From positions 261,165 to 325,164 of the forward strand of contig JBAZJY010000001.1 of NCBI GenBank assembly GCA_041651115.1: a stretch of 64,000 nucleotides of DNA, written 5' to 3'. This document shows, piece after piece, positions 1 through 64,000 of this stretch. Source of the DNA: Candidatus Omnitrophota bacterium. Lineage in GTDB: Bacteria; Omnitrophota; Gorgyraeia; Gygaellales; Profunditerraquicolaceae. The position numbers and the translations under genes were made by a program. The notes beneath the pieces were generated by a model. The model did not search any database and was not told the DNA's origin. It saw only the letters and a list, made by a program, of their open reading frames with translations. The first letter of the stretch is position 1. Each line of letters begins with the position of its first letter.

Positions 1-14
1 CGGATATCCGTAAC

Positions 15-1523
15 GTGCTTAAGATCATATCATATAAGTCGGGCGTCAATATCGTGACTACGCCGGAAGTGATTGGCAATGTTACTATCCGGCTTGTAGA
101 CGTGCCGTGGGAAAAAGCGCTGGACGTGATACTGAAGACTTACGGTTTTGGTTATGAAAGGCAGGGTAATATCATACTGGTTACCAAGATGGAGAATATT
201 TCCAAGATACAGGCTGAAGAGCCGCTGCGCACGGAAATATTTTCGCTTAAATTCCTTGACGCCCAGGACGCAGAGCGGGCGCTGATACCGATGATCTCGC
301 CGCGCGGGAAGATATCCATACTTTACACGCGCGGCCAAAAAGGCTGGCAATTCGGTACTTTTAAGATCGGTAAAGAGCAGATCAGTTCACAGCAATTGCA
401 GGCGCAGGAAAAGGCCACGGGCATGCGTTCGGAAACAGTCTCTATTGAAAAAAATGCCGAAGGCCGCACTGTCTCCACAAAGGTTGATTTTGAGACATCT
501 ATTAAATCAAAGACCCTGATCGTCACCGATACGTCGTTTTCACTGGAAAAGATCCGTAATTTCCTTCAGGTGATTGATAAGAAACCCAGGCAGGTATCAA
601 TAGAGACGCGGATCATGGAGGTTAACCGGGACAAGCTTAAGGACCTCGGCCTTGACTGGGGCACAGGTTCCAGCGGAGCAAGCGGCTACACTACGGCTCC
701 CGCCGATATCGGCGTAAACAAGGGGAATACCATGACGCTGGCCGGCCGCAGCCTTGCTTCTGAATTTACGCCCAGCGTATTCGGCCCTAAGGAAGGGACA
801 TCGATCACCTCCGGTTTGCCCGGGACATATCCTTACAAGGCGGGTTTGGAAGTGTTATTTAAAAAAATATCCGGAACGCAGTTTGAAGTTATTCTGCATG
901 CGCTTGAAGAGGACGTGCATACCAATACGTTGTCTGCGCCGCGGATATTGACGCTGGATAACCAGGAGGCGTCAATACTCGTCGGTTTGCATACGCCGAT
1001 CCTTTCTTCAACCGTAACTGCCGGGACTGCCGCTACCGGCACCGGCGCCACGGTTACCCAGACCCTTGATTATTATCAGGAGATCGGCATACGCCTGAAC
1101 GTTGTGCCGCAGATCAGCGAAGAGGGCTATATTAATATGCTCATTCATCCCAGCGTTACTTCTTCTACCAGCAGCATTGACGCTACCTCGGTTGCCAGCG
1201 GTATTACGACGGTAACCAGTTATCCGATCATTGACGTGCGCGAGGCGCAGACGCAGGTATTAATGAAAGACGGAGAAACAATCGTCATCGGCGGCCTGAT
1301 GAAAGACGTCAAGAGCAAGGAAATTATCGGCATACCCTTCTTGAGCAAGATCCCGTTTCTGGGCAAGGCCTTTACGCGCGAAATCATCGATAACAGCAAG
1401 ATTGACCTGCTGATATTTATCACTGCCCATGTTGTGGAAGACAACGAGCCGCTGTCAGACCAGGTAAGGGATTCCGAGCATAAAGCTGAAATCGGCAGCC
1501 TCCGCAGCAAGAAGTCGGAGTAG
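15..1523 (+). CDS. pilQ: Type IV pilus / T2SS-type secretin, C-terminal secretin domain. The 5' end lies outside the window.
   Basis: The C-terminal secretin signature is present (…VIGGLMKDVKSKEIIGIPFLSKIPFLGKAF…). Upstream are Thr/Ser/Gly-rich beta-repeat regions. The frame is open back to the window edge. Confidence 0.8.
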   Translation: MLKIISYKSGVNIVTTPEVIGNVTIRLVDVPWEKALDVILKTYGFGYERQGNIILVTKMENISKIQAEEPLRTEIFSLKFLDAQDAERALIPMISPRGKISILYTRGQKGWQFGTFKIGKEQISSQQLQAQEKATGMRSETVSIEKNAEGRTVSTKVDFETSIKSKTLIVTDTSFSLEKIRNFLQVIDKKPRQVSIETRIMEVNRDKLKDLGLDWGTGSSGASGYTTAPADIGVNKGNTMTLAGRSLASEFTPSVFGPKEGTSITSGLPGTYPYKAGLEVLFKKISGTQFEVILHALEEDVHTNTLSAPRILTLDNQEASILVGLHTPILSSTVTAGTAATGTGATVTQTLDYYQEIGIRLNVVPQISEEGYINMLIHPSVTSSTSSIDATSVASGITTVTSYPIIDVREAQTQVLMKDGETIVIGGLMKDVKSKEIIGIPFLSKIPFLGKAFTREIIDNSKIDLLIFITAHVVEDNEPLSDQVRDSEHKAEIGSLRSKKSE

Positions 1524-1536
1524 CCTCGCCGCGATC

Positions 1537-1842
1537 ATGGATTACAAAGTCAGTTTTGTTTTTACCAAAAAAGGCCTGATGAAGTATATATCGCATTTGG
1601 ACCTGATGCGTTTATTTATGCGCGGTTTGCGGCGCGCGGAAATGCCGGTAAAGTTCACGCAGGGTTTTAGCCCGCATATGAAATTGAGCATCAAGCGGGC
1701 GCTTAAGCTGGGATTGGAAAGCGACTGTGAAGAGGCTCAGGTCATTTTGAAACAGCCGGTAAGCCCGGAAGAATTCATGCGGCGGCTCAATGAGCAGCTG
1801 CCGGAAGGAATTGTGGTAAAGGAAGCGGCGATAAATTATTAG
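1537..1842 (+). CDS. Small conserved protein of the DUF2344 / radical-SAM-linked (TIGR03936-like) family. It is typically adjacent to rng.
   Basis: The 101-aa ORF carries the motif ISHLDLMR…RA..P..F..GF.P. The call rests on this motif and on its position directly upstream of the RNase G/E gene. Confidence 0.4.
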   Translation: MDYKVSFVFTKKGLMKYISHLDLMRLFMRGLRRAEMPVKFTQGFSPHMKLSIKRALKLGLESDCEEAQVILKQPVSPEEFMRRLNEQLPEGIVVKEAAINY

Positions 1843-1959
1843 GTTAAGGTTAAGGTTAAGAAGCCAGTATGGTAGTTAGGTTAGGGTTAAGTATTAATGA
1901 CCTAACCATAACCTTTAAACCATGCCGGCATCCTAACCCTAACCTTAACCATAACCTAA
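1839..1959. repeat. Telomere-like (TTAGGG/TTAAGG)n imperfect inverted repeat in the intergenic region.
   Basis: The left arm reads ttaggttaaggttaaggttaag…ggttaggttagggttaag. The right arm is its reverse complement, cctaaccataacc…cctaaccctaaccttaaccataacctaa. Together they can form a long hairpin. Confidence 0.7.
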
Positions 1960-1975
1960 AATTATAAGGAGTGTC

Positions 1976-3430
1976 ATGTCAAAAGAAATATTGATCAACG
2001 TTGAAACGCAGGAAAAGAGGGTTGCCATAGTCGGCGACGGGAGGCTGGAAGAATTCTCTATCGAGCGGCCACAGGATAAAACGATCGTCGGTAACATTTA
2101 TAAAGGCAGGATCGAAGCAGTGTTACCGTCGTTAGGCGCGGCCTTCGTGGATATCGGTATGCCCAAGAAGGGATTCTTATACTTATCGGAGATTGAGTCG
2201 GCTTATGAAGCCCTGGAGCCGCAAGACCTCAAACCCGCGAATAAGCCAAAACCTAAGATTGAAAAAGGCCAGGATGTGCTTGTCCAGGTTGTTAAAGAAT
2301 CATTCGGCACCAAGGGACCGCGCCTTTCCTGCCATATCGGCCTTGCCGGCAGGTACCTCGTGCTTATGGTGCAGGAATCACAGGTGGGAATATCGCGCAG
2401 GATTGAAGATGATGAAGAACGCAAGCGGCTAAGGCAGATATTGCTTGAGCTAAAACTGCCGAAAGACGTAGGCTTTATCGTGCGTACGGCAGCCTGGGGA
2501 AAATCAAAACAGGAGCTCTTAAGGGACGCTAACTTCCTGATTAAACTGTGGAAAAGGATGGAAAAAACCATTCAGATGCGCAAGACCCCGGCGATCATCT
2601 ACGAAGAATACGACTTGACCTTGAGGGCAATAAGGGATTCTTTTACCGACGACGTGGCTAAACTCATTGTTGATTCCAAGGCGGAATATTACCGGATCAA
2701 GAACTTTATGAAGACCTTCATGAGTTATCTGACGAATAAGGTCGAGCTTTACCGTGGAGATAACCTTTTTGAGGATAAAGATATTGAACGGCACATCGGA
2801 AAGATCTTTGAAAGCAAGGTCTACATGAAATCAAAAGCCTACATCATTATCGAGCCGACAGAAGGCCTGGTGGTGATTGACGTCAATAGCGGCGGGTACA
2901 CTAAGCGCTTGAACCAGGAAGATACGGCATTTAAGGTTAATTGCGAAGCGGCGAATGAAGTTGCCCGGCAGTTAAAATTGCGCGACTTGGGAGGGATCAT
3001 TGTTATTGATTTTATTGACATGGAAAAAGAATCTCACCGCCGGGAATTATTGAACACTCTAAAGCGGGCGTTGCATAATGACCGGGCAAAATACGATATC
3101 CTGGGCATTTCCAAATTCGGATTAGTGGAAATGACGCGCGAGCGGGTCCATAAGACCGTGCATACGCTTTCTCATCAGAGCTGCCCTTACTGTGGGGGAA
3201 AAGGCAAGGTAAAATCGCCGGTGACGATGTCCATCTACGCGTTTAAGGAGTTAAAGCGCTTCTTAAAGGGTAAAAATTTAAGAGAAGTCAATTTAGCCTT
3301 GAACCCGACAGTGACCGATGAAGTGCTGAAGGAGAAATCCAGCCTAAAGATGATCGAAAATAAATTCCGGACAAAGATCAATCTTATCTCTAACCCCGCG
3401 CTGCACGTAGAAGATATAAGGATTTCCTGA
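1976..3430 (+). CDS. rng: Ribonuclease G/E family endoribonuclease.
   Basis: The N-terminal S1 domain and RNase E/G catalytic core are recognisable (MSKEILINVETQEKRVAIV…GNIYKGRIE…LVEMTRER), including the conserved Zn-link CPYCGG. An RBS ggagtg lies upstream. Confidence 0.85.
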   Translation: MSKEILINVETQEKRVAIVGDGRLEEFSIERPQDKTIVGNIYKGRIEAVLPSLGAAFVDIGMPKKGFLYLSEIESAYEALEPQDLKPANKPKPKIEKGQDVLVQVVKESFGTKGPRLSCHIGLAGRYLVLMVQESQVGISRRIEDDEERKRLRQILLELKLPKDVGFIVRTAAWGKSKQELLRDANFLIKLWKRMEKTIQMRKTPAIIYEEYDLTLRAIRDSFTDDVAKLIVDSKAEYYRIKNFMKTFMSYLTNKVELYRGDNLFEDKDIERHIGKIFESKVYMKSKAYIIIEPTEGLVVIDVNSGGYTKRLNQEDTAFKVNCEAANEVARQLKLRDLGGIIVIDFIDMEKESHRRELLNTLKRALHNDRAKYDILGISKFGLVEMTRERVHKTVHTLSHQSCPYCGGKGKVKSPVTMSIYAFKELKRFLKGKNLREVNLALNPTVTDEVLKEKSSLKMIENKFRTKINLISNPALHVEDIRIS

Positions 3431-3510
3431 TCCGGCCGCAAAGACGATAACCGCTTGATTTTATAGCAAGTTAAGTATATAATAAAATTTCGATCCAGAG
3501 AGGATAGCTC

Positions 3511-5388
3511 ATGGCAAATAATAGGAACGCAAAAAATAAAAAACAGGGCGTATTCAAGCGGTTTCCCGTCGGATGGCTTATCGCGATCGTCATATTCTAC
3601 CTGTTTATCACTTCCGTGAATTTTTCCGTGACCGGAGTCCCGAAAAAGCTTAACTATAGCGAGTTTTACGCGATCTTAAAAGACGCGCCGGATAAGATAA
3701 AGTCGTTAAGCAAAATTGAAAACCTTATGGAAGGCGAATTTACCGACAATACCCGGTTTTTCGTCAACATTCCGGATAACGATACGGAGCTTTTGAACCT
3801 GATCCGTCAGAACATTAAACAGTTTGATGTAAAGCCGCCGCGCACGTTGCTGGCAAACATTTTTTATTCCCTCGGGCCGGTAGTCCTGTTGATAATTTTT
3901 TGGTGGATGATGGCGGCAAGAGGCGAGCAATTAGGCAACCGGGTAATGGGTTTTGGCAAGATCCGGCCCAAGCTGCACAGCGAAGGCGATTCGGAAAAGG
4001 TTACTTTTAACGACGTTGCCGGCGTGGATGAAGCGAAGGAAGAGCTTAAAGAAGTAATTGAATTCCTCAAAGACCCGAAGAAATTCCAAAAACTCGGCGG
4101 AAAAATCCCTAAAGGCGTTTTGCTTGTCGGGCCTCCCGGATGCGGAAAGACCTTGATCGCGCGGGCAGTTGCCGGCGAAGCGAACGTGCCGTTTTACAGC
4201 ATTTCCGGTTCGGACTTTGTAGAGATGTTTGTCGGCGTCGGCGCAAGCCGCGTGCGCGACCTGTTTGAACAGGGCCGCAAGGCGGCAAAAGTATCCGGCA
4301 AAGGCGCGATAATTTTTATTGATGAAATCGATGCGGTAGGCCGCCTGCGTTTTTCCGGCATTGGCGGAGGCCACGATGAAAGGGAGCAGACTTTAAACCA
4401 GTTATTAGTTGAGATGGACGGCTTTGCTACCGAGCAGGGGCTGATCCTGATTGCCGCGACTAACCGGCCGGATACGCTGGATCCGGCATTGCTGCGGCCG
4501 GGAAGATTTGACCGCCATATTATCGTTAATCTGCCGGACATTAAAGGCAGGGAAGAAATTTTGAGGGTCCATTCGCGCAAGATCAAGCTCTCCGGCCAGG
4601 TGGACTTAAAATCTATTGCCGGGCAGACTCCGGGATTTTCCGGGGCAGACCTTGCCAACCTTTGCAACGAAGCCGCGCTTTTAGCCGCGCGGTATAATAA
4701 AGAGTCAATTGAGATGATTGATTTTGAGAAGTCCGTAGAGAGGGTGATTATGGGCCCGGAAAAGCGCAGCCACATTATGTCTAAGAAAGAAAAGGAGATC
4801 ACCGCGCTGCATGAATCCGGGCATGCTTTGTTGTCGCTCTTGCTTCCGGAAGTAAATGCCCTTAGAAAAGTTTCCATCATACCGCGCGGTTTGGCAGGCG
4901 GCTATACGTTTACGCCTCCGACAGAAGACCGGCATTACTGGACCAAGAGCCAGTTGATTGAAGAAATCACAATGATGCTGGGCGGCCGGGCATCGGAAGA
5001 ACTTAACTTAAAAGAGATCACTACCGGCGCGCAGAACGACCTTGAAATGGCCACGCAAATGGCAAGGCGCATGGTTATGCAATTCGGGATGTCGGAGAAG
5101 CTGGGGCATATTACCCTTGGCCGCAGGGAAGGCCTTGTGTTTCTTGGCCGCGACATCATGGAGGAAAGAAATTACAGCGATCAGACCGCTCACTTGATCG
5201 ATGAAGAAGTGAAAAAGATCATTGACGGGGCCTATGCCAGCGCAAAAGGCCTGTTAAGCCAGAACCTGGATAAATTAAAGATGCTATCCGCCGCCCTTCT
5301 GGAAAAAGAGGTGTTAGACGGCGAAGTGGTCAAGCAAATGCTCGGCATACAGAAAGGCACGGTAACCGGAGAGCAGCCCAGCCTGTAG
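3511..5388 (+). CDS. ftsH: ATP-dependent zinc metalloprotease FtsH.
   Basis: There is an N-terminal TM helix. The Walker A motif GPPGCGKT, the SRH region and the HEXXH zinc motif HESGHAL are all present. Confidence 0.95.
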
Positions 5389-5392
5389 AATC

Positions 5393-6604
5393 ATGCGCAT
5401 CATACAAGTAAGCGACCAAGACGCTTTGGCGAAATTGATGCGGGAGATAAAAGTAGATCCTTACGGGATCGAAATTATGCTTCCTAAAGCGGTAAACTAC
5501 GTAATAAAAATCAATTCTTTGCCTTCTATCCAAGCAAATATCTTAAAACAGGAAATGCTTTCTTTGGGCGGCGACGTTGCCGTAACGCGCGCTGCGCTGA
5601 CCGGTAAGGCCCGGCATACCGACTGCCTGATCATCGGCAGCCTGGCGCAGTATCGCAGGCTTTGCGAAAAATTAAAACGCCAGCCTTTTGGTTTAAGCAG
5701 GTTTTCAACGGAATTATCCGCTGTAATTGCGGATTATGAAAGAGCTGATTTTAAGCTTGATTTTGGGCGTTTCCGGATAAACGCCGGTATGGGTAATACG
5801 CGGATCTGGGGTATTGTAAATCTGACTCCCGATTCTTTCAGCGGCGACGGCCTCTATAGAAAACCGGGATTAGAAATCCGGGATGCCGGTTATATTATTG
5901 ATCATATCTACCGGTTGGTGGAAGACGGCGCGGATGTGATCGATATCGGCGGCGAATCTACGCGGCCCGGGGCGCTGCCGGTTCCGTTAAAAGAAGAGGT
6001 CAGCCGGGTGATCCCGGTGATAAAAAAAATCGCTAAAAAAATAAAAGTTCCGATATCCGTCGATACTTATAAACCCGCGGTTGCCGAAATGGCAATAGAT
6101 TGCGGGGCAAGCGTTATTAACGATATCAGCGGTCTGCGCGACCAGAGGATGGTTAAGGTGGCGGCTAAACAGAAATGCGGCGTCGTGATCATGCATTGTC
6201 AGGGCAAGCCGGCTACAATGCAGGTCAACCCAAAATACGGCTCATTAATAGATGAAGTCATCGGCTATCTGCGTAACGCGATTATCCGGGCCCAAGACGC
6301 CGGGATAGGCAAGGATAAGATCGTCATTGACCCCGGGCTGGGGTTTGGCAAGACCCTGGCGCATAATTTACAGATCGTTAAAAAACTTGGCGAATTCAAA
6401 GTTTTAGGCAAGCCGATCTTGATCGGGCCGTCGCGAAAAGCATTTATCGGCAAGATACTGAATGTGCCTGCGCATGAGAGGGTCGGCGGAACGCTTTGCG
6501 CTTCTGTCCTGGCGGTAAATAACGGCGCTAGTTTTTTGCGGGTGCACGATGTCAAAGAGGTTAAACAGGCGATAATAATGGCCAACAGCATCACTAACGC
6601 GTAA
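5393..6604 (+). CDS. folP: Dihydropteroate synthase with a roughly 130-aa N-terminal extension of unknown function.
   Basis: The pterin-binding domain begins around aa 140 (IWGIVNLTPDSFSGDG … IDIGGESTRPG … VSVDTYK). The preceding N-terminal domain is not recognisable. Confidence 0.85.
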   Translation: MRIIQVSDQDALAKLMREIKVDPYGIEIMLPKAVNYVIKINSLPSIQANILKQEMLSLGGDVAVTRAALTGKARHTDCLIIGSLAQYRRLCEKLKRQPFGLSRFSTELSAVIADYERADFKLDFGRFRINAGMGNTRIWGIVNLTPDSFSGDGLYRKPGLEIRDAGYIIDHIYRLVEDGADVIDIGGESTRPGALPVPLKEEVSRVIPVIKKIAKKIKVPISVDTYKPAVAEMAIDCGASVINDISGLRDQRMVKVAAKQKCGVVIMHCQGKPATMQVNPKYGSLIDEVIGYLRNAIIRAQDAGIGKDKIVIDPGLGFGKTLAHNLQIVKKLGEFKVLGKPILIGPSRKAFIGKILNVPAHERVGGTLCASVLAVNNGASFLRVHDVKEVKQAIIMANSITNA

Positions 6605-6610
6605 ATACAT

Positions 6611-7366
6611 ATGACAAATTTAATTTCTTTTTGGAAGCCGGTAACAGAAATCGTAATATTATGGTTTGTGATCTACCGCATCATGCTGTTTTTTGAGGGC
6701 ACCCGCGCCATACATGTAATCCGCGGGATAGTGGTTTTATTGATTGCTTTTTTTGTCTTTCAGCTGCTGCGTTTTGAAGTTTTGGACTGGCTCCTGGAAA
6801 GGTTATTTGCGATATCGGTAATCGCGATATTGATCATTTTCCATCCTGAGATCAGGCAGGGCCTGGCGCGCCTTGGCCAGCGTAATATTTTTGGCGCAAC
6901 AGCGCTGCGGCAGGAAGACCTGGACCGCCTGCTAAAAGAGATCGGCAATGCCGCGGAAAACCTTTCGAAGGATAAGACCGGCGCGATCATCGCGCTGGAG
7001 AAAAAAGACCCGCTTTCCGCTTTTATTGAAAGCGGGGTAGTGATTGACGGCCGCGTTTCGTCGGAATTGATTGAAAGCGTATTCTCGCGCAACAGTATAT
7101 TGCATGACGGGGGAATGATCATCCAGCAGGGCAGGATTACCGCGGCAGGCTGCCTTTTCCCGCTTTCAGAAAACCAGGACTTGAGCCGCGTCTTCGGCAC
7201 GCGCCACCGCGCCGCGCTTGGATTAAGCGAAGATACGGACGCGATAATTATTGTTGTTTCCGAAGAAAGACAGAATCTGTCACTGATTTACCGCGGTAAG
7301 ATGCAAAAGGACTTGAGCCGGGAAGAGCTCATCGGTAAGATCAAAGAATTCATCAAAGCCAAATAA
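6611..7366 (+). CDS. cdaA: Diadenylate cyclase CdaA (DacA), membrane-anchored.
   Basis: Three N-terminal TM helices precede a DisA_N domain carrying the DGA and GTRHRAALG motifs. Confidence 0.85.
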   Translation: MTNLISFWKPVTEIVILWFVIYRIMLFFEGTRAIHVIRGIVVLLIAFFVFQLLRFEVLDWLLERLFAISVIAILIIFHPEIRQGLARLGQRNIFGATALRQEDLDRLLKEIGNAAENLSKDKTGAIIALEKKDPLSAFIESGVVIDGRVSSELIESVFSRNSILHDGGMIIQQGRITAAGCLFPLSENQDLSRVFGTRHRAALGLSEDTDAIIIVVSEERQNLSLIYRGKMQKDLSREELIGKIKEFIKAK

Positions 7367-7517
7367 TTTTGCCATGGTTAAAGCTAAAGCCGCTTTTAAA
7401 AAACGGATCACGGAATTTTTCATGTTCCATATCTGGCTTAAGTTGATCGCGCTGGCGCTGGCGATACTCGTCTGGTTCTATGTCAGGGGCGATATAATCG
7501 CAAGATAGGACTATGCG

Positions 7518-8228
7518 ATGCTCTTAGGCGTTAATATTGATCATGTCGCCACGCTTAGGCAAGTAAGGAGGGGAAGCGCGCCTGAGCCTTGCTACGCGGC
7601 TTTTCTTTGTGAAGCAGCCGGGGCTGACAGCATTGTCGCGCATCTACGGGAAGACCGCAGGCATATTAATGAAAAAGACGTATTTTTATTGAGAAAAACC
7701 GTGCGGACAAAGCTTAACCTGGAAATGTCCCTTGCCCGGGAGATCGTAGATATTGCCTGTCAGGTTAAGCCGGACCAGGCAACGCTGGTCCCGGAAAAAA
7801 GGCAGGAATTGACGACCGAGGGCGGGCTTGACGCAGTTTCAAATTTCGGGAGAATCAAGCAGGCATCCCAAAGGCTCCGGGAACAAAATATCGGCGTCAG
7901 CCTTTTTATTGACCCGGAAAAGCCGCAGATCGACGCGGCGGTAAAGCTGGGCGTAAAAATGATCGAGCTGCATACCGGCAGGTATGCGGAATCTAAAAAC
8001 AGCCTGCAGCAGAAAAATAATTTCAGACAACTGGAAATTGCCGCTGCTTATGCGCTAAAAAAAGGGATGCGCGTATTTTCCGGGCACGGCCTTGATTATG
8101 ATAATGCCGGAAAAGTCAGCCGGATAAAAGGCATTGAAGAGTTGAATATCGGTTATTCAATCGTCTGCCGGGCAGTATTGGTAGGCTTGGAGCGCGCGGT
8201 AAAAGAGATGAAACTTTCGATAGGGTAA
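7518..8228 (+). CDS. pdxJ: Pyridoxine 5'-phosphate synthase.
   Basis: The N-terminus reads LGVNIDHVATLRQVRR, which is the classic PdxJ start. The length of 236 aa fits. Confidence 0.9.
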   Translation: MLLGVNIDHVATLRQVRRGSAPEPCYAAFLCEAAGADSIVAHLREDRRHINEKDVFLLRKTVRTKLNLEMSLAREIVDIACQVKPDQATLVPEKRQELTTEGGLDAVSNFGRIKQASQRLREQNIGVSLFIDPEKPQIDAAVKLGVKMIELHTGRYAESKNSLQQKNNFRQLEIAAAYALKKGMRVFSGHGLDYDNAGKVSRIKGIEELNIGYSIVCRAVLVGLERAVKEMKLSIG

Positions 8229-8231
8229 GAT

Positions 8232-8588
8232 ATGATCATTGGCACCGGCGTAGATATAACAGAGGTCAGCAGGCTGCGTAAAGCCGTGGAAAAATGGGGA
8301 AAAGATTTCCTGCAGAGGGTCTTTACGCAGAATGAGCTGGAGAACGCAAAAACCCGCGGCAGCCTTTATCAACACCTGGCAGGAAGATTCGCGGCAAAAG
8401 AGGCGATCTTTAAAGCTATGAACGTCAAGGAACTTACCTGGCAGGACGTGGAGATCCTTAACGACAAGAACGGCAGGCCAATAGCCCGGATCATTAATAA
8501 GAAGATCAAGAAAGCGGATATCCACCTGTCAATCTCTCATGTAAAAAGCTATGCGGTTGCCAACGCGATTGTTACGAAGAAAGCCTGA
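8232..8588 (+). CDS. acpS: Holo-[acyl-carrier-protein] synthase.
   Basis: The N-terminus MIIGTGVDITEVSR is typical of the 4'-phosphopantetheinyl transferase family, and the length is 118 aa. Confidence 0.85.
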   Translation: MIIGTGVDITEVSRLRKAVEKWGKDFLQRVFTQNELENAKTRGSLYQHLAGRFAAKEAIFKAMNVKELTWQDVEILNDKNGRPIARIINKKIKKADIHLSISHVKSYAVANAIVTKKA

Positions 8589-9417
8589 TTCGCATAAAGG
8601 CAGCTTCGGCCATGTTCTTATCCTGGCCGGGTCCGCAAGGTATTCAGGCGCTGCCGTATTATGCTCGGCAGCGGCAATGCGTTCCGGCGCGGGTATGGTT
8701 ACCATAGGTATCCCAAAAAGCCTGAATGCCGCGTTGATCAAAATAAAATATCCGGAAGTAATGACCCTGCCTTTGCCGGAAACAAAAAGCGGCAGTTTGG
8801 CTTTAAGCGGGTTTGTAAAGATTGAGGATTTTATCAGGAAACGAGCCGATGTTTTAGCAATCGGGCCGGGGCTTACGGCTGAACCTGTAGTGCAGGGATT
8901 GATCCGCAGGGTGGTGAAGTCAACAGTCATGCCGGTAGTATTGGATGCCGATGGCTTGAATGCCTTTGCCGGGAAATTATCATTACTGCGTGCTGCAGCA
9001 GAAATAAACCATGAGATGGTGCTTACTCCGCATCCCGGTGAAATGGCAGGGCTCTTGGGCTGCGGTATTAAAAAGGTGCAGGCAAGCCGAAAAGATACAG
9101 CTTGTAAATTTGCCGCCCGCTATGGGGTTACGCTTGTTTTAAAAGGCGATCATACCATAGTCGCGGATTATGAAGGCAATTGTTATATAAATAAGACAGG
9201 CAATGCCGGGATGAGCACCGCGGGAAGCGGGGATGTGCTAAGCGGGATGATTGCTGCGTTCTTAGGGCAGGGGCTGGATGTCTTTGCCGCGGCTAAATAC
9301 GCGGTTTATCTCCACGGCTTGGCAGGCGATCTTGCAGCAAAAGAAAAAACACAAATTAGCTTGATTGCAACGGATATTATTGGTAAAATCCCTCAAGCGA
9401 TAAAGCGGTGTTCGTAG
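8551..9417 (+). CDS. nnrD: ADP-dependent NAD(P)H-hydrate dehydratase (YjeF C-terminal domain family).
   Basis: The motifs HKGSFGHVLILAGS…YSGAAVL and GDVLSGMIAAF mark the carbohydrate-kinase-like fold. The 5' end overlaps acpS, so the true start may be further downstream. Confidence 0.75.
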   Translation: MRLPTRLLRRKPDSHKGSFGHVLILAGSARYSGAAVLCSAAAMRSGAGMVTIGIPKSLNAALIKIKYPEVMTLPLPETKSGSLALSGFVKIEDFIRKRADVLAIGPGLTAEPVVQGLIRRVVKSTVMPVVLDADGLNAFAGKLSLLRAAAEINHEMVLTPHPGEMAGLLGCGIKKVQASRKDTACKFAARYGVTLVLKGDHTIVADYEGNCYINKTGNAGMSTAGSGDVLSGMIAAFLGQGLDVFAAAKYAVYLHGLAGDLAAKEKTQISLIATDIIGKIPQAIKRCS

Positions 9418-9422
9418 ATTTT

Positions 9423-9495
9423 GCCGGCGTAGCTCAGTTGGTAGAGCGTCTGTTTTGTAAACAGATGGTCGGGGGTCCGATTCCTCTCGCCGGCT
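9423..9495 (+). tRNA. tRNA-Thr(UGU).
   Basis: The sequence folds as a cloverleaf. The acceptor stem is gccggcg/cgccggc, and the anticodon loop ttTGTaa sits in a tctgt/acaga stem. CCA is not encoded. Confidence 0.85.
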
Positions 9496-9509
9496 TTTAT
9501 AAATGTTAT

Positions 9510-9592
9510 GGGCAGGTACCCAAGTGGCCAAAGGGGGCAGACTGTAAATCTGCTGCACTTGTGCTTCAGAGGTCCGAATCCTCTCCTGCCCA
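9510..9592 (+). tRNA. tRNA-Tyr(GUA), type II with a long variable arm.
   Basis: The acceptor stem is gggcagg/cctgccc and the anticodon loop is ctGTAaa. A long extra arm (tgcacttgtgcttca) and the T-loop tccgaat are present. Confidence 0.85.
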
Positions 9593-9602
9593 TTAATTTA
9601 CT

Positions 9603-10298
9603 ATGATGAGAGCGATTAATAGAATACTGACGATAAGTTTTATCCTGCTAAGCGTTCTTATTTTTACGCAGGACATTTTTGCTTATCAAAATGAACCCAG
9701 TGGTTTTGGGGGCATAGCGTGGGGGACGGATATAAATAATTTAGAAGGTTTGAGGCAAGTTCGCCGGGATGCTTCTTTTTTAGTCTATGTAAAAGAAAAT
9801 GACGATCTGGATTTTGAAGGCATTTTAGCAGAAAAAATCGAGTATCATTTTTTAAATGATAAATTCGAAAGTGCATGGATTTATTTCACCGTCGATAAAA
9901 CAGCTGAAATAAAGAGAAAACTGGTTGAAAGATACGGGGATCCAAATACAGCAGGTTGGGATAATATAAAAAATGATCTTTTGTGGTGGCAAGGAGAGTT
10001 TACGGGAATTAACTTATTAGGCGGTAGCTATGAGTGTATAATTATGTTTAAGGATTTTCATAAAGATTCTGAGTGGCATAAGCAGGAGCGCCTGAATGAA
10101 GGATTGATGGAAGATCTGGAAAAAAGATATAAAGAATTAATAAAATCTGGGCGTTCGGAAAAAGAAGCTATTAAAGAGTTATCTGATTGGTTGAATGAGA
10201 ATGAATTGATAGAAGCTGCAGCGCCTACTGAAGATGATGCTATTCGTATACTCTTTAAAACTGGCGAGGAATCTGGATTCAATGTTAAAGAGTATTAA
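9603..10298 (+). CDS. Secreted hypothetical protein, paralog A of a tandem pair.
   Basis: A signal peptide is present (MMRAINRILTISFILLSVLIFTQDIFAYQ). The first ~55 aa and the internal block YVKENDDLDFEGILAEKIEY are near-identical to those of the next gene. Confidence 0.6.
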   Translation: MMRAINRILTISFILLSVLIFTQDIFAYQNEPSGFGGIAWGTDINNLEGLRQVRRDASFLVYVKENDDLDFEGILAEKIEYHFLNDKFESAWIYFTVDKTAEIKRKLVERYGDPNTAGWDNIKNDLLWWQGEFTGINLLGGSYECIIMFKDFHKDSEWHKQERLNEGLMEDLEKRYKELIKSGRSEKEAIKELSDWLNENELIEAAAPTEDDAIRILFKTGEESGFNVKEY

Positions 10299-10334
10299 TG
10301 CGGGACGGGAAGGTTCGCCGCAAAAGAGGCAGCG

Positions 10335-11066
10335 ATGAGAGCGATTAATAGAATACTGACGATAAGTTTTATCCTGCTAAGCATTTTTATTTTCACGCAG
10401 GACATTTTTGCCTATCAAAATGAGCCTAAAGGTGGCTTTAGGGGCATGGCATGGCGGGCAGATATAACTAATTTTAAAGATTTAAAGCTGGATCGCAAGG
10501 ATGGCAATTTTTTAATTTATGTAAAAGAAAATGACGATCTGGATTTTGAAGGCATTTTAGCAGAAAAAATCGAATATGAGTTTTTCAATAATAAATTTCA
10601 ACAAGTAAATTTTTATTTTAATTTAATCAAGGCAGATGATGTAAGGAAAAAGCTGTTGGAAAAATATGGTAACCTGGGCTCAAGGGATAACTCAATATCT
10701 AATCTTATACAATGGCAAGGGACATCTACGGGTATTGATCTGTTCATCGATAGTTCTGGATGCAAGGTTAAATTTAGAGCCTTAAACGATGATTCTGAAT
10801 GGTTTCAGCAGGTAAAATTGGATTATGTTTTGGGAGAAGAGACGGCGAAAAAATATAATAATTTAATTGATTCCGGGAGTTCGAAGGAGAATGCTGCTAA
10901 AGAATTAGCTGATTGGCTTAATAAAGAAAAATTAGTAGAAGCCGCATCGGCAGATAAAGACGTTCTTATGATAAAGCATAAATCGGGCGTAACTGACGCT
11001 ATCTATAACCACGAAGATGGATATGAGGGCCGTAGTGATTTGCGGCAGGTTGAAAGTATTCAATAA
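10335..11066 (+). CDS. Secreted hypothetical protein, paralog B of the tandem pair.
   Basis: Its 5' ~160 nt are almost identical to those of paralog A, including the same signal peptide. The C-terminal half is diverged. Confidence 0.6.
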   Translation: MRAINRILTISFILLSIFIFTQDIFAYQNEPKGGFRGMAWRADITNFKDLKLDRKDGNFLIYVKENDDLDFEGILAEKIEYEFFNNKFQQVNFYFNLIKADDVRKKLLEKYGNLGSRDNSISNLIQWQGTSTGIDLFIDSSGCKVKFRALNDDSEWFQQVKLDYVLGEETAKKYNNLIDSGSSKENAAKELADWLNKEKLVEAASADKDVLMIKHKSGVTDAIYNHEDGYEGRSDLRQVESIQ

Positions 11067-11070
11067 ACTT

Positions 11071-11145
11071 GCGGGAGTAGTTCAGTGGTAGAACACTTGC
11101 CTTCCAAGCAGGTCGTCGCGGGTTCGAGCCCCGTCTCCCGCTCCA
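11071..11145 (+). tRNA. tRNA-Gly(UCC), with CCA encoded.
   Basis: The body gcgggagtagttcagtggtagaacac… is typical of tRNA-Gly. The anticodon loop is ctTCCaa and the 3' end is ctcccgctcca. Confidence 0.85.
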
Positions 11146-11169
11146 CTGTAACCAGAGAAAGAGAAGATC

Positions 11170-11922
11170 ATGCCAGAGAGAGAATTTTTAGAGCCGGTTT
11201 TTATTGATGCCTTTGATTTAGACGATGCCTGGTTCCAGTGTCTTTCGTCAATACTGGAAAACGGCCATGTCTATAAGATCACCAGAGGCAGCTATGAAGG
11301 CCAAAAGCGTTTGGAATTTGATTTTGTAAGCGTGCGTATAAAAAAACCCGGCCATCAGATCATCCCGATCATCCCCGAGGGCATGAACATTCCCGCGCCC
11401 ACGGACATGGATTATATTCAGGGTTATCTTAGTTACCTGCTTACCGGCGCGAAGACCGAGACAGAGGATTACACTTATGGCGAGCGCCTCGTTGACCCCA
11501 AGGTAAGGATAAAAGAGAATTCCGGTGGTAAGGAGATGATTAGGGAAATTCCGCTTCAGGTCAACCAGATTGAAGAGGCGATAAGGATTTATAAAGAAAA
11601 AGGCGAAGGGACCAATCAGTGTGTGATGGAGATCGGGATGCCCTCCGATATAAAATTAGTTGATCCGCCGTGCCTACGGCTGATTGACACGCGCATCCGT
11701 TACGGAAAATTGCATTTTATTTTATATTTTCGTTCTTGGGATCTATGGGGCGGGTTCCCTTCAAATTTGGGCGGGCTGCAGCTGGTAAAGCAATATATGG
11801 CAGAGGAGATCGGCGTAGGCGACGGAGAGATCATTGCCGTCAGTAAAGGCTTACACCTTTATGATTACAGTTGGGATCTTGCCAAGCTCCGGACAAACAA
11901 GAACAACCTTCAGTTGATATAA
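11170..11922 (+). CDS. Thymidylate synthase family protein (short ThyA-like or a hydroxymethylase-like relative).
   Basis: The nucleophile region DPPCLRL is followed by …LYFRSWDLWGGFPSNLGGLQLVKQYMA. This aligns to the ThyA segment PPCH…YQRS.D..LG.PFNIASY.LL..M.A. The protein is 250 aa. Confidence 0.55.
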   Translation: MPEREFLEPVFIDAFDLDDAWFQCLSSILENGHVYKITRGSYEGQKRLEFDFVSVRIKKPGHQIIPIIPEGMNIPAPTDMDYIQGYLSYLLTGAKTETEDYTYGERLVDPKVRIKENSGGKEMIREIPLQVNQIEEAIRIYKEKGEGTNQCVMEIGMPSDIKLVDPPCLRLIDTRIRYGKLHFILYFRSWDLWGGFPSNLGGLQLVKQYMAEEIGVGDGEIIAVSKGLHLYDYSWDLAKLRTNKNNLQLI

Positions 11923-12302
11923 TGGAAAATAATTTTTCGGGAATAGAGCGCAGGAAGTTTACGCGGCTTGATTTTGTCAGCCCGTTTGCTTTCAAGGTTT
12001 GCAGTAAAGAAACAATCTCAAAGCTCCTGAAAGGCTATATTGCCAACATAAGCGAGTCAGGCATATTTTGCACTATAAGCCAAAAAGTCAACATGGACGA
12101 CATACTTTGGCTTTCTTTTGACCGGGCAACTTTAGGCATCTGTGAAAGCCTTGAAAAGAACAGCCTGATCTATCAAGGCGGCATCATCGGGAAAGTAGTC
12201 AGGGTAGAAAGCAAAGACGATGGCTCTTATGATACGGGTTTGCAATTTTTGACCCGTGAAGAAGAACGGCCTGCACATGTTTTCTGGAATGAAAAAACCT
12301 GA
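11922..12302 (+). CDS. PilZ-domain protein (c-di-GMP binding).
   Basis: The RRxxxR motif (ERRKFTR) and the D/NxSxxG motif (NISESG) are present. The start codon overlaps the thyA-like stop (TAATG). The track's longer ORF starting at 11871 is probably a 5' over-extension. Confidence 0.6.
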   Translation: MENNFSGIERRKFTRLDFVSPFAFKVCSKETISKLLKGYIANISESGIFCTISQKVNMDDILWLSFDRATLGICESLEKNSLIYQGGIIGKVVRVESKDDGSYDTGLQFLTREEERPAHVFWNEKT

Positions 12303-13287
12303 TATCGCGGTAATCGGAGACGGCGGCTGGGGAACAACGCTGGCAGTGTTACTTTTTAAAAAAGGCTTTAACGTCTGCCTTTGGAGCGCGTTTGCGGATT
12401 ATGCCGCGTACCTGGATAAAAAAAGGGTAAATACTAAATTTTTGCCCGGGGTGAGGATTCCCGACGGCATAGATATCACCAGCGACATCCGTGCGGCTGT
12501 TTCCGGTAAAGATATAATCGTTATTGCCGTTCCATCGCAGTATCTGCGTGGCGTGTTGAATAAATTAAAAAAGAGCGGGTATCCGCGCAAGGCAGTATAT
12601 TTAAGCGTCACGAAAGGTATTGAGATCGCAACGCTGAAAAGAATGTCCCAGGTTATCAAGGAAGAACTGGGCAATGTCAATACTGCCGTGCTTTCCGGGC
12701 CGACGATCGCCTGGGAAATTGCCAAAGGTATACCGGCTGCAGCAGTAATTGCTTCCCGCAGCATTGCCACAAGAAAGCGGCTGCAGGAAATATTTATGAC
12801 CGACAGGTTCCGGATCTATACCAATAACGATGTTACAGGCGTTGAGTTGGGCGGAAGCCTTAAAAACGTGATTGCGATCGGCTGCGGTATCTCTGACGGT
12901 TTGGGTTTTGGCACGAACACCAAGGCAGCGTTGCTTACCCGCGGCCTTGCCGAAATTACGCGGCTGGGTAAAGCAATGGGGGGCAGGCCAACTACTTTCA
13001 GCGGTATTAGCGGGTTAGGCGACCTGGTTACCACCTGTGTTAGTACTCACAGCCGTAACAGGTTTGTCGGCGAACAGATCGGTAAAGGAAAAAGCCTGGG
13101 CCAGATCAAAAGCCAGATGGTAATGGTTGCTGAAGGCGTGCCAACGGCAAAATCTGCCTACGAGTTAAGCCGCAAATATAAAGTGGAGATGCCGATTGCA
13201 AAAGAAGTCTACTCTGTTCTTTATAAAAATAAATCCCCGGTCCAGGCAGTCAAAGATTTAATGACGCGGGAGAAAAAGGAAGAATAA
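12289..13287 (+). CDS. gpsA: NAD(P)H-dependent glycerol-3-phosphate dehydrogenase.
   Basis: The Rossmann motif IAVIGDGGWGTTLA is present, with GpsA-type C-terminal helices. The exact start is uncertain, with in-frame ATGs at 12256, 12277 and 12289. Confidence 0.85.
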   Translation: MKKPDIAVIGDGGWGTTLAVLLFKKGFNVCLWSAFADYAAYLDKKRVNTKFLPGVRIPDGIDITSDIRAAVSGKDIIVIAVPSQYLRGVLNKLKKSGYPRKAVYLSVTKGIEIATLKRMSQVIKEELGNVNTAVLSGPTIAWEIAKGIPAAAVIASRSIATRKRLQEIFMTDRFRIYTNNDVTGVELGGSLKNVIAIGCGISDGLGFGTNTKAALLTRGLAEITRLGKAMGGRPTTFSGISGLGDLVTTCVSTHSRNRFVGEQIGKGKSLGQIKSQMVMVAEGVPTAKSAYELSRKYKVEMPIAKEVYSVLYKNKSPVQAVKDLMTREKKEE

Positions 13288-13423
13288 AGATTTGCATTTG
13301 TGGTGTGTGAATTTGGGCGTTTCTGGAGGCAGACTGGACACTGGTTGGACACCTGGAAAGACATCTTATTAACGCTTGGTTTTATTATTGACCTGTAAAT
13401 GGTAAAAACATATAATAAAAACT

Positions 13424-14362
13424 ATGTTTAAAGGGATATTTAAATATTTGTTACTAGCTTATAGAACCAGCGTGCCGATTATTTCAATTAGGCACACTTT
13501 AGTTTATACAATGTTAGTTGCGCTGCCTTTTATGATTTTAGGAGGGATCGCGAGCCTTTGGCCTAATTTAACCCTAAAGTTAAAAGTTCTCTGGACTTTA
13601 TATATCTGGGTAACAATTTTACTTGCTATTACACTTTGGGCCTATTTACGAACAATGGTTATTTTATCTCAGAAAAAAGATGCACCGGAAGAGGACCATC
13701 ATTATTTACAACAGCTAGACGCTAAATTTTATGGAATCTCCAGAAAGCTATTATATGTTGAGACAGAATTATTTAACGAAGGATATACTACTAGTAAACA
13801 TCGTATTGAACTGACGTCTACAACTGATAAAGTCTATAGTATTGAACATAGTTCAACATTGCCGCACGCACCTCTTGATGGTGATAGGCCAATCGATTTG
13901 CAGGTTCCCGATCAATTAATCGACGAAGTAAAATTAAAGCCGGTTATATTATCCTTAAGTAAAAATAAATTGTTTTGGCAACTTAATTTTCTACCATGTC
14001 TACCGAAAGGTAAAAAAGTTCATTATAACTATAGCGAAACTTCTCCCCGTGGATCGTTTGCAATGACCTTTGAAGAACTAAAGAATAGAAAAATGGATTA
14101 TGAATATTTTTCAATGCGTATTAGTTATCCTACTGAGCATTATAAACAGAAACTTATATTCCCAGTCAAGTTTGATCCTACTTATTATGATTATGATGTA
14201 TGGTTAGGAGAAGGGAAGGTTCAGCATCCTGAGGAATTTCATAGATTAAGAAATTTTTGGCATGTAGGAAGAGAAAAAGACGGAAGAATGTATATCGAAA
14301 TCAGTATAAAGCATCCTATCCACGGTTTAATTTATGCCCTAAAGTGGATACCGCCGGCATAA
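13424..14362 (+). CDS. Hypothetical membrane protein, the first gene of the AT-rich island.
   Basis: The 312-aa ORF has 2-3 N-terminal TM helices and then a soluble domain. It is AT-rich and gave no recognisable family. Confidence 0.5.
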   Translation: MFKGIFKYLLLAYRTSVPIISIRHTLVYTMLVALPFMILGGIASLWPNLTLKLKVLWTLYIWVTILLAITLWAYLRTMVILSQKKDAPEEDHHYLQQLDAKFYGISRKLLYVETELFNEGYTTSKHRIELTSTTDKVYSIEHSSTLPHAPLDGDRPIDLQVPDQLIDEVKLKPVILSLSKNKLFWQLNFLPCLPKGKKVHYNYSETSPRGSFAMTFEELKNRKMDYEYFSMRISYPTEHYKQKLIFPVKFDPTYYDYDVWLGEGKVQHPEEFHRLRNFWHVGREKDGRMYIEISIKHPIHGLIYALKWIPPA

Positions 14363-14460
14363 AAAAATTGACAAATTGTTAATTATATGCTATCTTTATA
14401 TTACCTATGAAAGATCATATAGGAAGCTAAAAGAGTATATTCGAGTAAATAAGCATAAAG

Positions 14461-14498
14461 CCTTCGTTTTTTAAAGCGAAGGTTTTTGTGTTTTTTTC
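14461..14498 (+). terminator. Rho-independent terminator.
   Basis: The hairpin gccttcg-tttttt aaag-cgaaggt is followed by tttttgtgttttttt. Confidence 0.5.
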
Positions 14499-14639
14499 CG
14501 TTTTTAGGCTAATATAGTTAGCTTGCACCTCTTTAATCATAATTCCTTGCTATACCTCCCCCACTTCTTTCGTCTATTAAGTAGGAAAAATTGTTGCTTT
14601 TAGGCTTTTGCAGTAGGATAATATAACCAGTTTCACAAC

Positions 14640-14920
14640 TCGAGGGGGAGCAGCAAAATGAGTAAGCTATTGGCTTACTTAATGGCTACGCTTCTGCCTT
14701 CTCGCGCGTAGGGCCCGGAAACCTTGACCAATACTCTGGTTGAGCTCTGGATAACCTGAAATGAAGGATCCCGTTGGGTTGTGATAAGGAAGGGTTAGCT
14801 TTTGGCTCGGGAAACCGAAACCCGAAGGTGTTGGCTTGCTTTAGGGATTCGCAGAGATAAAAAGGCGGAGGATAACCTTAGCTGAGTATGGCGAAGGCCC
14901 GCCGCTTAGCCATTCTTATT
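14640..14920 (+). other. Candidate structured RNA or long leader in the AT-rich island. This is unverified.
   Basis: This non-coding stretch is locally GC-rich. An 8-bp closing helix (aatggcta … tagccatt) encloses about 235 nt that contain several internal hairpins (gtaagc-tattg-gcttac, gggcccgg…, ggctcggg…). Confidence 0.2.
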
Positions 14921-14957
14921 TTTATATTGTTGTTTTTTAAAACTGAGGAACATTGTA

Positions 14958-15509
14958 ATGGAGCAAATCAAGATAGGTATTTTAAAAAAAGTATGGGCTT
15001 GGATAAAATCAGTATGGTGCATTGGCTCTAATATCGTTAAATTTTTGAATGGTCAAGATGAAATAAAAGAGCGATTGACCAAGATCGAAGAAGCTATAAA
15101 GTCACCTCAATACCAACTTGCAGAATTGGAGAAAATAAAGACCACAATTGATTTATTAAAAGAAAACAATGAGCAAGAAAAAAAGAAGCTTGAAAGGGGA
15201 AGCCAGGAGGAAATAGATAAACATAAGACAAGGGTGGCTGAGTTAACGGCGATTAATGAAGAGCTTCATCAATATAAAGGGCTTGTTGTTAAGGAGATCG
15301 AAATCATAACACAGAAAGATTCTGAAATTAAAGAACTTAATGCACAAATTAAACAATTAAAAAAGAATGCGCCATCGGCATTAAGTTTAGCTTTTTTGGC
15401 GAGCTTATCGGCACAACAAGATTTATCAGGGGAGTGGCCGGGTAGTCTTCTCGACGAGGATGTATTAGGAAAAACGAAGAACGATACTAAGTATCCCTGG
15501 ATGGTATAA
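14958..15509 (+). CDS. Hypothetical coiled-coil protein.
   Basis: The N-terminal segment is amphipathic and hydrophobic and the centre is heptad-rich. An RBS gaggaa lies upstream. Confidence 0.45.
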   Translation: MEQIKIGILKKVWAWIKSVWCIGSNIVKFLNGQDEIKERLTKIEEAIKSPQYQLAELEKIKTTIDLLKENNEQEKKKLERGSQEEIDKHKTRVAELTAINEELHQYKGLVVKEIEIITQKDSEIKELNAQIKQLKKNAPSALSLAFLASLSAQQDLSGEWPGSLLDEDVLGKTKNDTKYPWMV

Positions 15510-15606
15510 TATATTTGAAACGTAATTGGCTAAATCTGTTTAGTAATTTTATACGGCAGCTTCTGGATAGATGAGGGGCTGCTGTTTTCATTAAGGGGAC
15601 ATAGTC

Positions 15607-15888
15607 ATGGTTGATGAAAAAACAGTTAAGCAATACAAACAGGAATTCGAGGCAAAGGGCGTAGAACAAGTAAAAATAGAATTTGCAGGTGGACAATACG
15701 GAATTCACACAGACCCATCGTTTCCGAAGGCATGTTATGCTAAAGTTTGGCTTGAAGGAAAAGAAAAAGCAGAACAAACGGCAATAGTCGATAAGAATTT
15801 AAGGACCAGCGAAAAATTAATTAAAGCTACTTGGGGGTTGGTTATTGTGACGGCAATCTTAGTCTTAGTTACATTCATTAAAAAATAA
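15607..15888 (+). CDS. Small hypothetical protein with a C-terminal TM helix.
   Basis: The 93-aa ORF ends in …WGLVIVTAILVLVTFIKK, which looks like a tail anchor. Confidence 0.4.
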   Translation: MVDEKTVKQYKQEFEAKGVEQVKIEFAGGQYGIHTDPSFPKACYAKVWLEGKEKAEQTAIVDKNLRTSEKLIKATWGLVIVTAILVLVTFIKK

Positions 15889-15892
15889 TAAA

Positions 15893-16363
15893 ATGTTTGA
15901 GCAATTTAGTAATTACCATGAAATACAATGGACGGCCTGCGCTGCAGCACAGTTTATTGGCCCTGGAGGCAAAATTCAGATCAACCCGGACTTGGATAAT
16001 TTTAAGCTCGTAAGCTTTAGAGATTTACGGAAGCATCAAAAAATTAATGAAAAGCACCATTTTAAGCTTATGCTAATCGGGAGTAGTAAAACCAACGTTT
16101 TTATTGATGGGCCAGACTCAAGAATAGATGAAATGATTAGAAGGCTACCTGGCTATAGAGATAAAAGTTGGTTAGAGATAAAAAATATGAACTTAGAAAG
16201 AGACTTCGCGAGCTGTAAAAATGCCTATACTGCGAATTGTGATCCTAGGGTTATAGACTATACTGAATTAAAACCAATAGGGCCTGGGGGAGAGGTATCT
16301 GAATTAAATCTTAAAAAAGTAGATGAGATTTGCGCTAAGTGCGAGTATTTTAAGCCAGAATAA
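15893..16363 (+). CDS. Hypothetical protein.
   Basis: The 156-aa ORF is packed 4 nt after the previous gene and has no recognisable domain. Confidence 0.4.
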   Translation: MFEQFSNYHEIQWTACAAAQFIGPGGKIQINPDLDNFKLVSFRDLRKHQKINEKHHFKLMLIGSSKTNVFIDGPDSRIDEMIRRLPGYRDKSWLEIKNMNLERDFASCKNAYTANCDPRVIDYTELKPIGPGGEVSELNLKKVDEICAKCEYFKPE

Positions 16364-16423
16364 AAACTAAACTACCTTGAAAGACGAGTAGCATAATTGA
16401 ATAAAAGCAAGAGATGCTAAGCA

Positions 16424-17185
16424 ATGAATAAAGATTTACAAAAAAACATCAAAACCTTTTTTCATTATTTTGACCATATTTTATACTTAACTACTGATAA
16501 AATTCCAGCCTGGGAAAGCACCCCGCTTTTTCAGATACTTATTTATTCCGGAATAATTGATACCTTGGCGAAATGCGCTGCGGGTCCGAAGGTTAGCAAC
16601 TATGTGCGGTTTACAGCATTCATTAAGAATTTTTGCGAGTGGAAAGAACATTCAAAAATTAGCCTTCCTCATTTGGTAATGTTTCTTCGGGTCATGCCTT
16701 CTCCCGAATTTGAAAAGTTAAGGCAGTTTACCTATGAAAAATTTGATACATGGAAGAAAGGAGAAGTCATTTATCTTGACTCTGATCCTGACTATGACGG
16801 TGTTTTAAAATTATGGCCAAAAGATAATGCGTTAAAAGAACCGATAGAAAAAATAAGCCTGGAGTCATTAACTCACCTGCATCTTTTGTGGAAATTAAGA
16901 AATAGCGTTGTGCATGAAATGCGTATATTAGGCTATGGAATGAGCGCGATAGTAACTAAAGATCCCGGTTATCATCAGATGACTCACCTTAAAAATGAAG
17001 AAGATAACGATCCCTTAGAGACGTGGGAATTAGTGTATCCGGTTTCTTTTCTCAGCAACCTCATAAAAACTGGTATCAAGAATTTAAAGATGTATTGTGA
17101 AAAAAACCGGCTAGATCCCTTTGATAGATTTGAATTTGGAACATATTGGCTTGGGGAGTTTAATAAAACATTCCCTGGAAAATGA
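16424..17185 (+). CDS. HEPN-like (Abi-type) protein candidate.
   Basis: The motif HLLWKLRNSVVHEMR fits the HEPN Rx4-6H signature. Apart from that it is an orphan 253-aa protein in an AT-rich island. Confidence 0.45.
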   Translation: MNKDLQKNIKTFFHYFDHILYLTTDKIPAWESTPLFQILIYSGIIDTLAKCAAGPKVSNYVRFTAFIKNFCEWKEHSKISLPHLVMFLRVMPSPEFEKLRQFTYEKFDTWKKGEVIYLDSDPDYDGVLKLWPKDNALKEPIEKISLESLTHLHLLWKLRNSVVHEMRILGYGMSAIVTKDPGYHQMTHLKNEEDNDPLETWELVYPVSFLSNLIKTGIKNLKMYCEKNRLDPFDRFEFGTYWLGEFNKTFPGK

Positions 17186-17271
17186 TTCTACTTAGCGGAA
17201 TATTTAATTGAATATAAGCTGGGAGTTTCAAGGTCAATTTTTGGCTAGTCTATATCTAACCAGGAGGTCCT

Positions 17272-17724
17272 ATGGGCTACATAGAACAGCATCTTCAGCC
17301 GGATGAGCAGATTGTCTACAAAACGCAATTACATAATATTGTTTTTCTTTGGCCAACGATTTGGCTAATTTTTGGCATTGTTTCTTTCTTTAGCGGGCCT
17401 AGCGGAGCTGTTTCGGGAATGTTTATCTTATTATTTATTGCCTTTCCGTTTCTGCTGTCAGTTGTTATAAGAAAGCGCACCTCTGAGTTTGCCATCACAA
17501 ATAAAAGAATCTTAATTAAAACCGGCTGGATAAGAAGAAATTCCCTCGAGCTGTTAAATACAAAAGTCGAAGGGATCGGCGTAGAACAGGGGATATTAGG
17601 AAGGATATTTAATTTTGGCACGATTATCATAAGCGGAGTTGGCACGACAAGGCAGCCATTTAAGAATATTGAGAATCCCCTGGAATTTCGCACGCAGGTC
17701 AATAACCAAATCTCAAAGCATTAA
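17272..17724 (+). CDS. Membrane protein with a bacterial PH domain (bPH_2 / YdbS-like).
   Basis: Two TM helices are followed by a domain with …ITNKRILIKTGWIRRNSLEL…GILGRIFNFGTIIISG. Confidence 0.55.
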   Translation: MGYIEQHLQPDEQIVYKTQLHNIVFLWPTIWLIFGIVSFFSGPSGAVSGMFILLFIAFPFLLSVVIRKRTSEFAITNKRILIKTGWIRRNSLELLNTKVEGIGVEQGILGRIFNFGTIIISGVGTTRQPFKNIENPLEFRTQVNNQISKH

Positions 17725-17771
17725 ATTTCTTAGAATATTCGAAGGCCAAAGAAGTTAGCCGGGAGGTAAAA

Positions 17772-18476
17772 TTGTTAGATTATCTTATTGAATCTATGAC
17801 TTATCTATCAGTTGATTATAACTGGTTTTTTAGCACCCTCTCTCAGTCTTTAGCAGCATTAATTGGGATAGGCTGCATGTTTATTATTTATCGATTGCAG
17901 ATGCAAGAAAATAATATCAATGAAACAGTACGAGCTTTACAACGTTATTTGTCCCCGATTCACCCGGACAAACTTTTTTATATGACTAGAGAAGAAACAA
18001 CAGCTATGGCTGATGGCGAAATTAATCATCATACGATACAGATAAAGCATTTTAAAGAGGAGATAGCGCAGTCTGAAGAAAAGCTTAAAAGAAGGGAAGG
18101 GAATGAAAGCTTTCTTAACGGAAGAATCCGGTCTTTATCAGAGAATATAAGAGTGGAATCTCTTAAAATCGACAGCCTTCAGAGTAGGAAGTCGGCCATC
18201 ATCCTTAAAGAAAATTATAGAGATGGGATTCAGTTTAGTGCTTTTATTTCCCTTGCATACATGGGTTTTTTATTTTTTGGAAGCTTAATTGCGCTTACGC
18301 ATGGTAACTTTTTCTTGAAACATCAAAAATTAGGGAATGGATTCGTATTAGCCACATTGATTCTTTTGCTCGGCGGTTTATTCTTATCTGGCATCTGTTG
18401 TCTTGTTGGGCTTAATATGGGGAGATCTATGGTAAAAGATATATTTATTAGATTTATTTCCCGCTGGCGGAAATAA
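17772..18476 (+). CDS. Hypothetical membrane protein with a central coiled coil.
   Basis: N- and C-terminal TM helices are present. No family was recognised. Confidence 0.45.
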   Translation: MLDYLIESMTYLSVDYNWFFSTLSQSLAALIGIGCMFIIYRLQMQENNINETVRALQRYLSPIHPDKLFYMTREETTAMADGEINHHTIQIKHFKEEIAQSEEKLKRREGNESFLNGRIRSLSENIRVESLKIDSLQSRKSAIILKENYRDGIQFSAFISLAYMGFLFFGSLIALTHGNFFLKHQKLGNGFVLATLILLLGGLFLSGICCLVGLNMGRSMVKDIFIRFISRWRK

Positions 18477-18790
18477 GATTATGTGCTCTGTCTATCATTT
18501 ATGTATCTGTTTGCCGCGTAGTAATGCCCGGCGCGCCCTGCAGTTGGCAGACCTTTTTAAGTCGTAATTTTAATATCTAAAAATGCGCCTTCCTATATCA
18601 AAAAATCTGATAATTCCCTATTAATCGATATCGGAAAATCCGATAATCTTTCTTTACAGCGATAGAAAAGGCAGGTATAATTAACCGAATTAAGGTCAGT
18701 TTTTGCCGTATGTGAATTTATATGATTCGGGGCGTGGCTCTCCTCGCCAAAAATCGGCGAGGATTTCGCCACTTGACGAACAAAGAATAG

Positions 18791-18868
18791 CGGGGCGTGG
18801 CTCAGTTTGGCTAGAGCGCTTGAATGGGGTTCAAGAGGTCACAGGTTCAAGTCCTGTCGCCCCGACCA
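18791..18868 (+). tRNA. tRNA-Pro(GGG), with CCA encoded.
   Basis: The acceptor stem is cggggcg/cgccccg, the D-stem is gctc/gagc and the anticodon loop is atGGGgt. The 3' end is acca. Confidence 0.8.
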
Positions 18869-18883
18869 ATTAAGCACCCAATC

Positions 18884-18928
18884 CTAAAGGATGGATTGGT
18901 GTGCATTTGCTATGCAAAGGAGGATAAG
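18884..18928 (+). promoter_or_regulatory. Conserved two-hairpin leader motif (copy 1) upstream of the PilZ gene.
   Basis: The sequence is cacccaatcc-taaaggat-ggattggtg-tgcat-ttgct-atgca-aaggagga-ATG. A second copy with compensatory base changes lies at 59505-59558. Confidence 0.4.
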
Positions 18929-19288
18929 ATGGCTTATCCGGGCCCGGAAAGGCGCAGATTTCCCCGTATTGACGGGCGTTTTATCGTATCTTACCGCATC
19001 CTTGAAGAATCCGATAATATTGACATTACCCAGACAAAGAACTTAAGCCTCGGCGGGATGCTCCTTACTACTAATAGGAAATTTGACCCCGGGACAAACC
19101 TGGCGCTGGAAATACGATTGCCTTTTGATCCTGACCCGATCATGCTCATTGGTAAAGTCGTTGAATCACATGAGATCACAAAGGGCTTGATCTATGATAC
19201 CCGGATGATGTTTCTGGCGATTGACGAAAAGCACAGGGGCATATTATCGCAGACGATAATGCATTATTTAAAGAGGAGCGGCAAGTAA
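18929..19288 (+). CDS. PilZ-domain protein.
   Basis: The RRRFPRIDG and NLSLGG motifs identify the domain. The track ORF starting at 18824 overlaps tRNA-Pro, so the start at the Met codon at 18929, which has the RBS aaggagga, is preferred. Confidence 0.6.
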   Translation: MAYPGPERRRFPRIDGRFIVSYRILEESDNIDITQTKNLSLGGMLLTTNRKFDPGTNLALEIRLPFDPDPIMLIGKVVESHEITKGLIYDTRMMFLAIDEKHRGILSQTIMHYLKRSGK

Positions 19289-20583
19289 TGAAGAAGATAA
19301 ATGTCGGGATAATCGGTTTTGGCAACGTCGGCAGCGGAGTAGTTAAGATCCTGCGCGAGAGAAAAGCTTTTTTGAGCGCCAAGATCGGCTCGGAAATAAA
19401 CGTAAAAAAAATCTGCGATAAGGATTTCAGCGCTAAGCGTAATGTCAGCGTGGATAAGGGCCTTTTGACGGCCGACGCAAAGGAGATCATCAATGATCCC
19501 CAGATTGACATTGTTGTAGAGCTCATCGGCGGCAAACATCCGGCAAAAGAATTTATCATAGACGCGCTTAAGAACGGCAAAAACGTGGTTACGGCAAACA
19601 AGGCGTTACTGGCAGAAGACGGCAGGGAGCTTTTTGCCGTGGCTTCTGACCGCGGCAAGAGCATTTACTTTGAGGCTTCCGTAGGCGCGGGTATCCCGAT
19701 CATAAAATCATTGCGCCAGGGCCTGGTTGCCAATAAATTCAGCAGCGTATTTGGCATCGTTAACGGGACGTCTAACTTTATCCTTTCCCAGATGTCGCTG
19801 AAAAACCGGGAATTCGCCGAATGCCTGAAAGAAGCAAAGCTTAAAGGTTATGCCGAAAGCAACCCGACCCTTGATATTGAAGGCATGGACTCCGCGCACA
19901 AATTGGTGATCCTTACTTATCTTTGTTTCGGAAAAATGGTAAGCCTGGATGATACTTTTGTTGAAGGGATCTCTCAGGTGTCTTTAGCCGACGTAAATTA
20001 TGCCAAGGAGCTTGGCTTTGAGATCAAGCTTCTGGCAGTAGCCAAAAAAGAAGGGGATGAGCTGGAAGTAAGAGTGCACCCAACCCTTCTGCCGGAAGAG
20101 CATATGTTGGCTTCTGTTGGCGGCGTGTTTAACGCGATCTATGTATCCAGCGATCTGGCCGGTGAACTCTTATTCTACGGCCCGGGAGCAGGCCAGCTTT
20201 CCGCTGCCTCGGCAGTGGTGTCCGACTTAGTGGATTTGACGCAGGACATCAAGGCGGGTTTATTCCGGCATACACTAAATATCGTGGAAGATGCTTCAAT
20301 AAAACGCCTGAGAAAGATAGATGAGTTTGAGAGCAAGTATTATATGCGTTTTACGGCCGCAGATAAGCCTGGAGTATTGGCAAAAATTTCAGGCATATTG
20401 GCAAAATTCAACATCAGTATTGCCTCGGTTAGCCAGAAGGAACGGCTCAAGGCCCAGGCAGTGCCGATCGTAATGATTACCCACGTGGCAAAAGAAAGAA
20501 ACCTGCGCCGGGCTTTGGAGGCGATAAACCGGCTGGATGTGATCAAGGAAAAGACTGTGGCAATAAGGATAGAAGAGGTTTAA
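19288..20583 (+). CDS. hom: Homoserine dehydrogenase with a C-terminal ACT domain.
   Basis: The NAD-binding motif [14 protein letters not shown] is present. The C-terminal ACT domain reads YYMRF…[13 protein letters not shown]. Confidence 0.9.
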
Positions 20584-20585
20584 GC

Positions 20586-21647
20586 ATGCATTATAAGGGA
20601 TTGATCGATAAATATAAAAAATATTTGCCGGTTACCGCGAAAACTCCGGTGGTTACTCTTAATGAGGGGAATACGCCGCTCATACCGGCTCCGTTTTTGA
20701 GCAAGACAGCCGGCAGGGGAATAGAGGTTTATTTAAAATATGAAGGCCTTAATCCCACCGGCTCGTTTAAGGATCGTGGCATGACGCTGGCGATCTCCAA
20801 AGCCTGTGAAGATAAGTCCCGGGCAGTGATCTGTGCCTCTACCGGAAATACCTCTGCTTCTGCGGCTGCTTATGCTGCTCGCGCAGGCATAAGATGCGTG
20901 GTGCTTTTGCCCAAAGGCGCGATTGCCTTAGGCAAGCTTAGCCAGGCGCTGATACATGGGGCAGTAGTGCTTGCCGTAGACGGGAATTTTGATGACGCTC
21001 TTGATTTAGTCAGAGAGATTGCTGCCAGCTATCCGATCACCCTTGTTAATTCAATAAATCCTTTTCGCATAGAAGGCCAAAAGACCGCGAGCTTTGAGAT
21101 CTGCGATTCGCTTAATGACGCGCCGGATTTTCAAGTTATGCCCGTAGGTAATGCGGGTAACATCACTGCTTACTGGAAAGGCTACAAAGAATATAAAAAA
21201 ACCGGCTTAGCGAAAAGATTGCCTAAGATGTTAGGTTTTCAGGCAGAGGGCGCTGCGCCGATTGTTCGGGGCCATCCGATAGAAAAGCCGGAGACCATTG
21301 CCACGGCAATCCGTATCGGCAATCCGGCGAGCTGGAAACAGGCGGAAAATGCCCGCGATGAATCCCGCGGCCTGATTGATATGGTTTCTGATAAGGAAAT
21401 ACTTGATGCGTATAAATTGCTGGCAATCAAAGAGGGCGTATTTGCCGAACCGGCATCAGCGGCTTCAATTGCCGGTTTATTAAAGCTGGTAAAAAGAGGA
21501 TATTTCAAAAAAACAAGTAGGGCAAAGATCGTCTGTATTCTTACCGGCCATGGCTTAAAGGACCCTGACCGGGCAATAAAGAGCATTAAAGAGCCAAAAG
21601 TCGTAAAGCCTGACCTTAAGGCAGTATTAAAAGAAATCGGGTTTTAA
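20586..21647 (+). CDS. thrC: Threonine synthase.
   Basis: The PLP-lysine motif [12 protein letters not shown] is present, and the gene sits in hom-thrC synteny. Confidence 0.9.
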
Positions 21648-22285
21648 TGAGTTTAAAAAAAAGAAGGATATTGATAACCGCAGGGCCGACATGGGCCGCT
21701 ATAGATCGTATTCGGGTGATCAGTAACACGGCAACCGGAGAAACCGGTTTTCTGCTGGCAGATAAACTGGCAACACAGGGGTTAAACGTTACTTTGGTAA
21801 TTGGCCCGGCAGGCGGCAGAATCAAAAGCACAAAGTTCAAAGTAATACCTTTTATTTTTTTTAACGAACTTAAAGAAATAATTCTCCGGGAATTGAAAAC
21901 CGGAACATATGGAGTGGTGGTCCATTCCGCGGCAGTCTCCGATTACCTGCCGGAAAAGATTTTTTCGGGCAAAGTAAAATCCGGATTAAAAAATTGGAAG
22001 ATCGCTTTTAAGCCGGCGCCCAAACTGATAGACGCGATAAAGAAAATTTACCCCGGTGTTTTTCTCGTCGGGTTTAAATTTGAGCCGGGCGCAGAAAAGA
22101 GCAAGTTGATCAAAAGCGCGAGAGCCCTTATGCGGCGCTCAAATCTTGACCTGGCAGTTGCCAATACCGCGATCGGCAATAAATACCGGGCTTATGTTTT
22201 ATCCGGAGAAAAAATAAGTTCTCCTTTGGCCAGTAAGAAACATCTGGTAATCAAGCTGGCCGGGGAAATCAAGAAAGCATTATGA
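21647..22285 (+). CDS. coaB: Phosphopantothenate-cysteine ligase (stand-alone CoaB domain).
   Basis: The DFP motif ILITAGPTWAAIDRIRVISNTATGETG is present. At 212 aa the protein lacks the CoaC flavoprotein half. Confidence 0.7.
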   Translation: MSLKKRRILITAGPTWAAIDRIRVISNTATGETGFLLADKLATQGLNVTLVIGPAGGRIKSTKFKVIPFIFFNELKEIILRELKTGTYGVVVHSAAVSDYLPEKIFSGKVKSGLKNWKIAFKPAPKLIDAIKKIYPGVFLVGFKFEPGAEKSKLIKSARALMRRSNLDLAVANTAIGNKYRAYVLSGEKISSPLASKKHLVIKLAGEIKKAL

Positions 22286-23481
22286 AATATATCGTCCTTG
22301 TTGCAGACGGCATGGCGGATTATCCGCTGGAAGAATTGGGAGGCCGCACGCCCCTTGAGGCGGCCAAGACCCCGAATATGGATTTTATTGCTCAGCACGG
22401 CCGCTTGGGCAGAGTAAAGACGATCCCCGATAAAATGGCGCCCGGATCCGATGTCGCCAATATTACGATAATGGGCTATGACACGCGCCAATTTTATACC
22501 GGCCGTGGCCCGCTTGAGGCGGCAAATTTAGGGGTGCAGCTGGAAGAAGGCGATTGCGCTTTTCGTTGTAACCTGATCACGGCAACCGACGATAAGCTTG
22601 TAGATTACAGCGCCGGCCATATTAATTCCAAAGAAGCCGCAATATTGATCAAATATATCAATGAAAAACTGGGCAGCGATAAGGTAAAATTTTATCCCGG
22701 AGTAAGCTACCGGCATTTAATGGTCGTTAAAAAAGGCGCGCAGGAAGGGCTCTCGGACCTAAAGTGCGTGCCGCCTCATGATATCATCGGCCAGAATATC
22801 TCGAATAATTTGCCTAAAGGAAAAGCTGCCGAGTTTCTGATAAAATTGATGCAGGATTCAAGGAAGCTCCTGGAAAGCCATGAAATAAACCAGGTGCGGG
22901 TGGATTTAAAAGAAAATCCCGCGAACATGATCTGGCTATGGGGCCAGGGCGGCAAGCCCAATGTCCCTAGATTCACCGAAAAATACGGCCTGACCGGCAG
23001 CATAATTTCCGCGGTTGACCTGATAAAAGGGCTGGGAAGGATCATCGGTTTGGACGTGATCAATGTTCCCGGAGCAACCGGCTATTATGATACTGATTAC
23101 GAAGGCAAGGCCAATGCCGCGTTAAAATCGCTGGAAACAAAAGATTTTGTGTTTGTGCATGTTGAGGCCCCGGATGAGGCAGGCCACAACGGAGACCTGA
23201 GAGAAAAGATCATGGCGATCGAAAGGTTTGACCACATGATTTTAGGAAAAATTTTAAAGGATTTTAAGAAGAAAAAGAATTTTCGCATCCTGGTTTTGCC
23301 TGACCATGCAACGCCGATTTCCCTGCGTACTCACGTATCTGACCCCGTCTGTTTCGGGATATTCGGCAAAGATATCGTGGGCAGGGGGTTCTTGAAATAC
23401 AGCGAAAAGGAAGCGAGGAACTCCGACCTGTATTTTGAAAACGGCTTTCAGCTGATGGACTATTTTATTAAAGGAGAGTAG
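22282..23481 (+). CDS. apgM: Cofactor-independent phosphoglycerate mutase, archaeal type.
   Basis: The N-terminus MKYIVLVADGMADYPLEELGGRTPLEAAKTPNMD is typical of ApgM. The length of 399 aa fits. Confidence 0.85.
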   Translation: MKYIVLVADGMADYPLEELGGRTPLEAAKTPNMDFIAQHGRLGRVKTIPDKMAPGSDVANITIMGYDTRQFYTGRGPLEAANLGVQLEEGDCAFRCNLITATDDKLVDYSAGHINSKEAAILIKYINEKLGSDKVKFYPGVSYRHLMVVKKGAQEGLSDLKCVPPHDIIGQNISNNLPKGKAAEFLIKLMQDSRKLLESHEINQVRVDLKENPANMIWLWGQGGKPNVPRFTEKYGLTGSIISAVDLIKGLGRIIGLDVINVPGATGYYDTDYEGKANAALKSLETKDFVFVHVEAPDEAGHNGDLREKIMAIERFDHMILGKILKDFKKKKNFRILVLPDHATPISLRTHVSDPVCFGIFGKDIVGRGFLKYSEKEARNSDLYFENGFQLMDYFIKGE

Positions 23482-23487
23482 CGGCTT

Positions 23488-24708
23488 ATGAGTAAGGGTT
23501 TGATCGTGCAAAAATTCGGCGGTTCATCCGTGGCTAATGTGGAGCGTATCCAGAACGTGGCAAAGCGGGTAACCGGATATAAAAAGAAAGGTTATGACGT
23601 GGTCGTAGTTGTATCGGCATTGGGCGATACAACCGATGAGCTTATAGATTTGGCCGCGAAGATAACAACCGAGCCGTCTGAGCGTGAAATGGATATGCTT
23701 TTATCCACGGGCGAACAGATCTCTGTAGCCCTGCTGGCTATGGCAATACATAAATTAGGCTGCGAAGCCATATCTTTTACCGGCGCGCAAGTCGGCATTA
23801 TCACCGATACCAGCCATACGCGCGCGCGTATTCTCCGGATCAATACCAATAAGATCAAGGAGGAAATAGGCAAAGGCAGGGTGGTGATCGTTGCAGGCTT
23901 TCAAGGGGTTACTCTTAATCAGGATATTACTACTTTGGGCCGCGGAGGTTCTGACCTGACAGCTGTAGCCTTGGCAAAAGAGCTGACTGCGGATGAGTGT
24001 GAGATCTATACCGATGTTGCGGGCATATATACGACTGACCCGCGCATCGAGCCCAAGGCAAAAAAAATAAAAGAAATCACTTATGACGAAATGCTGGAAA
24101 TGGCATCGCTGGGCGCGCAAGTAATGCAGGCGCGCTCGATAGAAGTGGCAAAGAAATTCAATGTGCCGATCCACGTGCGCTCGTCTTTTTCCGAAATTTC
24201 AGGGACAATGATCATTAAGGAGGCAAAAAAAATGGAAGATGTTCTGGTAAACGGCATTACCTTAAATAAGCATGAGGTAAAGATTACCATTTGCACGGTT
24301 CCTGACCGGCCGGGTATCGCGGCTAAAATTTTTAACGATCTGGCGAGCGCGGGAATCAGCGTGGATATGATCGTGCAGAACGTCAGCCATTTGCGCCAGA
24401 CCGATATTTCTTTTACGATAAATAAGTCCGATTCTGCCAAAACAATGAAGCTTACCAGGGCGCTGGTAAAAGAGATCGGGGCAGGCGAAGTGGTGCAAGA
24501 TGAAGATATCGCGCGGGTTTCCATTGTCGGTGTGGGAATGAAGTCCCATCCGGGAGTTGCGGCGAAGATGTTTGATACCTTGGCAAAGAATAAGATCAAT
24601 ATTGAGATGATCTCAACCTCCGAGATCAGCATTTCCTGCATTATCCAGAGAAAATTTGCCGAAACGGCGGTTAAGGCGCTGCATGAAAAATTCGGTTTAG
24701 CAAAATGA
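23488..24708 (+). CDS. lysC: Aspartate kinase.
   Basis: The kinase N-terminus reads LIVQKFGGSSVAN. Tandem C-terminal ACT domains follow. Confidence 0.9.
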   Translation: MSKGLIVQKFGGSSVANVERIQNVAKRVTGYKKKGYDVVVVVSALGDTTDELIDLAAKITTEPSEREMDMLLSTGEQISVALLAMAIHKLGCEAISFTGAQVGIITDTSHTRARILRINTNKIKEEIGKGRVVIVAGFQGVTLNQDITTLGRGGSDLTAVALAKELTADECEIYTDVAGIYTTDPRIEPKAKKIKEITYDEMLEMASLGAQVMQARSIEVAKKFNVPIHVRSSFSEISGTMIIKEAKKMEDVLVNGITLNKHEVKITICTVPDRPGIAAKIFNDLASAGISVDMIVQNVSHLRQTDISFTINKSDSAKTMKLTRALVKEIGAGEVVQDEDIARVSIVGVGMKSHPGVAAKMFDTLAKNKINIEMISTSEISISCIIQRKFAETAVKALHEKFGLAK

Positions 24709-24750
24709 CCTTTAGTTCATCCTGAGCGACCGAAGGGAGCCGAGGGATCT

Positions 24751-26322
24751 ATGAAACAGGTAAAACTTTATGACACAACATTAAGGGACGGCGCGCAAGG
24801 CGAAGGGGTTTCTTATTCCGTAACGGATAAGGTGATGATCGCCCGCGAGCTGGACAGGTTCGGCATACATTATATTGAAGGCGGATGGCCGGGTTCCAAT
24901 CCCAAGGACAGGGAATTTTTCTCTAAAATGGCCAAGGTTAAGCTAAAAACTTCGCAATTGACCGCTTTCAGTATGACCCGCAGGCCGGGGATAAAAGCAA
25001 AAGAAGACCAGAATATCTCCGCGTTGGTAAAATCTCAGGCAAAGATCATCACCATCGTAGGAAAAACCTGGGATTTGCACGTTACGGATATTTTAAAAAC
25101 TACGCTGGAAGAGAATCTTTTAATGATCAAAGATACGGTAAGCTTCCTCGTATCCGAAGGCCTGGATGTTTTTTATGATGCCGAACATTTTTTCGACGCC
25201 TTTAAGGCGAACCGTGAGTACACCCTAAAAACGTTGCTTACCGCCCAGGAGGCAGGCGCTGTATCGGTTTGCCTTTGCGATACCAACGGCGGCAGCCTTA
25301 CTTCTGAAGTGGCGCGTATCGTCAAAGAGGTGCGGCCGTTGATCAAGGGGATACTGGGTATCCATTGCCATAATGACGCGGGCCTGGCAATCGCAAATTC
25401 ATTGGCTGCGGTCGAGGCAGGCGCGGATATGGTGCAGGGTACAATTAACGGCTATGGCGAGAGGTGCGGCAATGCCGACCTGATCCCGATCATTGCTAAC
25501 CTTAAATTAAAAATGGGCATTGACTGCATCGGCCGGGAAGGATTAAAGGATCTTGTTAAGCTTTCGCATTTTGTCGGCGAGATCAGCAATATGCGACAGA
25601 GGAATGACCAGCCATATGTCGGTACGTCGGCATTCGCCCATAAAGGCGGCATGCATATTAATGCGGTAATGAAAAATCCCGTTGCTTACGAGCACGCCGA
25701 TCCTTTGGCGGTAGGCAATCACCGCCGTTTCCTGATGTCGGAATTAGGCGGAAAGACCGGTATCCTTGTCCAGGCAAAGAACCTTGAGCTTGATTTAAGT
25801 AAGGATGATCCAAAAACAAAAAAAATCCTGCGCCTGATCCAGGACCTTGAGCATAAAGGGTATCATTTTGAAGCTGCCGAAGGATCTTTGGAGTTGCTGC
25901 TAAAGCGGGCGTTAAAAAAATATACGAAATTTTTTGAACTTGAAGGTTTCCGGGTGGTAATCGAGAAACAATCCGATAAAAAGATCACTACCGAAGCGGT
26001 AATGAAGCTCAAAGTCAAGGGCATTAAGGAACATACTGCCGCAGAAGGCGACGGCCCGGTAAACGCGCTGGATAATGCCCTGCGTAAGGCCCTGAAAGAA
26101 TTTTACCCCGCGCTTTCTAAAATGCGCCTCTCGGATTTTAAAGTGCGCGTGTTGGATGAGAAATCCGGCACTGCCGCGCGCGTACGCGTGCTGATCCAGT
26201 CGCAGGATGATTCCGACACCTGGAACACGATCGGAGTTTCCGAAAATATTATTGAAGCATCCTGGCAGGCGCTTGTGGACAGCGTGGAATATAAATTACT
26301 TAAAGACCTTAAAAATGGATGA
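24751..26322 (+). CDS. 2-isopropylmalate synthase / (R)-citramalate synthase family protein.
   Basis: The HMGL-like motif LYDTTLRDGAQGEG is present, followed by a LeuA-dimer C-terminal domain. The protein is 523 aa. Confidence 0.85.
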   Translation: MKQVKLYDTTLRDGAQGEGVSYSVTDKVMIARELDRFGIHYIEGGWPGSNPKDREFFSKMAKVKLKTSQLTAFSMTRRPGIKAKEDQNISALVKSQAKIITIVGKTWDLHVTDILKTTLEENLLMIKDTVSFLVSEGLDVFYDAEHFFDAFKANREYTLKTLLTAQEAGAVSVCLCDTNGGSLTSEVARIVKEVRPLIKGILGIHCHNDAGLAIANSLAAVEAGADMVQGTINGYGERCGNADLIPIIANLKLKMGIDCIGREGLKDLVKLSHFVGEISNMRQRNDQPYVGTSAFAHKGGMHINAVMKNPVAYEHADPLAVGNHRRFLMSELGGKTGILVQAKNLELDLSKDDPKTKKILRLIQDLEHKGYHFEAAEGSLELLLKRALKKYTKFFELEGFRVVIEKQSDKKITTEAVMKLKVKGIKEHTAAEGDGPVNALDNALRKALKEFYPALSKMRLSDFKVRVLDEKSGTAARVRVLIQSQDDSDTWNTIGVSENIIEASWQALVDSVEYKLLKDLKNG

Positions 26323-29020
26323 AATTCCTTCCCGTTATAATCCTAAAGAAACCGAGGACAAATGGTATGAGTCCTGGATTAAGAGCAATCTTTTCCACGG
26401 CCAGGTAAATCCCGCGAAAAAACCTTTTACCATTGTTATCCCGCCGCCCAATGTTACAGGCATCCTGCACATGGGCCACGCCCTGAATAATACTATCCAG
26501 GATATCCTCATCCGTTACCACCGCATGAAAGGCGAAGAGGCGCTTTGGATGCCCGGCACCGACCATGCCGGCATAGCCACCCAGAATGTCGTAGAAAAAT
26601 CAATCGCTAAAGAAGGTTTAAAACGGCAGTCTTTGGGCCGGGAAAAATTCATCGAGCGCGTCTGGCAGTGGAAGGAGCAGTATGGCTCGACTATTATCCG
26701 GCAGCTTAAAAAATTGGGCGCTTCCTGCGATTGGCAGCGCGAACGCTTTACCATGGATCTCGATTATTCCAAGGCAGTAATCGAAGCTTTTGTGCGGCTT
26801 TATGAGAAAGATTTGATTTACCGCGGCAGCCGAATCATCAACTGGTGCCCGCGCTGCCAGACCGCGCTTTCCGACGAAGAAGCGCCGCACCATGAGCTTG
26901 CCGGGAATCTTTATTATTTGCGGTATCCGCTTAAAGACAACCCTGAACAGTTTATCATTGTGGCCACGACCAGGCCGGAAACCATGCTTGGCGATACCGC
27001 GGTTGCGGTTAACCCGAAGGATAAGCGGTACAAGAAACTGATAGGCAAGACACTGCTCCTGCCGCTTGTCGGCAGGGAAATAAAGATCATCGGTGATTCT
27101 TCTGTCGACATGGAATTCGGCACCGGCGCGGTGAAAATTACCCCTGCCCACGACCCGAATGATTACGCGGCCGGAAAGAAACACGACCTGGAGTTTATCA
27201 ATGTAATGCATCCTGACGCGAGAATGAATGAATTTGCCGGCGAATACAAGGATATGGACCGGTTCGAGGCAAGGGAAGTGATTGTTGAGGACCTGAAGGA
27301 GAAGGGGTTGTTAGAAAAGATCGAACCGCATAAATTATCCGCCGGCCACTGCTACCGTTGCCATACGATAATTGAGCCGTATTTATCAAAGCAGTGGTTC
27401 GTAAAGATGAAGCCGCTGGCAAAGCCGGCGATCGAAGCGGTGAAAAAGGGGAGGATTAAATTTCATCCCAAGCGTTGGGAAAAAGTATATCTTAACTGGA
27501 TGGAAAATATCCAGGATTGGTGCATCTCGCGCCAGATATGGTGGGGACATAGGATTCCCGTATATTACTGCAAGAAATGCCAGAAAACGATAGTTTCGCG
27601 GATAAAACCGCAGATTTGCCCGGGTTGCGGCTCGCAAGACATCCTGCAGGATGAAGATGTCTTGGATACATGGTTTTCTTCCTGGCTTTGGCCGTTCGCA
27701 ACCTTTTACTGGCCGCCGGAGGCGTATAAAAACGGGTTGCATCCGAATAACGGAAATACCCCTAAAAACGACCTGAAGTATTTTTATCCTACGTCTGCGC
27801 TGGTGACTGCCCCGGAAATAATATTTTTCTGGGTAGCCAGGATGATCATGGCGGGCTTTGAGTTTATGGGCGACATCCCGTTTAAAGACGTTTATATCCA
27901 TGGAACAGTGAGGGATATTGAAGGTAAAAAGATGTCCAAGTCGCTGGGCAATGTTATTGACCCGCTGGATATCATAGAGGAATACGGCACAGATGCCCTG
28001 CGTTTTAGCCTGATCTCCATAACTGCTCAGGGTCAGGATGTGTTCCTGTCAAAAGAAAGATTTGAGCAAGGCAGGAATTTCGCAAATAAGATCTGGAATG
28101 CCTCAAGGTTTATCTTAATGAATTTGGATAGTCAGGGACTGTCCCCGACGGGGGCTGTCCCTGACTTATGTGTATTCTTTAAAAAAGAGGATTTGAGTAT
28201 CGTTAATCGATGGATTTTGAGTAAGTTTTATTCCACGCTTAAAGAAGCGACCAAATACCTGGAAAATTTCCAGTTTAATGAAGCGGCAAACAGCCTTTAT
28301 GCGTTTTTTTGGCATGATTTCTGCGACTGGTACCTTGAGATCGTCAAGCAGGACATAAAAAACCCGCACAACCAGTTGGTAATGTATAAAATATTAGAGA
28401 AATTTTTACGTACCCTGCATCCGTTTATGCCTTTTGTCACCGAAGAGATATGGCAGCGACTGCAAATTACAAATAACAAATCACAAATAACAAGTATAAT
28501 GCTTGAGCCGTGGCCGCACGTGCAGGATCAGATCATTGATAAAAAAACCGAAAATAAAATGGCGCTGGCCATAGAAATAATCGCCGCCATTCGCAATATG
28601 CGTCAGGAATTAGAAGTTCCGCTTCAGGCGAAGGTGAGCGTAACGATTTCTGCCTCCGGCAAGGAAAACCGGCAGCTCGTCGAGGCGTTGGCCCCGGCAA
28701 TAAAGAGCCTTGGCCGCCTGGAAAGCCTTTCCGTAGAAGAGAAGCATAAACAGGTCAAAGCCAGCGTAAATTCCGTGATAAAGGATATTCATATTACTAT
28801 GCCCCTTGGCGGGATAGTGGATCTGGAAAAGGAAATCGCAAAATTGAGCGAGCGTATTAAAAAGGCAGAAACGGAAACCAGCGCTAAAGAAAAAATGCTG
28901 GCCAATAAGGAATTCGTAAAGAAGGCTCCTCCGGAGATCGTGGAAAAAGAAAGAACGCGGCTTAAGGAGCTGGCTGAGATAATCAGCCGGCTTAAGGTGA
29001 TTAAAGATGGACTGCGATAA
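26315..29020 (+). CDS. valS: Valyl-tRNA synthetase.
   Basis: The HIGH motif (PPPNVTGILHMGHALN) and the KMSKS motif (KMSKSLGN) are present, along with a C-terminal coiled coil. The start at 26315 overlaps the leuA-family stop by 8 nt. The track's 26207 start is an upstream over-extension. Confidence 0.95.
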   Translation: MDEIPSRYNPKETEDKWYESWIKSNLFHGQVNPAKKPFTIVIPPPNVTGILHMGHALNNTIQDILIRYHRMKGEEALWMPGTDHAGIATQNVVEKSIAKEGLKRQSLGREKFIERVWQWKEQYGSTIIRQLKKLGASCDWQRERFTMDLDYSKAVIEAFVRLYEKDLIYRGSRIINWCPRCQTALSDEEAPHHELAGNLYYLRYPLKDNPEQFIIVATTRPETMLGDTAVAVNPKDKRYKKLIGKTLLLPLVGREIKIIGDSSVDMEFGTGAVKITPAHDPNDYAAGKKHDLEFINVMHPDARMNEFAGEYKDMDRFEAREVIVEDLKEKGLLEKIEPHKLSAGHCYRCHTIIEPYLSKQWFVKMKPLAKPAIEAVKKGRIKFHPKRWEKVYLNWMENIQDWCISRQIWWGHRIPVYYCKKCQKTIVSRIKPQICPGCGSQDILQDEDVLDTWFSSWLWPFATFYWPPEAYKNGLHPNNGNTPKNDLKYFYPTSALVTAPEIIFFWVARMIMAGFEFMGDIPFKDVYIHGTVRDIEGKKMSKSLGNVIDPLDIIEEYGTDALRFSLISITAQGQDVFLSKERFEQGRNFANKIWNASRFILMNLDSQGLSPTGAVPDLCVFFKKEDLSIVNRWILSKFYSTLKEATKYLENFQFNEAANSLYAFFWHDFCDWYLEIVKQDIKNPHNQLVMYKILEKFLRTLHPFMPFVTEEIWQRLQITNNKSQITSIMLEPWPHVQDQIIDKKTENKMALAIEIIAAIRNMRQELEVPLQAKVSVTISASGKENRQLVEALAPAIKSLGRLESLSVEEKHKQVKASVNSVIKDIHITMPLGGIVDLEKEIAKLSERIKKAETETSAKEKMLANKEFVKKAPPEIVEKERTRLKELAEIISRLKVIKDGLR

Positions 29021-29870
29021 AAAATTTTCCGCTGGCGTGCGCAGCGCGTTAAAAGAGGATATCGGGAGAAACGATATTACGACGTCTTTATTTATACCGG
29101 CTGATAAATCAATAAAGGCGGATCTGGTAGCTAAGGAAGTTTGCGTGGTCTGCGGCCTGGGGATTGCTTGCCTGGTATTAAAGGCAAAGGATAAGAATAT
29201 TAAATTTATGCCTAAGGTTAAAGACGGAGATTTTGTCAGGAAGGGAAAAGCCATTGCCCGCGTTCAGGGTAACGCGCGGCAGATATTAACCGCTGAAAGG
29301 GTTATGTTGAATTATATCTGTTTTCTTTCCGGCGTGGCGACGAAGGCACGGCAATACGTAAACGCGGCAAAGCCTTACAGAGTAAAAATCATTGATACCC
29401 GTAAGACCGTTCCCGGATTAAGGGAATTGGAAAAATACGCCGTTAGGGTAGGCGGAGGGTTTAACCACCGTATGCGCCTGGATGAGATGATCCTCATAAA
29501 GGATAACCATATTGAGGTGTTAGGTGATAGGTCGTGGGTGTTAGGATTTGATAAAATTCGAAAAAGAATCCCGAAAAATATTAAAATAGAAATTGAAGTA
29601 AAGAATCTAAGGGAATTTAAAAAGGCCTTAAAAATGACCCCTGATATTATTCTTTTAGATAATATGAGCATAAGTGATATGAAAAAAGCAGTTTCTATAA
29701 GAAATAACCTATCACCTGCCACCTATCACCTAATACCTAAACTTGAAGCCTCCGGAAGGGTAACTCTTGAGCGCGTAAAGAAAATTGCTTCCTGCGGCGT
29801 AGACATGATCTCCGTCGGCAGCTTGACCCATTCCGTAAGGTCTATTGATATGAGCCTGGAGGTTCTGTGA
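29007..29870 (+). CDS. nadC: Nicotinate-nucleotide (quinolinate) pyrophosphorylase.
   Basis: QPRTase motifs are present (…ILIKDNHI…IEVEV.NL…DIILLDNM…EASGRV). Confidence 0.85.
   Translation: MDCDKKFSAGVRSALKEDIGRNDITTSLFIPADKSIKADLVAKEVCVVCGLGIACLVLKAKDKNIKFMPKVKDGDFVRKGKAIARVQGNARQILTAERVMLNYICFLSGVATKARQYVNAAKPYRVKIIDTRKTVPGLRELEKYAVRVGGGFNHRMRLDEMILIKDNHIEVLGDRSWVLGFDKIRKRIPKNIKIEIEVKNLREFKKALKMTPDIILLDNMSISDMKKAVSIRNNLSPATYHLIPKLEASGRVTLERVKKIASCGVDMISVGSLTHSVRSIDMSLEVL
29517..29545. repeat. TAGGTGATAGG-family palindromic repeat arm, in-frame inside nadC.
   Basis: The arm reads gtgttaggtgataggtcgtgggtgttagg. It shares the 17-mer GTGTTAGGTGATAGGTC with the intergenic copy at 52935-53000. 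Confidence 0.6.
29707..29740. repeat. Inverted partner arm of the TAGGTGATAGG-family repeat inside nadC.
   Basis: The sequence acctatcacctgccacctatcacctaatacctaa is the reverse complement of the first arm's motif. Confidence 0.6.
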
Positions 29871-29901
29871 TATTAATTGTCGCTGAACAGGGGAGGGAAA
29901 A

Positions 29902-31143
29902 ATGAAAAAGATTTTTCTGGCGCTTAGCGTATGCGCGTTCACATTGCTATCTGGTAATGCCCCCATCGCGTGTTCGGAAACCGGTGATCCTTCAAGGATA
30001 GTTGTTTGCAGTGAAATATTTAATGCGCTGGGCAAAACTGCCGGCGCTTCTAAGGAAGCCGCGGCCATTTTAGCCGGGGCGTTGACGGATAAGGATTTTT
30101 TTATCCGCGCCTCCGCGGCCAAGTCTTTGGGGCTGTTAGGTGATAAAGATTCCGCGTTGATGCTTAAGAAATTGGCCGGAGACGAGAACTACCTTGTGAT
30201 GATCAATGCTACGGCCGCTTTGGTCCACCTTGGCTTATCCGGAGAAGATGCCTTGCTTGATCTGCTTAAAGACAACAGGTCCGAAGTAAGGGGAAACGTC
30301 TTGGGCGTGTTAACTACTTTTAAGGATCAACATCCGGATGTAATACTTGAAATGTTACGCGATGAAAAAAATGATTTTGTGCGCGAGCAGGCTTTGTTGA
30401 GGCTGGGAGAAAATAAATTTATCCAAGCGCAGGAAGTTGTTATTGCGGACACGGAAAACAAGGATCCCGGAGTACGGCAGGCAGCGTGTTTTGCCCTCGG
30501 GCAGATCGGCGGCCCTGAAGCCGGCAAGTTTTTACATAAACGGTTAAGCGATGATGATCCGAGGGTGCGTGCCAGGGCCAAAGAAGCCTTAAGTGTGATT
30601 GGAGACCGCTCAATAATCAGCCTGCTTTGGCAGGACGTAAAAGAAAGAAACGCGTTTTTACGCGGCAGTTCATATGTCGCATTAGCTAATTTAAAAGAAT
30701 TTGACGTTTTGCCGCTTGTCTTAAAGGAAATCATCAGCCCTGATAGCACCTCGCACGCAAGGGCTAAGGCCGCAGAAGCATTGGTGGTCTTGAGGCCGCA
30801 TGTTTCGGAGTTGTCCACCAAAGCGCTCTCCAGCTTGAATATCGGGTCTTTATCTTCGGATAATTTAGAAATTAGCTTTGACTATAAGATCGGCGGGCAA
30901 AGCTTGACAATGACGCTCATTGCCGCGATTAATGATGTTAAAAGCCCGCTGCATCAGGACGCGCCGCTGGTAATTACCATTATGGGGTTAATGGATTGCC
31001 TGCCTGCTTTGCATCAGGCTCTGTTAATGGGTGATCCGGATATGGCAGCATCAGCTGCCTCTGCTTTAGGCGAGATGAAAGATAGCAGCGCTACGGAATA
31101 TCTTATTCAAGCCTGCAAGAAATACGGATGTGGAAAAATTTAA
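29902..31143 (+). CDS. Secreted HEAT/PBS-lyase-like repeat protein.
   Basis: A signal peptide is present ([20 protein letters not shown]). Repeated …R..AA.ALG.LGD… HEAT-like units follow. Confidence 0.6.
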
Positions 31144-33130
31144 ACTGGTTTCTGCATATAAACCTTGCGGCGACCAGCCGCAGGCAATTGAGCGGCTCGC
31201 CGCGTCAGTCCGTTCAGGCAACCGCTATCAGACCCTGCTTGGGGTAACCGGTTCAGGAAAAACCTTTACTCTTGCCAACGTCATTGAAAAAATAAACCTT
31301 CCTACCCTGGTAATTTCTCATAATAAGACGCTGGCTGCGCAGCTTTATTCCGAATTCAAAGAGTTCTTTCCGGCCAATGCCGTGGAATATTTTGTCAGTT
31401 ATTATGACTATTACCAGCCGGAAGCGTATATCCCTTCCACAGATACTTATATTGAAAAAGATTCCGCGATAAACGACCGGCTTGACCGGCTGCGGCTGTC
31501 TTCAACTTCCAGCCTGATGTCCCGCAACGACGTTTTGATCGTCGCGTCGGTATCCTGTATTTATAACCTCGGTTCGCCGGAAGACTATAAGGGGTTGCTG
31601 GTTTTTATCAGTAAAGGCGAGAATATCGGCCGCGACCAGCTGCTGGAAAAATTGATCCAGATCCAATATGAGCGTAATGATTATGAGTTCATCCGCGGGA
31701 AAGTGCGCGTGCGCGGCGATATCGTGGAGATATTCCCTTCTTATGAGGAAAAGGCTGTACGCGTGCAGTTATTCGGCGATACGGTAGAAAAGATCTCCGA
31801 GATCGACCCACTCACAGGGGAAGTGTTGGTTGAACTGGATAAGGCAGCAATATACCCGGCAAAGCACTTTATTGTTTCCGGAGATAAGATCAGCGGGGCC
31901 TTGGATGCCATTGAAGCGGAATTACAGGAACGCTTACGTTTTTTACGCGAACATAACAAGCTCTTGGAAGCGCAGCGGCTGGAATCCCGCACGCATTACG
32001 ATATGGAAATGCTTAAGGAAATGGGGTATTGCCACGGTATCGAAAATTACTCGCGCGTCCTTTCCGGAAGGCCTCCGGGTTCAAGGCCATATTGTCTGTT
32101 GGACTATTTTCCCGAAAAATTCTTAATCGTCATTGATGAATCGCATGTAACGCTGCCGCAGGTCAGGGGAATGTATGAAGGTGACCGTGCAAGGAAAGAG
32201 GTCTTGGTTGATTACGGCTTTCGTCTGCCGTCCTGCCTCGATAACCGGCCGCTTAAGCCGCAAGAATTCGATAGCATGGTCAAGCAGGCGATACTTGTTT
32301 CCGCTACTCCTGCGGATTATGAGATAAAAGTAAGTAAGGGCGAGGTTATAGAGCAGATCATCCGGCCTACGGGCTTGGTTGACCCGGAAATAATCATCCG
32401 GCCGGCAGAAGGCCAGATCGACGACCTAGTCAAAGAGATCAGGAAGCGCGCGGGGAAAAAAGAGCGCGTGCTTGTGACGACCCTGACCAAAAGAATGAGC
32501 GAGGACCTGACTACTTATTTACAGGAAAAGAATTTAAGTGTAAAATACCTTCATTCGGAGATTGATACGATTGAACGCTCAAGGATTATCCGGGGGTTGA
32601 GAAAAAAGGAATTTGATTGCCTTGTCGGGATCAATTTGCTAAGAGAAGGGCTTGACCTTCCGGAGGTTTCTTTGGTGGCGATCCTTGACGCGGACAAGGA
32701 AGGTTTTTTACGTTCGGCAACCAGCTTGATCCAGGTTTCCGGCAGGGCAGCGCGCAACATCAACGGAACGGTGATTATGTACGCCGATAATATTACCGGC
32801 TCAATGAAGCGCGCGATAGATGAGAGCAACCGCCGCAGGAAGATCCAGCTTGAGTTTAATAAAAAGAATAATATTACTCCGCGGTCCATTGAGAAAGCGA
32901 TAAAAGAAGGGATTGAAGACCTGGAAGAAGCGCAAGGCTTGGTCGTGGAATTGGCCGGTGAAAGTAAAGAGGAACATGAACTAAACGAATACATCTCGGA
33001 GCTTGAATATGAAATGGAGTTGGCAGCAAGGAACCTGCAGTTTGAAAAAGCGGCGGAAATCAGAGATAAAATAAAAGCGTTGGAACCGTCATTGCGAGCC
33101 CCGAAGGGGCGAAGCAATCAGGAAGGTTAA
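31130..33130 (+). CDS. uvrB: Excinuclease ABC subunit B.
   Basis: The N-terminus F.L.S.Y.P.GDQP.AI is typical of UvrB. Helicase motifs GVTGSGKT and DESH are present, with a C-terminal UVR domain. Confidence 0.95.
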
Positions 33131-33131
33131 C

Positions 33132-34496
33132 ATGCTATTAGCCGTAGATATAGGTAATACTAATATCAGTTTTGGTTTATTTAAAGGCAACCGGCTGGTA
33201 AGAAAGTTTGACATACCCAGTGTCGGTTTTAGCCTGGGAAAATTAAGGCTGCGTCTTGGTAAAAAAGCGGATATTTCCGCTGCGATCATTTGCAGCGTTG
33301 TGCCGAGGTTAACGCCAGCCGTAAGTGCCGGTATAAACAAGCTCCTGCGGATAACCCCTATTATAATAGGTAAGGATATAAAAGTTCCCCTAAAAAATCT
33401 TTATCGTAATCCCAGGCAGGTCGGGCAGGACCGTTTAGTTAATGCTTATGCCGGTGTAATGTTCTATGGCAGCCCGTTGATCGCTGTTGATTCAGGTACG
33501 GCAATTACCTTTGACGTAATCTCCCGTAAAAAAGAATATCTCGGCGGGATGATCTTGCCGGGGTTGAATATGTCTTTAGATGCGTTACACTGTAAAACCG
33601 CGCTCCTGCCGCAAATGAAATTACGGCCTCCGAAAGAGTTTATTGGCCGCGATACGCAAGGCAGTATTTTAAGCGGGATTATTCACGGCATTGCAGGGCT
33701 TGCTGATGAAATGGTAAGAAAAATAAGGCTCGTAGTAGGGGAAGATGCCGTAGTGATCGGTACTGGAGGCAATATCAAGTTGATTGCAAAATACTCCCGG
33801 TCGTTTGATGCGGTAGATTCTGATCTAACGCTCAAGGGATTAAACCTGATCTTTAGGGACGGTTCTCAACTCAAAGCTAAAGTGTCCCCTAAAAAGGGAC
33901 ACTTTTCCTTTGGATTCAGAACCGTCCCTAAGTTTATCTTGATTGCCATTTTTAGCCTTCTGTCTTACAGCGTATGCTTTTCCCAGCCATTCGAAGAAAA
34001 GCCTTTATCTGAATCCGTGAAAAAGGGCTTTGAGGAGGCGATCCAGAAATTAGACGCGGAAAAACAAAAAGAGCATAAGAAAATCGCCGCAGAGCTTCAG
34101 GCGAAGCTGGACACAGCAGTGCAGGATTGGGTAAATCAACAGAAAAGTAAGCGTAACCGGGAACTTAACACCATAATTGAGCAGCAATGGGAGAACCTTA
34201 CGGAATTCGGCCCGCGCATACACCGCAGCTATTATTTGCGCGACTATTCGTACACGATCATAAACGTGGATATTGTCAAGACCGAGTCAATGATCGGCGC
34301 TTATAAGGCGGTGATGAACGTAACGGAAAAACTTTTTGCCGAACGTTATCATTCACCGGACGTGACTTATCCGCAGGATTTTTACTATACGGTTACGACA
34401 CCGGTCCGCGTAAACTTTGAATATTATCACGATAAGTTTGTGGTTACGACAACCGAATACGGAAAAGGCTCAATTGACCCGGGATGGAGAAGATAG
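33132..34496 (+). CDS. coaX: Type III pantothenate kinase fused to a roughly 200-aa C-terminal extension that starts with a signal-peptide-like helix.
   Basis: The CoaX N-terminus MLLAVDIGNTNISFGLF covers about the first 240 aa. The 75-nt palindromic element then lies in frame, followed by KFILIAIFSLLSYSVCFSQ and an unknown domain. Confidence 0.7.
   Translation: MLLAVDIGNTNISFGLFKGNRLVRKFDIPSVGFSLGKLRLRLGKKADISAAIICSVVPRLTPAVSAGINKLLRITPIIIGKDIKVPLKNLYRNPRQVGQDRLVNAYAGVMFYGSPLIAVDSGTAITFDVISRKKEYLGGMILPGLNMSLDALHCKTALLPQMKLRPPKEFIGRDTQGSILSGIIHGIAGLADEMVRKIRLVVGEDAVVIGTGGNIKLIAKYSRSFDAVDSDLTLKGLNLIFRDGSQLKAKVSPKKGHFSFGFRTVPKFILIAIFSLLSYSVCFSQPFEEKPLSESVKKGFEEAIQKLDAEKQKEHKKIAAELQAKLDTAVQDWVNQQKSKRNRELNTIIEQQWENLTEFGPRIHRSYYLRDYSYTIINVDIVKTESMIGAYKAVMNVTEKLFAERYHSPDVTYPQDFYYTVTTPVRVNFEYYHDKFVVTTTEYGKGSIDPGWRR
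33855..33929. repeat. 75-nt nested-hairpin palindromic element (copy 1), in-frame inside the coaX ORF.
   Basis: Outer arms agggacggttct / cagaaccgtccct flank an inner hairpin gtgtccc-ctaaaaa-gggacac. The architecture and length match the copy at 36566-36640. Confidence 0.7.
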
Positions 34497-34510
34497 TTTA
34501 AAAAAAATAC

Positions 34511-34538
34511 TTGACAAGCTTTTTTTTTGCCATATAAT
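34511..34538 (+). promoter_or_regulatory. Sigma70-type promoter for groES-groEL.
   Basis: The -35 TTGACA at 34511-16 and the -10 TATAAT at 34533-38 are separated by a 16-nt spacer. Confidence 0.5.
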
Positions 34539-34564
34539 TAGCACTCTGTAAAATAGAGTGCTAA
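34538..34564 (+). promoter_or_regulatory. CIRCE operator (HrcA binding site).
   Basis: TTAGCACTC-tgtaaaata-GAGTGCTAA is a perfect match to the CIRCE consensus TTAGCACTC-N9-GAGTGCTAA. Confidence 0.9.
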
Positions 34565-34606
34565 AAAGCACTGTTGTTAAACAAATATTTTTAGAGGAGG
34601 TGGAGT

Positions 34607-36558
<1,952 letters not shown>

Positions 36559-36565
36559 ATAGAAT

Positions 36566-36640
36566 AGGGACGGTTCTGCGGACAAAGGGAAAAGTGTCCT
36601 GTTTTAGGGACACCTTTCGCTTTGGCCCAGAACCGTCCCT
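36566..36640. repeat. 75-nt nested-hairpin palindromic element (copy 2), intergenic after groEL.
   Basis: The element reads agggacggttctg…gtgtcctgttttagggacac…cagaaccgtccct. It may also act as a terminator. Confidence 0.7.
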
Positions 36641-36667
36641 AAGCATTAAAAAAACACCAAAAAATAT

Positions 36668-36695
36668 TTGACTAGGCGCGAAAATATGTTATACT
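36668..36695 (+). promoter_or_regulatory. Candidate promoter upstream of the giant-gene pair.
   Basis: TTGACT and TATACT are separated by 16 nt. The element lies about 190 nt upstream of the ATG at 36886. Confidence 0.3.
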
Positions 36696-36885
36696 TCTAT
36701 AAGTTTTGCGTTTCTCTGCTTTAATGCCTGCCACGGGCAAGACTGTTGAATTACTATTAGTACTGCAGTAATTCTCCTTTAAAAGCAAGCTCCTTAAGGA
36801 ACCTGTTGGGTCAATAGCCCAAATTTTTTTAGATTGTTAGTAATAACTTTTTAAAAGTCTTACCTTAGATAAGGAGAGTAACCCG

Positions 36886-39800
36886 ATGGCAATTAAATCC
36901 CCGTCCCTGCGCAAGCTCGTATCTCTACTTCTTACCTTCACCTTTCTCTTTACCCAAACCGGCTTTGCCCAGGTAGCAGCTGTTGAGCTTAACATCGGCT
37001 CGCACTTAGGAATCCTTGGCTCAAAGCTTTCTTCACCGGACAAGCTCCGCCTACCGCATTTAAGGTATTTCTCCTACGATAACCAAAATAACAATATCCA
37101 GCTTCTTTTAGATAAGGGAGACTTAAAGGACCTAAAAGACCAAGCCCTAGAGGATTCAGGAAAAGAGCTCCTAAAGTACTTCCTTATAGGCGTAACTCTT
37201 CCTGATGAGCACTTCTGGGTAAACCTTCGGCCTGATTCAGAAGAAAACATCATCCCTGAACTCTTAGCCAAGACTGATATCGGTAAAATCTTTCTTGAAG
37301 CAGATGTCCAGCTTAAAAAAGATACCGCAAGCCTAACCTCACCTAACAGCCCCCAGGGAAAGCTTTACTGGGACAAGCTCTATAAAAAAGCAGCCCAAAT
37401 CTACGGCACCCAGAATGTCACTATCCCCACCTTAACCCGTCCTTGGATTGTGCCAAATGAGATCATTATTCGCGAGTCAAAGGAAAGCGCTTACATCTAC
37501 AAGGCTACATTAAAGGTAATGTTAGAGCAGGACCACCTTAAAGGCTCGGTTAACTATAACTTTGAAGACTCCCGCGCCAAAGAACTCAATGAATATTCAT
37601 CAGAGCTTATTAGAGAACTCATCCTTCCTGAATTAACCAAGGAAGTAAACAATGCCAAACGCTATTCCCAGCTAAGACAGGTCTACTACTCTTTAATACT
37701 CGCACGCTGGTTTAAGGCCAGGTTCTACGGTAAAGGAGGCCTTTATGCTTCCTACATTAATAAAGCTAACCTAGAAGGCTTAACTTCTAACCAAAGCTGG
37801 TCAAAAGACACTTATTTTAAAGCTTACCAGTCTTCCTTTAAAGACGGCGAATATAATCTCCAGGCTACAGTAAACACCATCTCCGGCCCATCAATTAGAA
37901 GCTACTTCTCAGGCGGCATGGAATTCGGCCCTAATATGAACATTGTTACTCAAAACAGAAGCTCTGTCCCCATGATTGCCGGCTTCCAGGGTAAACTCTC
38001 AAGCCCCATGCTGATAAACGTAGGCATGAATAATGGCATGTCTTTACTTGTTGGCGCACCTACCATCAAGAATCCGATAATGCTGATGCAGGGAGTGGGG
38101 TCAAGCCCGGTTGATGAGGAGCCTAAGATTCCGAATATTAATCCTGAAGATGGGCGTATACCGGATCCTGAACCGACAGAAAACGAAAACCCTGGCGATG
38201 AGCCGGAAATTAATTATAACGATCATTCCTATGATGATCAGGAGGCGCCGGAGAAAGATGAAGAAGTTGGCTCCAGCCCGCTGACTACAGAAGAAATAAA
38301 GAACAATGCCAAGGCTGCTTTGGAGAAGTTAGTTAAGGATAATAAAGATTCGCAATTAATAAGAGAAGTTTCCGGCATTGTATTGAATGATAGGGCTAGA
38401 AACATAACTAGCCGTATATTTAAGAAGATTTCTCCCAATACGGCAAGCTCCTACGACAAAAAAATGAAAATCCTGCATCTACTCGAAACAGTTAGGCGTA
38501 GTCCAGTCCATAGTGATCTTAAAGCAGGCTGCGCGGAGGCCGCGTATTATATTAAGGAAAGAGATGATCTTGAATTTCTTAAGTGGAGAGGAAACACGGA
38601 AGTTTTTGGACCAGAACACAGGATAATCGCCAAGATGGCGGTTTTGTTTAAGACAAGAAAAGACGATGAAAGAAGTAAAATAGCACAAGAGATTATTGAT
38701 TTAGATAATAGTACGCACTATGAATCTTATCAGGTTGATTCCATGGCAAAATTTAAGACTTTATTCTATTCTGTCCAATATCTCTTTTCCGAAGACTTTG
38801 CCGCCGCCTCCAGTCCATTCAAAGTCGAACCTGTCAGTTCGTTAAAGGTATATTCTGATATTAACCAGCGCATTTGGCTTGACGGCCTGACTTTTGAGAT
38901 GCTGCTTTCAGGCGAGTTTGAAAAACTGGTGCGTGAGCATGGCATAAACGGCGTTACTACCAATCCCTCGCTCATTAAGGCTTATTTTAGCGACCAGCGG
39001 GTGATCGATAAGGCAAGGAAATTAGCTTCCGAAGGATTGGGCAAAAAAGAAATCTATTACCAGCTTGTCAGTGAACTGGCTAGAACTGCGCTGGAGATAT
39101 TCAAGAAAGCCGGTGTAGCCAATGCCAAATTCAGTGTTGAGTTGGATCCTACTGTCAATAATAGCAGCGTAGAAGAAGCTGTTGTGGAAGCAATGCAGTG
39201 GACTGACATTGATCCTGCGCACATGATGGTCAAGGTTGCCCTGACTTCCGACGCAAACGGCGTTGATACGGAAACCGGATATAAAATAATCGAAGAGGTA
39301 ATATCCCGCGGCCGCAATGTTAATGTAACGCTGATTTTCACTCCTGAACACTACAAAAAAGTCGTTCAGGCGTATATCAACGGCCTTAAGCGCGCGCTTC
39401 TTAATGTAAAGGCAGGCAAATTAAGCAAGGAAGAATTTAACCGGATTTATTCCGTTGCCAGCTTTTTTATCTCCCGTTGGGATGTTTATTTTGAGGAAAA
39501 TAAGCTTCTTGCTGATGGTGTGCATGGTAAAGCTGCTAATTCCATTGCGATCGAAGCCTATAATGAGATATTTAAATTCTTTTTCAGCGATGAAAATCCT
39601 GAATGGAAGCAGTTAAAAGATGATGCCGCGTCCATCGGCTGTGAAGTCAGGCCCCAGGAGTTCCTGCTTGCTTCCACCGGTTCTAAAGGCCCTGATATGC
39701 TTAAAAAAGGCGTCATTGATGAAAAAACCGCAGCCGAATATCCTGCCGGGATTTATGTGCATCCTTTGCAGGGCAGTTACGTCGTAAATACCCTTCCTTA

Positions 39801-42800
39801 TGGGACCATAAAACATCTGATTGAAAAGGGCGTGGCTAAGAATGAAGACGGCAGCATTGCGCAAACTATCGAATCCGGATATATCGCAAGTCAGGATGTG
39901 ATGGATTGGCTCAGAGACGCTTCCAGCATAACCGATGTAGGCGCCATACTGCTTAAGAACGCCACAACCGCCTTCCTGAAAGACTTTGCCGATATTCAGA
40001 ATACGCTTGAAGGGCTTGTCTCTGGAAAAACTTCCTCCCCGGTAAATGAACTACAGCGCGCAGACGTTAACCGGATGGTTGATGATTTATTGGGGATGTA
40101 TAAAGCAAAAGACGAGGTAGTAAGGATAGAGAAGCTGGAAGGGATTATCCGGCCTGCGGCCAAAGCCATAGAGGAATATCTTTATGGGCAGTTCGCCGAC
40201 CAGAAAATCGCCGCAAACATCTATGAGAAAGGTATGAAAAATATCATACCGAATCTTGCAAAATGGTATACCGATCCGTATATACAGGAATCTACGGTTT
40301 TAGGCATAGAAGATGCAGTAAAAGAAGGTTATTGGAAATTCATTGCCCAGGCTTATATGGCAAAAATAGCTTATGGCACTGCCGGCGTGCGCGGTAAATT
40401 TGCGTTCGGTAAATATTTCCAGCTGGTAGCTGAAGCAGCTAAGCAAGGAAAAGGCTTAAGGGTGCCTAATCTAAAAGGGCCGAATACCTTTAATGATGAA
40501 ATAGTCCGGCAGTTTACATTAGGAGTTTTAAAATTCCTGGAGAATCAGAATTCCGACCTGCCGAAATCAGGCCTGAAATTATTCACCGCTTATGACAGTA
40601 GAGTTGCAGGAAAAGAATTTGCCCAGATAATCAGGGATATTGGCCTGGCTTATGGGGTACAGGTTTATATTTCCGATGAAGCAATGCCTCTTCCGGAATT
40701 TTCCAACTCTTTAAAAGAGCTATCCGGAGGTAAGGCTGCGATCGGTATTTATATTTCCGCCAGCCACAATGTCAAGCCGGATAACGGCGTGAAATTGATC
40801 GGTGCAGACGGTATGCAATTAGGCGCTAATGACGTCCTGCGCAAGGCGGTAATGAAGGAATTTGACAGCGCAACGCTTAAAGAAGTAGCCGAGTTGCTTA
40901 AAAATTTACCTTCTGAAATACCGGCCGAACAGTTAACATTCATAGGCGGCAAAGAAGAAGAGAAGCTGCCGGGAGTTGAGTATGGAGATCATAAACTTAT
41001 TGATACCCATACCATGCATTTTAATGCCGTGCTTAAGCATGTTAAGGACCAGGAAGCAGTTAAGAAGTATGCTAAAGATATAAATATCCTTTATTGCGCT
41101 TTTCACGGCGCAGGCAGAAGGGCTGCTCCTCGCGTATTGGGCGCGTTGGGATTCAATGTGGAAAAAATAGAGAAGATGGATGCCCTGGACGGCACATTGC
41201 CTGAATTTGCAGATGCCGAGCCGCCGGATCCGGCGCTGGTTGCTTCTTGGAAAAAGGCGCTGCAGGCATATTTAAGTGAACACCGCAGGGAAGACCTGCT
41301 TAAGAAAGACCTTTTTAGCTCCAATGATCCTGACGCAGACAGGTATGGTGGAGTGATCAGGGTAAGTGCTGCAGAGATCCCTGAAGATGAGGCAGTTGCC
41401 GAAGCCATGGGCATAGCTTTCAAGCTTACCGAAGAGGAACAGGCAAAATATGGTTACGGTGGTTTTCGCGTGCTTCCGCCTAATGAATGGAATGCGCTGA
41501 TCGCTTTTTATGACCTGAAACGGTTAAAAGATCAGGGCAAACTTGACCCCAATAAGCATGTTTTAGTTTTTTCACATGTAACTTCGTACTTGATGAAAAA
41601 GATAGCTGATTATTTTGGTATAGCAGTAGTTATTAAGCCGGTAGGCGTGGATCAACTGGCTGATGAGATCGTAAAGCTGGAGAAGCAAGGCAAGATAGCT
41701 GTGAATGGAGCGGAAGAGAGCGGCACATATATGACCAGCGACCACATCCGCGACAAAGACGGCTTCCTGGCAGGCGTGCGCCTGGCAGAGATAGCCTGCG
41801 CTGCCCGCGCACAGGGCAAAACAATCAATGATCTCTTAAACGAGATATATCTTATCCCAGAGATCGGATTTTTCGCGACTACTAACTTCCCCATAGAATA
41901 CGAAGTCTCTGTTCCGGGGACTGCCGCGAAAATGGCTGCGGTAAAATTCCTGCAGAAAGACGTGAAGCCTTTGGTAGAAGAAAGAATACGCAAAGGAGAC
42001 AACCCGGTAATCGCAGGGTATAAGATACATGATGTAGACGAACAGACAGAATTCAGGTCTGGTAAATACGACGAGCCGCTTGAGTATCAGGGATATCCGG
42101 ATGCGGGTATCAGGTTCTACTTTAATCCGGAAAAAACAGGTTTTATCACTGACCGGCCGTCAGGAACCGGCCCTCAGCTGCGTTTCTACGCGCACCTGTT
42201 TTATCTTACGGAAGGGCTTGACCTGGCCGGGCTTAACACTTTGAAGAAAAACGCCTATGCCGAATGCCTAAAGGTGACGAAAGAATGGATGCGAATTACC
42301 CAGAGCAACGACATTAAGGCGCTTGTCAGTTCTCCGGTTGTCAATTCCAGGCAAATAGCAAAGGTACTTTCTGAAATGAAGAAGAATTCCGGATTGCCGA
42401 TATCAATCGCGCCGTCATTAACCGCTACTACCTGGAGTGGAGCTTTGCACGCGATTAATTTTTCCCGGCCTGTTTTTCGCAGGGTAGAACGGGAATCGCT
42501 GAATGAAGAAAGATTTACCGGAAAAACGGCTTTTACAAGCGCCGCGAGCGATACTGATGTAAAAGGCCTGACTACTTATGACGTCATAGCCGGTGAATTC
42601 AAGAGCGTGCGTACAGGTGAACAGGTGAGGGGCTTTATCACTGACCAAACTGCAGCGCTGCCCGAATATACCTATTTTATGCACCGCGGTATATTTGCTT
42701 CCCGTGAAGATATACAAAAAGCTTTTTATGACAACAAGATCCGTTTTGACATCACCGTTATTCCTCCGGGGATCTGGGGCATAGATTATGCTAAAACAGT

Positions 42801-44262
42801 GGGTCATTATCATAAGCCTATAGAGATGCCGGAGATCTATCAGGTAGTCAGTGGTGATGTGCTTTGGTTGATGCAAAAACTTGATAAAAACGGAAACGTG
42901 GAAGACTTTGTTACTGTTAGGGCCAAGGCAGGGGATATTGCGATCATGCTTCCCGGTTACGGCCATGTGAGCGTAAATCTTTCAGAAACTGCGCCGTTAG
43001 TCTTGGCGAACTGGTTGACTTGGAATCAAAGCTCTGAGTATGGATCGTTTAAAGATAAGGGCGGAGCTGCTTATTATGTGGTTAAAAATGGCGATGGCCA
43101 GCCGGAATTAAGGCCGAATCCCAAATATGTTGTAGCGCAGGGAACGCTTCCAGAACCGCGCCAGATGGTTGCTAAGGACGGCATTGAAGTATTTGGATTG
43201 AAGAGGGGCGAGCCAATTTATAATCTGGTAAAATTAGACGCGGAAGATTTTGCCAATAAGATTGATCACTTGAATAATCCAGCCAATTATGATAAAGAGC
43301 TGACTGTTGAGGCGACTTTAGATAAAGCTAACCCAGGGGATCGGATTACCTCCAGCTCACCGGTGAAAGACATCAAGTTTGAAGGTAAGAATGCCTTTAT
43401 ATCCGGAGAAGACATTGCTGCTTTAAAAGAAGGCAGGAAACATATTGAAGTAGGCATAAATGGCCAGCAGCTCATTACCATCACGGGCATTGCTTCATTG
43501 AAGCCGCAGGTTATTGCCGCGCAAACTGCTGATTATGAGATCCGGCAGAGGGCTACCACTGATAGCCACGAAGCAGTCCTGTTTAATTTTAAGAAAAAAC
43601 AGGGCGACGACGGAAATTACCATGCCGTCAAGGTGGCGTATCAGGCAATACAGGGCGGGCAGCTGGTTATTTCTTTCTGGGAATTAGGCAGGAATAACCA
43701 GTATTACGGACGTATTGTCAGCGCCTCCAGCCCGGTAAGAAAAAGTAAAGATGAGCTAGAAGAGTATGAAGTATCCAAGGGACGGACAGATGATGACGCT
43801 GGGTCTGAAATAGAGCCGGAAGAAGTGACGGATGACGCAGACCTATATCCTAATATGCCTGGCGAGGATAAGGATTCGGATGAAGATTCCTCTAGTCCTT
43901 TAGACAAAAAAGGCGGTATTGACTTCCGCTCGCTGCCTCTAACCATCCAGCCAGCAGGAAGCTTTAAGGAGCTGACGTTTTCACTGCCTCCTGCTAAACA
44001 GCTCGCCAGCATCAATATCTCAAAGGAATTAGTTGAGATCAAGAATATGGTTGATAAAGGAATCGCTCCTTCAGGTGAGAGAGTAAAGGACCTGGTTGCA
44101 GCCTGTTATCAGAAGAATGAGCTGGCCAGTCATCAGGAAGAGCTGATCTCATGTCTTATGCGCATATGTAAGCTTCAGGAAGACCTAGTCCTTCCGGTTG
44201 ATAATAGCCTAAAAGAAGCAATTGTAATTGTTGATTCACTAAATATAGCGTATGCACATTAA
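36886..44262 (+). CDS. Giant modular protein 1 (2458 aa). It comprises a signal peptide and a shared N-domain, a transaldolase-like module, an alpha-D-phosphohexomutase module, a cupin-type phosphoglucose isomerase module and a shared C-terminal domain.
   Basis: The RBS is aaggagag. The N-terminal signal peptide reads LLLTFTFLFTQTGFAQVAA. The TAL module carries GVTTNPSLI, MVKVALTS, NVNVTLIF and ASTGSK. The PGM module carries YGTAGVRG, ISASHNVKPDNG, DPDADR, GAEESGT and RPSGTGPQLRFY. The cPGI cupin module carries TVGHYHKPIEMPE and PGYGHVSVN. The modules are separated by SSP[VL] motifs. Confidence 0.8.
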   Translation: MAIKSPSLRKLVSLLLTFTFLFTQTGFAQVAAVELNIGSHLGILGSKLSSPDKLRLPHLRYFSYDNQNNNIQLLLDKGDLKDLKDQALEDSGKELLKYFLIGVTLPDEHFWVNLRPDSEENIIPELLAKTDIGKIFLEADVQLKKDTASLTSPNSPQGKLYWDKLYKKAAQIYGTQNVTIPTLTRPWIVPNEIIIRESKESAYIYKATLKVMLEQDHLKGSVNYNFEDSRAKELNEYSSELIRELILPELTKEVNNAKRYSQLRQVYYSLILARWFKARFYGKGGLYASYINKANLEGLTSNQSWSKDTYFKAYQSSFKDGEYNLQATVNTISGPSIRSYFSGGMEFGPNMNIVTQNRSSVPMIAGFQGKLSSPMLINVGMNNGMSLLVGAPTIKNPIMLMQGVGSSPVDEEPKIPNINPEDGRIPDPEPTENENPGDEPEINYNDHSYDDQEAPEKDEEVGSSPLTTEEIKNNAKAALEKLVKDNKDSQLIREVSGIVLNDRARNITSRIFKKISPNTASSYDKKMKILHLLETVRRSPVHSDLKAGCAEAAYYIKERDDLEFLKWRGNTEVFGPEHRIIAKMAVLFKTRKDDERSKIAQEIIDLDNSTHYESYQVDSMAKFKTLFYSVQYLFSEDFAAASSPFKVEPVSSLKVYSDINQRIWLDGLTFEMLLSGEFEKLVREHGINGVTTNPSLIKAYFSDQRVIDKARKLASEGLGKKEIYYQLVSELARTALEIFKKAGVANAKFSVELDPTVNNSSVEEAVVEAMQWTDIDPAHMMVKVALTSDANGVDTETGYKIIEEVISRGRNVNVTLIFTPEHYKKVVQAYINGLKRALLNVKAGKLSKEEFNRIYSVASFFISRWDVYFEENKLLADGVHGKAANSIAIEAYNEIFKFFFSDENPEWKQLKDDAASIGCEVRPQEFLLASTGSKGPDMLKKGVIDEKTAAEYPAGIYVHPLQGSYVVNTLPYGTIKHLIEKGVAKNEDGSIAQTIESGYIASQDVMDWLRDASSITDVGAILLKNATTAFLKDFADIQNTLEGLVSGKTSSPVNELQRADVNRMVDDLLGMYKAKDEVVRIEKLEGIIRPAAKAIEEYLYGQFADQKIAANIYEKGMKNIIPNLAKWYTDPYIQESTVLGIEDAVKEGYWKFIAQAYMAKIAYGTAGVRGKFAFGKYFQLVAEAAKQGKGLRVPNLKGPNTFNDEIVRQFTLGVLKFLENQNSDLPKSGLKLFTAYDSRVAGKEFAQIIRDIGLAYGVQVYISDEAMPLPEFSNSLKELSGGKAAIGIYISASHNVKPDNGVKLIGADGMQLGANDVLRKAVMKEFDSATLKEVAELLKNLPSEIPAEQLTFIGGKEEEKLPGVEYGDHKLIDTHTMHFNAVLKHVKDQEAVKKYAKDINILYCAFHGAGRRAAPRVLGALGFNVEKIEKMDALDGTLPEFADAEPPDPALVASWKKALQAYLSEHRREDLLKKDLFSSNDPDADRYGGVIRVSAAEIPEDEAVAEAMGIAFKLTEEEQAKYGYGGFRVLPPNEWNALIAFYDLKRLKDQGKLDPNKHVLVFSHVTSYLMKKIADYFGIAVVIKPVGVDQLADEIVKLEKQGKIAVNGAEESGTYMTSDHIRDKDGFLAGVRLAEIACAARAQGKTINDLLNEIYLIPEIGFFATTNFPIEYEVSVPGTAAKMAAVKFLQKDVKPLVEERIRKGDNPVIAGYKIHDVDEQTEFRSGKYDEPLEYQGYPDAGIRFYFNPEKTGFITDRPSGTGPQLRFYAHLFYLTEGLDLAGLNTLKKNAYAECLKVTKEWMRITQSNDIKALVSSPVVNSRQIAKVLSEMKKNSGLPISIAPSLTATTWSGALHAINFSRPVFRRVERESLNEERFTGKTAFTSAASDTDVKGLTTYDVIAGEFKSVRTGEQVRGFITDQTAALPEYTYFMHRGIFASREDIQKAFYDNKIRFDITVIPPGIWGIDYAKTVGHYHKPIEMPEIYQVVSGDVLWLMQKLDKNGNVEDFVTVRAKAGDIAIMLPGYGHVSVNLSETAPLVLANWLTWNQSSEYGSFKDKGGAAYYVVKNGDGQPELRPNPKYVVAQGTLPEPRQMVAKDGIEVFGLKRGEPIYNLVKLDAEDFANKIDHLNNPANYDKELTVEATLDKANPGDRITSSSPVKDIKFEGKNAFISGEDIAALKEGRKHIEVGINGQQLITITGIASLKPQVIAAQTADYEIRQRATTDSHEAVLFNFKKKQGDDGNYHAVKVAYQAIQGGQLVISFWELGRNNQYYGRIVSASSPVRKSKDELEEYEVSKGRTDDDAGSEIEPEEVTDDADLYPNMPGEDKDSDEDSSSPLDKKGGIDFRSLPLTIQPAGSFKELTFSLPPAKQLASINISKELVEIKNMVDKGIAPSGERVKDLVAACYQKNELASHQEELISCLMRICKLQEDLVLPVDNSLKEAIVIVDSLNIAYAH
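36928..38112 (+). repeat. 1.2-kb direct repeat, copy 1 (5' coding region of giant gene 1).
   Basis: This tract is near-identical to 44321-45505. About 900 nt are perfectly identical, then mismatches become increasingly frequent, with no indels. Confidence 0.85.
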
Positions 44263-47200
44263 TCCTCAAAAAAGGGGACGTTTCCGGGAAACGTCCCCTT
44301 TTTCAAGATTTATTTCCCTGCTTCTTACCTTCACCTTTCTCTTTACCCAAACCGGCTTTGCCCAGGTAGCAGCTGTTGAGCTTAACATCGGCTCGCACTT
44401 AGGAATCCTTGGCTCAAAGCTTTCTTCACCGGACAAGCTCCGCCTACCGCATTTAAGGTATTTCTCCTACGATAACCAAAATAACAATATCCAGCTTCTT
44501 TTAGATAAGGGAGACTTAAAGGACCTAAAAGACCAAGCCCTAGAGGATTCAGGAAAAGAGCTCCTAAAGTACTTCCTTATAGGCGTAACTCTTCCTGATG
44601 AGCACTTCTGGGTAAACCTTCGGCCTGATTCAGAAGAAAACATCATCCCTGAACTCTTAGCCAAGACTGATATCGGTAAAATCTTTCTTGAAGCAGATGT
44701 CCAGCTTAAAAAAGATACCGCAAGCCTAACCTCACCTAACAGCCCCCAGGGAAAGCTTTACTGGGACAAGCTCTATAAAAAAGCAGCCCAAATCTACGGC
44801 ACCCAGAATGTCACTATCCCCACCTTAACCCGTCCTTGGATTGTGCCAAATGAGATCATTATTCGCGAGTCAAAGGAAAGCGCTTACATCTACAAGGCTA
44901 CATTAAAGGTAATGTTAGAGCAGGACCACCTTAAAGGCTCGGTTAACTATAACTTTGAAGACTCCCGCGCCAAAGAACTCAATGAATATTCATCAGAGCT
45001 TATTAGAGAACTCATCCTTCCTGAATTAACCAAGGAAGTAAACAATGCCAAACGCTATTCCCAGCTAAGACAGGTCTACTACTCTTTAATACTCGCACGC
45101 TGGTTTAAGGCCAGGTTCTACGGTAAAGGAGGCCTTTATGCTTCCTACATTAATAAAGCTAACCTAGAAGGCTTAACTTCTAACCAAAGCTGGTCAAAAG
45201 ACACTTATTTTAAAGCTTACCAGTCTTCTTTTAAAGACGGCGAATATAATCTCCAGGCTACAGTAAACACCATCTCCGGCCCATCAATTAGAAGCTATTT
45301 CTCAGGCGGCATGGAATTCGGCCCTAATATGAACATCGTTACTCAAAACAGAAGCTCTATCCCCATGATTGCCGGCTTCCAAGGCAAGCTCTCAAGTCCT
45401 ATGCTGATGAAGATTGGCAATGAGAACGGCATGGTGAGCCTTATGGGCGCGCCGACGATTAAGAATCCGATAATGCTGATGCAGGGAGTGGGGTCAAGCC
45501 CGGTAAAAGAGATTGATCTTGAAAATGGCAGCTTCCCGATTATGTTTGACAATGGCAACATAATAATTGAAAGAAACAATGAAAATAATTTTACCCGGGT
45601 AAAGCTTCAAAATAAAAAAGGCGATATTTTTATGTTTTCTCTAGAGGATAAGATTTATTTCTTACCTGACGAGAAGATCGTTTCGGTAAAAGATGATGAA
45701 CCGGTATTTGATGTTCAGGTGCGGCTTAATGTTGAGATCAACGGCCGCGCAGTAAAGAGTATTAATTTTGATCGGGATATTACAAGGCCATACGAGCTTA
45801 GTATAAGTAACGATGAAGCCGGTAAAAAATTAACCGTGGCGTTAGACTCCAGGGTTTATGAACAGCTATTCAATACTGACGAGACTAAGAGGTTCCTTAT
45901 AAGCGAAGCAACAGCCACCAAAGGCGGGTATAAGCTGATCATAAAGGAAATGAACTCTAGCCCGGTTACGGTAGATTCGGGAAAAATATCCCGGGTGCTT
46001 GATGATGAACTTGTAAAAAACCTGTTAACTTGGCAGGGAAGAAACGGTAATCCTGCTATATGGTATATTGGCATTGAAGATTACAGTGAGACGCATCCCT
46101 TTACAGTTTCTGAAGCAGCCAGGAACAAGGTTAAGTTAGTAGATTATGCCTATAAGACGGTAGTGGATGCGGCCGAGCGATATCAACTTAATCCCCAGGA
46201 GAAAGTTAATTTGATCAACATTCTGGCTAAGCAGCTCAATTTTGCAGGAGCGGAAATCCAGGATAATCACGCAATCGTTTCCAAATACGATTATTATGAC
46301 CGTCTAAGGAATATAGCCGCTCAGGTAGATTCCAATGAACTAAAAACCTGGCTTCTGAACTCTGCTCTTCAGAACTCCGATCTGTCAAGAGGGGTTAATT
46401 ACTTTTCCGCGGCCGTAGATAATTTTGAGGACGATGTAGCGTGGGCCGGCAGTTATTTTAACCTTTACAGTAAAATCCCCAACAGCAAAGCATTTAAATA
46501 TACGCTGGCCATGCTATTGCTTAGTAAAAATCCGGCGCATCATGATGGCGCGATGTGGATCATAAATGAGAAACTCGGTGGTTACGATATCGGGAATCAA
46601 GATGGAGCGTGGCAGTTCTATAGGGAAGCAGTAATAGATGCATTGGGGAAAAAAGACGGGGACATAGCTGCTGAATATGCCGATCTTTTTGTAAAAAACG
46701 CGGCGAGAAAAATTGGTATATTAGCCGTCTCCAGTCCGCTGGCAAAAGATAGTAAGGAAGTTTTACAGAAAATTATGCAAAGCACCGATCCTCTCTGGAG
46801 CTATCCGTTGGATGCCTTAGAGTACCACTTAAAAAATAATCCCTCGCTTCTGCCTGTAGAAGATTATGCGCAGAATGCTAAAGGCGTAGAGGACTTCGTC
46901 GTTACGTTGGCAAAGAAAGCCAGAGAGTTACGCGATAAAGACAGCGTAGAAGGCCCGGCTTTAGGCGGCAGCTATCCCTATTATGGCATAATCTTTAACG
47001 TAGTGAGGTTGAGCTTAGATAAAATAGAAGTTTCCTCCGGATACAAGAAAGCAATACTTAATCTGTTTTCTGATATAGCCGGCTATGAAGACGTTAAAGA
47101 TAGTATCGGCGAAAATCTATCAGAGATGCTCAAGGCTTTAATTATAAAAGGCATTCTTAGTTCCGGAGAGATTATTGAGATCGCGCAAATGTTTTCGTTG

Positions 47201-50089
47201 ACCCCGAATACCCCCGAAGAGTATTCTGCGGGAATGATTGAAATAGCTATCCAGCATAAGCGTATTAACGCAGATGCTTATCTTGATTATGCCTTGCCGC
47301 TTATTGTAGGGGCAATAGAGAGAAGCCAGTTACCCGAATTCCATTTTAGTATTCTTGAGCCTAGGCATGTTTTAGAGATTGCCAAAGCCATTTGGCAAAA
47401 TGAACGGTTAAGCCTTAATGACAAAGGGTATCCGGATGCGCAGGAAGTGGATGAGTTTATTAAACAGGCAGATGAAAATATCTCCGCGATGCGCAAGAAT
47501 AAAGCATTATTTGACGGGCTATATCAGGACATACAAGCCGCAAAGCTTAAGTCACAAACCGAAACCGGCCTTGAAAGCTCTCCGATTAATGTTAGCGGTT
47601 TTGGAATACCGGAAGCAGCGGGAAATCGTATCAAAGCCGTAGCCGTACCGTCTGACAAAATCAACCATGACTTTTATACCCAGCTGAACAAAAAAGGCTA
47701 TGCCGTGGTTTTTTCCGATACGGAAGAGAATTTCGGCGCTTTTCTGCAGTCATTTGGCAAATATCAGATTCTTATCGGCAATGATAACCCCTTATTCATT
47801 AAACAAATGAGCGGGATGGGGGTAGTTTTAGAAGGCGATAAAGAAGAAAATAGCCGGAGGATAACGGATGCTTTAAAAAAATTCAATCCTCTGCCGCTGG
47901 AGGTAAAAAGATACGCAGGGCAGTTAGCAGATACCCTTGTGGGATCCGAACTGCGCGGTTATATTGACGGTTTGGATAAAGCCCTCTTGCGCGAGAAACT
48001 TATTCAGTTGTTTTCAAGCGAAAGGCCTATGGAGAGATTTGAGCGGGTAGTAGAATATAGGGATGCCGCTTATAAAGTAGAGATACACTGGAAAGATATC
48101 CTCTTGGGAGATTATGTCATATCTTTTAGGGTAAGCAATGCGAATGACAACAGCACGGTCAGCCTGATCTCTGTCCATTCATTTGACAGGAATGCTCCTG
48201 TCAACCGGACATTCCGGCTATTAGACCAGGCTAATGGTTTTGCTCCGCTGGCCTCCAGCCCGGTCAACGTAGGGGAAAAGGTAGCGGAATTCAAGCGGCT
48301 TATTCCTAGTGTAGAAAATTCGCAGATCAAGGTGATTGTAATGCCGTATACTGAGAATAGTTTTCTGCCTGCTTATTTTATGCTGGCGCTCATGTATAAG
48401 ATACCCGAAGGGTCATATTTAAATGATGCGTACAAAGAGGGCAAGGCTTACCGTTTTTATACTACCGGCGTAGATAAGGTTAGAGAACATACCGCAGCCA
48501 TGCTTTTGGGTAAGGCCAATGAGCTTGGCCCGCAGAACTGCCTGTTTATCAGCGCTGATCCGCAGAAGATAGAAGAAGCCCTTAAGTATGGCTGGAAGAC
48601 TGTATTATTGGGCAAAAACGCAGAAGACAATGCCCTGGCAGTAGCGGATATTTTAAATGGTAATGGGGCTATTGTCAGCTCGCCGGTGCAGGGGGAATTA
48701 GGCCAATTATTAATCAGGGACCTGTTGGGTTTAGATGAAACCCCGTCACCGGAAACAGCGCTTAAGTTATTACAGGAGAAGCTCGCATTCTATCAGAAAA
48801 AAGGCTTGTTTTATCGGTCAGGCGAATTTTATGTCCTTGAGGGATACATGGACGATGGGACAGCTTATAATGACTGGGTTGAAAATCCGATCCAGGCTTT
48901 GGTTCTAGCTATGCGTTTCAATAAGGAAAAGTATAAATTGGATCCGGCGACTAAGAAACTTTTGTTGGAGCAAATAGAGGGTTACCGGGAGGGTAAGTAT
49001 TATGTTTTTGAGGGAGGCGGTTTCTCTTTTTCCGTGGAAGATCCCGTAGAAGCTTATGGTATGGCCTTAGAGGATCAAGGATTAGGCAGCGGTATCGGAC
49101 AAAGCTCGCCGTTAGAGGGAGCACGCACGGTTAATGAACTGGGTGAGGCATTGGATGCATATATTGACAGCGGCTATTTTTTTGCTGACGGCTGGAACGA
49201 GCTTTTAAGCTACAGGGATAAGGCGGTCATCAGACGCTTGGGAGAACTGCTTAAAGCTAATGATGCCATGGTCACGGTAATAAGACAATTCATCAAGTCG
49301 CAGTCCAATACGCTTATTCCTTTCGGGATGGATTCGGATAAAGTGTATGAATATATGGAGAATGGGATATTTTCTTTTACGGAGGTCAGCTCTCCGGTGC
49401 AGGCGATAGATGTAATAATACATCCTGCCGAGGGTATAGATGATAAAATTATAAGAATATTAGAATCTCCCAAAACAAAAGAGTTGGTCATGCAAGTAGC
49501 TAAAGAGGCCGTTAATAAGGTAGTTGGTGCTGGTTTCTTGGGAGAGATTGACGGTCAAAAGTTAACCTATCGTTTTCAGGTAGAAAGAGACAAGGATAAC
49601 GTACCTGTAGATATTTCCTTTGACATACGCAATCTTCCTCTTACCCTAGATACTTTTGAACTCCCTAAGTATGATGTCTATGGCCATGCTGAAATAATCC
49701 TTGAAAGGCAATCCCAAAGCTCACCTGTAAATACCGAAGACGCTCATAAGAAAGGCGGTATCGACTTCCGCTCGCTGCCTCTAACCATCCAGCCTGTAGG
49801 AAGCTTTAAGGAATTGCAGTTTTCACTTCCCCCGGCTGAATCTTTAGCTCAAATCAACATCTCAAAGGAATTGGTTGAGATTAAGAGCATGGTAGATAAA
49901 GGAATCGTTCCTTCAGGTGAGAGAGTCAAGGACTTAGTTGCTGCCTGCTACCACAAACAGGAACTATCCAGCCATCAGGAAGAGCTGATGTCTTGCCTGA
50001 TGCGCATCTGCAAGCTTGAAGAAGATATGGTTATGCCTGCTAACGCCAGCCTTAAAGAAGCGATCGTGATTGTGGATAGTATAAAGTAA
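44252..50089 (+). CDS. Giant modular protein 2 (1945 aa). It shares the N-domain and C-terminal domain with protein 1, but its core consists of eight different modules of unknown function.
   Basis: The ATG at 44252 overlaps the end of gene 1 (ATGCACATTAA). Translation would read through the terminator hairpin before entering the shared signal-peptide region. The core modules are again delimited by SSP[VLI] motifs. Confidence 0.7.
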   Translation: MHINPQKRGRFRETSPFSRFISLLLTFTFLFTQTGFAQVAAVELNIGSHLGILGSKLSSPDKLRLPHLRYFSYDNQNNNIQLLLDKGDLKDLKDQALEDSGKELLKYFLIGVTLPDEHFWVNLRPDSEENIIPELLAKTDIGKIFLEADVQLKKDTASLTSPNSPQGKLYWDKLYKKAAQIYGTQNVTIPTLTRPWIVPNEIIIRESKESAYIYKATLKVMLEQDHLKGSVNYNFEDSRAKELNEYSSELIRELILPELTKEVNNAKRYSQLRQVYYSLILARWFKARFYGKGGLYASYINKANLEGLTSNQSWSKDTYFKAYQSSFKDGEYNLQATVNTISGPSIRSYFSGGMEFGPNMNIVTQNRSSIPMIAGFQGKLSSPMLMKIGNENGMVSLMGAPTIKNPIMLMQGVGSSPVKEIDLENGSFPIMFDNGNIIIERNNENNFTRVKLQNKKGDIFMFSLEDKIYFLPDEKIVSVKDDEPVFDVQVRLNVEINGRAVKSINFDRDITRPYELSISNDEAGKKLTVALDSRVYEQLFNTDETKRFLISEATATKGGYKLIIKEMNSSPVTVDSGKISRVLDDELVKNLLTWQGRNGNPAIWYIGIEDYSETHPFTVSEAARNKVKLVDYAYKTVVDAAERYQLNPQEKVNLINILAKQLNFAGAEIQDNHAIVSKYDYYDRLRNIAAQVDSNELKTWLLNSALQNSDLSRGVNYFSAAVDNFEDDVAWAGSYFNLYSKIPNSKAFKYTLAMLLLSKNPAHHDGAMWIINEKLGGYDIGNQDGAWQFYREAVIDALGKKDGDIAAEYADLFVKNAARKIGILAVSSPLAKDSKEVLQKIMQSTDPLWSYPLDALEYHLKNNPSLLPVEDYAQNAKGVEDFVVTLAKKARELRDKDSVEGPALGGSYPYYGIIFNVVRLSLDKIEVSSGYKKAILNLFSDIAGYEDVKDSIGENLSEMLKALIIKGILSSGEIIEIAQMFSLTPNTPEEYSAGMIEIAIQHKRINADAYLDYALPLIVGAIERSQLPEFHFSILEPRHVLEIAKAIWQNERLSLNDKGYPDAQEVDEFIKQADENISAMRKNKALFDGLYQDIQAAKLKSQTETGLESSPINVSGFGIPEAAGNRIKAVAVPSDKINHDFYTQLNKKGYAVVFSDTEENFGAFLQSFGKYQILIGNDNPLFIKQMSGMGVVLEGDKEENSRRITDALKKFNPLPLEVKRYAGQLADTLVGSELRGYIDGLDKALLREKLIQLFSSERPMERFERVVEYRDAAYKVEIHWKDILLGDYVISFRVSNANDNSTVSLISVHSFDRNAPVNRTFRLLDQANGFAPLASSPVNVGEKVAEFKRLIPSVENSQIKVIVMPYTENSFLPAYFMLALMYKIPEGSYLNDAYKEGKAYRFYTTGVDKVREHTAAMLLGKANELGPQNCLFISADPQKIEEALKYGWKTVLLGKNAEDNALAVADILNGNGAIVSSPVQGELGQLLIRDLLGLDETPSPETALKLLQEKLAFYQKKGLFYRSGEFYVLEGYMDDGTAYNDWVENPIQALVLAMRFNKEKYKLDPATKKLLLEQIEGYREGKYYVFEGGGFSFSVEDPVEAYGMALEDQGLGSGIGQSSPLEGARTVNELGEALDAYIDSGYFFADGWNELLSYRDKAVIRRLGELLKANDAMVTVIRQFIKSQSNTLIPFGMDSDKVYEYMENGIFSFTEVSSPVQAIDVIIHPAEGIDDKIIRILESPKTKELVMQVAKEAVNKVVGAGFLGEIDGQKLTYRFQVERDKDNVPVDISFDIRNLPLTLDTFELPKYDVYGHAEIILERQSQSSPVNTEDAHKKGGIDFRSLPLTIQPVGSFKELQFSLPPAESLAQINISKELVEIKSMVDKGIVPSGERVKDLVAACYHKQELSSHQEELMSCLMRICKLEEDMVMPANASLKEAIVIVDSIK
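44274..44303 (+). terminator. Rho-independent terminator/attenuator between the giant genes, lying inside the 5' coding region of gene 2.
   Basis: A perfect 11-bp stem ggggacgtttcc-ggg-aaacgtcccc is followed by ttttt. Confidence 0.6.
44321..45505 (+). repeat. 1.2-kb direct repeat, copy 2 (5' coding region of giant gene 2).
   Basis: It matches copy 1 at a constant offset of 7393 nt. Confidence 0.85.
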
Positions 50090-50121
50090 AAGCCCGCCTT
50101 TTCCCTCGCCTACCTTTTTAC

Positions 50122-50150
50122 TTGACAAAACCCCGTAAGTGTTGTAAAAT
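50122..50150 (+). promoter_or_regulatory. Sigma70-type promoter upstream of the guaB-like/guaA pair.
   Basis: TTGACA and TAAAAT are separated by a 17-nt spacer. Confidence 0.45.
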
Positions 50151-50232
50151 TTGCTATTATCCTTACATGCAAAAAACAGTCTTTTCGCTATAACTCATTG
50201 ACTTATAATAAGATAAGGGAGGTAGAGCAGAA

Positions 50233-51393
50233 ATGGCAGAGTGGATAGGCATAAATAGAAGGGCACGCAGATGCTATGGTTTTGATGAAATCGCCCTGGT
50301 TCCCGGTGATAAGACCATAAATCCTAACGAAGTAGATATCAGCTTTGAAATAAACGGGAAAAAGTTCCCTGTTCCTATCCTTGCCGCGGCAATGGACGGC
50401 GTAGTTGATGTAAATTTTGCCGTAGAAATGTCTAAACTCGGAGGGATCGCGGTTTTAAACCTTGACGGCATCCAGACCCGTTATGAGAACCCTGACGCAG
50501 TATTAGAAAAGATCGCCCATGCTACTCCCCAGGAAGCCACACAACTGATCCAGTCAGTTTATACCACTCCACTCAAAGAAAAATTGGTTTCCAAAAGAAT
50601 TGCCGAGATCAAAAGAAGGAAAGGCACTGCCGTAGTTAGCTGTATTCCCGCGCACGCAGAAAAATTTGCCAAACTCGCGGTAGCAAGCGGCGCGGATCTT
50701 TTTATCGTGCAGTCAACCGTAACCACAACCAAGCATATTACCAAAGAATATAAAAGCTTAGACTTATTTAAATTCTGCAAGTCCGTAAAGATCCCGGTGA
50801 TACTGGGCAACTGCGTGACCTATGAGACTACGCTTGAATTGATGTCTACCGGAGCAGCCGGCTTATTGATCGGTATTGGGCCGGGAGCTGCCTGTACCAC
50901 ACGCGGCGTTTTGGGTATCGGCGTGCCGCAGGTTACTTCAACCGTGGATGCCGCCGCAGCAAGAGATTATTATTATAAGAGGACCGGCAGATACGTTACC
51001 ATTATTACCGACGGCGGTATGAACCGTGGCGGAGATATTTGTAAAGCTTTTGCTTCCGGAGCTGACGCGGTAATGATCGGTTCAAGCTTCGCCCGTGCCA
51101 AAGAAGCTCCGGGAAGGGGCTATCATTGGGGCATGGCCACTTCGCACGTTAACCTGCCGCGCGGCACGCGGATTTATGTCGGCACCACCGGCACCATCAA
51201 AGATATTCTTTTTGGGCCGGCAAAAGTTGATGACGGCTCGCAGAATTTGATCGGCGCTTTAAAGACTTCAATGGGCTCCCTGGGAGCATCGGACCTCAAA
51301 CAAATGCATGACGTGGAGATAATCATCGCGCCTTCCATACAGACAGAAGGAAAGATCTTTCAGGTCGGTCAAAGAGTAGGGATGGGTAAATAA
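50233..51393 (+). CDS. IMP dehydrogenase family protein lacking the CBS pair.
   Basis: The TIM-barrel carries the catalytic-loop motif [11 protein letters not shown]. The protein is 386 aa. There is no CBS insertion, and guaA follows immediately. Confidence 0.7.
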
Positions 51394-52934
51394 TGAACAG
51401 GCAGACGATAATAATCTTAGATTTTGGTTCACAATACACGCAATTGATCGCCCGCAGGGTAAGGGAAAATAAGGTATTTTCCCGAATTGTACCTTTTAAC
51501 ATGCCGGCTAAAGAGATTGCTGCGCTCAATCCCAAAGGCTTGATCCTTTCCGGCGGCCCTGCCTCGGTTACTAATAAAAAGAGCCCGGTCCCGGATAAAG
51601 GGATCTTTAAATTAGGCGTGCCGATCCTCGGTATTTGTTACGGGATGCAGGTGGTTACGGAAATGCTTGGCGGCAAAGTCAAGCACACCAAAGACCGCGA
51701 ATTCGGCAAAGTAGAGCTATTTATTGATGACAACCGCGACCTCTTTAGCCATATGGCAGGTAATTTTACCTGTTGGGCAAGCCACGGCGACCTTGTGACT
51801 AAACTTCCGCCGGGGTTTAAAGTTTCCGCGCATACGCTAAATACCCCGATCACCGCGATCGTCAATCACACCAAGAAGATTTTCGGCGTGCAATTCCATC
51901 CGGAAGTTACCCACACGGAAAAAGGCAACCAGATCATTGCCAATTTCCTCTTTAAGGCCTGCGGATGCCTTAGCCGCTGGAACATGCAGTCTTTTATTAA
52001 GGAAGCCATTGAAAATATAAAAAAGACCGTCGGCAAAGACAAGGTTGTTTTAGGCTTAAGCGGCGGAGTAGATTCCTCGGTGGCAGCCCTGCTTTTGCAT
52101 AAGGCGATCGGCAGGAACGTGCGCTGTATTTTTGTGAATAACGCCTTACTGCGCAAGGGCGAGCCGGAGCAGATACTCAAAATCTTCCGCAACACTTTTC
52201 ATCTTAACCTTGGTTATGCTGAAAGGAGCAAGCGCTTTTTAGCAAAACTTAAAGGTGTTACCGACCCCGAACAAAAACGAAAGATCATCGGTGCTGAATT
52301 CGTCAATGTTTTTGAAGAAGAGGCGGATAAGGTTAAGGGCGTCAAGTTCCTTGGCCAGGGCACGTTATATCCGGATGTCATTGAATCTATTTCACCGACC
52401 GGCGCTCCGTCAAGCAAGATTAAGAGCCATCATAATGTCGGCGGCTTGCCCGCGCAGATGAAGCTTAAGCTTATTGAGCCGTTAAGGGATTTATTTAAAG
52501 ACGAAGTAAGATTGATCGGTAAAGAACTCGGGCTGCCCGATAATATTGTCTTCCGTCAGCCGTTTCCCGGGCCTGGCCTGGCGATCAGGATCATCGGCGA
52601 TGTTACGCAGGAAAGGCTCGATTTGCTGCGTGAAGTTGATCAACGCGTGATTGAAGAGATCACCAGCGCCAACCTTTACGAGCAGGTCTGGCAGTCTTTT
52701 GCCGTATTACTGCCGATTAAAAGCGTAGGTGTTATGGGTGATGAACGGACCTATGAAAACGTGGTTGCGCTTCGCTGCGTTACCAGCATTGACGGGATGA
52801 CCGCTGATTGGGCAAAGCTGCCTTATGAGCTTCTGGAAAAAATTTCCAACCGTATCATTAACGAAGTTAAAGGCGTTAACCGCGTAGTCTATGATATTAG
52901 CTCAAAGCCTCCTGCGACGATAGAGTGGGAATGA
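51393..52934 (+). CDS. guaA: GMP synthase (glutamine-hydrolysing).
   Basis: The GATase domain has the Cys in GICYGMQ. The ATP-PPase P-loop reads [10 protein letters not shown]. The C-terminus reads …PPATIEWE. Confidence 0.95.
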
Positions 52935-53000
52935 TTTAGGTCTTAGGTGTTAGGCATTGCATTCTGCCACCTATGACCTATCACCTAACACCTATCACCT
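52935..53000. repeat. TAGGTGATAGG-family palindromic repeat, intergenic between guaA and dnaE.
   Basis: The left arm is tttaggtcttaggtgttaggc. The right arm cacctatgacctatcacctaacacctatcacctag is an inverted repeat of it. Confidence 0.65.
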
Positions 53001-53008
53001 AGAAGACC

Positions 53009-56446
<3,438 letters not shown>

Positions 56447-56477
56447 ACTGCCCTTAGTGCCTGTTGGCAAATTTTGC

Positions 56478-56506
56478 TTGACATCGTAAGTTTTTGTTGG
56501 TATTAT
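56478..56506 (+). promoter_or_regulatory. Sigma70-type promoter for the HU gene.
   Basis: TTGACA and TATTAT are separated by a 17-nt spacer. Confidence 0.5.
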
Positions 56507-56564
56507 AGTTGCGTAATTTTTCTAAGGCGGTTTAAGCGTAAAGCTTAAGAAGGGGAGGCGGGAG

Positions 56565-56837
56565 ATGACCAAAAAAGACATCATCTTGAAGGTTTCCGAC
56601 GAGACAAACTTAAAGCAGATAGACGTAAAAAAGGTTGTGCAAAAAACTTTTGACTGCATCGTTGACGCCCTGATGCGGGGCGAGAAGATAGAGCTTCGTA
56701 ATTTCGGCGTATTTAAGCTGAAACAAAGAAAAAGCCGTACCGGGAGAAATCCCCGGACCGGCCAAGTCGTTCCAGTCCCTCCCAGAAAAGTCGTTGTCTT
56801 TAAAGCAGGCTTGGAGATGAAGCAGAAAATTAAATAA
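56565..56837 (+). CDS. hup: HU/IHF family DNA-binding protein.
   Basis: The 90-aa product carries …FGVFKLKQRKSRTGRNPRTGQVVPVPPRKVVVFKAG…. The RBS is ggggagg. Confidence 0.85.
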   Translation: MTKKDIILKVSDETNLKQIDVKKVVQKTFDCIVDALMRGEKIELRNFGVFKLKQRKSRTGRNPRTGQVVPVPPRKVVVFKAGLEMKQKIK

Positions 56838-56861
56838 TTTCTCTCCCCCTAAAAAACAAGA

Positions 56862-58115
56862 ATGTACAAAAGAGTCCCGGGAACAAAGGATATCCTGCCT
56901 GATGAAGTTTATCTTTGGCAGCAGATAGAACAAATAAGCCGCAATATCTTTTCCGTCTATAATTATCAGGAAACGCGCACGCCGCTGATCGAAGACGCCG
57001 GGCTGTTCAGCCGTTCTTTGGGCGAATCTACGGAAATCGTCCAGAAGCAGATGTTCCTCATTAATAATAAAGAAGATACTTATGCGCTCCGGCCGGAAGG
57101 TACCGCTTCCATTGTGCGCAGCTATATTGAAAATAGCCTTGACAAATCAACCGGCTTCATAAAATTTTATTACATCGGCCCGATGTTCAGGCTGGAAAGG
57201 CCGCAAAAAGGAAGGCTGCGCCAGTTTCACCATGTTGGCTGCGAAGTGATCGGCTCATCCGGCCCGGAAATTGACATTGAAGTGATTGCCTTGGCAGACA
57301 GCCTGCTCAAGGCGTATTCAATAAGCAACTATGAGATTCGGCTTAATTCGCTGGGCTGTAATAAGGATAAACATAATTTAGTCGCGCTGCTGCGTAATAA
57401 GCTTAAAGATAAAACCAGCGCGCTTTGCGAGGATTGCCAGGCAAGGTTTGAGCGCAATGTCTTGCGCGTGCTTGACTGTAAGAATGATCAGTGCCAGAAA
57501 GTAGTCGCGGGTCTGGATATAGAAGGCAGTTATCTTTGCGCGGATTGCCAGGCGCATTTTTCCCGGGTTAAGCAGGGACTTGACCTGCTGGCCATAAGGT
57601 ATGAGGTTTCTCCATATCTGGTACGCGGGCTCGATTATTATACCCGCACAGTTTTTGAGATCAAACACAATGACCTGGGCAGTCAGGATGCCATCGGCGC
57701 AGGCGGCCGTTATGATAATTTAGTAAATGAGCTTGGCGGCCCGCAGTTTGGGGCGATTGGTTTTGCTTTTGGGGTAGAAAGGTTGTTATTGGCCGCGAAA
57801 CCGCCAAACCGGCAAGCTGCAAACAAAAATTTAGTTTTCGTTATAACTTTAGGTGATGATGCAAGGCTTAAAGGCATTGGGCTTTTAGCGCAGTTGCGCA
57901 ACAACGTGATTGCCGCGGATACCGAATATGAAAATAAATCGCTTAAGGCCGCCATGCGTAAAGCAAACGACGCCCAGGCCCGATGCGTGTTGATCATCGG
58001 AGATGATGAGATAAAAAAAGGCGTTGTGATGTTAAAAGATATGAAAACCGGGCAGCAGAATGAGATTGCCCAGGCAGATTTGATAAGAGAGCTTCAATTA
58101 AAGTTCGGGAGTTAA
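56862..58115 (+). CDS. hisS: Histidyl-tRNA synthetase.
   Basis: Class II motifs are present, including YIGPMFRLERPQKGRLRQFHHVGCEV. A C-terminal anticodon-binding domain follows. Confidence 0.9.
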   Translation: MYKRVPGTKDILPDEVYLWQQIEQISRNIFSVYNYQETRTPLIEDAGLFSRSLGESTEIVQKQMFLINNKEDTYALRPEGTASIVRSYIENSLDKSTGFIKFYYIGPMFRLERPQKGRLRQFHHVGCEVIGSSGPEIDIEVIALADSLLKAYSISNYEIRLNSLGCNKDKHNLVALLRNKLKDKTSALCEDCQARFERNVLRVLDCKNDQCQKVVAGLDIEGSYLCADCQAHFSRVKQGLDLLAIRYEVSPYLVRGLDYYTRTVFEIKHNDLGSQDAIGAGGRYDNLVNELGGPQFGAIGFAFGVERLLLAAKPPNRQAANKNLVFVITLGDDARLKGIGLLAQLRNNVIAADTEYENKSLKAAMRKANDAQARCVLIIGDDEIKKGVVMLKDMKTGQQNEIAQADLIRELQLKFGS

Positions 58116-58116
58116 G

Positions 58117-59514
58117 ATGTTACGCACGCATACCTGCGGCGAATTGACCGTTAAAGATACAGATAAAGAAGTTGTTCTCTGCGGCTGGGTAGCTACGCGC
58201 CGCGACCACGGTAAGCTTATTTTTATTGATATCCGCGACCGCTCCGGCCTTACGCAAGTTGTGTTCTTGCCTAAAGACTGTCCGGAAGCTTATAAACAGG
58301 CGCAGGAGCTAAGAAGTGAGTTTGTGATTAAGGTCACCGGCAAAGTCAATAAGCGTCCGGCAAATACAATTAATCCTAAGCTGCCGACAGGAGAGATTGA
58401 GATCCTGGCTAAGGAGCTTGAGATTTTAAACCCCAGCCTTACTCCGCCTTTTGAAATTCAGGATGAGCTGGATATTACCGAAGAAATGCGCTTGAAATAC
58501 CGCTACCTTGATTTACGCCGGAAAAAAGTATTTGATAATTTTATCCTGCGGCATAAGCTTTATGGAATTATCCGCGGTTTTTTGAATAGCGGAGGCTTTA
58601 TTGAATGCGAAACTCCGATCCTGACCAAGTCTACGCCGGAAGGCGCGCGCGATTATCTGGTGCCTTCAAGGGTAAACCCGGGGAAATTTTTTGCCCTGCC
58701 TCAATCGCCGCAGTTATTCAAACAGATATTCATGGTTGCCGGCATAGAAAAATATTATCAGATCGCCAAATGTTTCCGCGATGAAGATTTACGCGCTGAC
58801 CGTCAGCCGGAATTCACCCAGCTGGATTTGGAAATGTCGTTTGCAGAAGAAGAGGATATCTTCTCGCTTTTTGAACAGCTGATGCAAAAAATATTTAAGG
58901 AAATAAAAGGCGTTGAGCTTAAAGTCCCTTTTCCCAGGATCAGCTATGCCGAGGCGCAAAGCAAATATCAAACCGATAAGCCCGATTTAAGGAAAGAACA
59001 TAACTCTGATTTTGCCTTTGTCTGGGTAGTTGACTTCCCTTTATTCAAGTACAATAATGAGGAGAAGCGCTGGGAAAGCGAGCATCACCCTTTTACCGCG
59101 CCTTCGGCAGCAGACCTGGAAATCCTGGAGAAGTCGCCGGATAAGGTGAAATCCCGCTCTTACGACCTGGTACTTAACGGCATGGAAATAGGTTCCGGTT
59201 CCATCAGGATACATAACCAGGAGTTGCAGGAGAAAATTTTTAATATCATCGGCATAGGATCTGAAGAGGCGCGCAAGCGCTTCGGGTTCCTGCTTGAGGC
59301 ATTTCAATTTGGAGCGCCGCCGCACGGCGGATTTGCCTTCGGCATAGACCGGCTTCTGGCGATCATCGCGGGTGAGCCGAGCATCAGGGAGGTAATCGCC
59401 TTTCCCAAGACAAGCGCCGCATTCTGTTTGATGACAGGTGCGCCTTCGGACGTAGAAGAAAAACAATTGAGAGAACTGGGCATTGAGGTTAAAAGGAAGA
59501 ACACCCGAACCTAA
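58117..59514 (+). CDS. aspS: Aspartyl-tRNA synthetase, short form without the GAD insertion domain.
   Basis: An N-terminal OB fold is followed by the motif-2 region CFRDEDLRADRQPEFTQLDLEMSF and the motif-3 region GGFAFGIDRL. At 465 aa it is shorter than the usual ~590 aa. Confidence 0.85.
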   Translation: MLRTHTCGELTVKDTDKEVVLCGWVATRRDHGKLIFIDIRDRSGLTQVVFLPKDCPEAYKQAQELRSEFVIKVTGKVNKRPANTINPKLPTGEIEILAKELEILNPSLTPPFEIQDELDITEEMRLKYRYLDLRRKKVFDNFILRHKLYGIIRGFLNSGGFIECETPILTKSTPEGARDYLVPSRVNPGKFFALPQSPQLFKQIFMVAGIEKYYQIAKCFRDEDLRADRQPEFTQLDLEMSFAEEEDIFSLFEQLMQKIFKEIKGVELKVPFPRISYAEAQSKYQTDKPDLRKEHNSDFAFVWVVDFPLFKYNNEEKRWESEHHPFTAPSAADLEILEKSPDKVKSRSYDLVLNGMEIGSGSIRIHNQELQEKIFNIIGIGSEEARKRFGFLLEAFQFGAPPHGGFAFGIDRLLAIIAGEPSIREVIAFPKTSAAFCLMTGAPSDVEEKQLRELGIEVKRKNTRT

Positions 59515-59558
59515 AGGACGGTTCGGTGTGCACTTACTGTGCAAAGAGGAGGGGAAAA
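59505..59558 (+). promoter_or_regulatory. Conserved two-hairpin leader motif (copy 2) upstream of the LysM lipoprotein gene.
   Basis: The sequence is cacccgaacc-taaaggac-ggttcggtg-tgcac-ttact-gtgca-aagaggagg-ATG. Relative to copy 1 it carries three compensatory base-pair changes. Confidence 0.4.
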
Positions 59559-60101
59559 ATGAAAGTACGTAGCATACTTTCCGTTTTGATTTTAGTTTCG
59601 GCTTTTATGTTATCAGGCTGCGTGGTCAGGACGTATGAAGTAACCCGGGATAGAGTTGATCAGGATTTATCAATGGGCAACCGCGGTTACCTGATGGGCC
59701 AGGCGCCCGCGGGGGAATCCGGGCTTAAAGAAAAAAGAATGACGCGCCAGACACGTGTCGTGGAGATCGAATTGGGCTCTCCGATAAAGTTTGAGCGGCT
59801 TAAGAAACAAAAGTCGGCGCAGGTAGAGGAAGTCATTATTGAAGAAACAATGGTTGATTATCCTGCCGACGAAGAAGCTGTCCCAAGCCGTATGCAAAAA
59901 GGGAATTTCCAGAAATATACCGTGCAAAAAGGCGATACCCTCCAGAAGATCTCGCAGAAATTTTTCGGCACGACCAAGAAATGGCCCAAGATCTATGATG
60001 CCAACAGCGAAGCGCTGAAAGGCCCGAATAAAATATATGTCGGCCAGACGCTGAACATCCCTGTTGACGCAATGAAGGAGCCGAGAGAAAATCTTAAATA
60101 A
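59559..60101 (+). CDS. LysM-domain lipoprotein.
   Basis: The lipoprotein signal MKVRSILSVLILVSAFMLSGC is followed by a C-terminal LysM domain (YTVQKGDTLQKISQKFFG…IYVGQTLNIP). Confidence 0.65.
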   Translation: MKVRSILSVLILVSAFMLSGCVVRTYEVTRDRVDQDLSMGNRGYLMGQAPAGESGLKEKRMTRQTRVVEIELGSPIKFERLKKQKSAQVEEVIIEETMVDYPADEEAVPSRMQKGNFQKYTVQKGDTLQKISQKFFGTTKKWPKIYDANSEALKGPNKIYVGQTLNIPVDAMKEPRENLK

Positions 60102-61012
60102 TGGATAAAATCATAAAACTTGCCACGCATGAAGAAGCGCAGGCGCTTTTTGGCTTGCGCGACGATAATATAAAGGCCATAGAAAAAGAATTCAAGGTCA
60201 AGGTTACCCTGCGCGGCGAGCACTTGAAAATCAGCGGCACAAGCGCGAATATCAGAAAAGCCTCCGGCGCTGTTGAGTATCTTTTGAACTCCATACGTTC
60301 CGGGCAGCCGGACGTAAGCAGAAAAGACGTGCACTTCGCCGTACGAGGGCTTAATCTATCCAATTCCAAGCCTATCGGCCCGAAAACTAAAGGGCAGCGG
60401 GAATACGCGCAGGCGATAAAGGAATATGATATTGTCTTCGGTATCGGGCCTGCCGGAACAGGCAAGACTTATCTTGCTATGGCTTCGGCAGTGGAGGCCC
60501 TGCGCAAACAGGAAGTGCGCCGCATTATCCTCACTCGTCCGGCTATCGAAGCGGGTGAGTCCCTGGGTTTTCTTCCCGGAGATATGCGGGAGAAGATCGC
60601 GCCTTACCTGCGGCCGCTCTATGATGCGATCTATGATATGATGGAAGCGGAGATCATTGAAAAATACCTTGAGACCGGGATAATTGAAGTTGCGCCCCTT
60701 GCCTATATGCGCGGCAGGACGCTTAATGACGCCTTTATCATTATGGATGAAGCGCAAAATGCCACTGCCGAACAAATGAAGATGTTTCTTACCCGCCTCG
60801 GTTTTGATTCAAAGGCAGTGATCACCGGGGATATTACTCAAAGCGATTTGCCCAACGGCAGGCCGATCGGCCTGCTTCAGGCGCAGGACATACTTAAGGA
60901 CATTGAAGGAATAAAAATCGTTTACCTTACCGGCGCCGATGTTGTGCGCCACGCCCTTGTACAGAAGATCATCGAAGCTTATGACAGGAATAATTACGCT
61001 AAACAAAGTTAA
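60101..61012 (+). CDS. phoH: PhoH-like ATPase.
   Basis: The KH-like N-domain precedes the P-loop GPAGTGKTY. The gene sits in ybeZ-ybeY synteny. Confidence 0.9.
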   Translation: MDKIIKLATHEEAQALFGLRDDNIKAIEKEFKVKVTLRGEHLKISGTSANIRKASGAVEYLLNSIRSGQPDVSRKDVHFAVRGLNLSNSKPIGPKTKGQREYAQAIKEYDIVFGIGPAGTGKTYLAMASAVEALRKQEVRRIILTRPAIEAGESLGFLPGDMREKIAPYLRPLYDAIYDMMEAEIIEKYLETGIIEVAPLAYMRGRTLNDAFIIMDEAQNATAEQMKMFLTRLGFDSKAVITGDITQSDLPNGRPIGLLQAQDILKDIEGIKIVYLTGADVVRHALVQKIIEAYDRNNYAKQS

Positions 61013-62312
61013 ATTGATTTTCGGCGCGGCATTGCTGTTTTTTTTGAGTTATGTGCTTAGGGTAAACTTTGCCATACCCTTATTCTTGTTGTCTCTTTTT
61101 GCCTACCTTAAATTTTCGCAGAAACAGTCATACATACGGGATTATAAGTTACTGGACCTGTCGTTGCTTTTTACCCTGGTTTTTGTCAGCGCATATTTTG
61201 TCGTCGGCCACGGCAAACCTGTATTCTATATCCCGTTTTGCGCGGTGCCGATGCTGGCAGTAATATTGTTCAATGAGCTAAGGGTGTCGCTGCTTTTGAC
61301 CGTTGCCGGATCTTTTGTCGCCGCTTCGGTGGCAGGTAATGATTTTCACCTCGGGATATTGTTTATGATCAGCGGCCTGCTTTCAAGCGTGCTTGTATTC
61401 GGGGCAAGGAGGCGCAGCGTAATCATCCGCACAGGCCTAATCATCGGGGTCATTCAGGCAGTTACTCTATTTCTTATTGAGGGGTTTAAGTTCTACCATC
61501 CGGACAGATATATTGCCCTTATTGCAAACGGCGTGATCAGCAGCGTTATCGTGGTAGGCACGCTTCCGGTATTTGAATATCTTTTTAAGACTGTTACGAA
61601 CATCAGCCTGCTTGAGCTGGCTGATTTTAACCAGCCGTTACTGCAGCGCATGACGATGGAGGCGCCCGGCACATATCACCATAGCCTTATTGTCGGCAAT
61701 CTTTCAGACGCTGCCTGCCAGGCAGTAGGCGCTAACGCGCTTTTGGCGCGGATCGGGGCTTACTATCATGATATCGGCAAGCTTGCCAAGCCGGAATATT
61801 TCAGCGAAAACCTTTCCCTGGACATAAAGGAGAGCAAGCATGATGGGCTTCCGCCTGCGCTGAGCAAGCTTGTAATCATGAACCATGTAAAAGAAGGCGC
61901 TGACCTCGCCAAAAAATACAAGCTTAATCCCTGTCTCGTTGATTTTATTGAGCAGCATCACGGCAACAGCCTTGTGTTCTATTTTTACCGCCGCGCCCTG
62001 GAAAGCCTTGAGGAGAATCAGGAGGTAAGCGAAGAAGGCTTCCGTTATCCCGGGCCTAAGCCAAAGACGAAAGAAACGGCGATCGTGCTGCTGGCGGATT
62101 CGGTCGAAGCCGCCTCTCGCGCGTTGAAAGAGCCTAATTCCGCCAATATTAAAGAGCTTGTCTATAAGGTCATAAATAATAAATTCATCGACGGCCAGCT
62201 TGATGAGTGCGACCTGACATTGAAGGACTTGGAAAAAATATCGGCAGTGTTCGTGAGGATATTAAGCGGCATATATCACAGCCGTATCACCTATCCGGAA
62301 AATCCCAAATAA
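60981..62312 (+). CDS. pgpH: 7TM receptor with an intracellular HD domain (PgpH-like c-di-AMP phosphodiesterase family).
   Basis: Multiple TM helices are followed by an HD domain (HHSLIVGNL…YYHDIGK…HHG). Synteny is phoH-pgpH-ybeY. The start codon is uncertain (60939 or 60981). Confidence 0.65.
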   Translation: MTGIITLNKVKLIFGAALLFFLSYVLRVNFAIPLFLLSLFAYLKFSQKQSYIRDYKLLDLSLLFTLVFVSAYFVVGHGKPVFYIPFCAVPMLAVILFNELRVSLLLTVAGSFVAASVAGNDFHLGILFMISGLLSSVLVFGARRRSVIIRTGLIIGVIQAVTLFLIEGFKFYHPDRYIALIANGVISSVIVVGTLPVFEYLFKTVTNISLLELADFNQPLLQRMTMEAPGTYHHSLIVGNLSDAACQAVGANALLARIGAYYHDIGKLAKPEYFSENLSLDIKESKHDGLPPALSKLVIMNHVKEGADLAKKYKLNPCLVDFIEQHHGNSLVFYFYRRALESLEENQEVSEEGFRYPGPKPKTKETAIVLLADSVEAASRALKEPNSANIKELVYKVINNKFIDGQLDECDLTLKDLEKISAVFVRILSGIYHSRITYPENPK

Positions 62313-62759
62313 GTGAGCTGCAAGGTCAACATCTTAAACCGCCAACGGAAAATATCTCTCAGCAGTCCGGTTTTGTCGAAGATAAAAAAGGTCATCCGGC
62401 AGGCGCTGGCTACGGAAAAGGCCGCAGGCATATCCGAGATATCGCTTTGCGTTACCGATGATAAATTGATCTGCCGGCTGAACAAAAAATATTTCGGTAG
62501 AAATCGGCCAACGGACGTCATCGCCTTCAGCACCGGAGATATCGCGGTTTCCGCGGATACGGCAACCAACAACGCGGTTATCTTTAATACCCATCCGCTG
62601 TATGAATTGCTGCTTTATGCGGCGCACGGGGCGTTACACGTTATCGGTTATGACGATAAAACTGCCGGCCAAAGAAAGGTTATGGACCAGAAGGCGGGCA
62701 GGATACTTAAAAAAGCGGGGATCAATAAATGTCCATCCATAAGACCGAAGCGATCGTAA
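62313..62759 (+). CDS. ybeY: Endoribonuclease YbeY (rRNA maturation factor).
   Basis: The zinc motif HGALHVIGYDD is present. The length is 148 aa. Confidence 0.85.
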   Translation: MSCKVNILNRQRKISLSSPVLSKIKKVIRQALATEKAAGISEISLCVTDDKLICRLNKKYFGRNRPTDVIAFSTGDIAVSADTATNNAVIFNTHPLYELLLYAAHGALHVIGYDDKTAGQRKVMDQKAGRILKKAGINKCPSIRPKRS

Positions 62760-63508
62760 TCAATAAGTTTGATTTCCGTGAGACTTCGATCATTGCCAAT
62801 TTCTATACCCGTGATTTCGGAAAGATCAGCGGCCTTTTAAAGGGTATCCGCAAGGAGCCGAAAAAATTTGCCAGTACGCTCGAGCCGTTTTCTTTTAATG
62901 AGATCATTTTTTACCGTAAGATAAATTCTTCGCTGCACCTGGTCAGCCAGTGCGATATCAGGAACAATTTTTTCGGTATCAGGCGCGACATGCTAAAAAG
63001 CGGGGCAGGCGGGATAATTACCGAATTACTTCATGCGGTAATGCCCCAGGAAGACATTAATGAAGAAGTGTTTAAGCTTACCCTGGACGTGCTTCATGAG
63101 CTGGAGGTTAATCCTGAACCTGATAAGGTAAGCACGATATTCAAGATAAAGATCCTTGCTTTGTCCGGGTTTAAACCGCATTTTGATTCGTGCGTTTCCT
63201 GCGATGCCAAGATACTCGGCCAATCCAAATTCAGCGTTTTACTCGGCGGGTTATTATGCCCGCAATGCTGCGGTAAGGACCTTACGGCTCGGCCGATCTT
63301 CCGTGGCACAGTAGCGTCCATATTGCATATTGAGCGCAGCCCGTTCAGGAACGCGTTGATGCTGGGCATGAATCCGCAGATAAAGAGAGAGCTGGGATTC
63401 GTGCTGACTTCTTTTTTGAATTTTCATCTTGGGAAAAAACTCAAATCCGAAAGCGTCGTTGATACTTTGAAGGCGTTTAGCCTAGTAGCCAACGGAGGTA
63501 AGATATGA
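62729..63508 (+). CDS. recO: DNA repair protein RecO.
   Basis: An N-terminal OB fold (…AIVINKFDFRETS…) is followed by a C-terminal zinc motif (C.SC…C..C). The length is 259 aa. Confidence 0.8.
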   Translation: MSIHKTEAIVINKFDFRETSIIANFYTRDFGKISGLLKGIRKEPKKFASTLEPFSFNEIIFYRKINSSLHLVSQCDIRNNFFGIRRDMLKSGAGGIITELLHAVMPQEDINEEVFKLTLDVLHELEVNPEPDKVSTIFKIKILALSGFKPHFDSCVSCDAKILGQSKFSVLLGGLLCPQCCGKDLTARPIFRGTVASILHIERSPFRNALMLGMNPQIKRELGFVLTSFLNFHLGKKLKSESVVDTLKAFSLVANGGKI

Positions 63509-63999
63509 AGATAGCCATCGTAGGAGCCGGAGCAATGGGATGCCTGTTCGCAGGGCTGCTTTCCCGGACCAAGGAAGAGATCTGGCTCCTGGATAAATCC
63601 AGCGATAAAGCCGCCAGGATCCGTCAGCAGGGCATAACCGTGGAAACCGCTTCAGGGTCATGGCAGGCCAGGCCTAAAGTTACGGCGGACATCGCGGAAG
63701 CCGGCCAGGCAGACCTGGTTATTATTTGCGTAAAAGCGTATCACACTAAAGACGCGGTAACTCAGGTAAAGCCGCTTATAGGTGAGAATACCCGCGTACT
63801 GACCCTGCAGAACGGATTAGGCAATATTGAAGTGATTAGTGAAGTGGCAGGCCCGGAAAAAGTGATTGGCGGAGTGACTAGCCAGGGCGCAACGCTGGTC
63901 AGCGCGGGCAGCATAAAATATGCGGGAAAAGGGGAAACTATAATCGGCCGCATTGACGGAAAAATACCGGTTGAGATGCGTTCGATAAGAGAAGTTTTT
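63505..63999 (+). CDS. panE: 2-dehydropantoate 2-reductase (ApbA/PanE family), 5' part. The gene runs off the window end.
   Basis: The N-terminus MKIAIVGAGAMGCLFAGLL…DLVIICVK… is open to the last base of the window. The RBS is ggaggt, and the ATG overlaps the recO stop. Confidence 0.6.
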   Translation, partial: MKIAIVGAGAMGCLFAGLLSRTKEEIWLLDKSSDKAARIRQQGITVETASGSWQARPKVTADIAEAGQADLVIICVKAYHTKDAVTQVKPLIGENTRVLTLQNGLGNIEVISEVAGPEKVIGGVTSQGATLVSAGSIKYAGKGETIIGRIDGKIPVEMRSIREVF

Positions 64000-64000
64000 A

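What the first reader, a model, noticed from the sequence alone, without database searches (positions are those of the whole stretch)
13290..18790. AT-rich accessory island next to tRNA-Pro encoding only orphan membrane/coiled-coil proteins
Between gpsA and tRNA-Pro the base composition becomes markedly more AT-rich than the flanking housekeeping DNA. Seven co-directional ORFs lie here (13424-14362, 14958-15509, 15607-15888, 15893-16363, 16424-17185, 17272-17724 and 17772-18476). None has a housekeeping assignment. Their features include a HEPN-like Rx4H motif, a bPH_2 membrane protein, coiled-coil and TM proteins and a tail-anchored mini-protein. This composition is typical of horizontally acquired defence or abortive-infection islands. 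No integrase or transposase remains in the island.
Basis: partly seen in the sequence, partly recalled or inferred. Interest (0 to 1): 0.6.

Follow-up and report, generated by a model that had tools for sequence, protein, structure and literature searches.

The report
Decayed genomic island at tRNA-Pro hotspot
This is a 5.5 kb piece of foreign, AT-rich DNA lodged at a tRNA-Pro gene that mobile elements repeatedly target in this bacterial group; it has lost its own integration machinery and carries seven little-known genes, some of which travel elsewhere as integron cassettes or sit in defence islands.

Summary
Window 13288-18790 (an Omnitrophota genome) has GC about 0.37 against 0.47 in the flanks. 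All seven ORFs have GC3 below every one of 31 native ORFs. About 50 related species keep gpsA-tRNA-Pro(GGG)-pilZ-hom, usually with a gap of only 110-500 bp, and none of those loci carries any of the seven genes. The site is an integration hotspot. In relatives, islands at this exact position are flanked by perfect 40-41 bp repeats of the 5' half of tRNA-Pro, with a tyrosine integrase abutting the tRNA (L033 intact, with a primase-helicase; L101 truncated, sharing an O7 homolog). The window's island has no integrase, no distal repeat and no attC sites, only a 13-nt tRNA 5' scar, so I read it as a decayed, immobilised relic. The cargo genes recur independently: O5 (invariant RNxxxH) is a single-gene integron cassette in Vibrio vulnificus and in uncultured lineages, and lies in an attC-bearing array in Tolumonas. 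O4, once with O2, lies in defence or mobile islands. O1 recurs 5' of tRNA-Pro in another Omnitrophota genome. No known defence system is present (PADLOC negative), and HEPN membership of O5 is unproven. A defence or conflict role is plausible but rests on inference. It is an ordinary kind of feature with orphan content.

The parts
13288..18790 (.). AT-rich genomic island between the gpsA stop and the 5' end of tRNA-Pro(GGG)
   Evidence: GC 0.367 against 0.467 for the rest of the window, with fine-scale profiles. Relatives usually have 110-500 bp here and lack all seven genes.
12256..13287 (+). gpsA (glycerol-3-phosphate dehydrogenase), the native left flank
   Evidence: Pfam NAD_Gly3P_dh_N/C on the identical contig. 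It is 65-73% identical in about 50 Omnitrophota species with conserved synteny.
13388..13416 (+). sigma70-like promoter (TTGACC-17-TATAAT, 11 of 12) whose -10 hexamer ends 7 nt before the O1 ATG
   Evidence: consensus scan only
13424..14362 (+). O1: membrane-anchored protein (2 TM) with an all-beta domain resembling ribophorin I and the N-domain of M1 aminopeptidases
   Evidence: Five relatives at 42-62% identity. AF2 pLDDT 83.7. Foldseek against the PDB gives E 3e-7 to 1e-5 to 8pn9_E, 3kd4_A and LTA4H. TM segments. A 59% homolog lies in an AT-rich block 5' of tRNA-Pro in another Omnitrophota genome, L087.
14457..14496 (+). intrinsic-terminator-like hairpin plus U-tract after O1
14560..14957 (+). 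unexplained GC-richer structured non-coding segment upstream of O2, containing a 17-aa mini-ORF (14659-14712) with a strong Shine-Dalgarno sequence
   Evidence: GC about 0.5 in a 0.33 background. MFE z = -2.06 on the + strand against -0.06 on the - strand. No Rfam hit and no relatives found. The mini-ORF was read.
14958..15509 (+). O2: coiled-coil protein with no TM segment
   Evidence: Only coiled-coil-type weak hits. A 60% homolog lies directly upstream of an O4 homolog on L093.
15553..15588 (+). hairpin plus TTTT after O2 (terminator-like)
   Evidence: fold of the O2-O3 spacer
15607..15888 (+). O3: 93-aa protein with a C-terminal TM anchor; no relatives found
   Evidence: absent between the O2 and O4 homologs on L093
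15893..16363 (+). O4: soluble 156-aa protein with four conserved Cys (C108, C116, C147, C150), likely zinc-binding
   Evidence: 15 representatives among 1.8 billion proteins. Alignments. Twelve loci with different neighbours, including defence and mobile islands L093 and L094.
16424..17185 (+). O5: 253-aa protein with a conserved RNxxxH motif (R159 and H164 invariant; codons 16898-16915), a candidate HEPN-like nuclease
   Evidence: Family of 21 proteins. Invariant residues. Weak HEPN-family hits all fall on residues 100-173. AF2 pLDDT 84.3 but no fold match. Relatives are single-gene integron cassettes.
17272..17724 (+). O6: 2-TM bPH_2 (bacterial PH domain) membrane protein
   Evidence: PF03703 at 1.3e-14. 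Full-length match to phrog_3707 'membrane-flanked domain' at 1.9e-32. TM segments.
17772..18476 (+). O7: TM, coiled coil, then 2 TM membrane protein
   Evidence: Its single relative (44%) lies in the island at the same gpsA/tRNA-Pro site in another Omnitrophota genome, L101/L102.
18653..18681 (+). sigma70-like promoter (TTTACA-17-TATAAT, 11 of 12) in island-side DNA about 110 nt upstream of tRNA-Pro
   Evidence: consensus scan only
18728..18740 (+). 13-nt exact copy of the first 13 nt of tRNA-Pro (CGGGGCGTGGCTC), a putative att scar
   Evidence: Comparable short 5' fragments occur upstream of tRNA-Pro in L087, L028, L062 and L012.
18791..18868 (+). tRNA-Pro(GGG), the right boundary and the attachment target in relatives
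   Evidence: ARAGORN and Rfam tRNA at 62.9 bits. Its 5' half is the direct repeat flanking the islands in L033 and L101.

Best explanation
Window 13288-18790 is a horizontally acquired genomic island sitting in the integration hotspot on the 5' side of tRNA-Pro(GGG) in an Omnitrophota chromosome. In this lineage, tyrosine-integrase elements recombine with the 5' half of the tRNA gene, up to the anticodon loop. The element ends up between gpsA and a regenerated tRNA, and a displaced 5'-half tRNA fragment is left next to gpsA. The window's island is a decayed, immobilised descendant of one or more such insertions: the integrase and the distal repeat are gone, and only a 13-nt tRNA 5' scar remains 62 bp upstream of the tRNA. 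Its cargo is not one system. It is a mosaic of seven independently mobile, lineage-restricted genes drawn from the general mobile gene pool (integron cassettes, defence and toxin-antitoxin islands). Shown: foreign composition, absence from relatives, hotspot status, att repeats and integrases in relatives, absence of integrase and attC here, and independent recurrence of O1, O4, O5 and O7. Inferred: that the window's island arrived through the same integrase route, and that the cargo serves inter-genomic conflict. The conflict reading rests on O5 as a HEPN-like RNase toxin or abortive-infection effector and on the membrane proteins O3, O6 and O7 as envelope-acting or immunity factors. I put that functional part at roughly 35-40%.
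For: Foreign origin: GC 0.367 against 0.467, and GC3 of every ORF lies below the native minimum. Variable site: 50 syntenic loci have gpsA-tRNA-Pro-pilZ-hom, typically with 110-500 bp between gpsA and pilZ, and none has O1-O7. Hotspot and mechanism: perfect 40- and 41-bp direct repeats of tRNA-Pro positions 1-40 flank an 8.6 kb island in L033 and a 3.3 kb island in L101, with an 88% 43-bp pair in L063. L033 encodes a 450-aa Phage_integrase ending 32 nt before the tRNA, plus a D5-type primase-helicase. L101 has a homologous but truncated integrase. Link to the window: L101's island carries the only known O7 homolog. L087 has the O1 homolog in an AT-rich block 5' of tRNA-Pro. Short 5' tRNA scars occur in the window, L087, L028, L062 and L012. 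Mosaic cargo: DNA similarity stops at gene boundaries, and neighbours differ in every locus. O5 relatives are single cassettes between attC sites in uncultured lineages and in V. vulnificus, and the Tolumonas copy lies in an array with attC-like sites. O4 relatives lie among R-M, RHS, NTase and E1/E2-like genes, Panacea and serine-recombinase genes. Precedent: islands with 5' tDNA fragments make up 159 of 3919 Islander islands (PMC4383910). About 18% of unknown-function V. cholerae cassettes gave anti-phage activity, including a gene with only a HEPN-like domain (10.1101/2024.07.02.601686).
Against: The window itself has no integrase remnant. It has no 5'-half tRNA fragment at the gpsA edge or elsewhere in the island: alignment scores fall within the shuffle range. 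So the integrase route is inferred from relatives and is not demonstrated here. The 13-nt scar lies on the tRNA side of the cargo, which requires either tandem insertions or an independent origin for the cargo. The window shares only one gene each with L101 and L087, and none with the intact L033 element. For function, no PADLOC, Pfam or NCBIfam defence assignment exists for any ORF or any O5 family member. The O5 model has no structural match to any solved or viral structure. Association with defence genes in other genomes is circumstantial.
Confidence: 0.75

Rival explanations
1. The island is a remnant integron cassette array (a CALIN): the seven co-directional ORFs were captured as cassettes and the integron integrase was lost.
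For: O5's relatives are genuine single-gene cassettes flanked by attC sites in uncultured arrays (L083, L085, L086) and in the V. vulnificus superintegron, and the Tolumonas copy lies in an array with attC-like sites. The ORFs are short and co-directional, with spacers of 48-98 bp. An attC-like site exists in an Omnitrophota locus, L065.
Against: A covariance model built from 18 attC sites scores true sites at 42-82 bits and finds new sites in L065, L093 and L104. With filters off it gives at most 6.7 bits anywhere in 12800-19300, and nothing in the whole window. The spacers instead hold ordinary terminator hairpins and promoter-like sites. O1 and O7 recur at tRNA-Pro islands, not in cassette arrays.
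Confidence: 0.05
2. O2-O7 (or O3-O7) form one multi-gene anti-phage defence or abortive-infection system, with a HEPN effector plus membrane sensors or effectors acting together.
For: The genes are tightly packed and co-directional. O5 has a conserved RNxxxH motif. Four of the six are membrane or coiled-coil proteins. The O2-O4 adjacency recurs once, on L093. Related genes sit in defence islands.
Against: Components recur separately with unrelated neighbours. O5 appears alone in at least six contexts, O4 in 12 loci (with O2 in only one), and O7 without O2-O6 in L101. O3 is absent between O2 and O4 on L093. A terminator-like hairpin follows O2. There are no PADLOC hits.
Confidence: 0.1
3. The region is native, vertically inherited, lineage-specific DNA, and its low GC reflects membrane-protein composition or relaxed selection rather than transfer.
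For: O1 and O7 have their only relatives in other Omnitrophota, at 44-62% identity, similar to fast-evolving native genes such as pilZ and dfp at 46-63%. No mobility gene is present.
Against: The genes are absent from all of the roughly 50 syntenic loci of related species. Synonymous-site GC3 lies 2.3-5.9 SD below native genes, including for the soluble O4 and O5. O2, O4 and O5 relatives occur on unrelated contigs, in Vibrio and in Tolumonas. The same site holds integrase-bearing elements with att repeats in relatives.
Confidence: 0.05
4. The island is a degraded prophage or phage satellite.
For: O6 is a full-length match to a phage 'moron' family, phrog_3707. The intact element at the same site in L033 has an integrase plus a D5-type primase-helicase, a satellite- or integrative-plasmid-like backbone.
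Against: No capsid, tail, terminase, lysis, repressor or replication gene is present. No other PHROG hit exceeds coiled-coil noise. O1, O2, O4, O5, O6 and O7 have no relatives on IMG/VR viral contigs at the sensitivity of that search; O3 was not searched. The window shares no gene with the L033 element.
Confidence: 0.1

Closest known systems
tRNA-gene-targeting integrative genomic islands of the '5' tDNA fragment' class (Islander definition, PMC4383910)
   Same: The island lies directly upstream of an intact tRNA gene, has anomalous composition and is absent from relatives. In sister genomes (L033, L101) the full signature is present: intact tRNA-Pro, a displaced co-oriented 5' fragment of 40-41 bp ending in the anticodon loop, and a tyrosine integrase inside the island.
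   Different: The window's copy lacks the integrase and the displaced fragment, so it would fail Islander's filters. Only a 13-nt scar remains. The 5'-fragment configuration is the minority class (159 of 3919 islands). Here it implies that the tRNA's upstream promoter region is element-derived.
Sedentary chromosomal integron cassettes, including single-gene anti-phage cassettes such as the HEPN-like 'Esos' (10.1101/2024.07.02.601686)
   Same: O5's family members are single-gene cassettes bounded by attC sites in uncultured arrays and in the V. vulnificus superintegron, and the Tolumonas copy lies in an attC-bearing array. These arrays are rich in toxin-antitoxin pairs. Like Esos, O5 has only a HEPN-like motif and no other recognisable feature.
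   Different: The window has no attC sites and no integron integrase. No homology of O5 to Esos or any tested cassette was established, and anti-phage activity is untested.
HEPN-domain RNase toxins (HepT, Abi families, RiboL-PSP, Apea-like)
   Same: An Rx4H motif with N after the R, conserved across the family and lying in a helix, aligns onto the catalytic RNxxxH of a genuine HepT. Weak hits to three HEPN Pfam families all map to this segment.
   Different: No hit reaches a curated threshold (best 16.4 bits against 24.4). The protein is 250 aa with extra helices and a beta-hairpin. Foldseek finds no HEPN or any other structure. No adjacent antitoxin or MNT partner is present.
Defence islands
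   Same: An AT-rich, variable locus at an integration hotspot, whose gene families are neighbours of R-M, toxin-antitoxin, RHS and E1/E2-like genes elsewhere.
   Different: It contains no recognised defence system or domain, so the assignment would rest purely on association.
YdbS/YdbT-type bPH_2 membrane proteins
   Same: O6 has the family architecture of two N-terminal TM helices followed by a bPH_2 domain. Related PH-domain proteins have been implicated in export of, and self-immunity to, a leaderless bacteriocin (PMC8657885, PMC7332713).
   Different: No bacteriocin gene or transporter is evident in the island. The functional link is only a lead from the literature.
P4- or PICI-like integrative elements (integrase plus primase-helicase)
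   Same: The intact element at this site in L033 has an integrase, a D5-type primase-helicase, small orphan genes and att repeats.
   Different: None of that backbone is present in the window, and no gene is shared with L033.

Membership tests
tDNA-integrated genomic island (Islander criteria) | Intact tRNA gene at one end of the island | tested here: met
   tRNA-Pro(GGG) at 18791-18868, abutting the island.
tDNA-integrated genomic island (Islander criteria) | Displaced, co-oriented fragment of the same tRNA gene at the other end | tested here: not met
   No fragment at the gpsA edge or elsewhere in the island; local-alignment scores fall within the shuffle range. Only a 13-nt copy lies 62 bp upstream of the tRNA. 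The feature is met in the relatives L033, L101 (perfect 40-41 bp) and L063 (88%).
tDNA-integrated genomic island (Islander criteria) | Tyrosine integrase gene inside the island | tested here: not met
   tblastn with the L033 and L101 integrases gives no hit at E<0.05 in the whole window. No Phage_integrase is annotated within +/-10 kb on the identical contig. The feature is met in L033 (450 aa) and is present but truncated in L101.
tDNA-integrated genomic island (Islander criteria) | Anomalous composition and absence from related genomes | tested here: met
   GC and GC3; absent from about 50 syntenic loci.
Integron cassette array / CALIN | attC recombination site downstream of each cassette ORF | tested here: not met
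   The attC covariance model (18 sites, 6 of 12 pairs covarying) gives at most 6.7 bits in 12800-19300 with filters off, against 42-82 bits for true sites.
Integron cassette array / CALIN | Integron integrase (IntI) nearby | tested here: not met
   No tyrosine recombinase detected in the window. IntI itself was not used as a query.
HEPN superfamily (O5) | Conserved Rx4-6H motif | tested here: met
   R159 and H164 are invariant and N160 is at least 90% conserved in 19 sequences down to 27% identity.
HEPN superfamily (O5) | Significant sequence or profile match to a HEPN family | tested here: not met
   Best results are HEPN_Apea E 0.013 (16.4 bits against a 24.4 cut-off), RiboL-PSP 0.031 and Cthe_2314 0.15. 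hhalign against HepT gives E 0.05 over 21 columns. There are no PDB, NCBIfam or PADLOC matches.
HEPN superfamily (O5) | Four-helix up-down bundle fold similar to solved HEPN domains | tested here: inconclusive
HEPN superfamily (O5) | Metal-independent RNase activity dependent on the R and H residues | not testable with these tools
   Requires biochemistry.
bPH_2 / YdbS-YdbT family (O6) | PF03703 domain above the gathering threshold, preceded by two TM helices | tested here: met
   54.6 bits against 22; TM-like segments within residues 20-70; full-length match to phrog_3707.
Known anti-phage defence systems (PADLOC-DB v2) | Match of any island protein to a defence-system model | tested here: not met
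   Only low-complexity coiled-coil hits for O2 and O7. None for O1 or O3-O6, and none for any of the 19 O5 family members.
Prophage / phage satellite | Structural, packaging, lysis or replication genes | tested here: not met
   PHROGs gives only the O6 'moron' family. Six of the seven genes have no relatives on viral contigs; O3 was not searched.

The most novel reading that the evidence does not exclude
O5 defines a previously unrecognised family of stand-alone, HEPN-like (RNxxxH) nuclease effectors. It circulates as a single-gene module between integron cassette arrays (V. vulnificus superintegron, a Tolumonas attC-bearing array, uncultured lineages) and tRNA-linked islands of Omnitrophota, and acts as an abortive-infection or anti-phage gene. 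By extension, the whole island would be a defence island made entirely of systems that current catalogues do not recognise: the O2-O4 pair, the membrane proteins O3, O6 and O7, and possibly a structured RNA or leader upstream of O2.
Probability: 0.25. Interest if true: 0.6.

Novelty: new member of a known kind. Interest (0 to 1): 0.35.

Why it matters
As a class this is ordinary: a decayed genomic island at a tRNA hotspot. It still has three uses. First, it documents that in the poorly studied, largely uncultured Omnitrophota, tRNA-Pro(GGG) is a two-sided integration hotspot. That includes the minority arrangement in which the 5' half of the tRNA serves as the attachment site, and relatives show intact, truncated and scar stages that together give a decay series. 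Second, it shows that genes in such islands and genes in integron cassette arrays of distant phyla come from one shared pool. The O5 family links an Omnitrophota island to the Vibrio vulnificus superintegron. Third, it nominates a small set of compact orphan genes for functional screening as new conflict or defence genes: O5 with its conserved RNxxxH motif, the O2-O4 pair and O7. None of this changes current understanding unless those functions are confirmed experimentally.

Tried and rejected
1. Integron or CALIN hypothesis. I built an attC covariance model from 18 sites on the contigs carrying O5 homologs. It recovers true and new sites but finds nothing in the island or the window, so I rejected this for the present structure.
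2. Known ncRNA in the 14.4-14.95 kb gap. Rfam at E<=1 finds only the tRNA. There are no relatives in any of the 106 loci or in viral contigs. It is not a tRNA remnant. It stays unexplained.
3. Displaced tRNA fragment or integrase pseudogene in the window: none found.
4. The 33-nt, 73% repeat at 13282 and 18687, at the two island edges, is no better than many chance repeats in the same output, so I did not use it.
6. The O4 match to a multi-cystatin repeat protein (P0040, E 1.6e-4) is too weak to interpret.
7. Viral origin: six of the seven genes have no relatives on IMG/VR contigs; O3 was not searched.
8. The inserts in L058 and L059 between gpsA and tRNA-Pro are conserved between those two loci and nearly native in GC, so they are probably ordinary genes of a more distant clade rather than islands.
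9. The first alignment-based locus searches failed because the alignments had no conserved stretch. I repeated them with closer subsets.

Full report
OBSERVATION. The window comes from a Candidatus Omnitrophota genome. GpsA is 65-73% identical to about 50 Omnitrophota species representatives. An identical copy of the region lies on ENA contig ERZ27247363 k141_2926323, and NCBI labels the O5 protein as Omnitrophota. Between the gpsA stop (13287) and tRNA-Pro(GGG) (18791-18868), GC falls to 0.355-0.383 per kb, against 0.46-0.50 in the flanks. The transitions are sharp at both ends. The seven + strand ORFs are at exactly the coordinates given. At synonymous sites the contrast is stronger. Island ORFs have GC3 of 0.285-0.44, while 31 native ORFs in the window average 0.536 +/- 0.042 with a minimum of 0.46. 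Every island ORF therefore lies below every native ORF (z from -2.3 to -5.9). O6 is bPH_2. O5 has an Rx4H motif. O1, O3, O6 and O7 have TM segments, O3's being C-terminal, and O2 and O7 have coiled-coil character. There is no housekeeping assignment and no recombinase.

THE LOCUS IN RELATIVES. I fetched 80 loci around GpsA homologs. About 50 of them keep the order thy-pilZ-gpsA-tRNA-Pro(GGG)-pilZ-hom-thrC-dfp. The tRNA usually follows gpsA within about 100 bp, and the gpsA-to-pilZ gap is typically 110-500 bp. In the window that gap is 5.6 kb. None of the seven island proteins is encoded in any of these loci, either at tblastn E<=1e-5 or at E<=1.

WHY IT SITS NEXT TO tRNA-Pro. O7 has a single relative among 5.8 billion proteins (44% identity). 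That relative is encoded at the same site in another Omnitrophota genome (L101/L102): gpsA, a 109-aa gene, the O7 homolog, DUF3192, NYN, Phage_integrase, tRNA-Pro, pilZ, pilZ, hom. The 3.3 kb island there is AT-rich and is flanked by a perfect 41-bp direct repeat. One copy lies 15 bp after gpsA. The other forms the first 40 nt of the intact tRNA, ending in the anticodon loop. I then scanned all loci for partial copies of their own tRNA-Pro. L033 has an 8.6 kb island with a perfect 40-bp repeat of the same kind, and L063 has a roughly 3 kb island with an 88% 43-bp pair. Short 5' fragments (14-27 nt) lie 120-140 bp upstream of the tRNA in L028, L062 and L012. Classical 3'-end repeats lie downstream of the tRNA in five or six further loci. 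L033's island is an intact element. It has a 450-aa tyrosine integrase ending 32 nt before the tRNA, a D5-type primase-helicase, and small orphan genes. Its integrase is homologous to the N-terminally truncated one in L101. In L033 the truncated 5' half keeps the native GC-rich leader, while the intact tRNA now has element DNA upstream of it. So the 5' half of tRNA-Pro(GGG) is an attachment site in this lineage. Islands with 5' tDNA fragments are a recognised minority class, 159 of 3919 in Islander (PMC4383910). A second link comes from the O1 homolog (59% identity). In yet another Omnitrophota genome (L087) it lies in an AT-rich block (GC 0.33-0.37 against 0.50-0.59), again on the 5' side of tRNA-Pro(GGG). 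In that genome the tRNA sits upstream of tRNA-Tyr, tRNA-Gly and thy.

STATE OF THE WINDOW'S ISLAND. The window has no integrase remnant. It has no 5'-half fragment at the gpsA edge or in the 14.4-14.95 kb gap, where alignment scores are no better than shuffles. What it does have is an exact 13-nt copy of the tRNA's first 13 nt, 62 bp upstream of the tRNA (18728-18740). L087 has an equivalent 13-mer 53 bp upstream. Together with L033 (intact), L101 (truncated integrase, perfect repeats), L063 (decayed repeats, no integrase) and the scar-only loci, this reads as a decay series. I infer that the window's island is a relic of one or more such insertions, but this step is not demonstrated in the window itself. 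The scar lies between the cargo and the tRNA, so either there were successive insertions or the cargo entered by another route. A strong sigma70-like promoter at 18653-18681 lies in island-side DNA upstream of the tRNA.

NOT AN INTEGRON ARRAY. O5 relatives on three uncultured contigs sit in runs of short co-directional genes, including ParE, PIN, HepT/MNT and Phd, separated by spacers of about 100 bp. Those spacers are canonical attC sites, with R'' RYYYAAC, an imperfect palindrome and R' GTTRRRY. I aligned 18 of them. Six of the 12 consensus pairs show compensatory changes. The covariance model built from them rescores true sites at 42-82 bits and detects untrained sites in L065, L093 and L104. 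Run with filters off on 12800-19300 it gives at most 6.7 bits, and it finds nothing elsewhere in the window. The window's spacers hold terminator-like hairpins instead. The V. vulnificus homolog lies between two members of a 15-copy, roughly 120-nt repeat family ending in ...CTTAACGCGGCGTTAG. It is therefore a single cassette in the superintegron.

THE CARGO.
O1 (312 aa) has two TM helices and an all-beta domain. The AF2 model has pLDDT 83.7. It matches ribophorin I/Ost1, the N-domain of LTA4H and M1 aminopeptidases, and BDI_1141, with Foldseek E from 3e-7 to 1e-5. That fold is a non-catalytic binding module.
O2 is a coiled coil.
O4 (156 aa) belongs to a family of 15 representatives among 1.8 billion proteins and has four conserved cysteines. 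Across 12 metagenomic loci its neighbours differ. The exception is L093, where an O2 homolog (60%) lies directly upstream and O3 is missing. L093 is a mobile element with Replic_Relax, a large serine recombinase, a Panacea antitoxin and E2-like and E1-like genes. L094 has RHS-like and ImmA-like genes (assigned by reading the translations), a nucleotidyltransferase, and type I R-M.
O5 (253 aa) belongs to a family of 21 proteins. R159 and H164 are invariant and N160 is nearly so. Individual members give weak hits to three HEPN Pfam families, all over residues 100-173. hhalign places its RNSVVH on the catalytic RNVISH of a HepT toxin, but only over 21 columns at E 0.05. The AF2 model is confident (pLDDT 84.3), yet it has no Foldseek match in the PDB or BFVD. 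There is no sequence match in the PDB, NCBIfam or PADLOC.
O6 is a 2-TM bPH_2 protein and a full-length match to the phage 'moron' family phrog_3707.
O7 has a TM segment, a coiled coil and two further TM segments.
DNA similarity to all related loci stops at gene boundaries, so each gene is an independent module.

FUNCTION. No known defence system is present. A conflict or defence role rests on four points. O5 has an HEPN-like conserved motif. O5 and O4 relatives sit among toxin-antitoxin and defence genes. Experiments showed that about 18% of unknown-function V. cholerae integron cassettes confer phage resistance, including a gene with only a HEPN-like domain (10.1101/2024.07.02.601686). And the island is dominated by small membrane proteins. 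I rate this at about 35-40%. The alternative is miscellaneous accessory or selfish cargo with no unified role.

VERDICT. The 'acquired island' interpretation is strongly supported and now has a mechanism: a tRNA-Pro 5'-half integration hotspot. The 'defence island' label is unproven. This is a new member of a known kind, with orphan content that merits screening but is not surprising in itself.

Noticed in passing
window 14560-14957: A GC-richer (about 0.5) segment inside the AT-rich island folds better than shuffles on the + strand only (z -2.06 against -0.06). It contains a 17-aa ORF (14659-14712, MSKLLAYLMATLLPSRA) behind a strong Shine-Dalgarno sequence, and it ends in a hairpin plus U-tract just before the O2 ribosome-binding site. 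It has no Rfam family and no relatives anywhere searched. It could be a leader or attenuator, a small toxin-like ORF, or an sRNA.
   Followed up: partly
window 9603-11066: A second small AT-rich insert (GC 0.36, GC3 0.31-0.33) lies between tRNA-Tyr and tRNA-Gly. It encodes two tandem paralogous proteins (231 and 243 aa) with near-identical N-terminal signal-like sequences. It is absent from all related loci.
   Followed up: partly
L033 11060-19740; L101 1227-4595: These are integrative elements whose att repeat is the 5' half of tRNA-Pro(GGG). The integrase gene ends only 6-32 nt before the regenerated tRNA, so the tRNA must be transcribed from within or through the element. This is the uncommon 5'-fragment configuration, and it is seen here at intact, truncated and scar stages.
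   Followed up: partly
L101 4588-4649 and 4728-4788: A 62-nt direct repeat (90% identity) covers the 3' end of tRNA-Pro plus downstream sequence, just before an extra PilZ gene. It may be a 3'-type att scar, so the same tRNA seems to be used on both sides. Similar 3'-end repeats occur in L017, L050, L063, L067 and L075.
   Followed up: no
L093 1-12468: A mobile element carries Replic_Relax, a large serine recombinase, the O2-O4 homolog pair, a GH15-like gene, an attC-like site (8714-8802, 27.8 bits), a Panacea antitoxin, and UBC/E2-like plus ThiF/E1-like genes. The last pair resembles ubiquitin-like conjugation defence modules.
   Followed up: partly
L065 9293-9346 (- strand): An attC-like site (38 bits) lies in an Omnitrophota chromosomal locus, which suggests that integron-type recombination sites exist in this phylum.
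   Followed up: no
L087 about 3040-3400: Several 7-8-mers recur at a period of about 113 nt between tRNA-Tyr and tRNA-Gly, which indicates roughly four tandem copies of an unknown 113-nt repeat.
   Followed up: no
window 13388-13424: The best promoter-like site in the island (TTGACC-17-TATAAT) ends 7 nt before the O1 ATG, which would make O1 a leaderless mRNA. The database version of the protein starts 8 codons later.
   Followed up: no
window 15893-16363 (O4): O4 residues 22-87 give a weak, repeated match (E 1.6e-4, five stretches) to a 1171-aa protein made of cystatin repeats. This may hint at a cystatin-like fold for the O4 N-domain.
   Followed up: partly
L087 1641-2216 and L104 2237-3112: DUF2971 proteins occur both in the Omnitrophota tRNA-Pro island that carries the O1 homolog and in the Tolumonas attC-bearing array that carries the O5 homolog. 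This is another family shared between the two kinds of gene pool.
   Followed up: no

Follow-up and report, generated by a model that had tools for sequence, protein, structure and literature searches.

The 64-kb window, by which we mean the whole stretch of DNA that was analysed, derives from Candidatus Omnitrophota, as judged by its PilZ protein, and contains two copies of a stem-loop repeat, at 18874-18916 and 59501-59543. The element is a dispersed, insertion-derived two-hairpin unit that prefers the junction between an upstream stop codon and a downstream Shine-Dalgarno (SD) sequence, and its targets are unrelated to one another. The explanation that we favour, and consider probable, is that both sites are copies of an interspersed two-hairpin repeat of ~46 nt which has spread through the Omnitrophota, arises by insertion, lies between cistrons and has a generic structural role.

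Each window copy consists of a bulged hairpin of 10 bp and a second hairpin of 4 bp, with an SD adjoining. The features at the two sites are as follows.

18791-18868: tRNA-Pro(GGG); copy 1 begins 6 nt later
18874..18916, + strand: copy 1 (hairpin 1 and hairpin 2), between tRNA-Pro and the SD of the PilZ gene
18874..18902, + strand: hairpin 1 of copy 1, a predicted fold with its register taken from family covariation
18874-18902, 18875-18901, 18876-18900, then 18878-18899 through 18884-18893, + strand: base pairs of hairpin 1 in copy 1, with C18877 bulged
18885-18892, + strand: hairpin-1 loop of copy 1, UAAAGGAU
18903..18915, + strand: hairpin 2 of copy 1, GCAU / AUGC with loop UUGCU
18917-18924, + strand: SD of the PilZ gene, AAGGAGGA, unpaired in the predicted fold
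18929-18931, + strand: ATG of the PilZ gene (PF07238)
58117..59514: aspS open reading frame (aspartyl-tRNA synthetase, tRNA-synt_2)
59501..59543, + strand: copy 2, linking the aspS 3' end to the SD of a gene for a LysM lipoprotein
59501..59529, + strand: hairpin 1 of copy 2, with C59504 bulged and the loop UAAAGGAC at 59512-59519
59512..59514, + strand: TAA stop codon of aspS, inside the hairpin-1 loop of copy 2
59530..59542, + strand: hairpin 2 of copy 2, GCAC / GUGC with loop UUACU
59546-59552, + strand: SD of the LysM gene, GAGGAGG
59559-59561, + strand: ATG of the LysM gene (PF01476)

The shared-letter pattern CACCCNNNNCTAAAGGANGGNNNGGTGTGCA matches the window only at 18875-18905 and 59502-59532, both on the + strand, where no match is expected by chance (100 shuffles), and a covariance model run with its filters off found no third copy in the 64 kb. 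The covariance-model scores (R1) are 66.6 bits for copy 1 and 72.4 bits for copy 2. Over ~45 nt the copies differ at eight positions, six of which fall in three compensated pairs: from copy 1 to copy 2, hairpin 1 changes from A-T to G-C and from T-A to A-T, and hairpin 2 from T-A to C-G. An earlier note on this DNA had described a two-hairpin sequence in two copies with an adjacent SD; the sequence, the pattern match and folding all bear this out, and its three pairing-preserving stem changes (A-T/G-C, T-A/A-T, T-A/C-G) were read correctly. The element that it placed upstream of PilZ is likewise real, but the start given, 18884, is off by ~10 nt and the true start is 18874.

The folding energy of each copy lies below that of its own shuffles (z = -3.05 for copy 1 and -2.65 for copy 2), and the SD of both genes is unpaired in the predicted folds. 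Copy 1 ends one base 5' of AAGGAGGA. Loop-loop or loop-SD pairing was also considered and was dropped, as only three to five weak pairs are possible by eye. In copy 2, the aspS stop codon lies inside the hairpin-1 loop, so that the last four codons of aspS are element sequence. Each copy further carries a GTG within GGTGTGC (18899-18901 and 59526-59528) that is in frame with the downstream ATG, with no stop between, so that ORF-finding programs report a spurious N-terminal extension (for example 59526..60101). The in-frame GTG in both copies is probably due to chance and constitutes an annotation trap.

Intergenic promoters in the window are of the canonical TTGACA-N17-TATAAT form, and strong sigma-70-like sites precede tRNA-Pro (18653-18681) and the hisS-aspS unit (56478-56506). 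Neither element coincides with a promoter-like site or a terminator-like site on the + strand. Given these upstream promoters and no promoter or terminator at the elements, both copies appear to be internal to transcripts. It is very improbable that the element is itself a promoter or an intrinsic terminator. Its location at gene boundaries would suit such a function, and hairpin 1 of copy 2 was flagged as terminator-like, on the - strand only; yet the canonical TTGACA-N17-TATAAT arrangement is absent from the element, its covarying stems would be unexpected of promoter hexamers, and no U-run follows either hairpin on the + strand. Promoters of the sigma-54, sigma-70 and ECF types were rejected by eye for the tRNA-adjacent and window copies on account of inconsistent spacings.

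Two other intergenic features of the window were recorded in passing. At ~34538-34564, a CIRCE-like inverted repeat, TTAGCACTC-N9-GAGTGCTAA, stands right after a TTGACA/TATAAT promoter, with two ORFs downstream whose lengths, 99 and 546 aa, would suit groES and groEL. A 595-nt gap at 14363-14957 has no ORF of at least 80 aa, opens with a promoter-like TTGACA...TATCTT and matches no Rfam family at E <= 0.1; either a non-coding RNA that has yet to be described or a decayed gene could account for it.

The repeat extends well beyond the window. Metagenomes were scanned with the pattern CACCC-N5-TAAAGGA-N6-GGTGTGC, which leaves the inner stem free, and 93 matches were obtained in 90 stretches. At least four of the five unconstrained inner pairs are complementary in 88 of the 93, where chance would give ~7%, and the inner stems of these copies have many different sequences. 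The earlier note would have counted a motif limited to its two loci against its own reading, and the wider search has instead yielded ~88 further pairing copies. A first covariance model was built from five copies; on the metagenome loci, covariance modelling gave 139 copies. Elsewhere, ~20 matches occur in 1.13 Mb from 80 species. Density by exact pattern is low, at one stretch per 100-650 kb contig, and the window holds two in 64 kb. Wherever the source of the downstream protein clusters is named, it is Candidatus Omnitrophota, and the repeat pattern has no match in viral contigs.

At the Rfam gathering score, the whole window matches only four tRNAs, and at E <= 10 the two sites give only chance-level microRNA and sRNA matches. 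A search of the literature on Omnitrophota RNA motifs, extragenic palindromes and CsrA returned nothing relevant. The repeat family appears to be undescribed, with no Rfam model and no paper in the literature searched. The window also holds a second, unrelated type of hairpin-forming sequence: long imperfect inverted repeats with GGTTAAG / TTAGGT-like heptads fill two intergenic gaps (1842-1966 and 52937-53001), with arms of 51 nt at 78% and 18 nt at 89% complementarity.

The genes downstream of the repeat have little in common. Most of 80 orthologous PilZ loci, each from a different species, lack the element; the order tRNA-Pro to PilZ is common among them, and most of the spacers are short, A/T-rich and element-free. 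A full copy precedes PilZ in L057, and full copies precede LemA, after a TPM-domain gene, in L032, L055 and L071. The 35 downstream proteins that were tested contain 56 Pfam families with no common theme. They include Hsp70 (DnaK), RecA, ribosomal protein S3 and RNase Y, as well as P-II, chorismate synthase (AroC), NifU and SpoVG. The proposal that the element is a PilZ leader fails on both counts, since the orthologous loci mostly lack it and the other downstream genes are unrelated.

The same observations bear on the suggestion of a small riboswitch-like sensor, for example of c-di-GMP, that would control PilZ. One copy before a PilZ-domain gene is its sole support, and we find the idea scarcely credible. 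The element consists of two simple hairpins in 46 nt, with no junction or pocket and no multi-helix core, and the search at E <= 10 gave no Rfam match above chance level. The SD is left unpaired in all of the predicted folds, and nothing indicates a second, competing structure. No coherent gene set lies downstream, where tRNAs occur in addition to the unrelated protein families, and most PilZ orthologues do without the element.

Many of the copies share a fixed register relative to the neighbouring genes. In a census of 82 unique contexts, an SD (AGGAGG) lies 0-1 nt after hairpin 2 in 40, with the start codon 5-9 nt further on. In 25 contexts a long ORF terminates close by on the upstream side, and in 18 of these its stop codon occupies a fixed register (0, -13 or -20). 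The stop lies directly before CACCC in nine cases, is the UAA of the hairpin-1 loop in seven, as in window copy 2, and is a UAG just past the loop in two. Relative to flanking long ORFs, orientation is ~77 sense to 23 antisense by a crude gene call. Three antisense copies abut the SD of a gene on the opposite strand, and two copies among the relatives recovered by covariance modelling are reversed between + strand genes. Copies were further seen in tandem arrays, in inverted clusters, upstream of promoters and beside terminator-like hairpins.

Several copies immediately precede a tRNA gene or occupy spacers within tRNA clusters. A larger known RNA was considered for the tRNA-adjacent hairpin arrays and was rejected, as Rfam gives only tRNAs, group I introns and an FMN riboswitch. 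The group I introns (RF00028) are located in tRNA clusters of two Omnitrophota genomes (L004 1442-1652 and L077 5243-5434). In the window, the segment between tRNA-Tyr and tRNA-Gly (9603-11066) contains two ORFs (231 and 243 aa) without a Pfam match on record, and in relatives such as L071 the tRNA-Tyr/tRNA-Gly spacer holds hairpin-repeat arrays instead.

FMN riboswitches provide a further site of occurrence. At least eight that were confirmed by Rfam (L086, L116, L120, L126, L134, L141, L155 and L158), together with L079, contain one to four antisense copies within the aptamer. In the loci that were read through, these insertions sit in variable loops, and the ribBA-ribH junction of these rib operons is bridged by a copy in the sense orientation. 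Seven rib leaders with insertions (L090, L100, L110, L113, L115, L151 and L163) have no FMN match at the Rfam gathering score, and we attribute the missing matches to the repeat insertions. The rib leader of L151 (700-960) is among those with repeat insertions. In three unrelated contigs, a GC-rich palindrome, CCTGCCTGCCGGCAGGCAGG, was seen inside or beside repeat copies (L037 198-270, L071 14977-15051, and L110 near 7221 on the reverse strand), which suggests another small palindromic insert.

Evidence for insertion comes from the comparison of empty and filled sites. In L033 and L035 the tRNA and the opening bases of the spacer match those of the window, with exactly the ~46-nt block absent. 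At the aspS-LysM junction, for which relatives were found by protein homology and not by the DNA pattern, L173 represents the empty site: aspS overlaps the LysM start (ATGA), and the SD is inside the aspS coding sequence. In L174 a copy fills this very point of the junction, and its stem variant and stop register both differ from those in the window. Gene spacing alone suggests that, of two further aspS-LysM relatives, one is filled and one is empty. The grpE-dnaK junction contains two tandem copies in L145 and one in L150, and elsewhere the number of copies at a locus reaches three in L084 and four in L151. Three species retain the element at the SRPBCC junction, where their differences are compensated.

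The genes between inverted copies were considered as a possible transposase and rejected, being ribBA, ribH and kdpA, and neither a transposase nor any other mobility agent was identified at the loci. Convincing target-site duplications were not found around the copies. The flanks are rich in A throughout; window copy 1 is bordered by AAG, and flank matches of 2-4 nt occur at a few others.

Across the family, covariation places hairpin 1 in a register of 10 bp with a bulged C and outer pairs R-U, C-G and A-U, and hairpin 2, of 4 bp, stacks directly on it. Among 15 diverse copies, nine of the ten hairpin-1 pairs vary in both partners, with 98.7% of cells paired, a count that leans toward structure, as the set was picked by a structure-aware model. 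Aligned over 37 distinct copies, the family has 98.8% of its cells paired and double changes at all seven variable pairs; pairing drops to 24-41% in slid controls. The hairpin-2 pairs 34-42 and 35-41 also covary across copies. G.U accounts for 3 of 259 cells in the variable pairs. The same stem variants recur at unrelated loci, AATCC at L095, L120 and L127 and GAACC at L085, L111 and L165, and the two window copies represent variants of one dispersed repeat.

These shared variants and the near-absence of G.U make the covariation weaker as evidence for RNA. The earlier note took the compensatory changes to argue for a functional RNA structure; pairing is indeed kept in many copies, but it carries less weight than was assumed. 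Such a pairing pattern is as expected for a DNA palindrome as it would be for a selected RNA. A purely DNA-level palindrome, selfish or structural, is one alternative; it could be of the REP/RAYT type or be bound by a DNA-binding or recombination protein. The RNA hairpins would then be incidental, and adjacency to the SD would reflect a target preference or the only tolerated sites. Consistent with this possibility, copies occur in both orientations, in tandem and inverted clusters and as insertions into riboswitch loops; one stem variant appears at unrelated loci, and the scarcity of G.U fits Watson-Crick upkeep on both strands. In addition, three of the five stem pairs differ between L145 and L150 at grpE-dnaK, where by eye the coding DNA on either side has diverged only moderately (mean column identity 83% over the whole alignment), and this suggests turnover or conversion over slow compensatory drift.

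Against an exclusively DNA-level origin stand the few copies per genome, the strong sense bias, the fixed registers of stop codon and SD, and retention at the same junction in diverged species. Low density (two copies in 64 kb, or about one exact-pattern site per 100-650 kb contig) counts against a selfish repeat and, with the lack of an identified mobility agent and of clear target duplications, also tells against the insertion-derived repeat that we favour. Further, the GTAG/CTAC head of REP is not visible, and no transposase was seen. We consider this alternative rather unlikely. The sense bias and the exact SD abutment weigh against a merely generic role as well, as they suggest that an RNA-level role more specific than that of a spacer is selected.

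The letters outside the stems have a bearing on what that role may be. Unpaired letters are kept between the window and L174, which share the same junction in diverged species and were matched through protein homology instead of the DNA pattern. These conserved letters point to a putative sequence-specific partner, which our favoured explanation does not name. The earlier note saw in the GGA motifs of the loop and the SD the pattern of leaders bound by CsrA/RsmA. The repeat would on such a reading be an operator cassette for a CsrA/RsmA-type protein, or for another protein that reads an AAGGA loop, and it would spread a post-transcriptional regulon; a dimer would bridge the hairpin-1 loop GGA and the SD GGA ~27 nt downstream and repress translation.

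Several features resemble those of CsrA/RsmA leaders and of Rsm sRNA hairpins, namely a loop GGA, an SD GGA and a bridgeable spacing between them. Both window copies present the loop UAAAGGAU/C and an AAGGAGG or GAGGAGG SD ~27 nt apart. In the window and in all pattern-selected copies, A-AGGA-U lies in an 8-nt loop with AGGAGG 26-28 nt downstream, and a loop-SD spacing of 26-28 nt falls in the range that CsrA dimers can bridge. Conservation of the unpaired letters at one junction across diverged species, and the bias toward the sense orientation, are compatible with the same idea. However, the GGA is not conserved in this family: it is found in the loop of only ~32 of 71 copies that were not selected for it, and UGA and GGU are common, even beside an SD. 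Unlike a CsrA leader, the entire cassette recurs before unrelated housekeeping genes and before tRNAs, and copies are found antisense within riboswitch loops and upstream of promoters. A tblastn search for csrA gave no match in the window and the fetched loci, 1.6 Mb that comprise small parts of many genomes. A CsrA-type operator is a weakly supported possibility, and we judge it quite unlikely.

A broader version would treat the repeat as a mobile translation-control cassette, in which the SD-like loop UAAAGGAU and the bulge are read by a sequence-specific partner. The partner could be a global RNA-binding protein, or the 30S anti-SD at a standby or re-initiation site. This, too, we hold to be unlikely. 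If true, each insertion would split a coupled gene pair and put the downstream gene under shared post-transcriptional control, and a regulon would be spread by a repeat in an uncultivated phylum.

Among known repeats, the closest kinds are REP/BIME and MIRU, and the best reading of the comparison is that the element would be an insertion-derived, REP/MIRU-like repeat. Like the REP/BIME sequences of Enterobacteria and Pseudomonas, it is a short imperfect palindrome with a conserved bulge, dispersed between genes, probably co-transcribed in operons and present in both orientations and in clusters, and its stems vary among copies while pairing is kept. RNA hairpins of REP stabilise upstream mRNA and may affect translation near a stop codon. 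Our repeat is, however, far sparser than REP, which has hundreds of copies per genome; it comprises two stacked hairpins with conserved loops and abuts the SD exactly, and its copies are mostly direct, not alternating, with a ~3:1 sense bias. The GTAG/CTAC head of REP is not visible in the repeat alignments.

Mycobacterial MIRUs are similarly units of 40-100 bp between operon genes and oriented with them, the upstream reading frame enters the unit and stops there, and tandem copy number varies between strains, as it does here between L145 and L150 at grpE-dnaK. Yet there is no sequence relationship, and MIRUs are not defined by hairpins; the present repeat ends before the SD and does not overlap the downstream start, and it has antisense copies. 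Correia, BOX, ERIC and MITE-like elements are also small non-coding repeats near gene starts that are transcribed and can alter the expression of neighbours. Correia, BOX and ERIC are longer (100-150 bp or more), and typical MITEs have terminal inverted repeats and target duplications, neither of which is evident here.

Under the insertion-derived repeat that we favour, a discrete DNA unit would have been inserted, or copied by recombination, into gene junctions. In the sense orientation, the repeat would fill the whole intergenic space: its 5' side would give the upstream stop (a UAA before CACCC, the loop UAA or a UAG past the loop), and its 3' end would come to lie 0-1 nt from the downstream AGGAGG. 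The predicted transcript of copy 1 would run from the tRNA-Pro promoter through tRNA-Pro and the element into PilZ-hom-thrC, and that of copy 2 from the hisS-aspS promoter through aspS and the element into LysM. The element RNA would fold as two stacked hairpins and leave the SD single-stranded. Upstream translation would be ended, and an overlapping, coupled gene pair would be converted to a stop-hairpins-SD arrangement, which could serve as a nuclease barrier or as an insulator of the ribosome-binding site (RBS) between segments of a polycistronic RNA. We infer a role in mRNA stability or translational decoupling; the role would not be that of a gene-specific or ligand-sensing switch.

These results carry a caution for motif discovery, as compensatory changes between two copies looked like a dedicated regulatory RNA and proved to be variants of a dispersed palindromic repeat. 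For the annotation of Omnitrophota genomes, the repeat is of use in the calling of gene ends, false N-terminal extensions and riboswitches. Its habits are unusual: it bridges stop codon and SD exactly, its stop codons can serve more than one reading frame, gene pairs that overlapped become separated cistrons, and it has colonised the variable loops of FMN riboswitches, several of which it seems to have pushed below the Rfam score threshold. In these organisms, the repeat may represent a natural example of an RBS-insulating intercistronic module.

What the first reader, a model, noticed from the sequence alone, without database searches (positions are those of the whole stretch)
33855..33929. 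75-nt nested-hairpin repeat element inserted in-frame in coaX, creating a CoaX fusion protein
The 75-nt element has outer arms agggacggttct / cagaaccgtccct and an inner hairpin gtgtcc…ggacac. It occurs intergenically after groEL (36566-36640) and also inside the coaX ORF. Its length of 25 codons keeps the frame there, and it is translated as …GSQLKAKVSPKKGHFSFGFRTVPK…. It sits exactly where a normal 250-aa CoaX would end. The continuing ORF then begins with a signal-peptide/lipoprotein-like helix (FILIAIFSLLSYSVC). This suggests a MITE/REP-like element that replaced the stop region and fused two genes. Alternatively the lineage may tolerate in-frame palindromic insertions.
Basis: seen in the sequence. 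Interest (0 to 1): 0.6.

Follow-up and report, generated by a model that had tools for sequence, protein, structure and literature searches.

The report
Mobile palindromic repeat fusing two genes
A 75-base palindromic repeat, of the kind copied around bacterial genomes by a small single-strand transposase, sits where the pantothenate kinase gene of an Omnitrophota bacterium should end. It is read through in frame, so the kinase is joined to the secreted protein that relatives encode as a separate gene.

Summary
Two 75-nt nested hairpins lie at 33855-33929 and 36566-36640. The first lies in frame inside a 454-aa ORF that consists of CoaX, a 25-aa element-encoded linker, a hydrophobic segment and a 188-aa domain.

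Four relatives encode CoaX (about 250 aa) and that domain as two genes. In three of them the stop and start overlap; in the fourth (L124) a minus-strand gene lies between them. So the element occupies the former stop/start junction.

The element is not a classical MITE: 101 non-redundant copies show no target-site duplication. Each half is itself an 11-bp hairpin, which makes the whole a REP doublet of REPIN type. Its arm motif GGGACGGTTCT flanks, in inverted orientation, RAYT-like Y1 (IS200-like) transposase genes. This holds for three of four Omnitrophota loci chosen only by protein homology.

Most copies sit between a stop codon and the next gene's ribosome-binding site. A few are translated in frame, for example in queA and queH. 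One distant relative has the same fusion without the element, so the element is not the only route to the fusion.

Verdict: a new REP/REPIN-like family in a phylum where I found none described, with Rickettsia-RPE-like in-frame copies. No RAYT gene lies in this window, and mobility and translation are inferred.

The parts
33855..33929 (.). 75-nt palindromic element, copy 1, lying in frame inside the coaX-X ORF. Outer arms 33855-33866 and 33918-33929; inner hairpin arms 33882-33889 and 33896-33902; loop 33890-33895. Flanked by T (33854) and A (33930).
   Evidence: for sequence, chance expectation and fold. One search aligns it with 95 other copies. One search gives an nhmmer E-value of 5e-23.
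36566..36640 (.). 75-nt palindromic element, copy 2, intergenic. It starts 7 nt after the groEL stop (36556-36558) and lies upstream of the promoter-like site at 36668-36695.
   Evidence: No T-run follows the full hairpin on the + strand.
33132..33854 (+). CoaX (type III pantothenate kinase) part of the fused ORF, aa 1-241, ending ...LTLKGLNLIF.
   Evidence: Pfam PF03309, E = 1.5e-55; solved CoaX structures align to aa 1-249; homologues are 249-286 aa; dN/dS of 0.10 against L123.
33933..33983 (+). Hydrophobic segment FILIAIFSLLSYSVCFS. It corresponds to the h- and c-regions of the N-terminal signal peptide of the free-standing orthologues. In the fusion it is internal and preceded by a linker carrying 7 basic and 1 acidic residue.
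   Evidence: aligned with 11 orthologues that begin M..(K/R)I..IIxxFSxLPCSVCxSQP; it is the hydropathy maximum of the whole ORF, at aa 267-283.
33984..34496 (+). Conserved domain of unknown function (protein 'X'), which is a separate gene in relatives. The coordinates include the stop codon.
   Evidence: 11 standalone homologues of 151-221 aa, 63-100% identical to the L123 query, with no Pfam match; dN/dS of 0.056; structure model of low confidence (pLDDT 56), showing a long helix and a five-stranded sheet.
33132..34496 (+). The whole fused ORF of 454 aa: CoaX, 25-aa element-encoded linker, membrane segment, X domain.
   Evidence: One search lists the ORF; an independent gene call on ENA contig k141_2926323; the identical protein P0001 is also recorded on a 647-kb contig; 0 mismatches over 13,937 nt between the ENA contig and the window.

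Best explanation
What it is: The 75-mer is a copy of a REP-doublet (REPIN-like) family of Omnitrophota. It consists of two inverted ~33-nt REP hairpins. Their conserved foot, (A/G)GGGACGGTTCT, is the sequence that also flanks RAYT-type Y1 (HUH, IS200-like) transposase genes in this phylum.

How it spreads (inferred by analogy): In the REP/RAYT and IS200/IS605 systems, such elements are thought to be cut out and pasted as single-stranded hairpins by the transposase acting in trans. That mechanism leaves no target duplication.

Where copies survive: In these compact genomes, copies persist almost only in the few bases between a stop codon and the next gene's ribosome-binding site.

What happened here (shown by comparison): coaX and the downstream gene X originally overlapped (ATGA). 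In the window's lineage a copy came to lie directly after the last conserved CoaX codon. About 35 nt holding the coaX tail, its stop and the X start are gone.

Consequence: The element is 25 codons long and open in the RDGS...RTVP frame, so ribosomes now read from coaX through the element into X.

Predicted product (inferred): A cytoplasmic CoaX tethered to the membrane by the former signal peptide of X. The basic element-encoded linker would lie inside the cell and the X domain outside, possibly released by signal peptidase.
For: Family and copy number:
Of these, 101 copies are non-redundant, with a modal length of 75-76 nt.

No target-site duplication:
- No direct repeat of 2-8 nt flanks the copies at any boundary offset. 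The flanking bases are Y and R, independently of each other.

Doublet architecture:
- Each half forms its own 11-bp hairpin in 85.7% of cells, against 44-59% when the partner columns are slid.
- The two halves vary independently. The long hairpin pairs 82.4% of cells against 82.8% in shuffles.

Transposase link:
- L149 10007-10702 encodes a Y1_Tnp protein (PF01797, 52.6 bits, cut-off 23). It also matches NCBIfam REP_Tyr_transpos at 58.7 bits and keeps the HUH and Y motifs.
- The motif lies 57 nt upstream of that gene, and as hairpins at its stop and 400 nt further on.
- In L010 (a Clostridiales genome) the gene is bracketed by six tandem forward and four tandem reverse motifs.
- Unbiased test: four Omnitrophota Y1 genes were picked by protein homology alone. 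Three have GGGGACGGTTCT 70-90 nt upstream. Two of those have an exact inverted copy at or just after the stop, and the third has a degenerate one. The fourth gene has the variant GGGGACGCTCCT on both sides.

Placement of copies:
- In the 30 copies that have both a nearby upstream stop and a downstream Shine-Dalgarno sequence plus start on the same strand, the stop lies -2 to +9 nt from the element in 21. In 6 of the 30, the flanking T plus the element's own AG form the stop codon.
- In those 30 copies the start lies 10-22 nt after the element in 24.

The fusion:
- L123, L125, L126 and L124 have two genes; the window has one ORF.
- The ORF sequence is identical in a second assembly.
- Both halves are under purifying selection.
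Against: - No RAYT gene lies in the 64-kb window, and the rest of this genome could not be read.
- Only two copies occur in 64 kb, so a high copy number in this genome is not shown.
- The match to the NCBIfam RAYT model is below its equivalog cut-off (58.7 against 80 bits).
- The arms of the 75-mer start with A, whereas the copies next to RAYT genes start with G.
- Removing the element does not restore separate genes, so insertion alone did not cause the fusion.
- L121 has the fusion without the element.
- Neither mobility, nor translation of the fusion, nor its membrane topology has been observed.
- The pattern scans required exact arms, so conservation of the arms is partly built in.
Confidence: 0.68

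Rival explanations
1. Classical MITE: a deletion derivative of a DDE-transposase insertion sequence (for example an IS630- or IS5-like one inserting at TA), moved by cut-and-paste.
For: It has perfect 12-13-nt terminal inverted repeats, is small and multicopy, and both window copies are flanked by T...A.
Against: Only 34 of 101 copies have TA on both sides. The flanking Y and R bases are independent, and no duplication of 2-8 nt is found. No DDE transposase with these ends appeared in about 240 loci. The genes flanked by the motif are Y1 transposases.
Confidence: 0.07
2. Primarily a host-selected RNA element: an intercistronic hairpin that stabilises or processes operon mRNA or ends transcription. 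On this view its spread is secondary and the coaX copy is an accident of that role.
For: Copies are placed precisely between a stop codon and the next Shine-Dalgarno sequence. The hairpin is very stable. Copy 2 stands where a groEL terminator is expected, and in L121 a hairpin with the same 7-nt ends plus a T-run stands there. REPs in E. coli are known to have such effects (my own knowledge).
Against: Both strands fold equally well. Orientation relative to the genes is only 18 against 10. There is no net covariation, no T-run after either window copy and no Rfam family. The placement is also what purifying selection alone would leave in a genome with 15-30-nt spacers. This view does not exclude the REP/RAYT origin.
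Confidence: 0.15
3. The single 454-aa ORF is an assembly or consensus artefact. Examples would be two repeat copies collapsed into one with loss of what lay between, or a missed indel. In the cell coaX and X would still be separate.
For: Repeats are classic sites of assembly error. The missing ~35 nt lie directly next to the repeat. The ENA contig ends 428 nt after copy 2.
Against: Two deposited contigs (104.8 kb and 647 kb) give the identical protein, and one is identical in DNA over 13.9 kb. Synteny across the junction is as in relatives. In-frame copies of the same family occur in other genes and assemblies. The two assemblies may, however, share reads.
Confidence: 0.08

Closest known systems
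REP / REPIN elements and their RAYT transposases (Pseudomonas, Enterobacteria; Bertels & Rainey 2011, PMC3116915; PMC3337134; PMC5581495)
   Same: Short imperfect palindromes arranged as inverted doublets that fold into a larger hairpin. Mostly extragenic. No target duplication. The same repeat flanks a low-copy Y1 (IS200-like) transposase gene. Orthologous sites stay filled in related genomes (for example L176/L179, L131/L216).
   Different: A different phylum and a different core sequence (GGGACGGTTCT rather than a GTAG-headed REP). Some copies are translated inside genes, although REPs are extragenic by name. The transposase scores below the NCBIfam RAYT equivalog cut-off. The same 10-nt core also occurs in repeats of Bacillota, Actinomycetota and other phyla.
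Rickettsia palindromic elements (RPEs; reviewed in PMC10969869)
   Same: Palindromic repeats inserted in frame into unrelated housekeeping genes, adding a peptide segment in one preferred reading frame.
   Different: RPEs are about 100-150 bp and alphaproteobacterial, nearly half lie in ORFs, and no RAYT link is described. Here only about 3-7 of 89 copies lie in ORFs, and one joins two genes.
MIRUs of Mycobacterium tuberculosis and ERIC/Correia-type intergenic repeats (my own knowledge)
   Same: Small repeats lodged at the junctions of operon genes, sometimes overlapping the stop and start codons of their neighbours.
   Different: MIRUs are tandem direct repeats, not palindromes. Correia and ERIC elements have target duplications and no Y1 transposase partner.

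Membership tests
REP/REPIN-RAYT system | The unit is a short (20-40 nt) imperfect palindrome (REP). | tested here: met
   Each half pairs GGGACGGTTCT with AGAACTGTCCC as an 11-bp stem with an 11-13-nt loop. 85.7% of cells are paired in 95 distinct copies, against 44-59% when slid. In window copy 1 the half-hairpins are weaker: about 5-7 of 11 positions pair.
REP/REPIN-RAYT system | Two REPs in inverted orientation, separated by a short spacer, fold into one hairpin (REPIN). | tested here: met
   Whole-element hairpin of -46 to -54 kcal/mol, z about -9.4 to -11.5. 82.4% of cells paired. The halves vary independently.
REP/REPIN-RAYT system | The same repeat flanks a RAYT (Y1 HUH transposase) gene. 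| tested here: met
   Met in relatives: L149, L207, L010 and three of four Omnitrophota Y1 genes chosen by homology alone (L243, L244, L246). Not seen in the window itself.
REP/REPIN-RAYT system | The transposase belongs to the RAYT family. | tested here: inconclusive
   Pfam Y1_Tnp scores 52.6 bits, above its cut-off of 23. NCBIfam REP_Tyr_transpos scores 58.7 bits, below its equivalog cut-off of 80. The HUH motif (HTHLIV) and the Y motif (YIELNPVRAG) are present.
REP/REPIN-RAYT system | Tens to hundreds of copies per genome, while the RAYT gene is single- or low-copy. | not testable with these tools
   Only 64 kb of this genome is available, with 2 copies. Some contigs carry 2-3 copies in 4-12 kb. 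RAYT protein clusters sit on 1-5 contigs each.
REP/REPIN-RAYT system | Insertion leaves no target-site duplication. | tested here: met
   101 copies show no flanking direct repeat of 2-8 nt.
MITE of a DDE transposon | Target-site duplication, and a parent insertion sequence with the same terminal inverted repeats. | tested here: not met
   One search finds no duplication. Searches find no DDE partner; lone arms lie next to Y1 genes.
Rickettsia palindromic elements | Frequent in-frame insertion into protein-coding genes, with a conserved encoded peptide. | tested here: inconclusive
   In-frame copies occur in coaX-X, queA and queH, all in the RDGS... frame. They are a minority (7 of 89 lie in open frames). 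That frame is open in only 52-57% of copies. There is no sequence relationship to RPEs.
Intrinsic terminator | A G+C-rich hairpin directly followed by a T-run. | tested here: not met
   No T-run follows either full hairpin. The scan flags only the inner hairpin of copy 2, with a weak tail.
Any Rfam RNA family | A match at the family's gathering score. | tested here: not met
   One search finds only tRNAs in the window. One search finds only sub-threshold matches to generic miRNA-precursor hairpins.

The most novel reading that the evidence does not exclude
The GGGACGGTTC hairpin may be the recognition site of a RAYT clade that spans many phyla. The same 10-nt core appears in palindromic repeat arrays of Bacillota, Actinomycetota, Bacteroidota, cyanobacteria and Omnitrophota. 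In Omnitrophota its REPIN-like doublets would act as a standing source of protein change. They supply stop codons, C-terminal tails and a 25-aa translatable module, and can weld neighbouring operon genes together. The coaX/X junction may have been hit more than once: L121 carries AGGGCAGTCCCT in the same codon phase at its own fusion point. That would make a membrane-tethered pantothenate kinase a repeat-generated innovation rather than an accident.
Probability: 0.2. Interest if true: 0.65.

Novelty: new member of a known kind. Interest (0 to 1): 0.45.

Why it matters
REP/REPIN-RAYT systems have been characterised mainly in Proteobacteria and are regarded as strictly extragenic. This finding gives a clear example from an uncultured phylum with very compact genomes. 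The repeats fill the few bases between operon genes, sometimes provide the stop codon, and sometimes are translated.

It also gives a concrete case of how two translationally coupled genes can become one fusion protein through a repeat. For annotators it is a warning that the '454-aa type III pantothenate kinase' in public records is a CoaX joined to an unrelated secreted protein.

The core motif shared across phyla offers a simple handle for finding the cognate transposases and testing their DNA recognition.

Tried and rejected
- Literature search by sequence: searching papers for the 10-mers returned only unrelated primers.
- Rfam: nothing at gathering score, and only generic hairpin matches at permissive thresholds.
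- TA target duplication (IS630-type MITE): rejected by the flank statistics.
- Strand-specific RNA function: orientation relative to the flanking genes is 18 against 10 and both strands fold alike, so there is no clear signal.
- Covariation for the long hairpin: the percentage paired equals the shuffled value. Only the counts of pair types exceed the shuffles, so I make no claim of selection for the long stem.
- Internal start for X inside the element: the in-frame GTG at 33882 and TTG at 33939 have no Shine-Dalgarno sequence upstream. This is judged by eye, so a separate start is unlikely but not excluded.
- Function of X: no Pfam match. The structure model had a pLDDT of 56, too poor for a fold search, so none was run.
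- RAYT in the window: none found.
- Y1 homologues in L229, L217 and L212: they lack the HUH histidine and the catalytic Tyr and are one orthologous locus. I did not count them as evidence.

Full report
**1. The observation**

The window holds two 75-nt elements, at 33855-33929 and 36566-36640. Both have identical 12-nt arms (AGGGACGGTTCT / AGAACCGTCCCT) and an inner hairpin (GTGTCC..GGACAC). The two-arm pattern is expected 0.00 times in shuffles of the window.

Either strand of either copy folds into one long hairpin of -46 to -54 kcal/mol, with z from -9.4 to -11.5. A profile built from 96 family members finds no third copy in the 64 kb.

Copy 1 is 25 codons long and open in the frame of ORF 33132-34496 (454 aa). 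Copy 2 starts 7 nt after the groEL stop.

An ENA contig (L120) is identical to window 23132-37068. The identical 454-aa protein is also on record from a 647-kb contig annotated as Candidatus Omnitrophota.

**2. What the ORF is made of**

- Residues 1-241 are a complete type III pantothenate kinase. Pfam PF03309 matches with E = 1.5e-55, and solved CoaX structures align up to ...LTLKGLNLIF.
- Nearly all of the 120 best homologues are 249-286 aa long.
- Residues 267-454 are homologous to a small family of free-standing 151-221-aa proteins that have no Pfam match. The full-length members begin with a signal peptide, M..(K/R)I..IIxxFSxLPCSVCxSQP.
- The gene order uvrB-coaX-X-groES-groEL is conserved in this clade.

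**3. Comparison of the junction**

In L123 (CoaX 78% identical), L125 and L126, coaX runs 5-9 codons past LNL(I/V/L)(F/L) to a stop that overlaps the X start (ATGA or ATGCATAA). In L124 coaX ends LIFNLLQL*, and a minus-strand gene lies between coaX and X.

In the window the tail, the stop, the X start and its first three codons (about 35 nt) are absent. The 75 nt stand exactly in their place. This changes the phase between the two genes from +2 to 0.

Taking the 75 nt out leaves LIF|KFILIA, which is still open. The insertion alone therefore cannot have made the fusion. A deletion next to the palindrome, before or after the insertion, is also needed (inference).

Both halves have been under purifying selection since the split from L123: dN/dS is 0.10 for CoaX and 0.056 for X, with dS above 1.

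A distant relative complicates the picture. P0003 (41% identity, syntenic locus L121) is also a CoaX-X fusion but has no 75-nt element. At its junction it has AGGGCAGTCCCT in the same codon phase as the ends of the window element. Its groEL terminator is a hairpin with the ends TAGGGAC...GTCCCTA. These are the only two matches to AGGG.{0,4}GTCCCT in its 13 kb. I leave this unexplained.

**4. The repeat family**

True relatives of the 75-mer were found in Omnitrophota MAGs.

A stricter scan of metagenomes again reached its limit, at 114 loci. Together the two scans gave 101 non-redundant copies, with a modal length of 75-76 nt.

There is no target-site duplication. The flanking bases are Y (91%) and R (93%), they are independent of each other, and TA..TA occurs in only 34 of 101 copies.

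Each half is itself an 11-bp hairpin, with 85.7% of cells paired. The long hairpin pairs 82.4% of cells, no more than shuffles that keep column composition (82.8%). The two halves therefore vary independently. This is the architecture of a REP doublet, or REPIN (definition in PMC3337134 and PMC3116915).

**5. The partner gene**

L149 carries a 76-nt copy. It also encodes a 231-aa protein with HUH and Tyr motifs. The protein matches Pfam Y1_Tnp (52.6 bits, cut-off 23) and NCBIfam 'REP-associated tyrosine transposase' (58.7 bits, below the cut-off of 80). The motif lies 57 nt upstream of the gene, and motif hairpins lie at its stop and 400 nt further on.

Homologues next to motif copies occur in L207, in L010 (a Clostridiales genome, bracketed by tandem arrays of the motif in opposite orientation) and, less tightly, in L168.

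The closest named homologues of the L149 protein come from Omnitrophota MAGs. Four such genes were fetched by protein identity alone:
- L243 and L244 have GGGGACGGTTCT 70-90 nt upstream and an exact inverted copy at or just after the stop.
- L246 has the same upstream motif and a degenerate inverted copy after the stop.
- L241 has the variant GGGGACGCTCCT on both sides.
- A second Y1 gene in L243 is flanked by a different inverted repeat.

Repeats flanking the transposase gene are the hallmark of RAYT systems (PMC5581495).

The window itself has no such gene. The rest of its genome was out of reach.

**6. Where copies sit**

Of 89 copies with enough flanking sequence, 7 lie in open frames. The rest are mostly intercistronic.

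Thirty copies have both a nearby upstream stop and a downstream Shine-Dalgarno sequence plus start on the same strand. Among these 30:
- In 21 the stop lies -2 to +9 nt from the element.
- In 6 the stop codon is the flanking T plus the element's own AG.
- In 8 the upstream ORF ends inside the element.
- In 24 the start lies 10-22 nt after the element.

Orientation relative to the genes is 18 against 10.

Real in-frame intragenic copies occur in two other genes:
- queA in L067, with 15 extra residues compared with B. subtilis QueA (1YY3) in the loop before the FIYPGY motif.
- queH in L203, with 22 extra residues compared with the QueH of L067.

All in-frame copies enter in the RDGS... frame. 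The coaX-X and queH copies also leave it as ...RTVP; the 74-nt queA copy leaves in another phase (...PEPSLS). That frame is open in 52-57% of copies, against 15-27% for the other frames.

In-frame fusions caused by small repeats are known. Rickettsia RPEs are the extreme case (PMC10969869).

**7. Mechanism**

Shown:
- The family's anatomy.
- The absence of target duplications.
- The link between the motif and Y1 transposase genes.
- The placement of copies.
- The two-gene state in relatives.

Inferred:
- Mobilisation in trans as single-stranded hairpins by the Y1 enzyme, as in IS200/IS605 and E. coli TnpA-REP.
- A multi-step origin of the fusion.
- Translation of a CoaX-linker-membrane segment-X protein. 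The linker carries 7 basic and 1 acidic residue, which fits a cytoplasmic position ahead of the membrane segment.

**8. Verdict**

This is a new REP/REPIN-like family in Omnitrophota. One copy is translated and bridges two formerly overlapping genes. It is a new member of a known kind and of moderate interest.

Noticed in passing
L001-L119 (genome-contig loci), e.g. L010 4449-5774, L043 4832-4957, L038/L053/L058/L069: The 10-nt core GGGACGGTTC / GAACCGTCCC is shared by palindromic repeats in Bacillota, Actinomycetota, Bacteroidota, a cyanobacterium, a spirochaete and Omnitrophota. It often sits as the loop of a small hairpin with variable stems, or in tandem arrays that are mirrored. In L010 such arrays bracket a Y1 transposase gene. 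A REP core conserved across phyla is unusual.
   Followed up: partly
L121 6727-6738 and 9443-9492: This distant relative has a CoaX-X fusion without the element. It has AGGGCAGTCCCT at the fusion point, in the same codon phase as the window element's ends. It also has a terminator hairpin TAGGGACAGCGCCC...GGGCGCTGTCCCTA after groEL. These are the same two sites where the window has its copies, and they may be remnants of old copies.
   Followed up: partly
L229 5128-6114, L217 3486-4532, L212 8209-9213: A Y1-transposase-like protein of about 330 aa has lost the first HUH histidine and the catalytic tyrosine. It has gained a C-terminal membrane segment and a coiled coil. It sits about 500 nt from a repeat copy in three orthologous loci and looks like a domesticated, inactive relative.
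   Followed up: partly
window 36886-44262 (+): A 2458-aa ORF joins transaldolase (aa 663-1040), phosphoglucomutase/phosphomannomutase (aa 1200-1654) and cupin-type glucose-6-phosphate isomerase (aa 1930-2072) domains. These follow a signal-like N-terminus, with long Ser/Pro/Asp-rich linkers between domains.
   Followed up: partly
window 44271-44305: A perfect short hairpin, AAAAAGGGGACGTTTCC-GG-GAAACGTCCCCTTTTT, lies right after the stop of the giant ORF. It looks like a two-way terminator. Its stem differs by one base from the repeat core and equals the GGGGACGTTTC variant seen beside the L149 transposase.
   Followed up: no
window 34511-34567: A perfect sigma-70-type promoter (TTGACA, 16 nt, TATAAT) is followed by a CIRCE operator (TTAGCACTC-N9-GAGTGCTAA) upstream of groES. 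groESL therefore has its own heat-shock control and is not part of the coaX-X transcript's coding logic.
   Followed up: no
L124 2967-3522: In this relative a 142-aa minus-strand gene has come to lie between coaX and X. With it is a palindrome, AGGACCGTTTCC...GGAAACGGTCCT. This junction has thus been remodelled in at least three different ways across the clade.
   Followed up: partly
L243 4181-4873 and flanks: A second Y1 transposase gene lies 1 kb from the first. It is flanked by a different inverted repeat (GGGGTCAGAATTATTTTT / AAAAATAATTCTGACCCC), which suggests two RAYT-repeat pairs in one genome.
   Followed up: no
101 family copies (loci L067-L239 and window): Copy length is a multiple of three in 59 of 101 copies. 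The element's first base plus the preceding T and next G often form the upstream gene's TAG stop. I did not test whether this reflects selection for harmless read-through.
   Followed up: partly

Follow-up and report, generated by a model that had tools for sequence, protein, structure and literature searches.

Why should a bacterium keep, end to end and pointing the same way, two very long genes whose products begin alike, finish alike and differ altogether in between? The question is posed by a window of 64,000 nt (the whole stretch of DNA analysed, from contig JBAZJY010000001.1 of a Candidatus Omnitrophota bacterium), in which an initial annotation, made from the letters alone, had pointed to two adjoining co-directional genes for proteins of 2458 and 1945 amino acids. 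Both are where it placed them, ORF1 at 36886..44262 and ORF2 at 44252..50089 (the + strand, as for all elements of the pair located below). Each encodes a signal peptide, a head, nine junction-delimited segments, which in ORF2 are without detectable family, and a tail. The suggested common signal peptide and N-terminal domain are borne out by BLASTP, with 378/399 residues of the heads identical (95%), as is a related C-terminal domain, with 97/125 residues of the tails identical (78%), and BLASTP aligns nothing else, so the cores are as unrelated as had been thought. Their size had been underestimated: instead of 1.1-1.6 kb they measure ~1,900 aa (5.7 kb) in ORF1 and ~1,400 aa (4.2 kb) in ORF2. 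The nucleotide sequences of the heads agree at 97.4% of 1192 nt, and those of the tails at 82% of 279 nt. Across 332 aligned amino acids head identity reaches 99%, and at the very N-termini the first 12 residues of one protein and 21 of the other are not common to both. GenBank has the same two adjoining ORFs annotated on a 647-kb contig, as MFA5156062.1 ('transaldolase family protein', ORF1) and MFA5156063.1 ('hypothetical protein', ORF2).

Is the tandem arrangement nature's work or that of an assembler? Within the heads is a perfect repeat of 908 nt (36928..37835 = 44321..45228, 100% identity), from which recent gene conversion between the two may be deduced, and which exceeds short-read length, so that duplication or chimera formation through this 0.9-kb identity deserves thought. 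In addition an orthologous locus, L002, has one gene only between GroEL and guaB, and neither look-ups of the exact products nor a scan of metagenome contigs for exact 40-mers turned up an independent contig across the tandem junction. Against this, the stretch that leads from the ORF1 tail, via a hairpin, into the N-terminus peculiar to ORF2 is unique and lies outside the repeat, both reading frames stay open over their full 2458 and 1945 codons, the tails are 18% different and the cores unrelated, and tandem pairs of family members occur in other genomes as well (L023 and L028). A swap of partners across the repeat would, moreover, close the ORF1 core into a loop of its own, and the tandem order would be the sole linear path through the repeat that uses both cores. 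An assembly artefact is thus an unlikely source of the pair, and we would regard it as scarcely credible.

How the two might be expressed is suggested by the signals around them. Upstream of ORF1 is a promoter-like site, TTGACT-16-TATACT with TG, at 36668..36695 (a consensus match only), and a Shine-Dalgarno sequence, AAGGAG, is 8 nt ahead of its ATG at 36886; ORF1 may accordingly be driven by its own promoter-like site and ribosome-binding site. Right after the ORF1 stop, and within ORF2 codons 6-19, comes a terminator-like hairpin (44269..44308) with a 16-bp stem, a 3-nt loop and then a run of five Ts (dG -25.6 kcal/mol, z -5.9). Being behind so strong a terminator-like structure, ORF2 is probably expressed at a lower level, via read-through and translational coupling. 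Gene conversion would keep its head identical to that of ORF1. No riboswitch or other RNA family was found in the region.

The N-termini of both proteins are predicted to be classical cleavable Sec signal peptides ending xFA|Q. That of ORF1 (aa 1-27, 36886..36966) has a basic n-region, a 12-residue hydrophobic core and a TGFA|Q site; in ORF2 the TGFA|Q site follows residue 36. In the wider family xFAQ is present in 207/233 N-termini, the median length of the uncharged run is 12 residues and the median net charge of the n-region is +3. The signal peptide is also the only place where 19-residue hydropathy peaks, at 1.38, with no further hydrophobic segment in either protein, C-terminus included. 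Neither protein has a beta-sandwich CTD of the T9SS kind, nor the sorting motif, C-terminal transmembrane helix and basic tail of PEP-CTERM, LPXTG or GlyGly-CTERM proteins. The head follows (ORF1 aa 28-371, 36967..37998, folded part ~55-345), with invariant FWVNLRPD, RPWIVP and YFSGG present in both ORFs and N113, R115, D117, E138, D140, K144, D146, R185, E214, D216, R264, Q265, E322 and R338 among its invariant residues; in ORF2 signal peptide (aa 1-36) and head (aa 37-380) span 44252..45391. It has no match in Pfam, NCBIfam, PDB sequence profiles or solved structures, and its model (mean pLDDT 79 over ORF1 aa 1-410) points to a fold that has no solved relative. The tail (ORF1 aa 2336-2458, 43891..44259; ORF2 aa 1823-1945, 49718..50086) begins in ORF1 with SSPL, followed by the extended peptide KKGGIDFRSLPLTIQPAGSF..LPP and four helices, and the model is all-helical, the extended GGIDFRxLP...QPxGSF peptide being accompanied by a small four-helix bundle. 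The tail too is without match in Pfam or NCBIfam, so that neither terminal domain is a named family, just as the initial annotation, which offered docking or sorting as one possible role for the tail, supposed; structural matches of the tail are only to generic helical-repeat proteins. A PPR-like identity, to which a weak repeat-summed match to designed PPR proteins pointed, was not confirmed by Pfam and has been set aside.

What lies between the handles of ORF1 can largely be named. After the head come a 34-aa segment between two junction motifs, SSPM...SSPV (37999..38100), semi-conserved among relatives and predicted to be disordered, an acidic proline-rich spacer with a junction motif at each end (aa 406-462, 38101..38271) and a module to which no function is assigned (aa 463-641, 38272..38808). 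The transaldolase module (aa 642-1049, 38809..40032; PF00923, E 1e-34, 120 bits vs a gathering cut-off of 27) has TTNPS, SVELD and MVKV, the last with the Schiff-base lysine, and recurs in four relatives (L001, L002, P0126 and L036). Next is a phosphoglucomutase/phosphomannomutase module (aa 1050-1814, 40033..42327), with PF02878/79/80 at 69/32/49 bits vs cut-offs of 22.5/29.3/20.7 and with SASHN, DPDADR, GAEESG and RPSGTGP present. It is succeeded by a cupin-type glucose-6-phosphate isomerase (PGI; aa 1815-2156, 42328..43353; PF06560, E 2.5e-29, 102 bits vs 20.7), which retains the metal ligands GHYH...E and GYGH and recurs at other positions in P0133, P0178 and P0163. A further module without assigned function (aa 2157-2280, 43354..43725) and an acidic spacer, again with a junction motif at each end (aa 2281-2335, 43726..43890), lead to the tail. 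Judged by their motifs, then, the core is predicted to contain three complete enzymes with intact active sites: transaldolase, phosphoglucomutase and cupin-type PGI.

ORF2 is more reticent. Its post-head segment and eight cargo modules (45392..49717) have no match in PDB, Pfam or NCBIfam and are recognizable by their borders, with junction motifs starting at nt 45392, 45494, 45956, 46730, 47576, 48254, 48677, 49103, 49388 and 49718. Two of them have turned up elsewhere in the family, aa 1335-1475 in L003 and aa 569-694 in L001.

The borders are where the two proteins speak the same language. Every module border of ORF1 and ORF2 carries a junction motif, [S/A/G]-S-S-P-[V/I/L], which occurs 21 times in the pair vs once in the 15,061 aa of the other 39 ORFs of the window, SSP itself being found at module borders 10 times in ORF1 and 11 in ORF2. 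In 292,593 aa of family sequence SSP is observed 482 times vs 64 expected, and the sequence information around the junction is confined to positions -1 to +3. Family ORFs have 66 motifs in 21,576 aa and neighbouring ORFs none in 24,335 aa. Nor are motifs scattered within the cargo: none of the 111 in the cores of 31 proteins falls within an enzyme block vs 32.6 expected, such blocks making up 29% of core length, and homology blocks common to family members start and stop at the motifs. On this comparison the junction motif can be taken to mark the units reshuffled during evolution, and it may also be a cutting mark for such proteins. There are lineage variants, GSP[VIL] and SSA[VIL], and some borders of relatives are without the motif, as in the GAPDH-GAPDH-PGK part of L034. 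The Ser and Pro codons vary from site to site, so the signal acts at the level of the peptide, and a DNA-level cassette or recombination signal at the borders is ruled out by the same Ser/Ser/Pro codon differences. Searches of the literature found nothing relevant for the motif strings, nor for exported glycolytic enzymes in Omnitrophota.

How far does the design extend? The head has 323 homologues, with E values down to 1e-139, and all the named ones are from Omnitrophota. Species-representative genomes contain 419 head-encoding stretches, with 3-5 head paralogues per genome among the best 80 of these, and a tail profile detects 1042 protein clusters, its match lying every time at the very C-terminal end of the chain, with ORF1 and ORF2 as the two best matches. 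At 78 Omnitrophota loci, each taken with a 10-kb downstream flank past which six head-bearing ORFs extend, complete head-bearing ORFs range from ~600 to >3,600 aa and in nearly all of them the tail comes last, 110-135 aa ahead of the stop codon. One terminal domain practically never occurs without the other, and entries that seem to have only a head or only a tail prove to be fragments or frameshifts; one candidate stand-alone head protein, L044 / P0017, is actually a frameshifted full-length gene. Individual modules recur at differing positions, and the notion of a constant export head and constant tail around exchangeable modules is well served by this survey, in which both the pairing and the recurrence are seen. 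The comparisons identify ORF1 and ORF2 as paralogous members of an Omnitrophota-specific, phylum-wide and previously undescribed family of putative head-cargo-tail carriers, for which no published name was found. Besides the signal peptide, members have a strongly conserved head of ~300 aa, a variable run of autonomous modules, every one roughly a native enzyme in full, and a constant tail of ~115 aa.

The predicted cargo of the family is dominated by enzymes of sugar-phosphate and central-carbon metabolism. Relatives have PGK, GAPDH, TIM, iPGM, enolase, PPDK and FBP aldolase/phosphatase, sometimes several per chain (that of L034 reads GAPDH-GAPDH-PGK-TIM-enolase), and also guanylate kinase and J domains in which HPD is intact; the active-site motifs of the cargo enzymes are intact. 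A search with a fused PGK module ranked fused fragments at the top, followed by PGKs from other phyla, with no named stand-alone Omnitrophota PGK among the top 120 matches. One stand-alone glycolytic enzyme of the present genome is apgM at 22282-23481. Family genes are at stable housekeeping positions, with paralogues in different housekeeping contexts, which rules out a mobile cassette system. Directly downstream of ORF2 is guaB, and no conserved protease or transporter was found beside family members.

What, then, might such chains be for? Our preferred reading, held tentatively and with a little less than even confidence, is that they are Sec-exported modular enzyme carriers whose junctions are serine protease sites. 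Sec would export the precursor, after which the signal peptide would be removed; head and tail would be constant handles for post-export assembly, anchoring or hand-over; an elastase- or subtilisin-like serine protease would cut the junctions after the aliphatic residue; and the cutting would free stoichiometric sets of enzymes able to oligomerise. A protease of this type is proposed because S-S-P-V resembles the substrates AAPV, AAPF and AAPL. AAPV is the classic elastase substrate and AAPF the classic substrate of subtilisin and chymotrypsin, small-small-Pro-aliphatic being optimal as P4-P1 residues for S1 and S8 proteases. A simple periplasmic function is argued against by the cargo, since PGK, PPDK, guanylate kinase, GAPDH and J domains need ATP, ADP, NAD or Hsp70 and ought to be of no use in a conventional periplasm.

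Perhaps, on the other hand, the chains are never cut and work as intact multi-enzyme beads on a string, with the motif being a hinge, a helix N-cap or a modification sequon. The linkers are very short, with modules within ~5-10 residues of the motif, acidic or polar residues often come after it as in S-P-x-x-E capping boxes, SSA and GSP, the lineage variants, suit glycosylation contexts rich in Ser and Ala/Pro, and no protease partner was found among the neighbours of family genes. In its modification version this would have the serine of exported linkers O-glycosylated and the linkers shielded from proteases; a small-Ser-Pro/Ala context presumably also resembles PglL-type O-glycosylation sites. 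A pure hinge, however, would have no need of five residues kept almost constant between unrelated modules, the motif flanks even disordered acidic spacers on both sides, its absence from the other signal-peptide proteins of the window means that it is no general sequon, and obligate oligomers such as GAPDH, TIM and enolase would be sterically constrained by short linkers at both ends. We consider an uncut chain somewhat unlikely, and less probable again, though not to be dismissed lightly, is that the cargo stays in the cytoplasm, with the N-terminal hydrophobic segment as a membrane or assembly tether and head and tail organising a membrane-associated glycolytic metabolon. That would suit enzymes and chaperone partners dependent on ATP, NAD and Hsp70 whose catalytic motifs are intact (PGK, PPDK, GAPDH, guanylate kinase, J domains), and the failure of a named stand-alone Omnitrophota PGK to appear in the top 120 gives a weak indication that it may be the fused copy that does the work. 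Yet nothing that defines a cleavable Sec signal is missing from the N-terminus, from basic n-region to xFA|Q, an uncharged run of median 12 residues is too short for a membrane span, no stop-transfer segment was found after the head, the positive-inside rule predicts translocation of the bulk, and the genome, with apgM, also has at least one ordinary stand-alone glycolytic enzyme.

The ATP-, NAD- and Hsp70-requiring cargo that nevertheless bears an export signal would be at ease in one other cytoplasm-like milieu, that of another cell. Omnitrophota include epibiotic predators (PMC10066038, PMC12583861), and constant ends with variable cores are what effectors directed at prey or host, comparable to polymorphic toxins, would have, head and tail delivering cores whose place of action is the attacked cell's cytoplasm. 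The payloads, though, are conserved housekeeping enzymes rather than toxins, guaB rather than an immunity-like gene comes next downstream, the genes are at stable syntenic positions, and junction codons are not conserved and so give no DNA-level sign of cassette swapping; we see such effectors as improbable. The protease-cut carriers of the preferred reading can be placed in a still wider scheme, which strikes us as distinctly doubtful: a large part of Omnitrophota sugar-phosphate metabolism would take place outside the classical cytoplasm, its enzymes delivered as signal-peptide-led polyproteins that a dedicated head and tail address and that are cut at S-S-P-V. The enzymes concerned would be PGI, PGM, transaldolase, FBP aldolase/phosphatase, TIM, GAPDH, PGK, iPGM, enolase and PPDK, and candidate sites for them are a periplasm-derived compartment, the host contact zone or the cytoplasm of the host cell.

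Partial precedents are several. The gingipains RgpA and Kgp of Porphyromonas gingivalis are secreted polyproteins that are cleaved at short recurrent interdomain sites and end in a T9SS CTD, a beta-sandwich of ~80 aa; like them the present proteins have a signal peptide, an N-terminal region that is constant, several functional domains and, at the extreme C-terminus, another constant domain, whereas their tail is helical in the model, their cargo is metabolic enzymes rather than proteases and adhesins, and a link to T9SS is known for gingipains only. As in viral polyproteins, which usually encode the protease within the chain itself, autonomous modules are separated again and again by one short junction peptide that hardly varies, though its cleavage here is putative. 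Cellulosome scaffoldins (dockerin-cohesin) and polymorphic toxins (CdiA-CT/VENN, Rhs) also combine constant handles and exchangeable catalytic modules with a short conserved motif at the borders; Pfam finds no dockerin (PF00404) or cohesin in ORF1 or ORF2, and, unlike in polymorphic toxins, both ends are constant, C-terminus included, the cargo is non-toxin, there is no immunity gene and the loci are syntenic housekeeping ones. In the glycosomes of kinetoplastids glycolytic enzymes are sent out of the cytosol by terminal signals, PTS1 and PTS2, which are short and on separate enzymes; dedicated terminal targeting signals on glycolytic enzymes are the point of likeness, and the compartment is known for glycosomes only. 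Natural fusion of glycolytic enzymes is exemplified by PGK-TIM of Thermotoga. A TPI-GAPDH fusion of stramenopiles has an N-terminal signal targeting it to another compartment (PMC3527533). In both, as here, consecutive enzymes of a pathway are on one polypeptide, but they join two enzymes, with no constant head, tail or junction motif, and here there are up to five or more on one chain, as in L034.

The nearest relatives in spirit are in the same phylum. Archaeovorins, or 'multi-enzyme metabolic cluster' proteins, of Omnitrophota are 10,000-147,000 aa long and have many transmembrane helices, a C39 or S8 peptidase and SecA-like domains; glycolytic/gluconeogenic, PGM/PMM, PPDK, HEAT and TPR domains are tiled behind predicted signal peptides, and post-translational cleavage is suspected, one of the two papers giving the cleavage points as unknown (bioRxiv 10.1101/2023.11.21.568195; bioRxiv 10.64898/2026.06.07.730766). 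The tiling of sugar-metabolism enzymes behind a predicted signal peptide is the same, and so is the puzzle of apparently extracytoplasmic sugar-phosphate enzymes. ORF1 and ORF2 differ in being 2-2.5 thousand aa long, in lacking any transmembrane segment other than the signal peptide, and in being without peptidase or SecA-like domains, Pfam finding only TAL, PGM I-III and GPI in ORF1 and none in ORF2; the conserved head, tail and junction motif are mentioned in neither paper (bioRxiv 10.1101/2023.11.21.568195; 10.64898/2026.06.07.730766). 'Multi-enzyme long proteins' of Omnitrophota are thus already known, and head-cargo-tail carriers are a new variant of them.

Two groups have now come upon very long and apparently exported Omnitrophota proteins packed with glycolytic enzymes and others of cytosolic type, and neither could say whether or where they are cleaved, or how the enzymes work extracytoplasmically (bioRxiv 10.1101/2023.11.21.568195; bioRxiv 10.64898/2026.06.07.730766). 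The present locus is a small and tractable version of that giant-protein problem, with proteins of ~2,000 aa, clean borders and a defined five-residue motif with which the question of processing can be put directly to existing metaproteomes and to a simple assay in vitro, and the head, from a family of about a thousand clusters, is a handle for locating such carriers in any genome. Should the motif be only a linker and the proteins ordinary periplasmic or membrane scaffolds, the large protein family, and the fold that goes with it, would still be new. Should the extracytoplasmic reading be true, it would amount to glycosome-style targeting in a bacterium, together with polyprotein processing of the kind known from viruses. 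Judging from the cargo, these ultra-small bacteria, dependent as they are on a host, may arrange their central carbon metabolism in space in an unusual manner.

ORF1 (36886-44262, 2458 aa) and ORF2 (44252-50089, 1945 aa) are co-directional, and the picture of two adjacent ORFs with common N- and C-terminal regions given in the initial annotation holds: their BLASTP alignment is restricted to these regions, with 95% identity over the N-terminal 399 aa and 78% over the C-terminal 125 aa. The cores in between, there put at 1.1-1.6 kb, are larger (~1,900 aa in ORF1 and ~1,400 aa in ORF2). In GenBank the same two proteins are neighbours on a 647-kb contig from a Candidatus Omnitrophota MAG, annotated as 'transaldolase family protein' (MFA5156062.1) and 'hypothetical protein' (MFA5156063.1). 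In ORF1 a signal peptide (aa 1-27) and the constant N-terminal domain, or head (aa 28-371), are followed by a 34-aa segment, an acidic spacer, a module without assigned family, a transaldolase (aa 642-1049), a phosphoglucomutase/phosphomannomutase (aa 1050-1814) and a cupin-type glucose-6-phosphate isomerase (aa 1815-2156), all three with their catalytic motifs present, after which come a second module without assigned family and a second acidic spacer directly before the constant C-terminal domain, or tail (aa 2336-2458). ORF2 has the same frame around eight cargo modules, none of which finds a match in Pfam, NCBIfam or PDB sequences.

The tail is modelled (pLDDT 82) as an extended conserved peptide and then four helices; in structure comparisons it resembles generic helical binders and HEAT/ARM-like repeats, and its profile (ORF1 aa about 2380-2415) gives a weak, repeat-summed PDB match to designed pentatricopeptide-repeat proteins (E 7e-7), unconfirmed by Pfam. 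Since the head ends in YFSGG[M/I][D/E][F/L] (YFSGGMEF at aa 340-347 of ORF1), similar to the GGIDF at which the tail opens (KKGGIDF at aa 2344-2349), a pair of similar motifs flanks the cargo; some relatives have GG[IVL]D[FL] at both places.

Further genes with the same head and tail, which the initial annotation had proposed seeking in related genomes, are indeed there. The head has 323 homologues, all the named ones from Omnitrophota, and with each species represented by a single genome 419 head-encoding stretches were found; among the best 80 of these, several MAGs hold 3-5 copies per genome, and nearly all complete ORFs, of about 600 to 3,600 aa, have the tail mark GG[IVL]D[FLM] at 110-135 aa from their stop. 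A tail-profile search of 1.84 billion representative proteins found 1042 clusters, all with the match at the extreme C-terminus. Among tail proteins 600 aa or longer (n=99), 73 have the head, and the remainder look N-terminally truncated. One database entry with seemingly only a head was rejected as a stand-alone head, being a frameshifted head-PPDK-tail gene: at this locus (L044) the 'head-only' ORF (9998-11050) overlaps an out-of-frame ORF (11004-15323) with PPDK, SSA-type junctions and a tail, one family gene being split by a frameshift that could be a sequencing error or genuine. The smallest members, about 540-640 aa, are head, short spacer and tail, with nothing more. At six loci (L010, L014, L024, L031, L037 and L073) the head-bearing ORF is still open after ~3,680 aa at the flank end; their full length may be far greater, and they could connect the family with the giant Omnitrophota proteins. 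Genomic positions are varied, yet at conserved housekeeping sites: the pair and its orthologues lie between groEL and guaB/guaA, other members adjoin gyrB/gyrA or rsmI, and no conserved partner gene emerged when neighbourhoods were compared.

What separates the modules is a short junction motif. ORF1 has 10 copies of the tripeptide SSP and ORF2 has 11, whereas the 39 remaining ORFs of the window, 15,061 aa together, have a single one. The first in each of the two proteins, SSPD, is lineage-specific, lies within the head and is probably not a true junction site; at all the others the next residue is V, L, I, M or F. The segments so cut out are 34-765 aa long, and no site falls within any Pfam-defined enzyme domain of the two proteins. 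Because the Ser and Pro codons vary among sites, selection acts on the junction at peptide level and not through a DNA or RNA signal. Family-wide, 482 SSP were observed where 64 were expected (292,593 aa), with the logo [S/A/V/G/T]-S-S-P-[V 33%, I 21%, L 15%] and uninformative flanks (n=420 instances); GSP[VIL], ASP and SSA[VI] are lineage alternatives. An SSP-using clade of ten loci has 66 motifs in 21,576 aa of family ORFs versus none in 24,335 aa of neighbour ORFs, and not one of 111 core motifs from 31 proteins lies inside a recognizable enzyme block, versus 32.6 expected (blocks being 29% of core). Both edges of homology blocks between members coincide with motifs, and one and the same module is found at differing positions: the ORF1 transaldolase block 640-1053 corresponds to 548-962 at locus L001 (motifs at 550 and 959) and to 1276-1706 at L036 (motifs at 1261 and 1701), the PGI module is present again in the family proteins P0133, P0178 and P0163, and two ORF2 modules recur at L003 and L001. 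The motif thus marks evolutionary units, and modules have been shuffled among family proteins.

A promoter-like site precedes ORF1, as does the ribosome-binding site AAGGAG. ORF2 is probably expressed less than ORF1, through read-through and coupling, since its ATG overlaps the ORF1 stop, no Shine-Dalgarno sequence is present there, and a perfect terminator-like hairpin (44269-44308; 16-bp stem, then five T, U in the RNA; dG -25.6 kcal/mol, z -5.9) lies directly 3' of the ORF1 stop, within ORF2 codons 6-19. The head proteins of the pair are 99% identical, versus 86% and 63% in two other tandem pairs and about 72-78% among orthologues of other genomes; head DNA is 97.4% identical over 1192 nt, with a perfect 908-nt direct repeat (36928-37835 and 44321-45228) spanning most of both heads, whereas tail DNA is only 82% identical over 279 nt. 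These comparisons indicate recent gene conversion between the heads. The orthologous locus L002 has an ORF1-like gene only, which makes ORF2 a lineage-specific addition, built from modules present elsewhere. The repeat is a hazard for short-read assembly, and the tandem order comes from one assembly. Elsewhere in the window, two paralogous small proteins are encoded in tandem (9603-10298 and 10335-11066) between tRNA-Thr/tRNA-Tyr and tRNA-Gly; their signal peptides are nearly the same, and neither has a Pfam match. A low-GC stretch (about 14000-18500; 0.36-0.37 versus about 0.47), in which five of six ORFs of at least 150 aa have no Pfam match and the sixth (17272-17724) has a bacterial PH domain, may be an integrated island, as it ends at a tRNA-Pro gene (18791-18868). 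At its very start (15-1523), 35 kb upstream of the pair, the window encodes a secretin of type II/III secretion that includes an STN domain.

A Pfam census of 27 and 33 full-length members found as cargo PGK (9 of 27 members), GAPDH, TIM, iPGM, enolase and transaldolase, along with cupin-type PGI, PGM, archaeal-type FBP aldolase/phosphatase, GatZ-like aldolase, PPDK, GH94, guanylate kinase, HD, DnaJ, HEAT and TPR. Some members have much of lower glycolysis on single chains: L034 (3600 aa) is head-GAPDH-GAPDH-PGK-TIM-enolase-tail and L023 has GAPDH-TIM-PGK. In L032 (956 aa; head-PGK-tail) the PGK starts ~4 residues past the motif, with RVDFNV and GGGDTA intact. Carrier format is not universal for glycolysis in this genome, as an apgM-type cofactor-independent phosphoglycerate mutase stands alone, without head or tail, at 22282-23481. 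HEAT repeats, frequent cargo here and also found in giant Omnitrophota proteins, occur with a signal peptide in a 413-aa protein at 29902-31143.

Where would such chains reside? Among 233 distinct N-termini the stretch free of charged residues is typically 12 residues long (median; range 8-14), the net charge of the n-region is +3 (median), and 207 have xF[A/S/T][Q/S] near residue 25, features of a predicted cleavable Sec signal peptide, not a membrane anchor. Neither ORF1 nor ORF2 has another hydrophobic segment, and by standard rules the entire chain would be translocated. Export across the cytoplasmic membrane is somewhat favoured, but much cargo requires ATP, NAD or Hsp70, which counts against it, and the J domains with intact HPD in two head-tail proteins that have a Sec signal peptide (L035, aa about 430-500; L043, aa about 1000-1070) do not fit easily with a place in the periplasm. 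Two preprints on giant multi-enzyme Omnitrophota proteins state the same contradiction and suspect cleavage (bioRxiv 10.1101/2023.11.21.568195; bioRxiv 10.64898/2026.06.07.730766); neither reports where cuts would fall, nor the head, the tail or the motif. Glycolytic-enzyme fusions go unmentioned by Seymour et al., the motif strings returned nothing relevant from full-text literature of incomplete coverage, and within the literature searched we found no description of the head-cargo-tail family.

Optimal elastase or subtilisin substrates include AAPV, AAPF and AAPL. The likeliest role of the junction is that of a protease site, as it has this small-small-Pro-aliphatic pattern, is short, nearly invariant and kept out of domain interiors, stands on both sides of even disordered spacers, and co-varies by lineage; that the chain instead stays uncut, the junction being a hinge or a glycosylation sequon, seems less likely. 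Actual cleavage at the junctions we rate as close to an even call, if not quite that. The precursor would be exported, with head and tail serving as constant handles, and release by cleavage would also let the obligate oligomers GAPDH, TIM and enolase assemble.
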